Shown here one piece after another: positions 1-64,000 of a DNA stretch of 64,000 nucleotides. This DNA comes from Phoronis australis. Taxonomy: Eukaryota; Animalia; Phoronida. Position numbers and translations under genes: made by a program. The notes beneath the pieces were generated by a model. The model made no database searches. It saw only the letters and a program-made list of their open reading frames with translations, and had not been told where the DNA came from. The stretch's first letter is position 1. Every line of letters starts with the position of its first letter. The stretch covers positions 1,139 through 65,138 of the forward strand of contig NMRA01000713.1 of the NCBI GenBank assembly GCA_002633005.1. The letters run 5' to 3'.

Positions 1-767
1 ATCAGCGAAATTGAGATGCAGAAATTTGTAACTAATTCTTAGTTCTGGACAGTTCTCTACTGGGTTTTCAGCATGAGACTGAAGAAGCCAGACGAATTTC
101 GAGGTAATTCAGCAACTTTAAATTTTGAAACCAACAGACGTATGTAGAGAGTGGGAACAACGTGCTGTTGTGTGGTTCTTCATTCATTGTCATCAAAGTA
201 TTACAAGTTGAATGACTTGTGTAAAGTGAAAATTAATCCTTTTACCTAGCAGTAACAATTTACACTTAGTTTCCAAAATAAAATGGAAAGGGTCAAAATT
301 TCAAAAAAGTTTGATGCACAAAACCGTGACTAAATTATCCATTTTTTGACAAGAGAACAGTCACGTTTCAGTTTGGCAAACTCTCAATAAACATCTCGAC
401 CACTGCTGCTCCAAGCACTTCATAGAAATTGCAAAAATTTCTACTCAGTCCACTAAGAAATAAACATTTAGCAAAAATACTGTCTCATTAAAGTTAAACA
501 CTGATTAAGTTCTACAAAGTTATAGAATTGTGTGCGATAATTGTCTGAGTGACTAAACTACCAGATACTTTTGGCAAGAAGTATTCCGAGTTTGGCAAAG
601 TCCGACAGAATGTTGTCCGTTCTGAGAACCATACCTGCATGGTGTACGCAAACATGTCCACAACACTAAAGGGACATTCCATTATCTGCCTTGAGCAGCG
701 TTAAAAGACTCCATCAACAGGTGGCATGCAGACTTAAAACTTAAAAATGTGTGTGAACTCTACTAAC

Positions 768-3700
768 CTTGGTAACAACAGCTCCAATGCCTGTGCTGGC
801 TCCAGAGGGTCCCACTCACTGACCATGGCATGAAGGTCGGGTAGGCAGAGCCAGTCCCAGCCGTGACAGTAGTCCAGAATCTTGGAGAGTGCTTTAGGAT
901 AGTGATACATATAGTGTCGCTTCTCCCATAGGAACTCACTCTCCTCTGTGGTGAGACTAGAAAGTAGATTTGGGTAACATTACAACCATCAGTGACAGTG
1001 CAGAGTAGGCGCACGTTTATTAGAGTACAGTGTAGTTCCACTCATCAAAGGCACTGCACATATCAGTTGGGCACTGAATAATAAACTAATTCGTGGCCCC
1101 CAATCCATCAACTTTAGGACCGAACATCAGCCCTATTCCCCTCAGAAAATTATTGAAAAATCACACGAAATTCCCCTCATGATGCTCAAAAATTCCCCCA
1201 AGTTATTGAAAAATTTCCCTCGAGGTTCGAATCACATGTAATTCACACAGGTGACAATTTGAAAGAGAGGAAAATGTTAACTTTGGTTACCAGAGGCAGA
1301 GCCTACGAGGGCTTACATCAGGGAGGGGTGCCACCGATGGTGACTGGGAGGTATAATTTCCCCTCACTCAGAAATATTCCCCTCTCAGAAGGCACTAAGT
1401 CATGCACCTTTCCCATTGGATAAATGAAGGTCCTGTAATTTCCCAGATCTAAGGATTGAAGTTACTTGCAACCAATGCTTCCAACAAATCTTAGCCTACT
1501 CATTAGTAATTTCAATTAGTGCTCTCATGTTTCTTCTGTTTTGTACTTCTATTTGGGAGCACCACTCAAATGCAGAAATCCAATCAGACTCCAATAGAGG
1601 GCATCTTGCCCTTGAACTTCTGAGTATAAGACTTGCACACATATCAGAAAAGCAATTCTGGAACTGCTGATTTCTGGTTCAGAAAAATGTAGACTTTTCA
1701 TATAGGTGTAAGCCTTGAAGCTATAAGACTTAGAACTGTGAAGCGTCCTCAAACTGTGGGAGAATACTGACACGAGACGGTGTATCGTGTATATCCACTA
1801 GGATTCTTTTCCAAGAAAGTGTCAGTTTGAATTTGTTGAACTTACTTGGTGATGACATCTTTTGCAATGATTTCCTTTAATTCTTCTTGGAGATCTTGAT
1901 TCAGAGTACCAAAATCACACGCATGGCTGGTAAAGAATCAAAACAAAATGATTAATAGACAAGAGACACGCCTGAAATCTGTCAAGACTGACTACATCAG
2001 ACACAGCTTTCATGATCGAAATTAGATTTAAAAATGTACCAAAAACATGAACTTGCAACTGTATGCATGGCCATCTTTGAAAACACTTGTTTCAATTCGT
2101 GTTCTGGAGTGGCACCCTCAGCTGTTTCTTAATAGTACGGAAAGTTACTACTACACACCATAATAATATGCACCAAACGGGGTTCATTAATTGTCGATAA
2201 CTAATGATTAAATTCAGAGCGAAGTTCTCAACTTCACCTTGACCAATCAAGCACTGTATAGATCTACAAGACAATGAACAATAATAACTTGGTTTTAGAC
2301 ACGTTGTGATTAACCAACAGATGCATGCTCCCAACAAGAAAACTATTAACCAACACCAATTACTGTCCCACTGCTCAATGCTGACCAAGAATTGTTGTTT
2401 CAAGCTGAGACATGTGGCGTGCAATGAAACAGGTGGTCAACCAATACCGCACAGAGATGACATTCAGCCTTTGACAGTCAGAATGACATGGCTGTAAATG
2501 TTACTGACACCTCGTGACGCACAAGAAATTGGAGAACTGAGTTAGGGTTTGTGTATATTAAATCCTCAGAAACTGTGTCAACACCGGCACTGCAGACAGG
2601 AAACTAACTTGCACTCTCTCGGGTTTACAGTCGAGGCCAGTGAGTACAATTGAGATGATCACTTCAACATTTGATACAACATCTGTTAATATGGTGTATA
2701 TTTGACACCCGAAGCGAATTGAGTACAACTTGTTTTTATTAACAAACGGGTTATAAGGCGACACCACAGTGTCACATTGCAATGGGTCAAATCCCGTTTA
2801 CACAGTCACACAATGTTCCTGGGTCTGTTCGCACCTGGACAAGAGAGCCATGTAAACGAACAAGGAGTTGTACGGCAGGTAATTTCATCCCTGAGCATTT
2901 GTAAGTCCGTGTACAGAAAAACATGCTTGCAGGAACTTCTGACAATAGGACCCTGGGCAAATATCCAGGAAATGCTATTTTTGTAACCAAACAAGAGCCT
3001 GGGCATACTTTTGGAAACAGCGGGCCAATTTAGGGAAAATATGGCAACAACGAGGGCCAACATAATGTATTTAACATATGATTTATTTCTTTATTTATAG
3101 TCCTTTAGCCACGTTTATATATTTTGTAGATTAGCAAAGGCATGCTGAAATGATCTAAATCCTGTTTATCATCAAAGTTATTTTAGTTATACTCTAGCTA
3201 AACATTACTATAGATATGTCCTGCAAATGGCTGAAAATATTAACTCCAGCCACAAATTCAGACCCAAGGACCTTAGTTCACTTTTCCCCCAAATAAAGGA
3301 CCTTGGGTCTACGTTTGGAGGGTAACTAGAGTCAACGTAACAAACAGCTGGTGATGTGCACACCAAGTCACTCACCTCTCGGGACTATCCAAAACCTTGG
3401 GAAACTCAACTTGGCATTCAAAATCAGGCAAAGCAATCTGAAGGTAAGGAAATAGTTATAACATCAGTTGCATAGAAAAAAAAAACAATTGACTGAGGAC
3501 TGTTACGGCAGGCACAGCTGGAATTCCAGATGCCCTGCTTTTCCATTTCCAAAAGTTAGCGACTACGCCTCATAAGCCAAGACTTTCACACCACCACATA
3601 CCAGATTGTTTTGCTGGCCTCACTTCACATTTGATGACCTGGGAATTTTACCAGGTCCCATTTGGCGAGTTAACATTACGCTCGAGTCTTGGGATTCCAT

Positions 3701-6700
3701 TTAATTTACACTAAATACATCATTTGCATTGATATATTTATCAACAGTCATGATACTACTAGCTAAGCATCACCCAGTTAACACAGAATATGAATCACTG
3801 ATGACCTACCTTCAGAAGGACACTAGTAGCGCCTCTGTTGGTGAGTGTAGTACCTAATGGCTGGGGATCACCAGGCCACAGAGGAATCAGCTGCGGACCC
3901 TGAACCAGTAAGCTGGAAACGGAATGTAAGGTTGTGGGGTCAGTCACTATCATGGTAAACAAAGGACAGGATGAAATTGTGAGATCACTCGTGACCATGA
4001 GTGGGAGATTTTCTCGAGCCCAAACTAACTTAAGTTTGTAAATGAGCTGCTGAAAACTAAATTCCTTACTCACAATTTTTGATCAGAAGTGAAAGCTCGA
4101 GTCAAAGCGGTACAAAGATGGAGACGTGACCTGTCCTTCAACAATGCTGATGACAAACTCTGCTTTTGCTGAGTCATCATGGCATGGAATTCGGCGTGTG
4201 CTGAGTCATCAAAACTCCACATCAACGTGCCGAATTAATTTTAACATGTACTATACGTACCTCATTAAATTTTCATGCACTTCCTGCCATAAGACACATA
4301 CGCGTGACTCACCCCTTATAGTCGAACACCTGCATAGCAGCCCAGCCTAGCGAGGTTCGCACCTGTTGTCCTGGTTCCGCCCCTGATGACTGACTAGCTG
4401 TCCGAATACCCACCAGGCTGAAAACCAATCTGCACTCTCTTGGCAGCGTGCATACTGGAATTCGCATTTGAATCCTGCCAACCAATACCAACGATCACAT
4501 TTAAATTGTCTCATCACAGCAACAGTAGTGTACAATGACAGTGACGGAAATAGTTTGTTCAATACATTTGCCAAAATGTGTAAGTTTTTTATCATCACAG
4601 CAACAGCAGTGCACAATGACAGTGACGAAAATAGTTTGTTCAATACATTTGTCAAAATGCGTAAGTTATTTATGAGAAAATATCAACTTTTTCCAAAGCC
4701 ATTTTGTCAAAAGAAACTTAGCCAAAAATTTATTATTTGATGTGAGAAATGAAGTCAAAACAAATTGTAATTCTTATTAGTGGCACACTTATTGACCTAT
4801 TGTAAGCTCCGCCCCCTTGCAAAAAGTCAACAAACAAACAATAAGTTTTACGCTACAACTTAGCTATGATGATGCCAACAATCCAATAGAGTTCACCTAC
4901 CATTCATCCCAACACAGTTTGTCCGTGAAACCTTCGGTTATCTGCACGTAAGAGGTTGCGACTTCAGAATGAACTTTTCTACCTCCATGATAAAGAGCGC
5001 ATATAATACAGTATTTTTCGTAGCTGCAAATATAAACAGGGAAAATAATGAACATAAAACGACAAAACAGTCATTAAGTAACATTTATTATATTCAAGTT
5101 ATTAACAGGGCAGACTGTAATTATTATGTACTAGATTTAAGACCATTTATTACTAATCTGAAATTAATTGGTCAATGTACACCAACCTACAGCCTATTTT
5201 TGGTAGGATGTTTGTTTCTGTTGGTCATTTCTCCGGCCATCTTCAGGTGTTATTTAGCTTTCTTATGAGCTGTGGTACTTTTCTACACACACTACCTGAA
5301 GATGGCTGGAGAAGTGACTGGGTTAAACGACACGCCAAATGCTAGAGGTTGGTGTAAATAAATTATTTAAAATAATACGTTAATACATCCCCACATCATT
5401 TATTACTATGTGGCAAAAACACTAATTTGTGAACTCACGTCATTTTCCACTCAACAGGAAGTCTGTGAGCAGATTCTAGTTCTACGATGAAGAAGTCTTC
5501 AAACACTGTAACATCTTTTAAACTAGTATCTGTAATAAAATATGGCACATAGAATCAACCCCGAGACAACAACAAAAAAGGACTTCAAAACAAACACTTT
5601 TTAAAATAAAGTGCTGCATTCACACAATCCTGGAAATGGCAGCAACTCCATCCAACGAGTTGAAAACAGCGACTTAAAAAAATCTTTCAAAAGTATTCTC
5701 ATTGAAGAAGAGTGACATTTTAGAGCAAAACATTGACAAACTAAATGTTAAGCAATGTATCTATTTTTCCCCCAGTGTCTTGGCATAACTCCAGCGATAC
5801 CAGACTAATTTTAAAGAAATTCAACTGAAAAAGGGGACTTTCTTTGACAATATTAACAACCAATCTATTATTGATCAACGAAAAGAGTTCATCAACAAAT
5901 CAAATGATTGTGTTAAGCGAGAGGCAACGAGGCTTTGCCTGGACGTCTGTAGGACAACAAGGGTCATCCAGTCGCCTGTAAAGGAATATCATATACCATA
6001 CCAAACTCATCCACCTGGCATTCTCTCAATGTCCAGATACTGCCCGCTCAACAATTTAGCATATTATCCTTCTCAAGTACCTGTACATGGCTTGTGTAGG
6101 CTACCGAATGAAAAGTCCGAGTTAAACGTCCTACAGTAGGTATGCACTAAATGCTTGACGGACACCACCAGTTGGTCGATCGTGTCTTGAAATTCTTCCA
6201 CCTGCAAGGTCTTTGCGTTGTCCCTGAAAAACAGTCCACGTCAAGTTCTCTCATCAGAACCTCTCTGAAACACCATTTCCTCTTTCATACATTTCCAAGC
6301 AAGGTAATACAGTAACTCCAGTGGATAATAGAGCGACGTGGCTATACGATAATCCACAGAACCATTGCAACGTTTGCCACACTTTGCACAGGAAGTCATT
6401 TAAAGCTACATTTTGCCCAGTGAAGTTCAGAAAGTTGGCTAAAAACAAAGATCAATAAGGCCTTTTACTGTCATGACATCTGTCTCATTCCTTCGCGTGA
6501 GAGGGTTCTATTTCAGAGGTTACCAAATCAAGTTACAGGCAATGCACATATGCATCATTTTCGCAGTCGCGATGTTAGTGTTGGCCCACCCCAATAAACT
6601 GCAGCATTTTCTTGTCTAGTGTTGCTGTTGGTTTCAATGCCCATGTTGGTACAGATTCAGAATCCTATCACGCTAAGGTATGAGACCATTTATCATTTTT

Positions 6701-9700
6701 AGCCAGCTTGACTAGTTGGTGCCAGAGGATTTGATAAAACTAATTGTGACAAGATTTACGAATCAAAGAAACATGCAAAGAACCAACCAGGATAGATCAC
6801 CATTTTCCCAAGTCAAGAGTGCAAATTGTACTGGGCTGTCCTCGTGATTTGCCCCTGACAGGACCAGACCTGTTATTGTGTCTTAAAGGTTCGCTCTTGG
6901 ATTGGTATCTTTGTGCACATTTTACAGCTCCAAATTTAAAACAAAAACTACCAAGATCTAATAAATCCTCACAAGACTCTTTTTGTTGTAAGTCCTAAGT
7001 ATTGAATATCGTGCTCTTTCCGGAAGGGGCAAGGTGAGGAAAAGAGGACAAGTGAAATTATGACGCCCTCCCTATTTAAATGTCACTGCATTCTGTCAGT
7101 GTATTAAGATCACTCTGTTAGGTGGAGGTGTATACACGCCAAGTTGCTGCACTGTAAACCTTGAAAAAAGTTCAATTTTCAAGTTTTTATAGTGTGCAGT
7201 GTCTAAAATGTGCGGAAAAGAATATTGTCACGAACAGGCAGGGGTTACTGCTGACATTCACCTCTTTTCCATACCTGAACAAAAGAAGCCGATCATAAGG
7301 TGCGGGGGATGTGATAAGTGGATATTGAAGTCCCAACAAGTTGGAAGCATTCATAGCTTTAGCTGCTATTTGTAAATTAATGTGACACAAAAACACAAAG
7401 TGCACAGTACCTTGATCGGTCAATGATGGCATAGATAGCCCCATCTTCTTCCATCTCTTCAGAAAAAGGACACTGAAAATCAGACAACAGATTATGATCT
7501 ACAAAAATTTTTGTTATTGGCAAAAAATTACGCCTAGTATGTTGCACCGACATCATTTTTTTTGTTTTTTTTTGTTTGTTGGCACTCTACATGTGGCATT
7601 TTTCGTCCAAATCCGATGAAATTCACACACAACCTCTAGCTCTTGAATAGCTCGAAGCTTATAATTGTTTTTCGTGATGATCTGTAGTGGCCATTTTGTT
7701 TTCAAATTCAGATTCAAATGCCCATAGAGGCCACAATTTTTGATGTTCACGTCGGCTGAAAATTATTACAATTATCATAGCAGATGTGTTCTACAGGTTT
7801 GTGGGAAATTACGAACTTCTGGCCAATAATGGTGGAAATATTGGCCAATGCGATTGGGCACCTCGATTTCAGGACGCAAATGTGCTGTGAAGGGCACATT
7901 GCATAACAAATTGCTTCGAAAAGTTTCATGTGTTATTTTCCTGTCAGTAGCTATTATCAAGAGCTGCTATCAATGGCAAATCTGACACATTTTCATCAAT
8001 TTTCAGTCGTACTGGGGTTTTATTTTGAATAGGAAGAGCAAAAAACATGAATTTTTGCATGTGTATTCATTAAGGTATACTCTTCCAAATGAACTTTCTC
8101 TCAGAGTTACCATTTTTGATTTACTTGACTTTCAATATTAAAAAAAGAATTTCAATCATATTTTGATTTTTTCAAAAAATTTCAGAATTTTGTGAAACTA
8201 CTATCAATTGATAGAATTTTGAACGGAATTTCAGAAGATGTTTTCCGTTTTTCTCTAGCACATCTCTCTATCGAATTACTCGGGATTTTCTGAAGATGCT
8301 GTTGCACTTTTGTTGGTTTACCTTCTGTTGAACAAGATTATGTTTCTTACTCATTTCAGACATGTTCATAATATGATTGTTATCACGTTCATTATTGCCA
8401 CCATCATTATCATCATCATTGTCATCATCATCTCTAATATTCTTTTCAGCCTATTTCTACGAGCGTTTTCATTCTAGACCTAAACTTAAATTTTCCATCA
8501 AGAAAATGTGCCATTTGGTCTGTGCAACTAAGCACAGCTTAAAAAACTAGGTTGATGGTTTTGGCTGAGAACATAATTGTTTATTACCCCCTATTGATTA
8601 TGATAGCCCAGCCCCGAAAGTCGGCCATACCTCAATCTCAGACAGAGTGTTCAGCTTGAGTACTTGAGTTGATATTGCATTCGTCTCCACATTTCCAAGT
8701 ATTGCGCAGATAGCCTTCACTGACTGTATCAAGGACTGACACTGCACTTTCACAGCAGTAGGCTGTAATTTCACAAAATAATTGAGTCAATTTACTTAAC
8801 GTGATAGGACTTATCTTCTGATACCAAAAAGAAGTAACAATCCCTCAACAAATCAAGGAACACATTACAAAATTATCAATTTCTTCTCGGGTTTGCTTAC
8901 CTTGAAATTCAAAAAGGTGTATGGAGAATTCTGACTATTCAAATGTACATCAGCCACGTGAAACAACAACGACCATTTTCCATGAGTATATCGCATATCA
9001 TTTATTGGCTTGGCTCTCTTGTTAAAAACACTAAATGTAATATGGTGTTAGTTAAAACAGATCTGAAGCTACACATGGGATCAGTTTACCAGGATGGAGA
9101 ACCACAGTTAGTATAGAGAACATTCAGTAAAAAGTAAACACCAGAAACCAGACTCTTGAACAAAATCATTTTGGGCTAGCAGGAGGTAACTAGTCCCAAT
9201 AGTGGCTTAGAATTTTGGGGATGTTGTAAATCCAGGGTGTCATTCACACACAACAGTCAGACCTTTTGAAATCGACATGCAAGGTCCATGAAAGCAGTTC
9301 GCTAAAATAAAATATTAATATTTCCACATAGGGGAAAGTTAAACGAAGTCATGAGCTACCTGCAGAGCCCGCTCCCTGACCGTGTTAATTTCTTTGTAAA
9401 AAGTGTCGAGCAATATTCCCATAGTTTCTCTATTTACCACACGGCGGTCATCTGGCCTTGAAAGTACAACTGGCTCAAGGTCATCTTTGGACTGAAAACA
9501 GAAAATAATTAGAGAATGACGTGATTCCCATTTAGTGTCATGAATTTCAGTTTAATTCAAAGTGAGTACGATCAGTACACAACAGAGACATTGAAACTAG
9601 ACCACGCCAGTCCCAGAACTGGACAACTGCTACTAACAAGAAAAAGTAATACCAGCCAACTCAACAATCAACCACAGATGGCACTAGACACAAAGGGGAG

Positions 9701-12700
9701 GTGGACCTCGCCACCAACTCTGCTGGGGGTGAAGCTGCCTATTCCAAATATCTACTTATAGCACTTCTAGCATTAGTTTTGCTGCTCAAACTTTTCCCTT
9801 CCATCAACAAAATGTGAAATTTTAGGTCTTCTTACAATTTTTAAGAATCATGTAGTCATTCAACCAGTTTATTTTGTAAATACGCAATTACCCTCCCATA
9901 GAATGGACCCTAGTAGTTTTCTGGTCACAATGTCAATATCCAACAGCATGTCTAGTAAAACATATCAGTGACAGTGACCAGAGGGTACCATTACTGGACT
10001 GATTACTGTAGCATGCAACAACATACAAGGGTGCACTGCAGGAATTTAACAGGGTGGAATATGACACAAAGTATGTTATCCCATACCTAAAATACTGCAG
10101 TGTCACATTTTGAAACTAGAATCTGTTGAATCTCCAGGGTAGGGAAACAATTCAGCAGCCAGACTCGTTGAACTTTGGCACAAGCTCTTCACCCAGACAG
10201 TAAACAGTTCTCATGTGTTCTTAGCCTCAAAGACAATGCCGAGCAGCCATCTACATGAATGTGATTGCAATGACTCGGGTGGCCAGAGTTTTCTCACGGT
10301 GAGTCATTGGATTGTTTCTCCACCCTAATTCGCAAATTTACACCGAATATTCTTCATATCATTGGGACATAGTTCACGAGACCTGGTTTTCAACAAAAAT
10401 GTTGACGACGAATCTTGTCAAAATTAATCTGGCTTTGTGGAAGCTCTGGTGTTAACCAAGTGTAATTTATTTGGAAATTAGTTCGAAACGTTCACTTAGA
10501 AATTTTGCCAATTTTCGATGAGAAGAAATGGCGTCAACTTTCTATTGAAAATTACCGAATACTGCCGTGATTATAGAGACACTTGTTATAGCTCTAAAGA
10601 GACACTTGTTATAGCTCTATAGAGACACTTGTTATAGCTCTAAAGAGACACGTGACAATGAAATCATAACCAGTGCAACTCATTAACCGCTTACTTACTA
10701 ATTAAAAGAAAACAAAGAAAGGAAGAAACAAACAACACCATCATTTCATCAAATCAGGATAAGCACAAAAATCAAACCACACTGAACAAGTGGTGTAACC
10801 TATCACTTGTTAACAAAATACCACAAATACCGTTACATCTTGGGTTCCTGGACGTTCATTCTGAGGACAGAAGTGACCAGAGAAGGTATCAGAAACAATA
10901 TGCAACATGCGGAGAAGTTTTCAATAAACTGGACAAATAGTGGCATTTTTTTCTGACAAATTTGAAATATTTTGAGACAAAATTATTAAGGACAGAGAAT
11001 TCGTTGTGAGAGTATCTGACTTTGTGAACTTCAGTCAGAAAATATTTTGCTCTCCATACGCTTTGTTGCTTATCTTTCTACTTCGAGTATCAGAACTTCA
11101 AGCGTTAAGGAATTTTGCACGAATCGTGTCAGAAAAAAACAAGACTTGTTTAAAATACCATAGCGATTTAGCAGTAACCATGACATCGTCAAAACTCTGT
11201 CAAAGTCCGATGTTGTCCAGTTTATTTAGGAAACTGTCAAACAACAGTTCGGTCATTATTTCCGATCCAAGTACCATCAGTCTAAAAACAGTCTTGGCAC
11301 ATTCTGCACACCAGGTTTCTTCAGTCCGAACATATTTTAGTGGATCAAGATGCAGTATAACAGACGATGCCCCCCCTACAGCTAAGGAAAGGAAAGGACG
11401 CCAGCAAAACCAAAAAGAAAATGTTCTTAGTAAAGGGTCCTGCATATTAAGAACCCGTTTTCCCAACATAATGAAAACCATTAAACTGGTTATCAACATC
11501 TGGGACCCCTGTAAGTGCCGAAATTTGATTAATTTTTGTTAGCGAATTTCCACATTTTCTTAGTCGATACAAAATGAGTAGGGTCACGCTTTCAAACAAA
11601 TCTCCATAAATTACATTAATGGTCTGACACTTGAACTAAACAGAGAACAGAAAAAATTTCTCACATTTGGAGACGGAATTTTTTATTTTGTCTACAACAA
11701 ACTGGAAGTTACGTTGAAAGAAAGAAAGGTTTTTTCTAATAGGTTAACGAATGCCGTCTGAAACTTCAAATATATTTTTCTATTGAAACCCCTCCAGAAT
11801 CATAAGAGTCATATCATACATGATCGCCTCAAAATGGATAAAATTTCCAAACCTTCGAATGGTGCTTACGCCATAAGTTTGAATCACATTCACGGGAACC
11901 AATTCATTGACAGCACAAAACTATGGGAGGTGAAGGTGGAACCACTACTAGAGGACTACCAATCACTATCAATTGAATTTCTATCCTTCAGTGATAACAA
12001 CAGCTAATTAGCAAAACATATATTGACTTACTGTGCGCAGCAATGATTTGTTCACGTTACCAACGTCGACAAGAACAAGCTGAATGTCTTCGTCCATCTT
12101 TATACATTGATGGGTATACACGTAGTCACCCAGGCGAGATTCACTGAAAGCAGTTACCGCGGCAATAAATAGAGACTGATTTCAAAAAAAGGAACAAACC
12201 AAATGATATTAATTAAATATTTAGTAGACATTCTACTGATTAAATTTGTAAAAGAAATTAAATCTTATGAGCACTTAATGTCAATCGACTACATATCAAT
12301 CGCAACTTTGATGGTCTTGCCTGCTTGTCACATGGAGTACCACATAATTCACGTCAAGTTTTAGAAGACATGGAAACATAATCATTTAGACAATCCCTAG
12401 AACGTCACATGTAACCTCACAAGACTGCGAATGAATTATGGCACATACTTGACGGTGGTCAGATGTAAGCAAACAGCTTGGTGCCCAGTAACCCGATTTT
12501 TCAACGGAAACGCATTTTAACAGCACTCTTTGGAAAAATTGGAGTTTGAATATCGCCCACAAACTTTAATTTGCACTATAATATTTCTGTAATTAACTGA
12601 AAAGATTGACAAAATACAAACCAGTGGTACTGTCAGGCATCCGTGATATTTTTACAAAAGCAATTATTTCCACAAAATGACAGATGAGGAAAACCAAACA

Positions 12701-15700
12701 CTTAAAATTATACACAATTATATCGAACAAGTCAATCTGTCAAAAAATATACCAAACAGTAACACTGACCTACAAAATGCAATGACAGTGGGGCATGAGT
12801 CAGGACTAGCACAATGAACCCCTGCTACCAGTTTAGCGCGCCGTTTTTGAAGCCAAGTCACCATCAAATTAGCCAATCTCTACTTTGCGGTCTATTTTTC
12901 CACAACATTGTCACAAAGAGAGAATTTTTTGAAATGGATTTTCAAGTCTTACAGAGCAGCGATTCTTAAAAATCGTCCACAAAACGCCTAGCAAAGTAAC
13001 AGCTAGACGTTCAAACATTCTGATGGCAAATGTACCACAACGTAAAAGTGACCTCTCTAGCTAACATGAAAAGATTCACAGAGAAAGTCTTCAAATTAAA
13101 AGTCCTAAATGGTATCACGAATATGGCATACTTACAGGACGAGGTATTCTGAAACGCCGTGAAGTTTAAAGACATACTCATCAGTGCAGATGTCTGTCAT
13201 GTTATCATCACTGAGAACAGACAATACCTGGACGACCATGTGTTCCACAGTTGTGCTCACTGCAATTCAACAAGACAGAAGCTATGCATTATCACACCAC
13301 AGTTTGCTATGGGAACTATAAGAAGCAATCAAATGTTAAAGATTGCACGTGTACAGTCCGGACACACAGTGTGACTATTGTGTTGGGACACTAGTCTATG
13401 TCGATTCTAAGTCTTTTCGATTCACGCTTGACGTAAAAACGACAACGTAAGAGCTCAGTTAGCACTCATGTATGACGAGAAATTCTAGCGACACTGAATT
13501 TGTCAAGTTCTGAATCTGATAACAATTGGAAAGGACTCACTGATCTATAGCAGAACTGGTGCTACAGTAGTCTAATAAACAAACACAGTCAGCCACTTAA
13601 AGAGAGTCAAGGAAATTCTATAAAATGCAAAAAATATTGAATCACGATTTTACGTTTTCCAAGAAAACTTACAGTCGCATGTGAACACGACGGGTTCAAC
13701 AGAGAACTTTGTCTCGACGCTGACTTTGACGGACATGTTCGCGCACGGCATATTATCGACGACAGGGCTGATCAAGAAACCGTGGTTTGTCAAGTTATCT
13801 TCGTAAGTATATTCCGCCTTCATCCTGCAACACAAGACAGCAACGTTCTGGGAACTTGAGGCAGATTCTTAAGCGACACGGACTAAAGTGGTTCAAAATT
13901 GTCAGCTTAATTTTCTATTGTTTCCAGGTTTTTGTCAAGACAAACTAACAATATTTGCACAAAAATGCGAATTAATTACATCAAAAAAATCTAGATGATG
14001 GTTATCATGTCTCACCATGCAGTATTAATATAAAGGAGCTTGAATAATGATTGAAAACGTAGTCACCACCAACTGCAAGATGAGTTGCTCCGAAGAAATT
14101 ACAATAGGCACTAATAACCACACCCCCTATGTTTTTCTGTGATAACCGCTGCCTGTTCATGACAACATTCTTTGCCACCCAGCTTTGACAGTGTCGACTA
14201 TGAAAACTATATGTGGCACTGAAAACTGAACCTTGTTTTCGTTGTCAAATTTCTCCACAGAATAAAGATTAGACATTTATTTTTTAAAACAACTCTCTTA
14301 AAAATTTTCCATTATATGCAATAAATTAAATTATGGAAAAATGAGTTTTAGCAATTGTTCTTCAGCGAACTAAGGGGAGAAATAGCATAGATGGGAACTT
14401 CAAACCAGGGTTTCAGAAAACGCATTCACACATCAACATTCCTCAACATACCTTGCCACCATATCGCAGAAAGCCAACTCTTCTTCACTGGCACCAATTT
14501 TTTGGCGTAGAGGTTCAAACATGGCTGCTTCCTGTCAGCAAATTAAGAACACTATGAAAAGCTCATTAGAATTGGGGACAATAGTTACTTACAGGGTCTC
14601 CGACTTTGAGAACCAGTTTGATGCCCAATATTCAGTAAAAAACTGGTTCTCAAAATGCAAGACTCCTGTAAGTGAATTATTACCAAGTTGGGTGTATAAC
14701 ATTTCTTTGGAAATCGAACGGCATTTGGCCAGGTACTATTTGGCGAGTTGGTGATATGCTAAGCATCGAGCCCTAAACAGCCAAGATTTTAAACTGCTTA
14801 AAATCAATTTCATTTCAAGAACACCGTAAAACAACCCCACCAGTCAATCAAATGTCAAATTAAAACACTCGCATTTACACTATCTAACGATAATTAGCTG
14901 ATATTGAGCTACAGGTATTTATTGGTCAACATTTACTACACAAAATCAGGTCAACCAATCACAGTGCTAGTTATCCTCCATAGTGATTAATGTAGTCGCC
15001 AGACAGCAAAATAAGGCAGAGCGAAGAATTGCATTTGTGGACGTTGTGACAACTTAATAAAATTATATACGGGGGGTCTTTTCTTTTTCTCATGGGACGT
15101 CGGAGTAACACGGATAGGGCCCAAGTTTGTACAGGAAATTTTGGTAGACATGGCATTCTGGGACTGGGTACGCTTTTATGTCAAACTCATGTACGCGGAG
15201 CAAAGAAACTTTCAATTGAAGTCACGTTTCTTCTATTTTCTCGGTTTGTTTGGATATTGAATTCCTAATTCTGAAGTATGCAGTACTAAGGAAGGGTTTA
15301 AGATGCTTAGAATGCAGTCACTTATCGAAACAAGAAATAGTGGTTTTTAGCACTTTAATGGTCTAGTTCCGTGTTCAAAAAGATTTCAAATTTTCATGAC
15401 AAAACCACAAAGTATTCGTCCGTATATGTTTCGGAGTTTAAAATGTCAAGAGTCTTAAAATGGATATGAGTCAAGTTATTGTTCTGCTAGACTCAGACCC
15501 GCCATGATGTCTTTGTGTTGAAAAGCTGACGGTGAGGACATTTCTAAATGGTTACCATAGCAACCTGTGGCACACCTTATGCAGTATTCTTATCACATCT
15601 GCCCTGCCTGTTGTCACAGTTGCGTTTTTCAGTGTTTTGTGGGTCTTTTATGGAATGAAATCATAGGAACATAATTGTGTCTGATTTTCCATGGTTTGGG

Positions 15701-18700
15701 CAGTCAACAAGAATAATGATCTCCAACCTCCCGAGCTTCGAGCAGACTGAACCGGCATTTAGAAAGTATGAGTCTAAAATAAGGGAGGACTGGAGTAGAG
15801 TTCGTGCCACTTTGGGAGGTACCAGATATGTGCTGGGGGGGGGGATATGAGAAATTGTTAAAAAATGCCATAGTGATTCATGAAAATTGTTGGATGCTCT
15901 AGCTTTAAAAAAATGAAACAAAAACAAACAAGTTGCAAGTTTAATGATGATCAGACTGATATGAGACTGTGGATCATTTTTAACTGCCTGATAAGAATTA
16001 TTGATATCGAAGGAGGGGGAGCCACAGGAAAGGCCCGTCTCTACATACTTGATCACAAAGCACGTTATTGTTAGTTATTGGATGCTTAAAGAGAATGTTT
16101 CATGGTTGAAGAAGTTTCCTTATTATACACGTAGCTTCAAAGCTCAGTTGTCACTAAAATACCCGACAAGGGGAGATGACTCTTAACAAGGAAGCTCAAA
16201 TATCAAAAATGATATGACCTGCATANGGAACTTCAAACCAAGGTTTCAGAAAACGCATTCACACATCGAGATTCCTCAAAATACCTTGCCACCATATCGC
16301 AGAAAGCCAACTCTTCTTCACTGGCACCTATTTTTTGGCGTAGAGGTTCAAACATGGCTGCTTCCTGTCAGCAAATTAAGAACAGTTTTATGAAAAGCTC
16401 ATTAGAACTGGGAACAATAGTTACTTTGAGAACCAGTTGATGCCCATCATTCAGTGGAAAAACGGGTTCTCAAAATGCAAGACTTCTGTAAGTGAATTAT
16501 TACCAAGTTGGACTGTATAACATTTCTTTGGAAATCGAACGGCATTTGGCCAGGTCCTATTTGGTAATTTGGTGTTATGCCAAGCATCGAGCCCTAAACA
16601 GCCAAGATTTTAAACTGCTTAAAATCAATTTCATTTCAAGAACAACGTAAAACAACCCCAAGAGTCAATCAAATGTCATATTAAAACACTCGCATTTACA
16701 CTATCTAACGATACGTTAATTAGCTGATATTGAGCTACGGGTATTTTTTGGTCAACATTTACTACACAATATCAGGTCAACCAATCACAGTGCTAGTTAT
16801 CCTCTATAGTGATTAATATAGTTGCCAGACGGCAAAATAAGGCAGAGCGAAGAATTGCATTTGTGGACGTTGTGACAACTTAATAAAATTATATACGGGG
16901 GGGTCTTTTCTTTTTCTAATGGGACGTCGGAGTAACACGGACAGGGCCCAAGTTTGTACAGGAAATTTTGGTAGACATGACATTCTGGGACTGGGTACGC
17001 TTTTATGTCAAACTCATGTACGCGGAGCACAGAAACTTTCAATTGAAGTCACGTTTCTTCTATTTTCTTGGTTTTTTTGGATATTGAATTCCTAATTCTG
17101 AAGTATGCAGTACTAAGGAAGGGTTTTAGAATGCAGTCACTTATCGAAACAAGCACTTTAATGGTCTAGTTCCGTGTTCAAAAAGATTTCAAATTTTCAT
17201 GACAAAACCACAAAGTATTCGTCCGTATATGTTTCGGAGTTTAAAATGTCAAGAGTCTTAAAATGGATATGTGTCAAGTTATTGTTCTGCTAGACTCAGA
17301 CCCGCCATGATGTCTTTGTGTTGAAAAGCTGACGGTGAGGACATTTCTAAATGGTTACCATAGCAACCTGTGGCACACCTTATGCAGTATTCTTATCACA
17401 TCTGCCCTGCCTGTTGTCACAGTTGCGTTTTTCAGTGTTTTGTGGGTCTTTTATGGAATGAAATCATAGGAACATAATTGTGTCTGATTTTCCATGGTTT
17501 GGGCAGTCAACAAGAATAATGATCTCCAACCTCCCGAGCTTCGAGCAGACTGAACCGGCATTTAGAAAGTATGAGTCTAAAATAAGGGAGGACTGGAGTA
17601 GAGTTCGTGCCACTTTGGGAGGTACCAGATATGTGCTGGGGGGGGGGATATGAGAAATTGTTAAAAAATGCCATAGTGATTCATGAAAATTGTTGGATGC
17701 TCTAGCTTTAAAAAAATGAAACAAAAACAAACAAGTTGCAAGTTTAATGATGATCAGACTGATATGAGACTGTGGATCATTTTTAACTGCCTGATAAGAA
17801 TTATTGATATCGAAGGAGGGGGAGCCACAGGAAAGGCCCGTCTCTACATACTTGATCACAAAGCACGTTATTGTTAGTTATTGGATGCTTAAAGAGAATG
17901 TTTCATGGTTGAAGAAGTTTCCTTATTATACACGTAGCTTCAAAGCTCAGTTGTCACTAAAATACCCGACAAGGGGAGATGACTCTTAACAAGGAAGCTC
18001 AAATATCAAAAATGATATGACCTGCATATCATCAAGCAGGAAGTTGCCAAATCTTTCAATGCAGACCAGCAATTGTATAGAAAACGAGGAACTATTTCCG
18101 AAGTGAAAGTAATCATTGTAATTCTTTATCCTAATAATGACACGCAAGCATTAACCAATTATAGGCCAACTTTTCTTAAACAAGAGGCTTTCTTGTTAAA
18201 AACACGCCCCTCAGTGTTTTATATCAAGGCGCAGGTACCCAATTACGAATATTGGCACAGGTTCAGGTATTAGCCCATGGTCCAAAGTTAACGTATTCCT
18301 GACCTTAAAGATAACAATTTGTATTTAACCAAATATCAACAAAACTATAGGCCAACTTGACAGTAAAATTATTTATTAATTTCTGAATTTGTAGAATTTG
18401 ATTTTTACTGTTAGGTCAAGTGGTCTCGTCCCTTTAGTAAAAATAAAGCAAAAAAGAAGGTAAACTTATAGCAAAACAACTGTATCAATAACACTACGAA
18501 ATTTTACTGTGGTCAAACTGTCTAAGATGAAATCTCAAAAATGCTGTAATACAGTTCTAAATCGTGATTTCTCTTTCATGTGCAACTTCTGTGATTTTTT
18601 TATGAATGCAAATCACAAACATCAACAAGCCTATTCGCTAATTACATTTGGCATTTTGAGGCGATAGTATGCTCAGAGAGATGCTAAAAACATTTCATTT

Positions 18701-20624
18701 TACAAGAACCAAATACACACGTGTTCATGCCCCCATTGACAGCACAGCTAGTACTGCAAAGAATATTTACATGAAACAAAACCGATAAAAATATTTTGTT
18801 AACAGGGAGGCCCACGAAATTACAGGTGGGAGAATGAAGAATCATTGGAAGCAAATATTGCTTGAAATAATTTCTAAATGTTATGACATTTCACCTTTTC
18901 AGACAGAGCGAAAATCAATGCAAGCGTATTGTAAAATTACTGATCCCAGGTAAGGTTGCTACTGCAAGCCCTTCGTATCTCATCGCATTCGTGTGAATAA
19001 TCGGATGCAAACACACTAACAATTCATTGCACAAGCAACTGGTCACATGGCACCAATGACTTGTGTTGCCATCTATCAGCACTTAGAAGTACTTCTACAT
19101 GGCTTTGTACTAGTACGTTCTTTAAACATTTAACTTTACAGTATAGAGCACTGTAAGGATATTTTCAAAAGTGAATTAACTTCTTCATAAACTATCAGAC
19201 AGTAATGGCTATTGGCTCTAAGCAGCCATTAGAAATTCTTACAATGCCCTAATTTCTGAGTGAAAACTTACCTCTGTGTTGAAAACCAAGGGAGGAGGGG
19301 GTCTCTTTGGCTTGGCGGTAATTGCACCCTTCCCAGTAATGCTGGCACGTCCATTTGCCACTCTCATTTTCTTCTGGTGTTCAAGCACCTGACTCAGCTC
19401 CGTTACTGAGAAAGGGTCTCGGATTTCCTCGTACGTATGTACCGATTCATAGATATCGTCCAGTTGTCTTTCTTCAGTCTCACAACTGTCTAGTTTGTAT
19501 AGAGGGTGGTCCATTTGGGCATACACAGGTACCCTTCCAGTCTTCCTATCTAGGCTTTCGTAACCGCTGGATTTTGTTTCTGGCACTTTAAACGGATCAA
19601 TACCTGCCTCTGCTGAAGTGGAAGTATCCCACAAGGCGAAGAAAGGGTCATCTTTATCACTGGCCAGGGGCAGTCCCCTGCCTGTCTCACTGTCCGTGGT
19701 GTCAGCAAAAGGGTCAAAACTTCGCAGAGTCAGACCCCGAGTGTCTGTTATCAAATCTTTTGACAAGTCTAACAAATCTCCATTCTGAGGTTTAAGCACG
19801 GGTAAAATATTAGAGACGGAAGTTGCAGTTGATTTCTCACTGTCCTTAATGCCAGGCATTCCTGTCACAGACCATGTTTTGTTGGCCGTTTGGTCAGGCT
19901 TTAGGACAGGTTGTCTTGAACTGGAAGCGGATTCCGGTGTCCAGTACGGGTTGACCTTATACTGCGGTGGTACAGGGTCCAGCAAAAATGGACGCTTTGC
20001 AGTTTGTTCATTAGATGTCTGACGATACCACGTGTGCGGAGCTGATGGATTACAAAACACAGGATCTGCAATGCCTCCCCATGGGGACACTGCGAAGCAC
20101 GTCGGATTTGGTTCAACATATGAAGATGAACCTGTAGAGCTTCTTTGTGAAGTTGAATTAAAGTTTTGGTCAAATACAGTTTTTCTGGGTATCTCATAGC
20201 TGTCATTGTACCAATCGCTGTTAGGTGACTGTAAATCTAAAGCTTTAAGACTGGTTGTTGAGCTCGCACTTCCATTTGAATTGTACAACACATCCAAGTC
20301 CATGTTGAAGAACTCTTTAGCAACTTTAGATCTGTTCTCAGGCGACAGAAGTATGAGAGAGCTTTCAGCATCCTGTTTATCTGGAAGCTTTTCATTATTC
20401 CCTAGCTGGGCTTTATCATTTTTCTGATTAGCTGAAACCAAAGTTGTCGTCCGTCGAGGGGTCGGAACTGGAGCTTGAATAGTAGAGACCTTGGGTATCG
20501 TGCGAGGAGCTGGTTTGGGCCGAGGTCTGACAAACGACTGTTCCAGTCTCCTCTCATCAAGCAGATCATCCGTTGAATGAGGTCGTCTCAAATTATACTC
20601 GGCAGGATCAAGGTTGAACGCCAT
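768..20624 (-). CDS. PIK3C2A: Class II phosphatidylinositol 3-kinase (PI3K-C2alpha-like), 5' part: disordered N-terminus, Ras-binding domain, helical bundle, C2 and start of helical domain; continues beyond the left edge
   Basis: 16 GT-AG coding exons in continuous phase, in transcription order: 20624-19272, 14531-14452 (second copy 16364-16285), 13824-13673, 13259-13136, 12143-12032, 9491-9360, 8762-8631, 7472-7411, 6223-6081, 5529-5439, 5023-4901, 4474-4313, 3912-3810, 3437-3376, 1926-1846, 956-768 (about 1033 codons). Peptides match recalled human PIK3C2A: GFLISPV..MSVKVSV..PVVFTCD, SVKAICAILGNVET, YEKYCIICALYHGG, LPRECRLVFSL..GWAAMQVFDY, FLWEKRHY..ALELL. Confidence 0.95.
1130..1430 (+). 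repeat. Interspersed repeat with iterated aattcccctc motifs (related copy about 45000-45200)
   Basis: attccc.ctcagaaaa..aaattcccctc..gaaggca..cacctttccc shared. Confidence 0.5.
4511..4667. repeat. Two-copy 81-bp tandem repeat in a PIK3C2A intron
   Basis: tcatcacagcaacag..gtaagtt at 4511 and 4592. Confidence 0.85.
5178..5357. repeat. Imperfect inverted repeat in a PIK3C2A intron
   Basis: tacaccaacct..gtcatttctccggccatcttcaggt versus acctgaagatggctggagaagtgac..aggttggtgta. Confidence 0.7.
10572..10651. repeat. 23-bp minisatellite (agagacacttgttatagctctaW), about 3.4 copies
   Basis: Units start at 10575, 10598, 10621, 10644. Confidence 0.9.
14394..18028. repeat. About 1.8-kb tandem duplication (14394-16225 / 16227-18028) split by a single N; probable uncollapsed haplotypes
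   Basis: Near-identical copies with SNPs and small indels; N at 16226 exactly at the junction. Confidence 0.9.
16285..16364 (-). CDS. PIK3C2A: Second copy of the 80-nt PIK3C2A exon (EAAMFEPLRQKIGASEEELAFCDMVAR) inside the duplicated segment
   Basis: Matches 14452-14531 apart from a synonymous ATT/ATA change; splice sites intact. Confidence 0.75.
19272..20624 (-). CDS. PIK3C2A: Large first coding exon of the PI3K-C2alpha-like gene (451 codons, Pro/Ser-rich disordered N-terminus)
   Basis: Corresponds to ORF 19239-20642. Acceptor tttttcag precedes 20654, ATG GCG at 20624, donor GAG|gtaagt after 19272; phase 0 joins the next exon EAAMFEP..EEELAFCDMVAR. Confidence 0.88.
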
Positions 20625-20702
20625 TCTGGAAGTACCCGTCACATCACTGGAGTGCTGAAAAATATGACAATTTCATCATCAATGTATCTGGGCATTTCTC
20701 TT

Positions 20703-21150
20703 GTGGTCAAAGGTCAACTCCTGGATATCATGGAGCCATATGTCCATCACAAAAGTGTTAAAAAGTTTAGTTACATTTAAGTTTTTAATCAAAATTAAAA
20801 TAATTTCAGATTCTCTTTTAACTCGTTACTCAACACTATTGACAAAAATTTTGGAACCCAGGGATTATTCGTTTAGTCAGAAATAGCGTGACCGACGTAC
20901 AGCAAATTTGTACGTCCGTCACGTACATCCGTCACACCCATGAAATTGCAATTTTTCAGCCAACAAAAATAACCTTAGGACATATTTTTACTGTCTAAAC
21001 TTGCATAAGATAAAATGTATCTCACAACTAAGAACCTTAATACGATAAAATATTACAAAGGCAGTTACAGATTTTAACTAAATGCATTGAATTTTTTAAA
21101 TTTCAAAAGTAGTTGCAGAAAAGTAAGTTTACAATGTCATCTAGTTATTC
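20703..21150 (+). repeat. Dispersed repeat, copy 1 (partner 57881-58306)
   Basis: ggtcaaaggtcaactc..ggatatcat..gtcacacccatgaaatt..gtcatctagttattc shared in the same orientation. Confidence 0.8.
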
Positions 21151-21419
21151 TAAGTAGAATTCAACTTATTAAAATCAAATAGTTGGACCACATTATAAAA
21201 ATATGTAAATAAAACAAAATGTTAATTTAATGAACTTATTGTTGTTCTGTAGGTACCAAGTGTTAGTAAAGAAATGCTTAGCTTTTGGGAAATTCAAGAT
21301 GCAAGAATATTCCTACAAAACAAATCCTAAGGTGCTCTAGAGTACACACAAATAACAAGAGACCTAAAGAAATACATGTCAAGTTGCTATTGCACTGAAA
21401 TCAACATGTTTTTTTTTCT

Positions 21420-21970
21420 GCTCTGACCTGCTTTGCTGTGTTTTGTGTTGAAAAAGCTGATGCCCGGAATTTTCAAGTGGTAGGAATCTGTCACCTACTT
21501 TATTGCGCATTTTTGTCACACCCCCACTCAGGCTGTAGGAAATCTTTTTGTGTTTTTCAGTGTATTGGGTAATTGGGTGGCTTGTATGAAATTATTTCAT
21601 AGCAAATGATTACATTGTCTCATCTTACATATTTTTGACCCTTCAATCTTTTTAAGAATTGGACTAATATTTTTTTTTCTGCTGAGCTTTGAGGAAATTA
21701 AACCCGCATTTAGAAAGGATAAAGGAAATTGTTGGAGACCACAGGAAGAACAGACGCAACCGCGAGAAGAATTAATATCTGCTGGAATATTCTCTGAAAC
21801 TCGAAAAAAATGCCATCGTGGATCAAGAAATTCATAATTGTACTTGCGCGTACTGTGATGTGGCATTATTTAAAGTCTTTCTTTAAATTTGAAAAGAAGG
21901 TCTGAATTAAAGAGCTGTATGAAAACCTCATCATTTTAATCACTAAATAGAAACCAGCATCTGACCAGCA
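21420..21970 (+). repeat. Diverged interspersed repeat related to about 15490-16050 and 17290-17850
   Basis: Shared blocks tttgtgttgaaaagctga, gtttttcagtgt, gcatttagaaag, aaaaaatgccat.gtg. Confidence 0.55.
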
Positions 21971-24900
21971 TCTACATATTCCAAAACCATAATCCTAAAT
22001 GCAATTAATTTAAAATACCTTGTTCTCACACTGGAAGACAGCACGGGTAATTTGAACCAAAATATGAATGCCAAAGTCGATGTCAACTAAACCATATGCT
22101 TCACACTTTGTTTTAAGAAGATACTGAAGTCCTCGTATATCAAAAGAACTAAGCTAATAGTGAACTAGTAAAAGTATATATCTTCTGAAAAAAACAAAGA
22201 ACAGGAAATATAAATAGACTTTTTGTATAATGTTTCATTATTATTTTTACTTAAAAACCTTTTCTAAGTCAAATTTTCATTTTTAAGAAAGGTACAATCA
22301 TAGCACAATAATCCCTCGGTCGATTTCAATGAAACCTTTTATAAATGAATACTTCACTAGTTACCTCAAAAACTCTGTTAGGAAATTTCGATTAGTCTGT
22401 TCGTTTGGTTTCTATAACAAATCAACTTGCGAAACGTAAGGTATTTTTGTGAAAAATTGAAGTCGTATTCGTCTTTGTCACATTACGCAAAAACTAGGCT
22501 TGTACATCAAAAATCCTAACAGCGTTTTTGAGACTGATGACTACATATTAAGTTTGGAAAGTTTCAGCAAAATCCATCAAGCCTTTTTTGAGAACTAGTG
22601 TCCCAAAGTTCAAATAAAGTTGATTTGCCAAAGGCGAGAAAAAGTCGATTAAACTGGGACAAGTGAAAATCTCAAAGTCTTCGGTTAATTATTCTGTGAA
22701 AACTTGTTTTCGGTACGCATAACCTATACAATCCTTAACTATGTTAGCTATTTCAACGTTCACTCGCAATGTCAACTGATTTTGCAGTGCGTAACTAACT
22801 TAATTATCATTGATTAAAACCTCAAACAGACATACCTTTCCCAGCCAACTTTTACAAAATAAGTCCTAAGAATTACACTGTCTGTAACTCATACATCAAG
22901 TAAACTGTTATCTTATCATCTGAATCTGAACCTTAGAAAATATATTTGAAGATGATTAGTTTATGATAACAGAATATAAAGGAAATGTTGGCCAGCCTTA
23001 ACTTGTGATATGACAGAAAGTATCCCGTTGGGACATAAAACTGTCACTATCAATAAAGGACAAACCATTAATACCGTGTTTCACAATGAGCTGTTGTTGC
23101 TACCCTTTTACTGCCAAGATTTTTACAATTGCATTTCCAAGAGCCAAAAAATTTGAGGATACGAAGACCATAGGATGCAAAAGTTAAACACTCTACAATT
23201 GTTATTTGTAAGTGGATTGTTATGAAGTTTTCAGGGTAAGATGGACACACGTATCACGATATTCTAAAATCATGACATCATACGCTGAAGCTCCAAGTTG
23301 AGTATTCAAGATTCTAGGAGAGAGAACAATACCAGCGGTTAATGAAGGATTTCGGTTGAAGTGCATACTCCACCTGCCCAGGTACGCGCCTTGTTTCACA
23401 CCAGAGGTTTCAAAATTAAATCCTGAATCAGAATCGTTTTGAATTTATGCTCCAGTTAAACCTTGACATTGACCAACCAGAAGCCATTGAATCCATTGCA
23501 ATTCCGTAGATTAAGCAGTCCACAGAAATTCTAAAAAAACTAAGAAAAAGACTTTTGTTCATAATTTGGAAAAATGCCTTCCTCTCATCTGATGTTGTTA
23601 AACTGTAGTTTTTGCCAATGAAATTTAGGATTAATTAGGTCGAGGACAGGTGAATACACAAGTAGCTGACTGTCCCATATGGCAATAAATGGGGTTACTC
23701 GCCAAAAGTCACGCCTTGCCGTGAAAGATTTAAAGCCACATGAAGTACCAGAGGCCCCTTTTGGTTCCTCGACATTTGTGATGTTCTCAATACATGATAT
23801 AGGCCATCAACGGAATGGAGTTCGACGACTGCTTCAACACGATTCGCTGATTCTTACTTGATTAATAGTGGCCATAAACCTATCTAAAGCCCTGACAAAA
23901 ATCATTTTTGTACTATAAAATTGGTTTCAACTAGTTCAGTAATAGATTTTTGGGCTACGAAAGAAGTGACACTATGGTATGAGATACCAGGCTAACCTAA
24001 CAAGCTTGATTTCAAGGAATAGACATGGTTGGTTTTAGTAAAAACTTGTTCCTATACCAATCAGAAACAAGTAAGACTGAACTAAAGTGGGTGGATACCT
24101 AAATCTGGTTCGTTTTTACTGAAGGGGGTTTAGTCACATTCAAGTTTAAAGATAATAATTTCGACTTATCCTGCTTAGTGATGCGCGGAATTTAAGTTTT
24201 GGCGTTAAATAGGTCACAAGCACCTATGAGGGGACATGCCTGGCAGTGGTCATTCAGACATCGATGTAAAATATCATACAACTCACATGTTTGTTACAAT
24301 GACTGATGTAATGAAAATGCCAAACACTATTATAGGAATGAAAAATGAAGTACCTAAATTTTGTGATTGAAAAAGACAGAGAGCAGCAAGTTCATTTGTT
24401 TTACAACCCCCCCTCCCGCAGGCAAATATTATCCGGAAAGACCTGCTCTTTTTATGTAAGGTTCGAGTCAGTGTAAACATGCAGTGATCGCATCATTTGG
24501 ATTATGTTTGTTTAGCTAAAACCATAACATTTTAATGAATTCAAACATACAAAAACTAAAGCTGAGACTGCTCACAATCATACAGTGATTTTCATGAATA
24601 TACAAAACATGCATTTTTCTGCAGTTGTCATTTACACGGATCCCACATTTTGAAAACCATTTTTTCTAATGAATTAAGCAGGCATCAAACCGGTTTTCTA
24701 AATCTGGACCCCTGTAACTGACTAAATGACCCATTTTTCCAACCTCTCCTTCTTAACTGTACAGAAATATCGATAGTAATTAGTCGGAATTGAGATCTCT
24801 CATCAATTTTGCACCTGCAGCTGAGGAGAGGAACTGACAGAAAGAGAGTTCAAGCGTGTTACTATAAATGTGACGTATTTAAAATGTCACATGACACATA

Positions 24901-27539
24901 TTGTCAGTGTCAGCTGACCAGAAGTTACAAGTAAAACTTATCGATTCAGACACGTCAGCAAACTGAATATCTCAAAACTTTTTAATACAACTGACATGGC
25001 ATGATCGCTGTCTTTTGATGAATTCAGGAAATAACATCAAATTAAGCCAAAAATAAAAAAAATGAAAATGAAACTATTGACAGCTGTTTTGCAGGTCTAT
25101 AGTACATCCATTATATATCATTCCTCTGGACTGTTAAAACCAAGAAATTTCCAACATCACCATCTGATCTTAGTATCACTTTCTATTAGTAAACTAAACA
25201 AACAAGCCTATTGTGTTGGTGCACAATGCTGGGATAGCAAGCAGGTCAGAGCTTACAGTCACACAAAGGAATCAGCAGGTAAAAGTTAAGTCTAATTTCT
25301 CTGAAAGTTAACCGTTTTTCTCCGTTCGAAGTTTTTTGGTGACAATATTTCATACAAAACACATCTTCTTCATGACATTTTGTTGAACGTCATCAGGAAA
25401 TAGTATTTTTAAATATCGGTTAGCGACTCAGAGATCACTGTATAAAATATCACATAAATGCAGACAATGAGAGAGCTGCACTACGTAAACAGTGGTTTGC
25501 CAACTTTCTCCACTAGCTATTGCTGTCAAACTGATAAGGACACTAGTGCACCCTGACTAATAGTTAATCAGTGACATAGTGATTATCATCCCAAAGCACA
25601 GGTGCGTAACAAAACTGAACATCTTTTTTAATATTCATTGAAGTACAAGTAAACAAAATGAAGTTCTCCACAAAATTAGATACAGTCAAAAATAATTCTA
25701 AATGCACAACTGAATACAGTACGATCTCTGGACACAATATCATAATCTGGTCCTATAGATTTAAAAATATAAGACGTGTCTTCTGAGTAGAAGAAAAACA
25801 GGCACCAAATTCACTGTTTGTAAGAGTTAACTTCCAAGCTGAAACTTACTAAAACCAAATTTAAGTCTGACATGTCCATGCTTACACTGGTAACCACTCA
25901 GATTCCCTCAGCCCCAGACAACTTTTATGATGCCTATTCAGCACGCCCTTTGTATTGATGTAGATCTGAGCTAATGAAGTAAAAGTAATACCTAGCATTA
26001 CTGTCTCAACAATGATGGTTGTTATAAAACCCAAATTGGTTTTCTCTTGTATTTGCACAGAGTTACAGCCTACAGCTGAGAAGAGTAGTTCTAACTTAGT
26101 TGGTACATTTTAAATATTACAAAATTAATAAAAAAGTTAATTTGTGTTTATCTTGACAAAGGGCCACTTCCCAAAGGAACGATGGTTTCAAATGTGTTTC
26201 ATATCAGCTTTCGTTATTTCAATACTCCTGTCAACTTTTTTTAGCACGAAAAGGTTGATATCTTTTTATTTTATTTTTCAACTTGAAGTACCAAACAGTG
26301 GTAGATTTTGATGGCCAGCGAAACATAAGTTAATTGTGAACTCATCCCCGAACTTTCCAGTTTACAGCTACACTAAACATTTCACGGCAAACAAAACTTC
26401 ACGTGTCATTAGTATTAAAACTCAAATAATAAAATATATACGAAAGTGCAAATATGGTGATAGTCAAACTAAAGAATTGGAATTTCTGGACAACTTCAGT
26501 TGCACAGACTTCATAACTATTCTAACTTTTTGTCAGTCATAAACAAAGAAGGGTGGGCATAAGTTAAGTACAACTGTTCCTTAGTAAAAAATCTGGTTAA
26601 ACAAGACTGAAATATTAAAAGAATAATCCATGTGATATTGTTAACTCTGATGAGCGCCAGGTTGTAAGTCCGCCGAGAATATTAACACGCACGGTCGTTT
26701 ATCTTGAATAGGACGTTTGTAGTTTTAAGCTTATTAGTTCATGGATTTTAAAAAATCGAAAACCATACTTGGTGGTTTTTCCAGCTGAATACTGCTGTGG
26801 TGATCATTTTTAATGAAAATTATTGGTAAATGCATTTTGAAATTTCGCCAGTATGTACAGGCAGAGATGTTTACTACAGTTTATGGTCAGGCAATTACAC
26901 TTAAGTGGGTCTTGCTCGCACCAAACAATTCGGTCATCACAACCGTATCGGACTCCAGCGCCGCGCTCTCTTTGATCCTGGTACAAGCTGCTCAGAAGGA
27001 CAAGCGGTGAAAATTCCCGCTTATCTTTAGAAATGCGTGACTTCCTTGTAAGCGCATTTTTCATGGTATGATGACGCTCCAGTCATTGAGTAACTTTAAA
27101 ATGAGGTGTTTTGTTTGAATACAAACTCGGAAGAATACGTGAATCATTAATTAATTATTGTCCGATGAATAAGATTGCCAATAATTGAACAAAAACCAAT
27201 AAATGTTGGCTAAAATTTACATTGTTATATCGTGATTTGCTTTAGTTTGGAGCAAATTTTTTTCAAAGTGAGCATGATTATTTAAGTGAACTTGCCAAAT
27301 GCTAATATATATTCCAAGGTCACGCATATGCGAACTCGAGATTAAACAAAATTCCAAGATGAAGTCCCACAGCACAGCACCATGGCAAGCACATAGGCTA
27401 GCATGGGGGTGGTAGTCGGTAAACCAACAGGGTTGGAAGTCCACATATTGAAAGTCAAAAATTTAGTCATAAATATCACTCTAGAATTGCACGTCAAATA
27501 TTTAGATAGTGCGTCTTGACTGGCCACTCAAAGGAAGTG

Positions 27540-27730
27540 TTTCGGTGAATTATGCCTCAGCTCACAAACTGATTAAAACATCAAAGTCACGTCGCTATAA
27601 ATAAGTTTTGCGCACGTAGAGACACCTTAGGAGGCCATCGCATGTCTTTAACTCGTTTGAACTCCATTAAATAATCCCATATTCAAACTTTCTTTTGGAG
27701 CATGTTCTGCGTTCAGTTGCACAAATCGCC
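27540..27730 (+). mobile_element. Older, diverged fragment of the same TIR family
   Basis: ttcggtgaattatgcctc..catcaaagtcacgtcgctataaataagttttgcgca..ttcagttgcacaaatcg aligns with about 28580-28777. Confidence 0.65.
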
Positions 27731-28501
27731 AAATGGCCATTTTTAACACTACGGCGCCAGGAGACATGACGTCATATCTATAGAACTAAAACACTTGACA
27801 ACTATGTCTCCCATTTTCTGTTTTGTTCCAAATTCATAAATTTGAGAGAAAAAGTTTCGATGGCCCTTCAGCTACATGTTTGAGCTGAGTATTTGGCTAA
27901 AGCCATAGCACTTGGGTAGGATGGGGGGGTGGGATTTTTTCAAGTCCACTGAAGTCCAACAATAACACCCTACGCAAAACATACATTTAACACAAAAACA
28001 TCATTGCGTTTAGAACAGAAACACAGCAATTAAATACTATTAAAGAAATCCAAATACACAAACCTAGATCTAAATGCAGTTCTAAATAAAGATGACACTT
28101 GCGAGATCGACGAAGTAAACATTTCACGGGGATGACATCTTTACAGTGCATTGTGGGAGTTCATTTTTATACCAGTCCCGTTATTGGTTACTTTTTCATA
28201 ATTTTGACAAATGAAAATCTTTGTTACTGACTTGTTTCGCCGAACGACACGTTGTCTTCCTGTGTAAAATAAAACTAGCAGATGTTTTGTTGTCAGAAAA
28301 CTTCCTAACCACGTCTATACCTAATCAAAGTTTGAGAAAAGTCCGACACTTGAACAGGTAGGAAGGGAAAAGGTTTGATTACGCTTCGGAACTTCGATGT
28401 GAAACTTAGTGCAGCCTACATTGTCATAGTTGTCGGCAGGGTCGGTGCCGAACTCCGAAGCCAGTTTAGCGTCGTTTATTATGTTATGTCACGGCAGAAC
28501 A

Positions 28502-29454
28502 TAGGCAATGACCATCGCCTCTGTTGGCCCGAACCAGAGGCGATGCAGCTCCCAGAGGCGCTCCATACGCCAGAAGCTTTTCGGCAAATTATGCCTCGCA
28601 CCGACTAAACCATCAAAGTCACGTTGTTATAAATAACTTTTGCGCATAGAGGAACACCTTGGTTAGGCTTGGTTGGCTTAGGAAGTTGTCGATGTGTTTA
28701 ATTCCTTCCAACTCGAACAAATACTCCCGTTATCAAACTTTTTCTTCGAGCAGTCCCTATTTCAGTTCCAAAATCGTGAACTCACTATTTTCATACTGCG
28801 CACGCTTCCAATTTTTACCACGCTCGCTAGGTGATGTGACTTCATGACCTCAATCTTTAAATAGGCCAAAGGTGAGCCATTGCGGTCTTGTCAGTCAAAT
28901 GTTCGTTTCCAAAATGCCACCACTTCTACTTGTCTTTAATAGGCGTTACTTGAAACTGATTGTATTTCAATGAATTATTGTTTGTATTTGATAAAAGTAA
29001 ATGCTGTTGATATGACATTTAATAGTCTTTGTGCACATATTTGACATTTTAATGTTTAACAACACAGCAAATGCACGGCTGGTTCCCGGCAGCACATACG
29101 CAGAGGGCGGGAACTTCAGCTTTCGAAGTACGCCGGTAGGACCGCAACTTCTGACCTTCGGCCTGGTTAAAAGAATCTCTTGGCGTGCGCCGAGTGAAAA
29201 TGTTGAGTTCACGATTTTGGGAACTGAAATAGGGACTGCTCGAAGAAAAAGCTTGATAACGGGAGTATTTGTTCGAGTTGGAAGAAATTAAACACATCGA
29301 CAAGCTCCTAAGGTGTTCCTCTATGCGCAAAAGGTATTTATGATGGTTTAGTCGGTGCGAGGCATAATTCGCCGAAAAGCTTCCGGCGTATGGAGCGCCT
29401 ATAGGAGCTGCATCACCTCTGGTTTGGGCCAACAGAGGCGATGGTCATTTCCTA
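28502..29454. mobile_element. Non-autonomous DNA transposon with about 250-280 bp TIRs and a 9-bp TSD (Mutator/Foldback-like)
   Basis: 28502-28784 is the imperfect reverse complement of 29203-29454 (termini TAGG...CCTA). Direct repeat GGCAGAACA flanks it at 28493-28501 and 29455-29463. Confidence 0.85.
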
Positions 29455-29649
29455 GGCAGAACAAGGACCGTCGTGTCCTCTGAGTAATAATAGTCCTAGG
29501 TAAATCTAAGCACGTATTTTGATTGGCGGTCTTACTCTGTACCTAAAAGTAAAATGATGTATGACATACTGTAATACTGCTGTCCAGGCACTGTACTAGC
29601 ATCCCTAAAACGCGCAGATCAACATAACGCGCAGAACATACGTATAGTC

Positions 29650-29765
29650 AGGATACCTATCGTCGTCAGGCTCCAAAGGTCGTCCGCCATCTTCTTTCGC
29701 GTGCAGCGCAGCCACGCGGGACTTAGCGTTCCAATTTGGAGTGCTCGTCTGCACGTTAGGTACTA
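29650..29765. promoter_or_regulatory. Candidate bidirectional promoter and first exons of PIK3C2A (-) and nucleobindin (+)
   Basis: Locally GC/CpG-rich, with YY1-type motif CCGCCATCTT at 29684-29693. Minus-strand donor AG|gtatcc at 29656 and plus-strand donor AG|gtacta at 29760. Both genes' first coding exons begin at splice acceptors (20654, 31173), so upstream exons are needed. Confidence 0.6.
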
Positions 29766-31195
29766 ACCTCTCGGGAGAAACATGCATGGAAGAACTGAGA
29801 CTAAAATTAATGCATTCACCGACTGTTCTTTTGAGACCACTTAAAAACTTGCAGATTTTACTGATGCACTTTTTTGTTTATTTTCAGAAGATATTTTCGA
29901 AATTAAATTGTATTCAGACTGAACAAAAAACAACTCAGGGATTGTTTATGCAATGTATCTATTTGTCCCAGGCACTAACCGACACCTATTAGGCCAAAGG
30001 AAAAACTCAGCAGACAAAGGCAACACGCTGGGTGTTTAACAGTTTCAGCCCATGCCTTGGCCTCCAAAATGTTGTCCACTTGTTTTTTGTTGCAAAATGA
30101 AGTACTGAGCTCAACATTTATGTTGAAATTTTTGGTTAAAGCATTTTGAATTTATTTGAAGAAAATTAAAATACTTGCATTGATTGAGAATGGTCGCCAT
30201 TAAAATAAACCATTGACTTTATTTCACAATATTGCATTGTTACATAAAACACAGCTTGACATAATCAAAAATAAAAGAAGAGACTGAGCAATAGAATGCA
30301 AATACAACTTGGGTATTTATTTTATAATATTTATTTATGACTGCAGAAGCCTGTTAAAGGTGAGAAAAAGTCAAACAATACGATATTGGGTAATTTATCA
30401 GAACAACTGTATCAAGGTTCAATGATCAACTTGCACCGACAAAGTCTCAAGGGTTACAGTTCTGTTTTGGCTGACAAGGTGTTAACAGAGAATGAAGAAA
30501 TACTGAAAAGAAAACGAATGACAGCAGTGATAAGTGGTGTTAAGAACAACAAGAGCAAAAAGTCAAATGAAGAAGACACAAATAGAAAATAAGTAAGGTC
30601 TATCTGGAATAAAACAATTGCGATTTGTTTTCCAGAACTGAAATTCTAAATGAATTTTAATCGATTTAAAAATGGATATAATACTAGTAAAACAGTTTGT
30701 GGTTGAAGTAGAATTGCTGTAAACCTCTTTCAACTATTTTCTTGGCCTTTTTCTGTGTGGTTTTCTGTTCTTTCAAAAGGCGGCAGCATATGACGACCAT
30801 TGGAGTCATTATAAAGTGGTTGCCGAAAAGCAATGCACAGATCAAACAACTCGGCATAAATAAAACTTTTGAATCAACTAATACTGTGGATTTGTGAGAG
30901 TCAAATCAAGTTCTATTCAGAGCATAACTTTGAAGTAGAATAATTGGGTGAGTACGACAACAAGCCAGTTTTATGCTTAGGCAGACGACCTTTGGGTTCC
31001 CGAGTATACTGCGTCTACAATTTACAATATGTTCGGTCGGATCTTATTCTTAATCTATAAAATAGTAAATACCATTAAATTGGCTTTAATGTACGGTAAA
31101 TCGTGACTTAAGCCTTGTTGCTAATAACTAATGAACCTGTTACAAAACTTTGACTTTCATACTCTATTTTAGCTGTAACTAGAAAGCCCGCAGTG

Positions 31196-34100
31196 ATGGT
31201 TTGTTACTGGCGTCTCATTACACTGTGCATGGCACTGCTTCCTGTGGTGTTGTCGGCACCAGTGAAGCCAAACGCAAAAGACGGTCCTGAAGAAAAGCGA
31301 GAGGTAACACATGCTCTGATGTGAATGTTGATCCCATGCAGGATCATCTTCCTGAATGCTATGACATCAGCAGTGAGAAGACGCCACATTCTAATCAAGC
31401 CTATATGCTGGAAAATTTTCTGCGAATTAAGCTTAACTCTAGATAAATTTTTATATTACTACACATACATTTCGAGTGTAAATAGAAACCTATGAGGCAG
31501 TTGGGATCTTTAAATCCATCTAGCCGTGTCAAATACTCTGGCAATCAACATTTTTTTTCGAATAGTCCCCGAAATTAAAACTAAGTTAAATGCCTTACGG
31601 CCAGTGTGCTCGAGATCAAATGAAAATGTACGGGAAGGTTATGTGGAGATCACCTGCCATTTCGAGAGGTGGCAACACAAACAGGGCAACTGTCTAGGCC
31701 TTCAGCAGATGAAGAAGATTTGTGGTGAACAATATTGACTGGAAAGATGTTGGTTCTCTACGAATCTGCAAAGACATATGTTGACATGGTTATGTTGAAT
31801 TTTCCACTAATGTACAGTAATTGCCAAATCGTCATTTTTCCATTTTTCATGTGGCGCACTGTTGATTATCATAAATTTTGTAAGCGATGTGAGTTTCAGG
31901 AAATGTTCTATGACAGCTAAACATTGCATGCACACCTGTGAAAGACTGAAGTGTCCTTACTTTTGTTGAGAAATTTAGCAAAATAGAATTTCAATTGTCA
32001 GCCAACTTTCGATTTCGATGAATGTCTTGTACCATGTCATGCCAAAAATAATCGGACAAAAGACAGTTGTACAGCCATTATGATGAGGAATTCTACTTGT
32101 GGTCAGCCATATTGGTGGGGGATACCAGGTCATTCACTTGTCTGGTTGTTTTTTGGCATGTACTCTATGTTGGGTAGGGGTAAATTACTCTTAATAACGG
32201 GCATCTAGCTGGTTTTCGAAATGTGGTACCCCAAAAGTGACCATTGCTATAAGTTTTGTTGTCGAGTCAAATACAAGTTGTTCGTAAAACTAATGTTGTA
32301 TGATGGTTGGACCTTAGGGTGAAGATGACCAAGCTACAAACTTGGAATATGATCGTTACCTCAGGGAGGTAGTCAGTATCTTGGAATCTGACCCGACGTT
32401 CAAAAAGAAGTTAGAGGAAGCTAATATTACAGATATAAAAGTAAGTCTTTTTTCTATTTTAAATGAAATCCTGTGCAACTTATGCTTCTTAACTTTATGA
32501 TGTTTAGACAAAGTTGGATCTTTGTAGTCGGCGTTGTCCATGCAATCCAGCAATGGCTTGAAATTTCACTGGTTTATTTGGAAAATCTTGGAATTCCAGT
32601 TTTAAGCCCCATGCAGTGCTAACTAGGTCAATGTGACGCCGTAAATGTCCAGCTGGAATATAACAATTTAGTATGGACACTGATTTTCCTCGATAACTGC
32701 ATTTTCAGAAACTGACTTCCTTTGCTAGATGGAATTTGCCAAGTTACGAAACAGAGAAAAGCAACATACTTTCATGTTTGCTAAGAGGGGTTTCCCTGTT
32801 TTTAATTTAAACGGAAAGTTTCTAAGTTAGTACCTGTGAGCCTTGCTATTAAATCAGTTAATGAGCTCCACTCTGTCCGTAGCGTTGTGTTTGAGTAGGA
32901 TCGCTAACTCCGCGTAAATAAGAATCAGAAACAAAGGTTCCACCTCTAAATATGAACCGCAAAGACGATTGCTATTGTTTTTCAAAAACAGAAAAACAAG
33001 GTTTGTAAGTGTAGTTGTGGTGGATGACTTGGTGTCTCAATTATGGAGTGTGACGTGTTAAACCTTGAACATCTGAAACATTTGGAAAAGTGTTATGAAA
33101 TTGACATTAACATAAAAATTTGAGGACGTCTAGCATCATGGTAATAGTGCACACGTATGGGTTTGTGGATATCTAGCTGCAAATTACTTGGTATAGAGAC
33201 AGTAACATCTCGCCCATTTCAGACAAAAATAATCGCTAAAATTGGCCTTTTTTTCCTTATTCAGTGAATGCTCAAAATTCCCGAGTCATTGTATGATGGT
33301 AGCTATGATATAGATCTTTAAAAAGCACTTGCTTTGGCTCTATTAATCAATCTATTATGAAAAAATGAAAACATAAATTTCACTTGTCGGCCATATTGGG
33401 TCTTGAGTTTGTGGAGCAGCTGTTTAGAAATGGAGCAGTGTGTGCATACACTCTCGAAGCCCTTTATGTTGGTTGAAGGACGCGATGTCAGTGGTGCATT
33501 GTTGATGTTTACAGAGCGGTAAGATTGCCCGTCACCTGGAATTGGTGCAGCATGGGTACAGGAGTCAGCTGGACGAAATAAAGAGGAAAGAGATTGACCG
33601 TTTAAAAAAATACCACAAGCAGCAAGTGGAACTTAATAATGGTAGGTAATAGTCAGCAGTTACGGTTGTTTAATGCTAGGGTTCTTTATGTGTCTTCACA
33701 GTTAGAAATGAAATTAATACCACAAGCTGCAAGTGGAACTTAATAATGGTAGGTACGGTTGTTTAATACTCGGGTTCTTTATGCGTCCTGATAGTTAGTA
33801 GTGAGATTAATACTGAGTGCTCTTTAGGTAGTGGGACTATTACCTTGGGACATTCCGTTTTCTGCAATTTTGCGAGAGTTGGATGCTTTGATTTAATTTT
33901 GCATCGGTCTCAGAAAATCAAGTTGTGTCGCAGATAGGAAGATTTTAGTACTTTTTATGTCTACGGAGGTCATAGGTGTTATTTTTGGCTTTTAGTAAAG
34001 TTTTTGCTTTTATTTTATCCTCCATGCTTTGAACTTGTTCATTTTTATCTGCTGATGTGGCACTTAATAGAACTTTGTGTATTTATCAAGTCAAGACACA

Positions 34101-37100
34101 AGTTTTCTGGTAATCTCAGTAACCTCCGATTGGTTGCAATTTATGACCACTGATTGGTTGTGTAAAGCCATTAAGTGACACCTGATTGGTTTATCGCGAA
34201 TTCCTTTAAGTAAGTATGGAGGACTTTACTTGAAAGCAGGTCAAATGAATGCATTACCTATTTTGAAGGCAGTTTTGGTCAGTTTACCATATCTCACTAG
34301 TTCCATGAAATTTATTTTTAAGTTTGTGAGTCGATTTCTGTAATTCGAAATTGATAAAAAGGACAATTTTGTCAATCTGAAGGTGTGAAACTATGGTCTG
34401 ATAACTACTCATTGGACGAGACTGTCTCCAATTTTCAGTCTCAGTATTGGTTCGTAACAATTAACAATTTGACTTGAGCAGTGATGCCAGGAACTGGTAA
34501 TAAAACTACAGTAGCCATTCAGACACACTGTGCTGGCATTGTGAAACGTGCTCACTGTGTCACCTTACTTCACTTCAGAAACCTGATTTTATTTTATTGA
34601 AATTCGTGAAAAATCGACTAAGAATAACTAAAGCATATCAAATTGACTAAAATTGTCTTCAAAGAGATCACATTTCCCTCTGTAGGTATTTGAATGTGTT
34701 AAAATGGGTATGAGTTTTATTGATAATGTTGAATTTATGGCCAAATATGCATTTTTGCGATATATTTTTTAAATATATTGCAGGCTGTCTGGTACACATG
34801 CACTCTGATAACCTGAAACCATTTTTTATTAATATATAAAAACCGAAGTGAGGGGCTAGAGGCCTGACTCAAGGGTCTCCCAGTGCGCCCCATTGGGACT
34901 TGGCTTCACGACCTTCCATAAGTGAAGTGGACACTTACCCTCTAGGCCACACTGCCTCTTCAGATATATTGTTAGATGGGATAGACTTCCGGAAGATATT
35001 ACCTTTGAGCGGATTTGTTTCATTGTGTTTTTGTGATTTGATTTAAAAATTGTCATTTTTTGTTATTGTCTGTCAGACATTTGCTGAAATTAAGACCATT
35101 GACTTTACCAGTTGAGTACGCTTAAACCACCCTGCTATAGATCAAGTGGTTCCAACTTCGCCAGCAGAGCGTTAGACTGCAACTGCGCCTATTACAGATT
35201 TGATTTCGCACTGAGACCGATCTCAGAAAGTGACTCTTTGCCGATTATGTCCCTTTTGAGGATGCTATAAACACGACTTCTCTCGATAACTATAACTTTG
35301 CTTTTAGACAATTTTTCCTTAGAAAATTTCCCTAAGGTAATTCTTACTCAGGTGTGATCTGACCTCTGTCTTTGAAAAGAACTATGTAGTTGAATGTTAC
35401 TTGAGACATAGCTCAGTTAGCGATGTCTGTCGTGGTCGGTCGTTTTGTGTGCCAAACCTAAGCTGAAGCAGCAATGAACTATTATTATCCAAGCTCTGAA
35501 ATCACTTCTCATAGGAGTAAAGAACATTGTCAAGCTAATGAGTTTAGTTTTATAATATTGTTGAGTTAGTCTAAAATAGAAAATTTATTTGATAGAATGT
35601 ATGTTTTATAGCTGTTTCAAAGTTATGATAAAAATCGACCCCGTTTTGTCTGACAAATGTCTTCGTTTTTAAGGACATTCTGATCCAAAATAGGCATTGA
35701 CGTGTTCTTGAGAAATGATATACGGACATAAAAATAACTGACTTGTTGTTTGAGAAGAGCTTTGATGAGATGGATTGACCCAGCATTTATACATACACCA
35801 TCATGGGTTATGTATTAGTTACTTCTTAAAATGTCTGTTCTTCTCAAGACTGGAAATCACTTTTGATCTAAGCAATAAACAATATTTCTGTTGTGACCGG
35901 TTTTATAAGACAAGGATTGTTTATGCGACATATGGTGGTTTAATAATTACAGCTTTACTTTTTGTATTGTTAGTACGGTAATTCCCAACTTATTTAGCAT
36001 AAGAATAATAGCCAAAATTGACATTTCTAATTTTTCAATTATGGTTGATTATGTTTTTGCAAATAATGGGAACCAGATGTTGTTTATGACATCTACACAC
36101 TGCACACAGAATAGAGTTTCACTTGTGGGCCATGTTGTGTTCTAGATATGTGAAGAATCAGGGTTGTAGTTGATACATTTTGAAAATTATCTTGTACTGT
36201 ACTAGGATTGCAGTAACCGTTGGATTTTTGATGAAGATGATTTAGTATATTAAGAATGGAAGACTTTCAAATAGCAACTTGGCGACTGGTCACATGTGCC
36301 TGGATACCAGAGGCATTTTATAACTTGTTTAAAACAAATTCCCTGTATTTACATACACTTGTTAAACTGTTCCCCTAGGCCAGCCGCTACGAAGACAAAG
36401 TAGCTTCTGGTTCAGCAGGGTGACGATACGAGTCCCAACCCCCATTGCCTCCTGAAAGTCTCCCATTTGAATATTAATGAAATGGTCAGTCACTAGTCTA
36501 ATGTTTTATCAATCAACCTAAAGTGTTTATTGAACACATCATGTTTTCATTTTCAAGCACTCTATCGAAACAAAAACCTTAGAAAAGCGCTCAAAGGTAT
36601 CAGTCATCTGTGTTGAACAAGTGTGTGGCGTGTATGCACAGTATTTCTAAATTCCACTGTTTGCTTTTCACTGTCTTGCTGCCTTTCAAACTAAGAGTTT
36701 CCACTGCAGGTAACAGTTGTTCACACCTTAAAGCCTAACGGAATTTTGTTATTTTAGATGTATTGGGCTAACCAGATAGTCCTAGCAAAGCCTTAGTAAA
36801 ATAAGAAAACGAGAGTTCAATCACGCAAATGTAAGCCGGTCAAATGATAAGTGGAGCTGCCTTTTCGTGCCATGTTGCGTCACCGCGAGATCTCAGCACA
36901 AACAACAAAAGGTTGTATTGAATAGGGGACTGAATAGAACACCATTGCGTGCTGGTGTTATTTGCAGCTGTTTGAATTAAAAGGTGATTCTCGCGGTGAC
37001 AACAAAAGCAAGCCAATACGCCTAACAGTTCCTTACATTTGACAATTTATAGCACTAGTGGGCTCAGAGGGATGCTCTTAAGATTCTGTAGTAACCAAAT

Positions 37101-40100
37101 TTTCAGATGTTACCATTGGAGATAGGCTTAAAGTCTCAATGCAGTCTCATGGTGTATTTATTTTATTGAGGTCGAGTATTTTGGAGATCGTCATTAGCCT
37201 ATTTGAAAGCTATTGGTGAAAAAGTGACGGGTTTATGGGGAAAGGGTTTAATTGTTTGCTGGTTGTGTCGGTATCACTATGTGCAGCACATTTCTCGTGA
37301 GTGCTAATCCACGTTTCAGTTTTAGACATTTAACTCTTAACAGACGAGTGCATACTTTCTCTTCTTGGCTTACTAAATACTGTCTAATTTCTTAGTAACT
37401 TTTTAGTAGTTGTTTATTGAAACAATTTGGTGCAGAGTTCGTTGTTTGATAATTTTTTTCTGCATTTCTCATATTGTTTATTATAAATAGGTAAATAAAA
37501 CAACATTAGAATGGATCACCTGAAATTTTCGGATATAATAACGTCCTTTGTCAACAGAAACAGATATAACGTAAAATCAAACACTATATGACAATTGACA
37601 TTTAAGATGTGGAGTAATATTGTTTAAAATTACTCCTTGAGTGCCAATCGCATCTGTGCAGTAGGTCCCCGAGCGACATCGTTAAAAGAAAAACAAAAAA
37701 TTGCAAACCTGTCCGTATGATCCTACGGTTTTGCTATGTTTATTTTCATACAAATTATTTTGATGTAAGTCTAATAAAATAACAGGAGTTTTGTGTTTGT
37801 GGTTGCATTATTTTGGTTATGGTCTTGCCTTAAGAGAATCTGATTCATCCCGAGATTAAAGTTTCCAGCGCCACAATTTTCACTGACAGTTCTTGAGTAT
37901 ACTGCTGAAAACCACCTCAAAAGATTGCATTTTCCACTTCACGCCCTTTATGGACCAGTTTATCTGTTCTAGTTGAAAATCTGAAAATTCCGGAGCACAT
38001 CGATCATCGAAACTCTGAGACGTTCGAAGAAGAAGATTTAAGAAAGTTAATCCTCAAGGTATTGTGTTAGAAGTTGAGAGTTACGCAGACATGGTGTCTG
38101 TGTGCCAGGAAAGTCATTGTTAATGTTCTGTGTTGATATGTCAAAGCCTGTATACTCAAAGATTTTTCATTTTTCATCCCAAAAATTAAAGTTTTACCTC
38201 GCAGAAATTTTCGTCGGCTGCCATATTGATTTGCCGTCTTCATCAGTGATCACTAGGTGGCGGCAGCACATGGCAGACGACAAAAATTTATGTGAGGTAA
38301 AACTTTGATTTTTGGGAGGAAAAGTGAAAAAAAATTTGGGAGGAAAAATGAAAAAAAAAAAGTTAGTATACCGAATATGTACCTTCCTGGTGAAGCTGTT
38401 TACTGACTGTCAAACTGGGTTTAAGTTTTATCTGGTGTCAGTGGCAGTTGTGTTGTTTGAGGGGAGCCTGTAGTTGTCCCTTCTCAGCAAACCAGTGGTG
38501 AGAGGAGTCGATTCTATAACTGTTCTTCTATTTGTTTATTAATTTAAAGCCGGCTACACCTGCGACTGTTTAGTTATGATGAAAATAGCATGAAGTAGGT
38601 CGTTTATGAAGTTTGGTAGGCACTTTGGCTAAGTTTAAAAACGTACGAGAAAAGCACACGGGTACGCACGCTTATTACATTGAAGTTGGTATGTGTCAGC
38701 AAATGGGATACTACCATCAGACGTGGTATGTCACCGAGTGTGTTGTTATTGTTGTTGCCTAGGCAACGGCTGACCTGGATGCCGTGGATACCAAGAGGAA
38801 GGAAGAGTTCAAAGAGTACGAGATGGAGAAGGAACACGAGAGGCGAGAGAAGCTGAAGGCCATGAATGAAGAGCAGCGCAAGGCAGAGGAGAAGCGAATG
38901 GAAGAGTTGAAGAAGAAACACGCTGATCACCCCAAAATAAATCATCCGGTAGGTAGCGGCTAACTCTTGGACCGTCACATAGATGGCGTCCTTGGCATCC
39001 AACTGGACACTGTGGGTCAAATTTAGAAATCCTGGCTAGGACGCCCTGCTCAGTATTTGAACACCCAAGTAAAGAATTAAGAAAGTCCGTTACTTGCTAA
39101 CAACTTTGGGAGCTCATTGGTGTGTTCAGAATAACAAAGTTGGTTAAGATTATGATATCAGACGCGACAAACTTAATTACCGACCCATGACTCCACCGTA
39201 ATGCTGTGTCACAGCAATTTGACTTAGTGCCATAACAATACACTGGATGGCCTATGAGAGCCTCCAAAACTAGGCATTGGAGGATGTGGTATGGCATACT
39301 ATAAGGAATGACCAGCTTATGTGAAAAGACTAGATATGAGGTATTTTACATCATCAGCTCACAAACCATCGGTGCATATTTGACAGAAGCTATTATCATT
39401 ATTTTGTGATTTCAGTTTCCAGCGTCATGTGATGGCGCGTTCCCATTAAATTGGTATTGCTCGACACAGGTAATGGTATGCAGGTTACAGTGTAGCTCAA
39501 TACAGTTCAGTACAGTACAGTTCAGTACTGAAACAGTACCAATATAGTAAGGTATTGTGCAGTACAGTGGAGGGGAGCAGAGTATGTTACTTTATAAGCC
39601 GTGTTGTAACACGAGTTTGCAATTTCAGGGCAGTAAAGATCAACTGAATGAGGTATGGGAAGAGGGTGACGGCATGAAAGGCGAGGAATTTGATCCGAAA
39701 ACATTCTTCAATATGCACGGTATAGTCAGCTCTTTTGAAAAAATGATAATTTGTCGCCTCGTGTGGCACCACTCATTTGTAATTAATTACTAGTAACAGA
39801 AGTTTGCATTCATAATGTATGTGAATTTTAAACCCATTAGGGCGCGGCACTCGTCAACACCTGTCTGGCATCTCATGCTGGTATCACCAAAACTCCTTGA
39901 TGGATGGAACAGGTAGAGCGAATTCTTGAATGGCCTCAACTGTCGCTGTATTAGTTTCTTCATTAACTAAATGAGTTCTTAGACCGATTTTTGTGAAGTT
40001 TGGCAAACAGTTATCCATAATTGAGGCAATGACAGATGTCCATTTTCAAATCGATTTTATGTAATCTGCACTGTCTGTTTCTTGGTGCCCGCCTCTCTAT

Positions 40101-43100
40101 CCACTAAACTGCTCAAGGAATCATTGTAAAGTTTCACAGATGTCTTGTTTTTGAGATGAGCAAGGCTGCCGTTGATTTTCAGAAAACTGATATGGCTCCC
40201 CCTGGTGGCAATTTAGATTTTCTTTGACCTGTGTATTCCTTTATATCTAACAAATGCCTTGATGGATTTTCATGAAAATTGACATTAGATTTCTGTTAAG
40301 GAGATATCGGCACATTCCCATTGTCAGATGGATTCAAAGTATCCTACGCCCTCTAGTGGTTATTATTATTTTTCCATATTTTGGCATCCACTAAAAGATA
40401 AGACGTGTTCCTTCTGAGATGATCACGACTGGCGTAGATTTTTGGATGGGCTCAAGTACTGCAACACCCCCTTGTGGCAAATTTGTTTTTGCCTGTGCCT
40501 CAATATCTAACAATTTCATTATGTGCTCCAGTTGAAGAGAGTACGTTGATTTTGAGATGAGTCTGCTGTGGCTTGCCTTAGTGACAATTCAAGTTTTCCT
40601 CTTGTATATCTACAAAGTTCCTAGATGAATGTTCATTGATGTCAGACAAGTTTCTGTCAATACGACAACAGCACTTGTCTTTTTTCAGATGAATTTGACT
40701 TATGCTGTACCTCCTAGTGACCTTGTTATTCTATGTATTGCATCATGCTAATAAACATCCCGCATTTGGAAGCATAATTGATTGCACTTGTCGTAGAGTC
40801 GTGCGCACATTTCACTGCTTTGTTCTCTTTGCTTTTGGCCTTACTCTAATCACATCTCATTTCAAGTGATTACTAGGTTAACAATAATGATGCCAGTCTT
40901 GAATTTAGTCACTTGTAAGCTGTTTCACCTGGTCGTCGTGTCAAAACAAATCGTTGATTTCAAGATGTTGTTGCGTTCTGCTGCATATGTGGCAAAAATG
41001 CCGATTCTCATAATGGTGATTTGGTTTCAGATACCAACGGTGACGGTGCCTGGGATCCTATAGAATTGGAGGCTCTGTTTGAAAGGGAGGTATATCAACA
41101 ATGAATTGCATTAGTCTACTGGAAGAATTATGTCAAGAACAAATTAATGTTTCATGATCTGTGGGAGTGTTGGGTATTCAGTCTCTCTGAACATCATTTT
41201 TATTCCATTACCAGATGATTACTTGCGGATGTCCTCGTCAAAGGGCTGCACATTGCAAAGAGAGTGCGCAAGATTTGTTCTCTTGAGCTGTATACGCATA
41301 CTTAAGTAGTTCAGTAATTAAGTTTGTGTACTCTGCTTCCTGGTTCGTCGCAAAAATCTAATTATATAACCTAGTTGATTTAATATAAGAGACAACACCA
41401 CATTCCAGCTTGAAAAGTCCTTTGACGAGAAAAAACCCGAAGAGGACGATCCTGTTGAGAAGGAGGAGAATCGTCAGCGCATGCGGGAGCACGTGCTGAA
41501 GGAGATCGACACGAACAAGGACCACATGGTGTCACTGGAGGAGTTTTTGAAGAGTGCGAATAACGAGGACTTTGACAACAAGGAAGAGTGGAAGGTATGG
41601 CTAGTGGTGACCTTGAAATGGTTCCTCTTATAGCCACATGTAAAGCATGGCGCAAGTTCTCTGATCTTAAACAACGGTTTTCCTGTATCTTTAAGTCGAA
41701 GAAGCAGTCAGAAATACACACGGTCTGTGGTATGATTGTGTAAAATTAGGAGTGATAGCTTCTTGTATTAGCAACCACTAAATTGTTCTGATTGTGGCTT
41801 TAAGCTTGACGTTTGCATGCTCAAAGTAACATGTCCGCATGTAAGGGTGATTGTTCGTTTCTGATAAGTCGCCGTTCAAAAAAAGACGGGCATATTTGCT
41901 TTGTTCTGCTTGTCAGTACCGAAGTATTGGTGCACATCCATGATTAAAGAATGCCTGTTACAAAATTACCAGGTCTGTTATCAGTCCTGGGAAAATTTGG
42001 GTACATGAGGTAGTTGCCAGCATTTCAATTGGCTTCGTAAGTGGTATTCAGACCGATTTCAGAGCATTGGTGAGAGATGCATTGGCAAAATGCATGATGG
42101 GTCTGTTTTGTGAAACCTCGTCTTTGTGCATAATACAGTCAGTTGTTATACGTTTTCTTGTAATATCTCCAGTCATGCTCACATATATGAAAGTAGCGAT
42201 AAATATTTTAAATTATTCAATACCGATAAGAAAATATCAATATGGAATCATATTCATTTGCTAATTTCTAACTATGTGCAGCTCTAGTCCTTTTCTAGAA
42301 AGATATATCCTGTGTTTTTAACCAGTCAGGTGATGTGACTATGTATATCCGGATTACCTACAGTATGCGTATTGTCTTATTTTAGTCCTTGTCCCTTGGA
42401 TATGAATCATCATAGTAACAAATTACGTTGTCATAGTCACTCCATTAGGGACTGTTAATTGTTTTAATTGCTGAGTTTTCATTGATGCAGTTTGAATGAT
42501 AATGTGAAGAGTATGACTGTCTTTTTTGAACATGGTCTAATGGAACAACGATAAACGTGTTACCGTGGAAGTTTGTTTGATACACCGCATTCACTCAGTC
42601 ACCATGTTACAAAGAGCATCCTATTAAATTTAAAAAATAAGGCATTCTGCGCTTAATAACAGCGCAAAACGTGCTTTTTTCACGTGCCTTCTTATATTTT
42701 CAACCTAAAGATAGGCTTGTTTTAAAATGACGACTGCGTGAATAAGGTTTATTGAAGCATGGTAAGACAGATGATGTCATAATCTATTCTACACTCAGGA
42801 TGTTGAGGATGAGGAGAAGTTCTTCACAGACGACGAGTTCGACGAGTTTGAAAAGGAGAACGGCTATGAGGACTTAGACGAGCACGGCCAAGTCGAAGGC
42901 GACGGCAATGTAAGTGGGTATGAGGATCTGGTTCATTAAAGCATCGGCTGTTTTCTTTCAGGATATAGAGGAGACAAATGAGATTTTTACTGACGAGGAG
43001 TTCGCAGCGTATGAGAAAATGTTAGCTGAACAGGAGTCTAAACACAAAGAGTTTCTCGATGGCCACGCCCAGCCAGGAGAGGTCAACGTAAGTCCGCGTG

Positions 43101-46100
43101 TCTGCTGGTCTATAGTGTTTCCCTCTGTTGTTTCCTGGAGTACTCCTGTCCTGGGTCTGACTCTGTTTACGGACATGTTTCGTTGTTCTCGTACTGCTGT
43201 TTGTGTTGTGTGACAAGGTTTTGTACGTTGTCTTTTGTAGTGTGGAAAGCCGTGACGATTTTGTAAAAGCATTAATTTACTAGGGAGATTCTGAGAAGCT
43301 ACTGCAAAACTTTCCAAGTCACACAGTTACTTGACATGTGGAGGCTAGGATTGGATGCATTGTGTAAATTTAAGACATTTTATTTATTTGAAAACATGAT
43401 ATTCGTGTTAAAAATATGCAAACTCACTTACTAGGGGACGAGTTCGAACATCCGGTAGTAAGTGAGTTTGCATATTTTTAACAAGACATCAGGAAAAGAT
43501 GATCAATCTATTTTGTCATAATATTTATGTTTGTTGTCAAAGAAATCACTCAGTGTAAGACACAAGATGTATCTCAACTTGATGTTGTCACAATTTTCAC
43601 TTAAAGTAGTGTGGTGTGGGTATGTGTTAACTGATGCAGATTTTGGATGAATGTCATGTTTTTGTCTCTTCCACAGTAAATTGAAACTCAGAAATGCTCT
43701 CTTTTCCCTGCTTTTCTTGCTCTCAGGTGGCGCTGGTGGTCCTCTCTGGTGTCATTAGTTTGTGGGTTGCTGTGCATTATCCCACAACTCATTTATGAAC
43801 GTATAAAGTCATAGTGTGCGATATGCAATCAGTTGCTCATAGGTCTTCCAAGAATAGTTTCTGGTCCCTGTGGCATTTTGTGTTACTTGCCAAGCATTGG
43901 TTTGTGACACGGAAATGTCGGAGTTCAATCTGTGCTGTCTAAGTAGCGTACACGAGTTTTGCTAACTGAAATTTGAAACGAATTGCTTCTTGTTCATCCA
44001 AGGCTAAACCTTTTAATTTCAGACTTCTTTGTGTTTTGACTGTATAACAGACTAATATGGGACCACAACAATTCCTGAATTTTTGACATAATCATTATTT
44101 TTGTGAAAGAATGGGATTCTGTTTCCATAATTAAAAAATGAACTATTTGGTCTGAAGGTGTTGCTTGAAATTAGGAAATCCAGTGGTCATTTGTTGAAGA
44201 AAATTGACCCTCTCTCAATCCAAAAATTGACACCGCTATTTAAAATAAAGAATTCTTGTTCGGTATGTAATTGGTTTAACGATATTAAGTTTAATTTGTT
44301 CGTTGTCTAGCTGTGCTTTGCTTCATTATTATAATTTCCTGTTGCAATGGTCTTTTTGGTGTTAAATAATTATGAGTTTAGTTCAGACCAGCAGACGGTT
44401 CTTACAAGGATCTCTCCTCAATCTTACACCATGGCCTATCACTGATGTAAACTGAAATACCTAACACGAGATTCTCTTACTCGAGTTGTGCTTGTGTTAA
44501 AAACACTGTCCTCTTCTTTCTGTACCGCTCTGACTTGTTGTAAAGTTAACAATAACTCCTCATGGTAAAAACTCCTAAAATTCCAAACGGGTGTTAGAGT
44601 CGTTGAATTCCTAAAAATATGTTGTCATTACTTTTTGATTTCCATCATGACATGAGAACATTTGGTCATCAGGTAAATTTCTGATTTGTTGTGCCTAAAG
44701 GTGGGTACTTCGCTTTCATGGAAAGTTTTTCTCAGGCTTTAAAAATTGAACACTATAAGAGAAAATTGATTTAATTTGTTTTACAATACATGTTTCACCA
44801 TCCCAAATTGAAGAAATCGTCTTAAGTTGAGGAGTGTTTGCTGTTAGCATATGGCGTTTACAATATAATTATTGGATGTTGTCTCTAATGTCTTGATTTC
44901 GTAATTGCCTTGTGTGTTGTATTATTTACTTTCCCCTTTCAGATGTGCATACCTCTGTTACTATTAAGTCGTAGTGTGTCTCGATTTTGGGACCGAATAT
45001 CCATTCCTCTCAGAAAAAATATTTAAATCCGACTCACAAAATCGCCTTTAATGATTGAAAAATTCCCCTCCAGTTTAAAACACTTTTAACTCGCACAGTT
45101 CCAGTTGATCTGTTGGTGAAAGCAGGTGGGTATTTTCCCATCTTCCAAAAATATCCTTTTGGAAGGCACCTTTCCCCAGAGTTGAGTGATGGCCCTGTGA
45201 ATCAACTATTAAATTCTTAACATAGACTGTGTTAAATATTATGAATTATCGTGAAATCTCGTGACATTGCATCACAGGATTATAAATGAAATTTTCAATT
45301 CCCATTCATTCATTTTGAGAACCAGTTGATGCCTGTTATTCAGTGGAGAAAACTGGTTCTCAGATGTTTTGTCCTGTCCTGTGTGTGCAAATAGATGGGT
45401 ATTGATTTGGAGCCTGTTGTTTCCTACACTAAACCTCTCAGGCTCCTGTGTTGCAGGCATTAGGTCTTCAATGATTATGGAGTCGTCACAGTTGACCAGG
45501 CAGGTGCTCCAGCTTTTGTACATTATGTACCTGTGCCCTGAACTGGCATTGTGAATGTATCGATTTTATGTTGCAGGTTCCTCACCCCGGTGAACACCAA
45601 CAACCACCTGTAGTGTCAGATTCTCACCCCAACCAACAGGTAGTTTTTGTCTTGCCCAAAATATGCTGTTTGTCCATTAATCAAATGTTTTTATTCTTTT
45701 CACCTTGTATTTTTGAAAGTATCAGTTCATGTAAATATGTACGGGGCTGCCAAACACCAGTCTATGCTGAAAGTCTGTATTTTTCAGGTGAAAACAATTG
45801 TCAATATTTTCAGAAAGTTTCTCTTTCGATCAAAGGAGGGGGAGTATACACCCAAAAACTGCAAATCTTCAATTTCAAATCCTGTTCCAACTAAAAAGGC
45901 GACATTAAAAATCCAGGTTATCCGCTTAATTTCGTGCAGTAGACATTGTGGATTTCGCCACTCTGATCCATGGCCTTGCAAATCTTTGATTTCTCGTTTT
46001 AATTTTGTGATGGAAGCTGGTGTTGAAGGTTGGTGTGATGAATCGTGTGTATTTTTTGGAGTTTCTAACTATGAAATCAAATTTCTTGGAATATTGTCTC

Positions 46101-47247
46101 TCCAATTCTGCTCGTGACTGCTTGATATGATTTTCAAAGTTGACAATATCCCACGGTGCAAAGCCAAGTAAGCCCTTTTTTTCATTGGTCAGTCATTCAC
46201 AAACCAACTTGAATTGACCAATCATGAAAGGAAAAGCCGGTATCGAAATTACATCATAACTGGTACTCTTGAATTTAGGTTTCTGATTTGATCTTCGTGA
46301 TCTCGTGCATCAAAACCGTAGCGAAATTAACTATCTAAATCCGTAACATTTAAAACTCATTATATACTGACAGTCATTTTTTGTTAATAAATGAAAATAA
46401 TGTAGAAGTTGGCAGCACCGCAAGAAAAAATTTTGATGCCATTTCTTTTGAATAGGGGCATTCTCCCATTGACCCCAACGTGTTTGATCGAACAAGTTGA
46501 CCAGTTGACTGACATAGGCAGTATCTTACATGATTGACTAACTCCACTGTGGTATTTGTGGTTGGATGACCAGTTGTCTTATGTTTTTATAATTGATTTA
46601 ATCTCTGATAAAATCGTATTTAGCCCGGTTAAAAATTAAAAATAAGTTACAAATTACATAAACCGATGACATTCAGAATTTCTCGTCAAATGCTGATTGT
46701 GTTTAGTCTTTGAATTATCCCAATTGCCTTGTTTTCGGGTAAATCTTATTGAATGTTTGTTTATCGACTTCGCTAGGGGTGGAGCTTGCAATAGGTCTAT
46801 TGACCTGCATGTTGTCTCAAAGGACTACACTCGGCAGTTAACAAAGGAACCAGATATTACCAGTCAGAACCGGCATAGTCTGGTAAAGTCACTGAACAGG
46901 AGAAACCCATAATGCAAGCAGATTTTGTGGAAAGAAATCTTCACCTGCATATTCTCCCTCTTGAAACTAAACTGGCGATGCAAAGGTTCATAATCACTCT
47001 AGCACGTAGACCAAACATACGAAATGCGACTGTTTCCTGCTCAACTTTTTATAATACTGGTGTCATCTTTGCAACTCTTTAGCCTCAAGATCACGCGGGT
47101 CAAGCCCAAGGTCATGAGGGTCAAGCCCAAGGTCAGGAAGGTCAAGCCCAGCCTCACGTCCCCAATGAACCTCAGGGTCACCAACCAGAGCAGGCGACGC
47201 AAGGCCAGCAACAGGAACATAAGGAGGGAACATTGCCCAAGCAGTAG
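31196..47247 (+). CDS. NUCB2: Nucleobindin (NUCB1/NUCB2-like EF-hand Ca2+-binding secretory protein, nesfatin-1 precursor family), about 434-439 aa
   Basis: Exons: 31196-31303 (signal peptide MVCYWRLITLCMALLPVVLS), 32318-32440 (LEYDRYLREVVSILESDPTFKKKLEEANITDIK), 33515-33641 (SGKIARHLELV..LDEIKRKE), 37973-38058, 38763-38948 (..EMEKEHERREKL..HPKINHP), 39629-39719 (GSKDQLNEVWEEGDG..FDPKTFF), 41031-41089 (EF-hand DTNGDGAWDPIE), 41409-41594 (RMREHVLKEIDTNKDHMVSLEEFL), 42799-42909 and/or 42962-43087, 45577-45639, 47083-47247 (stop TAG). All GT-AG and in phase. Confidence 0.95.
33609..33813 (+). repeat. About 100-bp tandem duplication of a nucleobindin exon 3' end plus donor site
   Basis: aataccacaagc.gcaagtggaacttaataatggtaggta occurs at about 33609 and again at about 33716. 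Confidence 0.85.
38150..38371. mobile_element. MITE-like palindromic element in a nucleobindin intron
   Basis: cccaaaaattaaagttttacctc..tcgtcggctgccat pairs with atggcagacga..gaggtaaaactttgatttttggg; ends gtatact/agtatac. Confidence 0.65.
42799..42909 (+). CDS. NUCB2: Nucleobindin alternative exon A (DVEDEEKFFTDDEFDEFEKENGYEDLDEHGQVEGDGN)
   Basis: ctcag acceptor, gtaagt donor, 111 nt, phase 0-0; resembles the FFTEEEL segment of vertebrate NUCB. Confidence 0.8.
42962..43087 (+). CDS. NUCB2: Nucleobindin alternative exon B (DIEETNEIFTDEEFAAYEKMLAEQESKHKEFLDGHAQPGEVN)
   Basis: ttttctttcag acceptor, gtaagt donor, 126 nt, phase 0-0; paralogous to exon A. Confidence 0.85.
43406..43483. repeat. 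Perfect 28-bp inverted repeat with 22-nt loop
   Basis: tgttaaaaatatgcaaactcacttacta (43406-43433) / tagtaagtgagtttgcatatttttaaca (43456-43483). Confidence 0.9.
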
Positions 47248-48570
47248 CGCCATCACATTTTTCGTTTATTGTTGCTAGACGAGTAGTTGATTTTTAACGA
47301 TGATGACTAACTAATATGACAGTAAATGCAACTCGACTGTTGCCATGTTTTTAAGCGAGAAATGTGGGTTGATAGAATTGTGTTCAAAATTTCATTGTGA
47401 TGAAACAGTACAAAGCTGCAATTTTTAAGGTGTTCTGTAGTTATTTATTCTTTTGCTTTGACGACACTTTTAATTATTTGTAAAACATCGATTTGGGAAT
47501 ATTTGTTGTTGTGTAATCTCTCAAGTCTTTGTTGGTTGTACATAATTGTTACAATAATTCAACACGTTAGTGGTCCCATTGTTTGTGTAAGAGAGCATAG
47601 TTGTTACTTTTTGTTCCGTAAAGCTTGTTACTTATTCTGGCCTTCTGGCTTGCGCGGAGTTAGTTGGTTAAATGTCGTCTGTGTTTTGAAGACTACTGAG
47701 TTTGGGTAGGTAACATTAAATAGAACAGTGTGGACCAGAATTTTCCTGTTAAGTTTGTGTCAGTGGGAAGATATTAGTTTAGTGAAAATCAAATTGTTGT
47801 GAAAGCAAATCAACTTAATAGTATTACTCTACCTTAACTTAAATGTTGTGGCTATTTGTACTGAATTTGTGGCTCAGTAGGACTGATGGCGTCCCATAAG
47901 CTTCTGTTAATTAGAAGTTTTCAAAAAAGTTGATGATTTTTTCTTGTCACTGCAAAGCACCCAAATTTTGAAGCAAGTACAGGCTAATTTTTCAAGGATT
48001 CAGTATTATTTTTAATAGATTTCTGTTTGGGTTTTCGCCAGACAGATTGAGGAAAATCATTCACCTTTTTTGAAAAATATTTTATTGCCTTTGCAGCTCC
48101 AGATTGTGCCAGTTTAAAATATAGTTTTCTCTGGGACGTTTTTTAAATTGATGACTTAAAGATTGATTCTAATTTAATATTTTTGAGTGACGTTTTAACG
48201 CTGCAGATATGACTGAATATACTTAAGGTATGCAGTTCATTTACAGCAGTGCAATCTCAGTTTAATGTTGAACAACCGACATAGCGGTCATTCTGTGAAG
48301 AAAGTCCTAAAAGCTTTGGACATGGCATCAGTAAAGTATTCCTCGACTCTTAAGTAATACTTAAAACTTAACTGTCCTGTACTTATTACCTGTATGCAAA
48401 CTGCAGTCGAATCGTACCACCAGGAAACCTTGCCGGACCTTTCTATTGCGATTCCATAGTATTAGATTCTTCCGTTATGCTCAAATATATTGCAGAATTC
48501 ATTTCCTACTAAACTCAGACTTTCGGATCTTCATCAGGAGTAGCCAAAAAATTGTGAGGTGAGCAAGACC

Positions 48571-48576
48571 AATAAA
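48571..48576 (+). terminator. Candidate polyadenylation signal of nucleobindin
   Basis: AATAAA about 1.3 kb after the stop codon, followed by T/GT-rich sequence; supported by position only. Confidence 0.3.
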
Positions 48577-48963
48577 TTAATTGTTATTCAATATTTTTTT
48601 CTTGTAACGAAGAAAACAAATACTGTGGAATCGCCCTAAAATGTTGAAGCCCTTTTAATGCCTTAGGGGCTGGAGCATTGTAAGCAAGCAAACATTGTAA
48701 ACATGGTTTGTTGGAGCATGGTTCACTTGTCTTTGTTCTGATATCATTGGACAATGCAGTAGATTCATTTCTTGTACTTTAAACAATTCCATACTTACTT
48801 AATCATTTCAAAGTAGACAATGAGCGATATCAAGACTAGAGGAATACTTAATATTTGAAAGATTTTTCTTTGCCAAATTGTAATTGCTAAGCTGAGCAAT
48901 TCGCCGTATTCTCATGCAATATATTTTCCTTGAAATTAACATGCGAATGGGTGAAAATGTGCT

Positions 48964-50368
48964 AATTGCAATAAATACAGTAATGTTGACGAAGTAATTT
49001 GTTTATTTTTCTTCAAAAGAGTAAAGGCGAGGTGGAGGCTCAGAAGTTGACATGCCATCCAGGAATGATTCAAGTTCGTCTTACTATCATGGTGGCCGGG
49101 ATACATGGAGTGGGATGACTGAATTGACATGTATAAATTACCCTGGTACCATGACTGACAGAGTTGAATGGTCTCCAGGAAATAGAGGTGGAAAAATGCA
49201 TGAACAGATGTATGTATTACAAACTGGACTGCATTCCACACGGCAAAATTCTTGGCGAGGTCATGAAAAACCATACTAAGTTACACGAGTAAGCTCAACA
49301 CTTCACTCGCGTCAGTTACTGTAGTAGCAAAATGGCGGCCACTGAAGTGGTTGGTTGCCAAGCCCGTTATGTTGAGTTATTAATTGCCTTGTCCCATATA
49401 TTGAGATTAGCTAAAGTGCCTCGTGAGTGGCTTGCATATATGGAGCGGCCCCTATGGGAACATTGTTGTGATTGATAAAAATAACACCATCTGGTGCATG
49501 AAGTGAGAGTGAAACGAGGTACAAACGGAAAGCTTGTTCAATTATAATATTCACCATTACTGCATTAAAAGAAGGTAAGGGCTGTTCCAGCAAAATCTGT
49601 GTGGGAGGGGGGGGGAAGGCAACTGAAATAAAAATTTATGGGTGGTTGCGTTTGATTTAAATTCAAAATGGCTGGTGGTCGTACTTCAAAAAAATAAAAA
49701 TTTACAGGTCGTTGTTGTTTCATTGGGCCATAAATGTTTAATGGTGGGTAATTTTAGTNAATTGCAATAAATACAGTAATGTTGACAAAGTAATTTGTTT
49801 ATTTTTCTTCAAAAGAGTAAAGGCGAGGTGGAGGCTCAGAAGTTGACATGCCATCCAGGAATGATTCAAGTTCGTCTTACTGTCATGGTGGCCGGGACAC
49901 ATGGAGTGGGATGACTGAATTGACATGTATAAATTACCCTGGTACCATGACTGACAGAGTTGAATGGTCTCCAGGAAACAGAGGTGGAAAAATGCATGAA
50001 CAGATGTATGTATTACAAACTGGACTGCATTCCACACGGCAAAATTCTTGGCGAGGTCATGAAAAACCATACTAAGTTACACGAGTAAGCTCAACACTTC
50101 ACTCGCGTCAGTTACTGTAGCAAAATGGCGGCCACTGAAGTGGTTGGTTGCCAAGCCCGTTATGTTGCGTTATTAATTGCCTTGTCCCATATATTGAAAT
50201 TAGCTAAAGTGCCTCGTGAGTGGCTTGTATATATGGAGTGCCCCCTATGGGAACGTTGTGATTGATAAAAATAACACCATCTGGTGCGTGAAGTGAGAGT
50301 GAAACGAGGTACAAATGGAAAGCTTGTTCAATTATAATATTCACCATTACTGCATTAAAAGAAGGTAA
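48964..50368. repeat. About 0.6-kb duplication (48964-49578 / 49760-50368) around the N at 49759; probable allelic copies
   Basis: Near-identical copies; copy 1 is followed by 180 bp not present after copy 2. Confidence 0.85.
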
Positions 50369-50729
50369 CAAAAATATAGGCTGGAACTTATTTCATTTTT
50401 ATTACTAGATGCTTTTGTTTAAAAAGAAAATGATTTTTAAAGAATACACGTTGGTATGCTGGATTCATTTTGGACCAGGTTGGTACCATTAATTGAATAC
50501 TTAATTTGGAAATGCTCAGCACGAAATCCAACTTGCCAATACCATGTATTTCAATCATTCCAATGTTTCTTTTTTAGTCATTTACAGATGGGATTAATCA
50601 GTAAATACATGCAAAAACAATTACTGCAGCAAAAGTCTCCATATCTCAATACTTGATCTGTTGAACATAGGTGCTGCAACTGACTAGTGGGAGTATTATG
50701 TCACTTTGGACCAACTCTGCGTGTCACCA

Positions 50730-53700
50730 TCATCGAGGACTGGCAGTAGTCTTCCCTAACCTAAAACAAATCGCAAGAGTTGTATACTGCACCATATTAC
50801 ACTGAGAAGCATTAATGCCTCGTTTGCATAATGTTGTTATGAGTTGGAGGCGCAGCCTTGAGGAGGATGCAACAAAATAAGTCGGCAATCTACTGGTATA
50901 GCAACTTGCAAAAAACAATCAATGCATACTAGAAGCAACACCCTTCAAATTGAACAACATTATGAAAGTGAGATTTAAATGACATATTTTTCACTCTTCA
51001 GACCACCGTAACTCGTACATCAACGAAAAACTCGACACAGAATGTTAATTAATTTCATCATAGGTTAATGACCAAAGCATTTGAATCCAAGAATCAAAAA
51101 ACCGGGGTGAGTGTTAGCAGAGCATGGGTGTTAACAAATGATAAAAGTTTGGGAGAAAATTAATCCGAATGTTCGATTAGGGTAAATACCCATAAGGTAG
51201 CTAGATCTATGCTAGACTCGCATAAGAGTAAAATAAATCAATAGAGGACAGTTACTTCACTGTCATGATAAGGCAAGGTGTTTCTAGAACTCTGACTTCA
51301 CTTCTCTGAGACAAAGAGTTTGGTATATCTTGAGAAGTAAAATCCACAAGACGGGCTCTCGTAAAGAGATGAGCGGTTCCATGGAACTGTTGAATGCATA
51401 AATTGTGGGCGGGTGTTAATCCGAGTGTGAATATTCTCACTAGTGAAAATTTGAAGTTTTAAAGGGTGAATCATTTCGGGCTTGGAGGGTAAATAATGGC
51501 TTAGAATTTTGCAGGCAATTCTAAATCATGGGTGTTGTTCACACGGAATGGGCCTTTGAAATCGACATACAAGGTCAGTGACAGCAGTTCCTTGCAAACG
51601 CTGCTCGTAGTCATACAACTCTATTCCTGTTAACCCAACTGTAATTAAGAACTAAGCACAGCTTAACAGAGGGTTTATGATTCTTTGCTTTTTTGTGAGT
51701 CTTGCTTTTAATCATACAACTGCCCCAGTTCGATTTAAAGAGAATTCATTGTCCTGATTGAGAAGATAATTGTTTTACTACCCCATACAGATAATGGGCC
51801 TGGAATGAGTTTTGAGCCAGACATGACCAGGACGAGTACGGTTAATGATTCTGTATGGTTTTATAGGAATGGTCTCCAGCAACATTCAGACACACTTTGA
51901 CATTATTTTGTATCTCGCATGAATTAAACGGGAATTGATGTTCTGCTCAATTTGAAATAATATTCTGAAGGTTATTTTCGAACCTTCTTAGTCAGTTTAA
52001 AGGTAATATTTTGTAAAAACTGGAGAGCGATGCTGTGAGCAAGTTGCACAATACAAACACTGAGTGTCGGATCAGCTGCCTTTCACTGTGGTATGTTATT
52101 CCATACCTTTTTCTGGCATCATGGCTCAAGTAAAATAGCTAAAATTTACATACTGAGGCTAGGACTGCTGCTGATTTGCTGTTAGTAGTATTAGTTGTGT
52201 TGCCTCTTTCTAGTACATGGCTCAAATGAAATGGAAAATAGTTACGTTCCCTAGGTGGGGAGTGAGCAAATGTTTCGGCTATTAAGCACGATTATCAGAA
52301 CTGAAAAGGGAGAATACACACTTACCTAATACTCAGATCGGAATACATTATTTTCAAAACAGCTTGCAAACTGCATCACATTTCCAGTTCAAGGAATTTC
52401 TCTTCAATGCCAAAATTGACCAGAAATGCCTTCAAGAAATGGTAATGTTCACTTTTAAGTGAACCAATAAACGAACTCACCTCTGATTGCACATTAGAAT
52501 TAAGTTTTGCACGGCCGTTAGTGTTGACTGTTCATTCTGTCCAGTAATCACGTGACCATCAATACATACATGAACATTGTCGGCAACATCAGAGCCTGGA
52601 ATATGCAATAAACACAGTTCAAAAGATTGTTTCACTCAGTCAGTTGAATTTACAGAATCTTTACTATAAATGTTTAACTGACCCACATACATGTAACACT
52701 TCAGAACATTTTACATGGTATGACAGTATTTCCAACTTTGCGAGATAATGACTGTAAATCCATTGACAGTATCTGAGGTTGATATTTCCAATGCAAACTT
52801 GAAACCGGTCAAAATTTTCACATCGCTTACAGTTAGCAGAATTACTAAAACGTGGTATGCTGAAATGATAAAACAAGAACTTTATTGATTAAAAACTTTA
52901 TCCCCTGTCCAATACTTTAGCATCTTTATTTGTCATAATGGTGTCAATCCTGGCAAGAATGAAGAATTCTGGTTTTAATATCCCCTCCCCGATCTGTGTT
53001 TGTGAGCAAAATCTTCAGTTATGAAAACTGAAGGCTACAAAGATTGTGAATACTAAAGATTTTTGTTCAGCATCTGAATTAATGCGCCACGCATCACAGT
53101 GGATATATTTGCATGCTTCTAACTACGCTAATGTGAAGCAGGAACTGAACAACAATCATATGGTATAACATTCACACGCTAAACAAAGTGCAGTTGTATT
53201 CATTGGCAATTTGTAAATAATGTACAAAAATTTTGAAAATTTGTGATCTTTGCACTAAAAACCTGTCTTCCAGGCACATATAGCCCGCATCGTGCAGTAC
53301 TCCACAATACCACGCCACAATACTTACTGGACGAAGTTTGGTGATTTACGGTGGATCACTTTCACCGCAAAACTCACTGACGTTCTTAAAAACATTTAGC
53401 AACTTTAGCTACTTACTTCATATCCACATGTTGTGTTTCTAACAAAGTGGCCAAGCAATCACAAAGATAAATAACTAGACTGCAATTTCCACTTTAAAGC
53501 TGCATTTCAGAAAATAATATTAATGTGTAGTAATTTCCATTGCCAATAGATGGCACCACTAATCCCTTAAAACACAAATTAAAATTTGTGCACCTCAAAG
53601 GCAGTTCTTTCATAGCAGAAAATCAGAACAGAAAAAAAAGAATTTGACTAACATGTATACTTTCCGCCGTGGTCACGAATATAATCTTCTGGAAACACAG

Positions 53701-56700
53701 CAAGATTGGCAAAATCCTGTACAGATGCCAACTCGAACACGGATGTCTGGAAGAGACAGCAGTCACTACAATCATAACAAACACTAGGTTATGACAAATT
53801 GGTTCAGGATAAGGTAAATTTTACCAACTGATATGTGTTTATAGATCAATGACCAATAGTACTGTACTGGTTTACAATCACAATGTTGCAACATACCTCA
53901 AGCAGCTCTCTAGCTCCATTTTTGTGCCATGTATTTTCTTGTGTCATTTGTTTTTGCTTTGCTTTTTTCCATTTTTTCCTGACTGCTTAACATCAAAAAC
54001 GGTTGATTTCTCTTTAATCACCGTTTCAAAGGAAAAATGATGTGGTCTCAAATCAAATGTGAAATTTCAACTTCCAGCAGACAAGTTTGGGTGTGCAAAA
54101 CTGAAGGGACAGTCCGACTTGTAGAAGGCCGTATGGTACTCACAGCAGTCATACAACAGCCCTTGAAACCCCAGCTTTTCCTGTCTTCAGATTTGGCACA
54201 GAACAAGGCAGCCACGCCCTGTCCTATAGCACAGATAGGTTCTACAAAGTAACCACAACGTCTCAAGAAAAATTCAAGTTTTGATTCATGATAGCAGACT
54301 TCCCTCGTTAATAGGCGTAGATAGAAATCCCAGAAACATATTAATCATAGGTAATTAAAAAACAAAATTTCCAATTTTGATCATGTAAAAAGTCTAGTCT
54401 GTCAGTTTTGTACACTTCCGACTCACTGTCAACACTGCACTGCATGTATTACTGTAAGTTAACTTAAAATATTCACAAAATCTCATGTGAGTTCAACTGG
54501 CAATAAGTATTGAGATATGACCAAAAAATCCAACAATTTTTTATGATGTGAAATGTCAGTGGATTTATACGACAAGGCAAGGTCTAAATACTTTGTCTTT
54601 TTTTAAATCCCGATGCCCTCTGATGGTAACTTATGGTGACCTTAGACAAGACAAGGATACATATCTTGTCTGATTTGAGACTACCAATGCCCTACCACTA
54701 AGCGTGACTGGTGTGGGAGAGGACTTACTTTTTGATTTAATAAAATGGTCCAGAATTTGATCAAGTTGTGCGTCATTGGCCAAGTCATAGCAGGCACCAG
54801 GTGAGTGTGGGACAAACAGACAAGAGTAGCGGCTGGCTGGGAACAAAAAGGCATATTGAGGCTTAAAACAAAGCTTAAATGCAAGTGAAAATTGAATATG
54901 GAACAAAATAAAATTAAACCAATTTTGGAAATAGCTCAATTATCTATTAACTATACGTGCTCCTAGGCTCCCTTTTACAAGTTGTATGCATTTGGTAACA
55001 ACAGCGGTATGACGCTATTACGCCGGAGTCATGGTCGGTACAATGTTGAACAAGACTACATGTCAACAAACAACCATAGTCTAATGACACTGCTAAAAAT
55101 TTTTCAACACAGCTGATGTATTTGATCTTTTTGGCAAAGTAGCATCCACATGTTCCTAATCTTAGTTTGAATTCAAATCTCTTGGTTAAAATATTATGCT
55201 TCAAAATTCTCCCGATAGCCTTACTGCTTGGGTAACAGAAACTAATCCACCATGACAAGCACTTCGAGATATGCATTTAACGCATGTTAGTTGAGTCGAA
55301 CATAACTGAATTTAATATACATTCTTTAGTTTAAATTTATTTTTCGTTTTTGTTACACACCACCACCTAAAATAGCTGCTGACTCATTATGGGCACTCAC
55401 TCAATTGCCCCAAATGTAATGTGCTTCCGCGAACCCCCCCCCCACTTATTAAACTATTTATTCTTAAAATTAAAAGTAAAAATAAGCAAAACACTGACAG
55501 GGCTGAAAGTTACAAAATATTTGCATTTCAATATTTTATCTTTTAATCGACGAAACTCATCCTGTGTTTCTTAATTGGTGAATGTAAAGGGAATAGTGTT
55601 TTTACCAAAACTTGGCTGAAACAATAATGAAATTTCAATTGTCTCAAGAGAAGAAATCATTTATAAACTGAATAAGGAACGACATCAGACCGACACAACT
55701 GATCTAAATCAAGAGTTTTTTGACAATGCGAGCGGGTTCAACGCACCTTTAAATTTTCAGACAAAAGACGGTTTTCGTGAAATGGAACCTTTGACACTAC
55801 GTGACAAGTGGGAAAGTGGTGACAATATATTGTCGCCAAGTGGTGACAATACATTGTCGCCAAGTGGTGACAATATATTGTCGGCAAGTGGAGACGATAT
55901 ATTGTTACCACTTTGAATTCGTAACAAATGGAAATGAACCTGGAGCATATTACACAAACTGTCTAAAATAAAAGTTTGATTGCTACAAACCATCGACAGT
56001 GTCTAAACTGATGGGTATGCTGTAGGACTTGGCTCTTGTTTCAGCTAACCATCTTCTGTCACCATCACTCACATTCACAAACTCTGGTTGTTTACCCTGC
56101 CAATACAATACAACATGGCCCTTAAAACATCTCTTTTTCATACGATCATTGAATAATATTTTTAGATATACCAAGCACTGTTGGGATCATTGCTTTGGGA
56201 CATCTACTTCACATAACGGCGAGTGCCAAATGTTTGATTTTCATTGCTACGGTCTTAAATCAGGTTGTGAAATAGGATATATTCTAAATTTACACGTCTT
56301 CTTGTTGTCTATGATTACTCCGTAGTGGAATGGACCGCTCATGGATGTTATCTTTAAAGTGACATTACCAGCAAAAAAGTCACACGGTTTTCTGTGATAG
56401 CCCCAAATTGAACTCACACCATCAGTAGCCATAGACCAATGAATTGCTGGCGGAACTAACTACACTTGGAAAATGTGAGAGTATTAAAAGCTTAGTGTAC
56501 TTAGTATAGTCACTGGCATTGACTTCACCAGCGAATGGCTAGTCGACAATGACGAGAATTAGTGATTTGAAATAAAATCTCAAATTAAATAACCGATTTT
56601 GCTGTTTTATAGCTCTGGTTGAAGCTATTGACTTTAAAAACAATCTAACAACAGTACAAAAAAAGAGATTTTTGCTTGTAAATTTATACCCCTTCATTCA

Positions 56701-59488
56701 CATTTTATCTTACTTTCATGACAGAAGTTTTTGCCATTTTTAACCTATCGATGTAATACACAATGTAACTAAATTAATTCTTGCTAAACTAGAGATTTGT
56801 TTGTGAACTAGCATTTACTAGTAGTCTATTAAACAAAATACTGATTAAACGACAGTGAAAAATGACCATGCAGATCCTTTTCACAATTAAAGTACAATAT
56901 GATTGACCCACTTCATTACTCTTTGAAATAGTTAAAAATAGGTAAAAATTCTTCAATTTGGGACAAAAAAAATTGCTACAGTTGCCATATTTCAAATTTT
57001 CACAGGCTTATCACATTGAAGCAAATGCTGAAAATTTTACCAAACGTTGTTTCAATAGGTACTATCTACGTCATATAAATTGCGATGACACCACAAACAC
57101 AGAGAATGTTCATGAAAATTTCTTTTTGTTGAGAAATTTGACAAAATGAAATTTCACCTGTCCACCATAATGTGCCCTAAACTGAAGACTGTTTAACAAT
57201 ACTTACAACATACCTCAGGACTTGCCAACTGACAAAGTATTCCTGAATCTCTGTGTAGTAACGTAAAGGCTTGAATGAATGACGGCGCAGAAACACCTGA
57301 AGAATAGAGTCAAAATAAAATTTGTACAGCAAAGTAAAGTTTGACACAGGAATCATTTCAAAATTCACTACTATGTCTAACAATTACCTTTTATGGCCTA
57401 TGAATCTACCTTAAATTCAAAACTAGAAATAAACTGAGTACATGTTAGTATTGTAGGATTTCTTTTAAGCACGGAAAAAATGCAATGGGACTTTTTCTTT
57501 TGAAAAATGTTGTCAGGGAGCTCGATTGTAGCTACGTCACAACCTAGTTGCAAATGCTCCAGGACAATTCCGTGAAAAGGTCAACCTCGAGACAAAAATT
57601 GTGGCTACACTAACATTTGTGGTCTCATCAAAAAGCCCATTCTCTATAGTTTCACAACCATATTTGATTGTCCTATAACTTTCAATTTTTTGCCTAAATG
57701 GATCCATTTTTGAGGGTCACTTCACCCTAAAAATTAGCTCGATTGTCATACGTTTTGCTAATTATTGTCATAAAAAGCTAATTATGGGTATTTCAATATA
57801 CTATCAAATTTGTGCAATCAAATGAGCCCCAAATTTAATTTAAAAAAACATTTCAACTCTGGCACACCATCCACCACTTGGGGTCAAAGGTCAACTCTTG
57901 GATATCATCGTGCCACATGTCCGTCACAAAAAAAAGTGTTAAAAAGTTTCATTACATTAAGTTTTCAATCAAAATTTAACTTGTTACTCAATATTATTGA
58001 CCAAAATTTTAGCTCCCAGGGATTATTCGTCAAGTCAGAAATTGCATGACAGACGAACAGCAAATTTGTATGTCCGTCAAGTACATCAGTCACACCCATG
58101 AAATTACAATTTATCAGGAAATAAAAATAACCTTAGGTCATATTTTTACTTTCTAAACTTTCAGAAAATGAAATATTTCTCGCACCTAAGAACATAGTTG
58201 AAATGACAAAATATCACAACGGCAGCTTTAAAATTATGCATTGGATTTTTTCAATTTCAAAACTATTTGCAGAAAAATTATAGTTTACAATGTCATCTAG
58301 TTATTCATTTTTTTCAAAATGTTCTTTGATTGTGCGTCTGTCACAAATGGAATTGCCCTCCAATTTTTGCTATACAACCAATAAACTTTTCAAGCCCATA
58401 AGATCAGAACATACATGAACATCTCAAATTTTTTCACCAAATGGTCTGGTGAAAAGCGATACTTATTGATGCTACCCTCAGGGGCAGCAGCACAGGTAAA
58501 GCACTGTACTGTATCATCAGTGACTTGCGAGTACAATCCGATTAAGCCTATCAAAGATGCTTGCCCAGTGGCAAATTGCCTCTGATGAACAGCTTGAACA
58601 GTAGATTGTCATGCTGGGAACCCCGGTTCAAGTGTTTTCTTATTTTGGACTTGGACTTCCAGGGTAACTAGTCTGCATATAGTGGATTAGCATTTTGAGG
58701 GGGGGTTGTAAATCATCAGTGTCTTCCACATGCAATGGGCTTTTTCAAATTGATATGCAAGGCTTAAAGCAGTTCTTTGAGAATCCTGCTCTTAGTCGGA
58801 TAATTGTCCCAGTTGGCCAGTGTAAGTAAACACAGTTTAAGGGTTTATGGTAATGGCTGAGAAGACAATTATTTTATTACCCGCTACAGATACTGAATAG
58901 CTCAGCCCGGAATGAATATTGCTGGTGCCAAATTAACGAAAACCCTGACTAAGATGTATACAGTTGCTCTAACTGCCAGATGGAGAAGGTGCTAGCCTCA
59001 TTGTGGTGGATCCAGAATACAAGGAGAGCATCACTGATGCCATCACTGAATGAGAGCAATTATTCCAGGACGTCACGGGCCATGGCCAGGTGAGAGCTGC
59101 TGAGGGCAAGTCAGGTGAGGACACTGCAAGTCACTAGGCTTGGCCGCCTAGGATAATTCCCTATGCAATAGATGGCAAGCAGTGTTGTGTTTTATCACAT
59201 GACTTCCGTGCATAACGTACAGTCTGCTAAATCCTCTCTAAGTCATTTGCAAAGCGGAAATTGACACTCGGCAGAAGGCCAAATTTAGACCCTTTTGTTT
59301 TGGACGCTCGACTTTCACACCCTGGTTCAACAGTGCACAACAACACAAGTCGCTGTGAAAGAATTTTTCCACAGTTCCCGACGTTGCAGTGTCAAATGCA
59401 CAGCTGATAAATTCACGAATATTTAGAATTTACCTCTGTCAGAGCCGGATAACAAAATTAAACAATTCAGTGATTTTGAGGAAGTCAT
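50730..59488 (-). CDS. GATD1: Glutamine amidotransferase-like class 1 domain protein 1 (GATD1/PDDC1; DJ-1/PfpI fold), 229 aa
   Basis: 8 exons in phase, 690 nt: 59488-59434 (MTSSKSLNCLILLSGSDR), 57296-57214 (GVSAPSFIQAFTL), 56096-55991 (GKQPEFVNV..LDTVD), 54836-54729 (RYSCLFVPHSPGACYDLA), 54241-54144 (KPICAIGQGVAALFCA), 53746-53653 (SVFEL..FANL..EDYIRDHGG), 52595-52481 (VHVCIDGHVITGQNEQSTLTAVQNLILMC), 50760-50730 (LGKTTASPR*, least certain). Collinear with recalled human GATD1 (GVSAQSF, KPICAVGHGVAAL, LVTGQN..AVQNL). Confidence 0.93.
51485..51810 (+). repeat. Interspersed repeat family (other pieces near 8528-8615, 9181-9300, 58661-58890)
   Basis: Shared blocks gggtaa..ggcttagaattttg..tttgaaatcgacat.caagg and aactaagcacagcttaa..gagaagataattgttt. 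Confidence 0.65.
55813..55912. repeat. 24-bp minisatellite of palindromic units (aagtggtgacaatatattgtcgcc), about 4 copies
   Basis: Read directly; core GACAATATATTGTC is a perfect palindrome. Confidence 0.85.
57881..58306 (+). repeat. Dispersed repeat, copy 2 (partner 20703-21150)
   Basis: Same sequence blocks as 20703-21150. Confidence 0.8.
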
Positions 59489-60155
59489 GTTTCAGTATTC
59501 ATGACTTTCACCAGGTAGCGCTAGTGTATAAGGTCTAATGTTATTGTGAAATTTCAGGGGTAGAGGTCAATTAAATGTTTTAGGAGAGTTTCATATAAGG
59601 GTAAGGTCACGCTAAGGGGTACAATCACAGTGATGTCAAAAACATGATAATTTATGCCCGTTTCTGTGGTTATTAAGCGCTGAACATAGTTTTATTATAA
59701 AGTTAATACGTTGAAGAGATAACAGAGATAGTTTCATGTGGTAATCTTTCAGACTTTTTACAGAATTCACAGTTTGATCTCAAAATCGAGCAAATTTTCG
59801 GACTTGAAAGTGTGACATTCGTAACCGGCCATTTTCGAACGAAGTTAAAATCCTTAAATAAGGCTGCAATTCTTGTCTGTTTATTTTAAATCTTTAAAGC
59901 AGTGAATAAAATAGCTAATATTTATTTCAGATCTTTCCATTACACCGTATAATTAGCCAAATTAATTACTTACAAATGCGATAACGGGCGTGACGCATTC
60001 CGTCAAACCCAAGGACGAACTTCAGACGGATGTTTTCCCATATTGCAGACGACCGGTGATTTCAAACTGGTTCTCAAAAGCAAATTTAAGCAAAACCTGA
60101 AATGCCAGGACCAGTTTGTTCGAAGCGCGCAATGATTTTGTTTAACAAATGCTTC

Positions 60156-60464
60156 NNNNNNNNNNNNNNNNNNNNNNNNNNNNNNNNNNNNNNNNNNNNN
60201 NNNNNNNNNNNNNNNNNNNNNNNNNNNNNNNNNNNNNNNNNNNNNNNNNNNNNNNNNNNNNNNNNNNNNNNNNNNNNNNNNNNNNNNNNNNNNNNNNNNN
60301 NNNNNNNNNNNNNNNNNNNNNNNNNNNNNNNNNNNNNNNNNNNNNNNNNNNNNNNNNNNNNNNNNNNNNNNNNNNNNNNNNNNNNNNNNNNNNNNNNNNN
60401 NNNNNNNNNNNNNNNNNNNNNNNNNNNNNNNNNNNNNNNNNNNNNNNNNNNNNNNNNNNNNNNN
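60156..60464. other. Assembly gap (N run)
   Basis: About 309 N. Confidence 0.99.
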
Positions 60465-61707
60465 TTGACGAATTGAAAGAAAAACCGCAGATCTAGCAAT
60501 GGGTGGTCCACTGCTAATCAGCACTATGTCTATACCACAAAGAGAGGCTTCCGGACCTGTGTGAAATCGGGGGGGGGGGGTGACCATGGGGTAGCCCAGT
60601 GGTGTCGATTGTTGGAATTAAAAACACCCGGGGGGTGGGGTGATGGGGGTGGACATACTGTGAGCCATCCAGACCAGGGATCAATGTGGGGGTGGGGGTG
60701 GACATACCCATCCAGGGATCAGTGGCGAGGGGGGATGCGGGGAGGGGAAAGTTGGTTGAACTTGGTGACAAAACAATGAAATAATTTATGCTCAATCACC
60801 CTTCTTCAAACAGGCAGACACGGACACCTTTATCAGACAAGTGAGAGCCTTTGATACCTGATTTTTTCAAAATTTTCATCCCGCTCAGGTGTTACTGAGT
60901 CGTTCTCCATTACTTACGCAGTGGTGATGCCAACACTTCAAAATAACACAATTTTTAATTTGTTTCTCTGAGTTTTTATTTAACTCACTTTGATGTTGGT
61001 TTTTATATTGTAAATGCCTCTTGAAGACCTGATTCGTGAAAAGTGACTATAGTGTTTAAGTACACAAACAGAGAAGTTGAATTTTTTTCTTAAAAGTAGC
61101 AATAGTTCCCCCATCCCCTTAATATGGTATTGAACAACAGTTAAAACTCGTCAGTGGGCTTTTTGCTCTGTCAGCAATGAATCGTGACACTACAGTGTTG
61201 TGTCAGTATAATTCTCCTCTACTTTTTTATAAAATGAAACTTAAAGCATACAGTGGGGCAAATACCAATGAAGGCGAACATTTAAGAGTTGCCTTAAACA
61301 TGAGAAAGTACCTGAACTTTTAAAGGTGGATAAAGAAAGACATGAAAAAGGATGCATTTTAAAGCAATTTTGTATTACAAATTATAAAATTTAATCAGTG
61401 AGATATGGACTGTGATCTTCAAATAATCACTTTTTGTTTCCCCATGGATACTTGATGGAAGAACGAATTTGTTCCTCCGAGCGACATTAGTCTGAAAAAA
61501 GAAAAGGACAGTTACAAAGAGCACGGCAGTTAACAAGAATCAGGATAGTTTATACTCTTCAATCCAGTTCCATTCAAAAGATGCACCATTGAAGAATTTT
61601 GTTTCGATGCATCATATTATTCATCACTGCCGAAAAAAGGATGACATTGAGGAAAGCGATTTTGCTGCAGTTAAACTTCAAGCAAGGAAGATTAGACTAC
61701 TATATAC

Positions 61708-64000
61708 ATTTGGAGTGCTCGTCTGCACGTTAGGTACTAACCTCTCGGGAGAAACATGCATGGAAGAACTGAGACTAAAATTAATGCATTCACCGACTGT
61801 TCTTTTGAGACCACTTAAAAACTTGCAGATTTTACTGATGCACTTTTTTGTTTATTTTCAGAAGATATTTTCGAAATTAAATTGTATTCAGACTGAACAA
61901 AAAACAACTCAGGGATTGTTTATGCAATGTATCTATTTGTCCCAGGCACTAACCGACACCTATTAGGCCAAAGGAAAAACTCAGCAGACAAAGGCAACAC
62001 GCTGGGTGTTTAACAGTTTCAGCCCATGCCTTGGCCTCCAAAATGTTGTCCACTTGTTTTTTGTTGCAAAATGAAGTACTGAGCTCAACATTTATGTTGA
62101 AATTTTTGGTTAAAGCATTTTGAATTTATTTGAAGAAAATTAAAATACTTGCATTGATTGAGAATGGTCGCCATTAAAATAAACCATTGACTTTATTTCA
62201 CAATATTGCATTGTTACATAAAACACAGCTTGACATAATCAAAAATAAAAGAAGAGACTGAGCAATAGAATGCAAATACAACTTGGGTATTTATTTTATA
62301 ATATTTATTTATGACTGCAGAAGCCTGTTAAAGGTGAGAAAAAGTCAAACAATACGATATTGGGTAATTTATCAGAACAACTGTATCAAGGTTCAATGAT
62401 CAACTTGCACCGACAAAGTCTCAAGGGTTACAGTTCTGTTTTGGCTGACAAGGTGTTAACAGAGAATGAAGAAATACTGAAAAGAAAACGAATGACAGCA
62501 GTGATAAGTGGTGTTAAGAACAACAAGAGCAAAAAGTCAAATGAAGAAGACACAAATAGAAAATAAGTAAGGTCTATCTGGAATAAAACAATTGCGATTT
62601 GTTTTCCAGAACTGAAATTCTAAATGAATTTTAATCGATTTAAAAATGGATATAATACTAGTAAAACAGTTTGTGGTTGAAGTAGAATTGCTGTAAACCT
62701 CTTTCAACTATTTTCTTGGCCTTTTTCTGTGTGGTTTTCTGTTCTTTCAAAAGGCGGCAGCATATGACGACCATTGGAGTCATTATAAAGTGGTTGCCGA
62801 AAAGCAATGCACAGATCAAACAACTCGGCATAAATAAAACTTTTGAATCAACTAATACTGTGGATTTGTGAGAGTCAAATCAAGTTCTATTCAGAGCATA
62901 ACTTTGAAGTAGAATAATTGGGTGAGTACGACAACAAGCCAGTTTTATGCTTAGGCAGACGACCTTTGGGTTCCCGAGTATACTGCGTCTACAATTTACA
63001 ATATGTTCGGTCGGATCTTATTCTTAATCTATAAAATAGTAAATACCATTAAATTGGCTTTAATGTACGGTAAATCGTGACTTAAGCCTTGTTGCTAATA
63101 ACTAATGAACCTGTTACAAAACTTTGACTTTCATACTCTATTTTAGCTGTAACTAGAAAGCCCGCAGTGATGGTTTGTTACTGGCGTCTCATTACACTGT
63201 GCATGGCACTGCTTCCTGTGGTGTTGTCGGCACCAGTGAAGCCAAACGCAAAAGACGGTCCTGAAGAAAAGCGAGAGGTAACACATGCTCTGATGTGAAT
63301 GTTGATCCCATGCAGGATCATCTTCCTGAATGCTATGACATCAGCAGTGAGAAGACGCCACATTCTAATCAAGCCTATATGCTGGAAAATTTTCTGCGAA
63401 TTAAGCTTAACTCTAGATAAATTTTTATATTACTACACATACATTTCGAGTGTAAATAGAAACCTATGAGGCAGTTGGGATCTTTAAATCCATCTAGCCG
63501 TGTCAAATACTCTGGCAATCAACATTTTTTTTCGAATAGTCCCCGAAATTAAAACTAAGTTAAATGCCTTACGGCCAGTGTGCTCGAGATCAAATGAAAA
63601 TGTACGGGAAGGTTATGTGGAGATCACCTGCCATTTCGAGAGGTGGCAACACAAACAGGGCAACTGTCTAGGCCTTCAGCAGATGAAGAAGATTTGTGGT
63701 GAACAATATTGACTGGAAAGATGTTGGTTCTCTACGAATCTGCAAAGACATATGTTGACATGGTTATGTTGAATTTTCCACTAATGTACAGTAATTGCCA
63801 AATCGTCATTTTTCCATTTTTCATGTGGCGCACTGTTGATTATCATAAATTTTGTAAGCGATGTGAGTTTCAGGAAATGTTCTATGACAGCTAAACATTG
63901 CATGCACACCTGTGAAAGACTGAAGTGTCCTTACTTTTGTTGAGAAATTTAGCAAAATAGAATTTCAATTGTCAGCCAACTTTCGATTTCGATGAATGTC
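61708..64000 (+). repeat. Direct copy of 29734-32026 (nucleobindin 5' region), extending beyond the window
   Basis: No differences spotted by eye over about 2.3 kb; the ORF track repeats at offset 31974. Confidence 0.92.
63170..63277 (+). CDS. NUCB2: Second copy of the nucleobindin signal-peptide exon
   Basis: Appears identical to 31196-31303 (offset 31974). Confidence 0.7.

What the first reader, a model, noticed from the sequence alone, without database searches (positions are those of the whole stretch)
42799..43087. Duplicated, probably mutually exclusive exon pair in nucleobindin, separated by only 52 nt
Seen: two phase 0-0 exons with canonical sites encode homologous starts (DVEDEEKFFTDDEFDEFEK vs DIEETNEIFTDEEFAAYEK), and the intron between them is 42910-42961 (52 nt). 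Both frames are open yet strongly diverged, so this is an old duplication rather than an assembly artefact. Known: vertebrate NUCB2 has one such segment (FFTEEEL) after EF-hand 2, and a too-short donor-to-branch-point distance is an established steric mechanism for mutually exclusive splicing. Inference: a switch between a highly acidic segment (A) and a helical/coiled-coil-like segment (B) right after the second EF-hand. I do not recall this being described for nucleobindins.
Basis: partly seen in the sequence, partly recalled or inferred. Interest (0 to 1): 0.8.

Follow-up and report, generated by a model that had tools for sequence, protein, structure and literature searches.

The report
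Nucleobindin gene with two swappable exons
An invertebrate nucleobindin (a secreted calcium-binding protein) gene carries two old tandem copies of one exon and its RNA uses one or the other, a layout also present in two likely annelid relatives, so one gene likely makes two proteins that differ just behind the calcium-binding hands; the splicing type is well known, but I found no description of it in this protein family.

Summary
Confirmed. Exons A (42799-42909) and B (42962-43087) are homologous, phase 0-0 and 52 nt apart, behind the EF-hand-2 exon of a nucleobindin gene. In three RNA-seq runs (one study, about a fifth of each read) the upstream exon joins A (116 reads) or B (15), and A (131) or B (24) joins the downstream exon. 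No A>B or skip-both junction reaches the 3-read listing limit, and the 52-nt intron has zero depth. Two other species, probably annelids, keep the pair with 55- and 91-nt introns and the same B ending, AQPGEV[NH]. Both exons are multiples of three, so decay cannot explain the exclusion. Steric blocking is the likeliest cause (best branch-point match 26 nt from A's donor) but is unproven: one annelid has a median intron of 57 nt. A is predicted as a short helix with an acidic tail, B as a 24-residue helix; that contrast is not conserved in the relatives. This is a new member of a known kind. The scan's index held no nucleobindin finding, and my paper searches found no such exon pair.

The parts
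42799..42909 (+). Exon A, major mutually exclusive copy (37 aa, 18 D/E, net -16); predicted helix residues 11-21, then an acidic tail
   Evidence: (junction reads 59/46/11 in, 66/58/7 out)
42910..42961 (+). 52-nt intervening intron; zero read depth; not seen spliced out between A and B; retention would give a stop after 9 codons
42932..42936 (+). Only yUnAy branch-point match in the 52-nt intron (TTCAT, A at 42935: 26 nt from A's donor, 26 nt from B's acceptor); predicted, not mapped
42962..43087 (+). Exon B, minor mutually exclusive copy (42 aa, net -10); predicted helix residues 11-34; ends in the conserved AQPGEV[NH] motif
   Evidence: (junction reads 9/4/2 in, 11/10/3 out)
43088..43237 (+). 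UG-rich tract behind B's donor (23 TG per 150 nt; 10-15 behind the 9 other donors scored); candidate splicing-regulatory element, untested
41409..41594 (+). Upstream constitutive exon carrying EF-hand 2; common donor for A and B
45577..45639 (+). Downstream constitutive exon; common acceptor for A and B; a G>A allele at its first base is seen in reads
31196..41089 (+). Seven upstream coding exons (31196-31303, 32318-32440, 33515-33641, 37973-38058, 38763-38948, 39629-39719, 41031-41089): hydrophobic leader, NUCB1_N, EF-hand 1. Only the 41089>41409 junction was checked in RNA
47083..47247 (+). Last coding exon (Q/H/G-rich tail and stop); from sequence only. Models with A or B are open frames of 434 and 439 aa

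Best explanation
This nucleobindin gene has two old tandem copies of the exon that follows EF-hand 2, its transcripts include one copy or the other (A in about 85-89% of junction reads, B in about 11-15%), and the two are likely kept apart because A's donor lies too close to B's predicted branch point for the intron between them to be cut out. Shown: duplication, frames, single-copy inclusion, no retention, and the same layout in two other species. Inferred: U1 at A's donor and U2 at a branch point 26-34 nt away cannot assemble together, so the upstream donor pairs with either acceptor and double inclusion is physically barred. Which copy is chosen is probably set by splicing regulators (the UG-rich tract behind B is a candidate) and possibly by cis variants. 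The likely outcome is two proteins that differ in the helix right behind the second calcium-binding hand, where vertebrate nucleobindins start their leucine zipper: a short helix with an acidic tail (A) or a longer helix ending in AQPGEV[NH] (B), which would tune self-association or partner binding of the C-terminal half. Mutual exclusion about 0.95; steric cause about 0.6; a real functional difference about 0.6.
For: Junction reads X2/X3/X4: 41594>A 59/46/11; 41594>B 9/4/2; A>45577 66/58/7; B>45577 11/10/3; A>B and skip-both not listed. Narrow lay: depth 0 over 42913-42951 in all three runs, no joints, and the listed loose ends before B (9 reads in X2, 4 in X3) all read the upstream exon. Independent inclusion would put A in front of about 87% of B-acceptor reads; binomial P about 1e-9 even if 6 unlisted A>B reads are allowed. 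Both exons are 3n with no stop, so decay cannot hide A+B. Every A in the intron that is 18 nt or more from the acceptor lies 34 nt or less from the donor, under the ~50-nt limit given in PMC5740500 and PMC7969005 (passages). L011 and L039 keep the pair with 91- and 55-nt introns while the intron before the pair is several times longer (about 470 and 230 nt); their yUnAy matches lie at 38/46 and 16/27 nt from the donor. AQPGEV is identical in all three species with 5, 4 and 2 of 6 codons differing synonymously in the three pairwise comparisons.
Against: The branch point is predicted only. Capitella teleta has a median intron of 57 bp and Dimorphilus 66 bp (10.1101/2020.05.07.078311, passages), and C. 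elegans splices introns down to about 40 nt (PMC4165533, passages), so a 52-nt intron may be spliceable if this animal has such machinery; its clade is unresolved. L011's intron is 91 nt and has a weaker candidate branch A at 58 nt. The tool lists junctions only from 3 reads, so up to 2 A>B reads per run could be hidden. The raw runs come from one study, tissues unknown, 18-19% of each read; no tissue switch was seen. The acidic character of the first copy and the UG tract (7 TG in L011) are not conserved in all three species. No function was tested.
Confidence: 0.6

Rival explanations
1. The exons are mutually exclusive, but the 52-nt intron is of spliceable size in this animal; exclusion is enforced by regulators or RNA structure (one exon repressed whenever the other is activated), and the short intron is incidental.
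For: Annelid introns of 57-66 bp are typical in two species. L011 has a 91-nt intron. UG-rich tracts follow B in the window (23 TG; 0.25% of gene windows reach this) and in L039 (24). In run X2, B-containing reads come mostly from one allele (10 of 11, against 31 of 66 for A; Fisher p 0.008), which suggests cis control.
Against: The other 10 modelled introns of this gene are 319-4331 nt, so the short one is an outlier, and it stays short in 3 of 3 species with the pair. The UG tract is absent in L011. The allele skew is not seen in X3 (p 0.73). Single MFE folds of the three regions showed me no shared docking pattern; this was inspection, not a test.
Confidence: 0.27
2. The splicing is real but the choice has little functional consequence: the exon lies at the start of a poorly conserved, low-complexity tail, and the minor copy persists as a nearly neutral by-product.
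For: Homologs diverge quickly after the first ~20 residues of this exon. Most genomic loci examined have one copy (18 of 20 with at least 250 nt behind the exon). B share is similar (8-30%) in three runs with no on/off switch.
Against: Both frames and all splice sites are intact despite saturated synonymous sites; the second copy's last residues are conserved at protein level across species whose upstream exon is only about 45% identical.
Confidence: 0.11
3. A and B are independent cassette exons or an assembly artefact (allelic copies placed side by side).
For: The window has duplications beside N gaps; A+B and skip-both forms would be in frame.
Against: No N lies near the pair; the copies are about 65% identical at best; both occur in RNA with their own SNPs; A+B and skip-both junctions are not listed; two other species share the layout.
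Confidence: 0.02

Closest known systems
Homologous (tandem-duplicated) mutually exclusive exons enforced by steric interference; 57 (9%) of 629 human clusters are potential cases (Hatje et al. 2017, PMC5740500, passages read)
   Same: Tandem homologous exons of like length and phase; one per transcript; donor-to-branch distance under 50 nt (predicted here).
   Different: [quoted passage not shown]
OGDH exons 4a/4b (Kralovicova et al. 2021, PMC7969005, passages read; author names recalled)
   Same: Mutually exclusive pair in a calcium-regulated protein, enforced by branch points 25-41 nt from the upstream donor; intron size restricted over long times.
   Different: OGDH uses distant branch points in a longer intron and the swapped exon holds the Ca2+ site itself; here the whole intron is short and the swapped segment follows constitutive EF-hands. 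Branch points are mapped there, not here.
C. elegans egl-15 5B/5A, let-2 9/10, bet-2, gly-5, gly-6 (PMC4165533, passages read)
   Same: Invertebrate 3n-length exclusive exons separated by an intron too short to excise.
   Different: Those introns are under 40 nt, below that species' minimum; 52 nt would be spliceable in C. elegans.
Vertebrate NUCB1/NUCB2 (PDB 1SNL; domain order from PMC10308643, passages read)
   Same: Leader, NUCB1_N region, two EF-hands, then a [FY]TEEE-type helix start.
   Different: A single post-EF-hand-2 segment (0 of 45 homologs scored had two such motifs) running into a long leucine zipper; here the segment is duplicated and shorter.

Membership tests
Nucleobindin (NUCB) | NUCB1-like N-terminal domain (PF25434) | tested here: met
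   53.4 and 45 bits on two exons, cut-off 27
Nucleobindin (NUCB) | EF-hand pair homologous to NUCB1 | tested here: met
   Exon 41409-41594 vs 1SNL E 3.9e-12; Pfam EF-hand hits on the single exon are below cut-off; 40-55% identity to named nucleobindins over 290-430 aa
Nucleobindin (NUCB) | N-terminal signal peptide | not tested
   Hydrophobic leader visible in the translation; no predictor run
Nucleobindin (NUCB) | Leucine zipper after EF-hand 2 (vertebrate form) | tested here: inconclusive
   B predicted as a 24-residue helix, A as 11; no long zipper; dimerisation not tested
Homologous mutually exclusive exons | Adjacent homologous exons with the same frame and valid splice sites | tested here: met
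Homologous mutually exclusive exons | Each exon joined singly to both flanking exons | tested here: met
   All four junctions in 3 of 3 raw runs (the smallest count is 2 reads)
Homologous mutually exclusive exons | No double inclusion, no double skipping | tested here: met
   Neither junction listed in 3 of 3 raw runs, limit 3 reads per run
Sterically enforced exclusive exons | Donor-to-branch-point distance under about 50 nt | tested here: inconclusive
   Met by sequence (26 nt; at most 34 nt); branch point not mapped
Sterically enforced exclusive exons | Distance below this species' own minimum | not testable with these tools
NMD-enforced exclusive exons | Double inclusion shifts the frame or adds a stop | tested here: not met
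   111 and 126 nt, both 3n and open
U2/U12-incompatible exclusive exons | One flanking site of U12 type | tested here: not met
   Donors GTATGG, GTAAGT, GTAAGT; none resembles the U12 donor consensus (consensus recalled)
RNA-structure (docking/selector) exclusive exons | Conserved competing intronic pairings | tested here: inconclusive
   Only single MFE folds of three species, inspected by eye; no covariation test possible

The most novel reading that the evidence does not exclude
Nucleobindins have repeatedly evolved exon-swap isoforms in invertebrates: a sterically locked pair behind EF-hand 2 in annelid-like animals and a separate swapped segment in the N-terminal half in echinoderms. The B copy, with its conserved AQPGEV[NH] ending, would be a regulated module that changes dimerisation or partner binding of the calcium-sensing half, its inclusion tuned by cis variants. 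Splicing would then do in invertebrates part of what the NUCB1/NUCB2 gene duplication did in vertebrates.
Probability: 0.25. Interest if true: 0.6.

Novelty: new member of a known kind. Interest (0 to 1): 0.42.

Why it matters
The segment behind EF-hand 2 of nucleobindins lies outside the solved NUCB1 fragment that my search matched (1SNL ends at EF-hand 2) and leads into the zipper and disordered tail, the latter of unknown function in vertebrates (PMC10308643). A natural, RNA-confirmed A/B swap at exactly this place, kept in several species, is a ready-made comparison for asking what the segment does. The 52/55/91-nt series of intervening introns is also a direct test of the steric limit in a non-model invertebrate. 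The splicing type itself is textbook, so a splicing specialist would not be surprised; the interest is in the family and in the recurrence.

Tried and rejected
No whole genome is held for this window, so intron-size statistics could not be made. The run search listed no indexed RNA holder; three raw RNA runs came in by species label and were laid. Word-indexed protein searches with the EF-hand-2 exon and with the three-species B alignment scored nothing; this is weak evidence. No close relative is among the proteins found (at most about 56% identity), so dN/dS could not be computed. Trees did not place the window's species. An exon-only tree could not decide between one ancient duplication and parallel duplications or gene conversion: the best tree joins window A with window B (60/79), but first-with-first and second-with-second are not rejected (p-AU 0.13 each). 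The idea that the 52-nt intron is itself a partial exon repeat was rejected (shuffle p 0.27). Intron retention as an alternative ending was rejected (zero depth). A search of the gene's introns for duplicates of the other exons found none, apart from a short copy of the end of exon 33515-33641. A Pfam scan of 63 of 294 minus-strand frames of the neighbouring PI3K gene found four exons and no short intron; uninformative. No complex prediction was run.

Full report
Observation. Their peptides align with score 60 against a shuffle mean of 27.8; 1 of 10,000 shuffles reached it, and the DNA similarity runs from acceptor to donor. Third codon positions match in 8 of the first 19 codons, so the duplication is old. 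The gene is a nucleobindin: PF25434 above cut-off on two exons and a match of the preceding exon to the NUCB1 EF-hand structure 1SNL. A hand-built model gives open frames of 434 aa with A and 439 aa with B; upstream of 41031 and downstream of 45639 the model rests on sequence alone.

RNA. Three stranded raw RNA-seq runs of the same species label (one study; 18-19% of each run read; tissues not given) and one older contig set were laid on 41000-45800. Junction reads, X2/X3/X4: 41594>42799 59/46/11; 41594>42962 9/4/2; 42909>45577 66/58/7; 43087>45577 11/10/3. The last two sums add reads that carry a G>A allele at 45577, which the tool lists as a separate joint. B's share is 15 of 131 upstream and 24 of 155 downstream junction reads. 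Neither 42909>42962 nor 41594>45577 is listed; the tool lists joints from 3 reads, so at most 2 per run can be hidden. A second lay on 42770-43130 (142, 109 and 26 reads) shows depth 0 across 42913-42951 in all three runs and no joints; the listed loose ends before B are the upstream exon. The contig set X1 holds the A form only. If inclusion were independent, about 87% of B-acceptor reads should come from A; P is about 1e-9 even allowing six hidden reads. Mutual exclusion is therefore shown for these samples. A tissue switch is not.

Relatives. A profile of the following segment found two true tandem copies in L011 and L039 (a second weak hit in L015 lies upstream and was discarded). Many of the 80 are spliced transcripts and cannot show a pair. 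Of 32 loci that I judged genomic, 22 showed the exon; 20 of those have at least 250 nt behind it, and 2 of these 20 have the pair (some loci are near-duplicates of each other). L011: exons 1337-1450 and 1542-1655, intron 91 nt. L039: exons 1177-1284 and 1340-1456, intron 55 nt. All are phase 0-0 with GTAAGT donors. The second copy ends in AQPGEV[NH] in all three species, with synonymous differences in 5, 4 and 2 of six codons pairwise, and a pattern for this ending plus donor matched only these 2 of 80 loci. In a short-alignment tree L011 and L039 group with the annelid Lamellibrachia (87/75) inside a 12-row clade (95/89) whose other genomic members show one copy; the window's sequence is a long branch and is unplaced. 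I infer that the window is likely an annelid or near relative from the shared layout, not from the tree. One origin versus parallel origins is unresolved. None of 45 homologous proteins scored has the motif twice, and the RefSeq isoform sets seen for a snail, a spider, a tick, a sea urchin and amphioxus do not differ at this exon.

Mechanism. Decay is excluded because both exons are 3n without stops, and no splice site looks U12-type (consensus recalled). The only yUnAy match in the intron has its A at 42935, 26 nt from A's donor; any usable A is within 34 nt. L039 has CTGAC matches at 16 and 27 nt; L011 has matches at 38 and 46 nt and a weaker candidate at 58. A limit of about 50 nt is used in PMC5740500 and PMC7969005 (passages). 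The other ten introns of the gene are 319-4331 nt. Against: Capitella's median intron is 57 bp (10.1101/2020.05.07.078311, passages) and C. elegans splices down to about 40 nt (PMC4165533, passages), so the limit is lineage-dependent and unknown here. I put steric blocking at about 0.6 and regulator- or structure-based exclusion at about 0.27. Exon choice may involve a UG-rich tract behind B (23 TG in 150 nt against 10-15 at nine other donors; 24 in L039 but 7 in L011). In X2, 10 of 11 B>downstream reads carry one allele against 31 of 66 for A (p 0.008), and two SNPs in B are read in 13 of 15 and 18 of 20 reads; X3 shows no skew (p 0.73), and the runs may be pools.

Protein consequence. Single-sequence AlphaFold2 models of the isolated peptides give a helix at 11-21 for A (pLDDT 69) and at 11-34 for B (pLDDT 80); such short models are weak evidence. 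Net charge is -16 for A and -10 for B, but -4/-7 in L011 and -2/-10 in L039, so the acidic first copy is particular to this species. In vertebrate NUCB2 the EF-hands are followed by a leucine zipper and a disordered tail of unknown function, and the C-terminal half dimerises (PMC10308643, passages). The swapped segment sits where fish homologs begin that long helix. A change in self-association or partner binding is my inference; nothing here tests it.

What is known. Tandem homologous mutually exclusive exons with a short donor-to-branch distance are an established class, so this is a new member. Searches for the family: 'nucleobindin'+'mutually exclusive exons' (5 papers), +'alternative splicing'+'isoform'+'invertebrate' (6), +'annelid' (7), 'NUCB2'+'splice variant'+'leucine zipper'+'EF-hand' (5), 'calnuc'+'alternative splicing' (8), 'NUCB1'+'mutually exclusive'+'exon' (6). 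I saw these as listings and read passages of 10.1101/129783, PMC2375403, PMC9177970 and 10.64898/2026.05.27.728189; none describes such a pair. NUCB is absent from the held supplements of PMC5740500 (10 files) and PMC9741552 (1 file of 15,271 characters, which may not hold the full gene list). The library lacks most subscription journals and bioRxiv supplements, and automated annotation of an annelid genome may already list these isoforms. The scan's own index returned nothing near, nothing by sequence, and no finding with the word nucleobindin; other notes on this genome concern other genes and were not used.

Verdict. Real, expressed, conserved in at least two other species, and apparently undescribed for nucleobindins, but of a familiar splicing type and with no tested function. 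Interest 0.42.

Noticed in passing
proteins P0181 vs P0089 (Diadema antillarum isoforms X1/X2) and P0146 vs P0169 (Holothuria cluster): Echinoderm nucleobindin isoforms swap a homologous ~35-residue segment at the position of window exon 37973-38058, which looks like a second, independent mutually exclusive pair in this family. Genomic layout not checked; the window has no duplicate of that exon.
   Followed up: partly
window 42962-43087 and 45577: Allele-skewed inclusion of B in run X2 (10 of 11 junction reads from one allele, p 0.008), not in X3; SNPs 43006 A>G (silent) and 43048 A>C (K>N).
   Followed up: partly
window 29734-32026 and 61708-64000: 100% identical 2,293-nt copy, including the first coding exon of the nucleobindin gene, after the N gap at 60156-60464; likely an assembly duplicate, possibly a very recent tandem copy.
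   Followed up: no
window 14394-18028 and 48964-50368: 95-97% identical repeats on either side of single N bases (16226, 49759); likely allelic overlaps joined by the assembler.
   Followed up: no
window 737-20672, minus strand: A PI3-kinase gene (PI3K_rbd, PI3K_C2, PI3Ka exons; a 477-codon frame at 19242-20672 may be its first exon), probably class II.
   Followed up: partly
window 43088-43210: Some reads run from B into the downstream intron (depth 4, 0, 2 in X2, X3, X4); the frame stays open for 41 fairly hydrophobic codons before a stop. Probably partly spliced RNA, but an alternative ending is not excluded.
   Followed up: partly
L039:1974-2044: A purine-rich, exon-like 71-nt stretch behind the second copy encodes an almost purely acidic peptide between AG and GTAAGT, but is not frame-preserving as drawn. 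Unexplained.
   Followed up: partly
window 33718-33750: Short intronic copy of the 3' end and donor of exon 33515-33641, about 110 nt downstream.
   Followed up: no
window 45311-45363 and 43403-43486: A ~50-nt fragment of an abundant repeat draws thousands of reads on both strands; a 36-bp inverted repeat with a 12-nt loop lies at 43403-43486. Both look like small mobile-element remnants.
   Followed up: no
window 42757-42761: A GCATG motif 38 nt before A's acceptor, directly followed by a donor-like GTAAGA; not present in L011 or L039. The Rbfox association of the motif is recalled.
   Followed up: no
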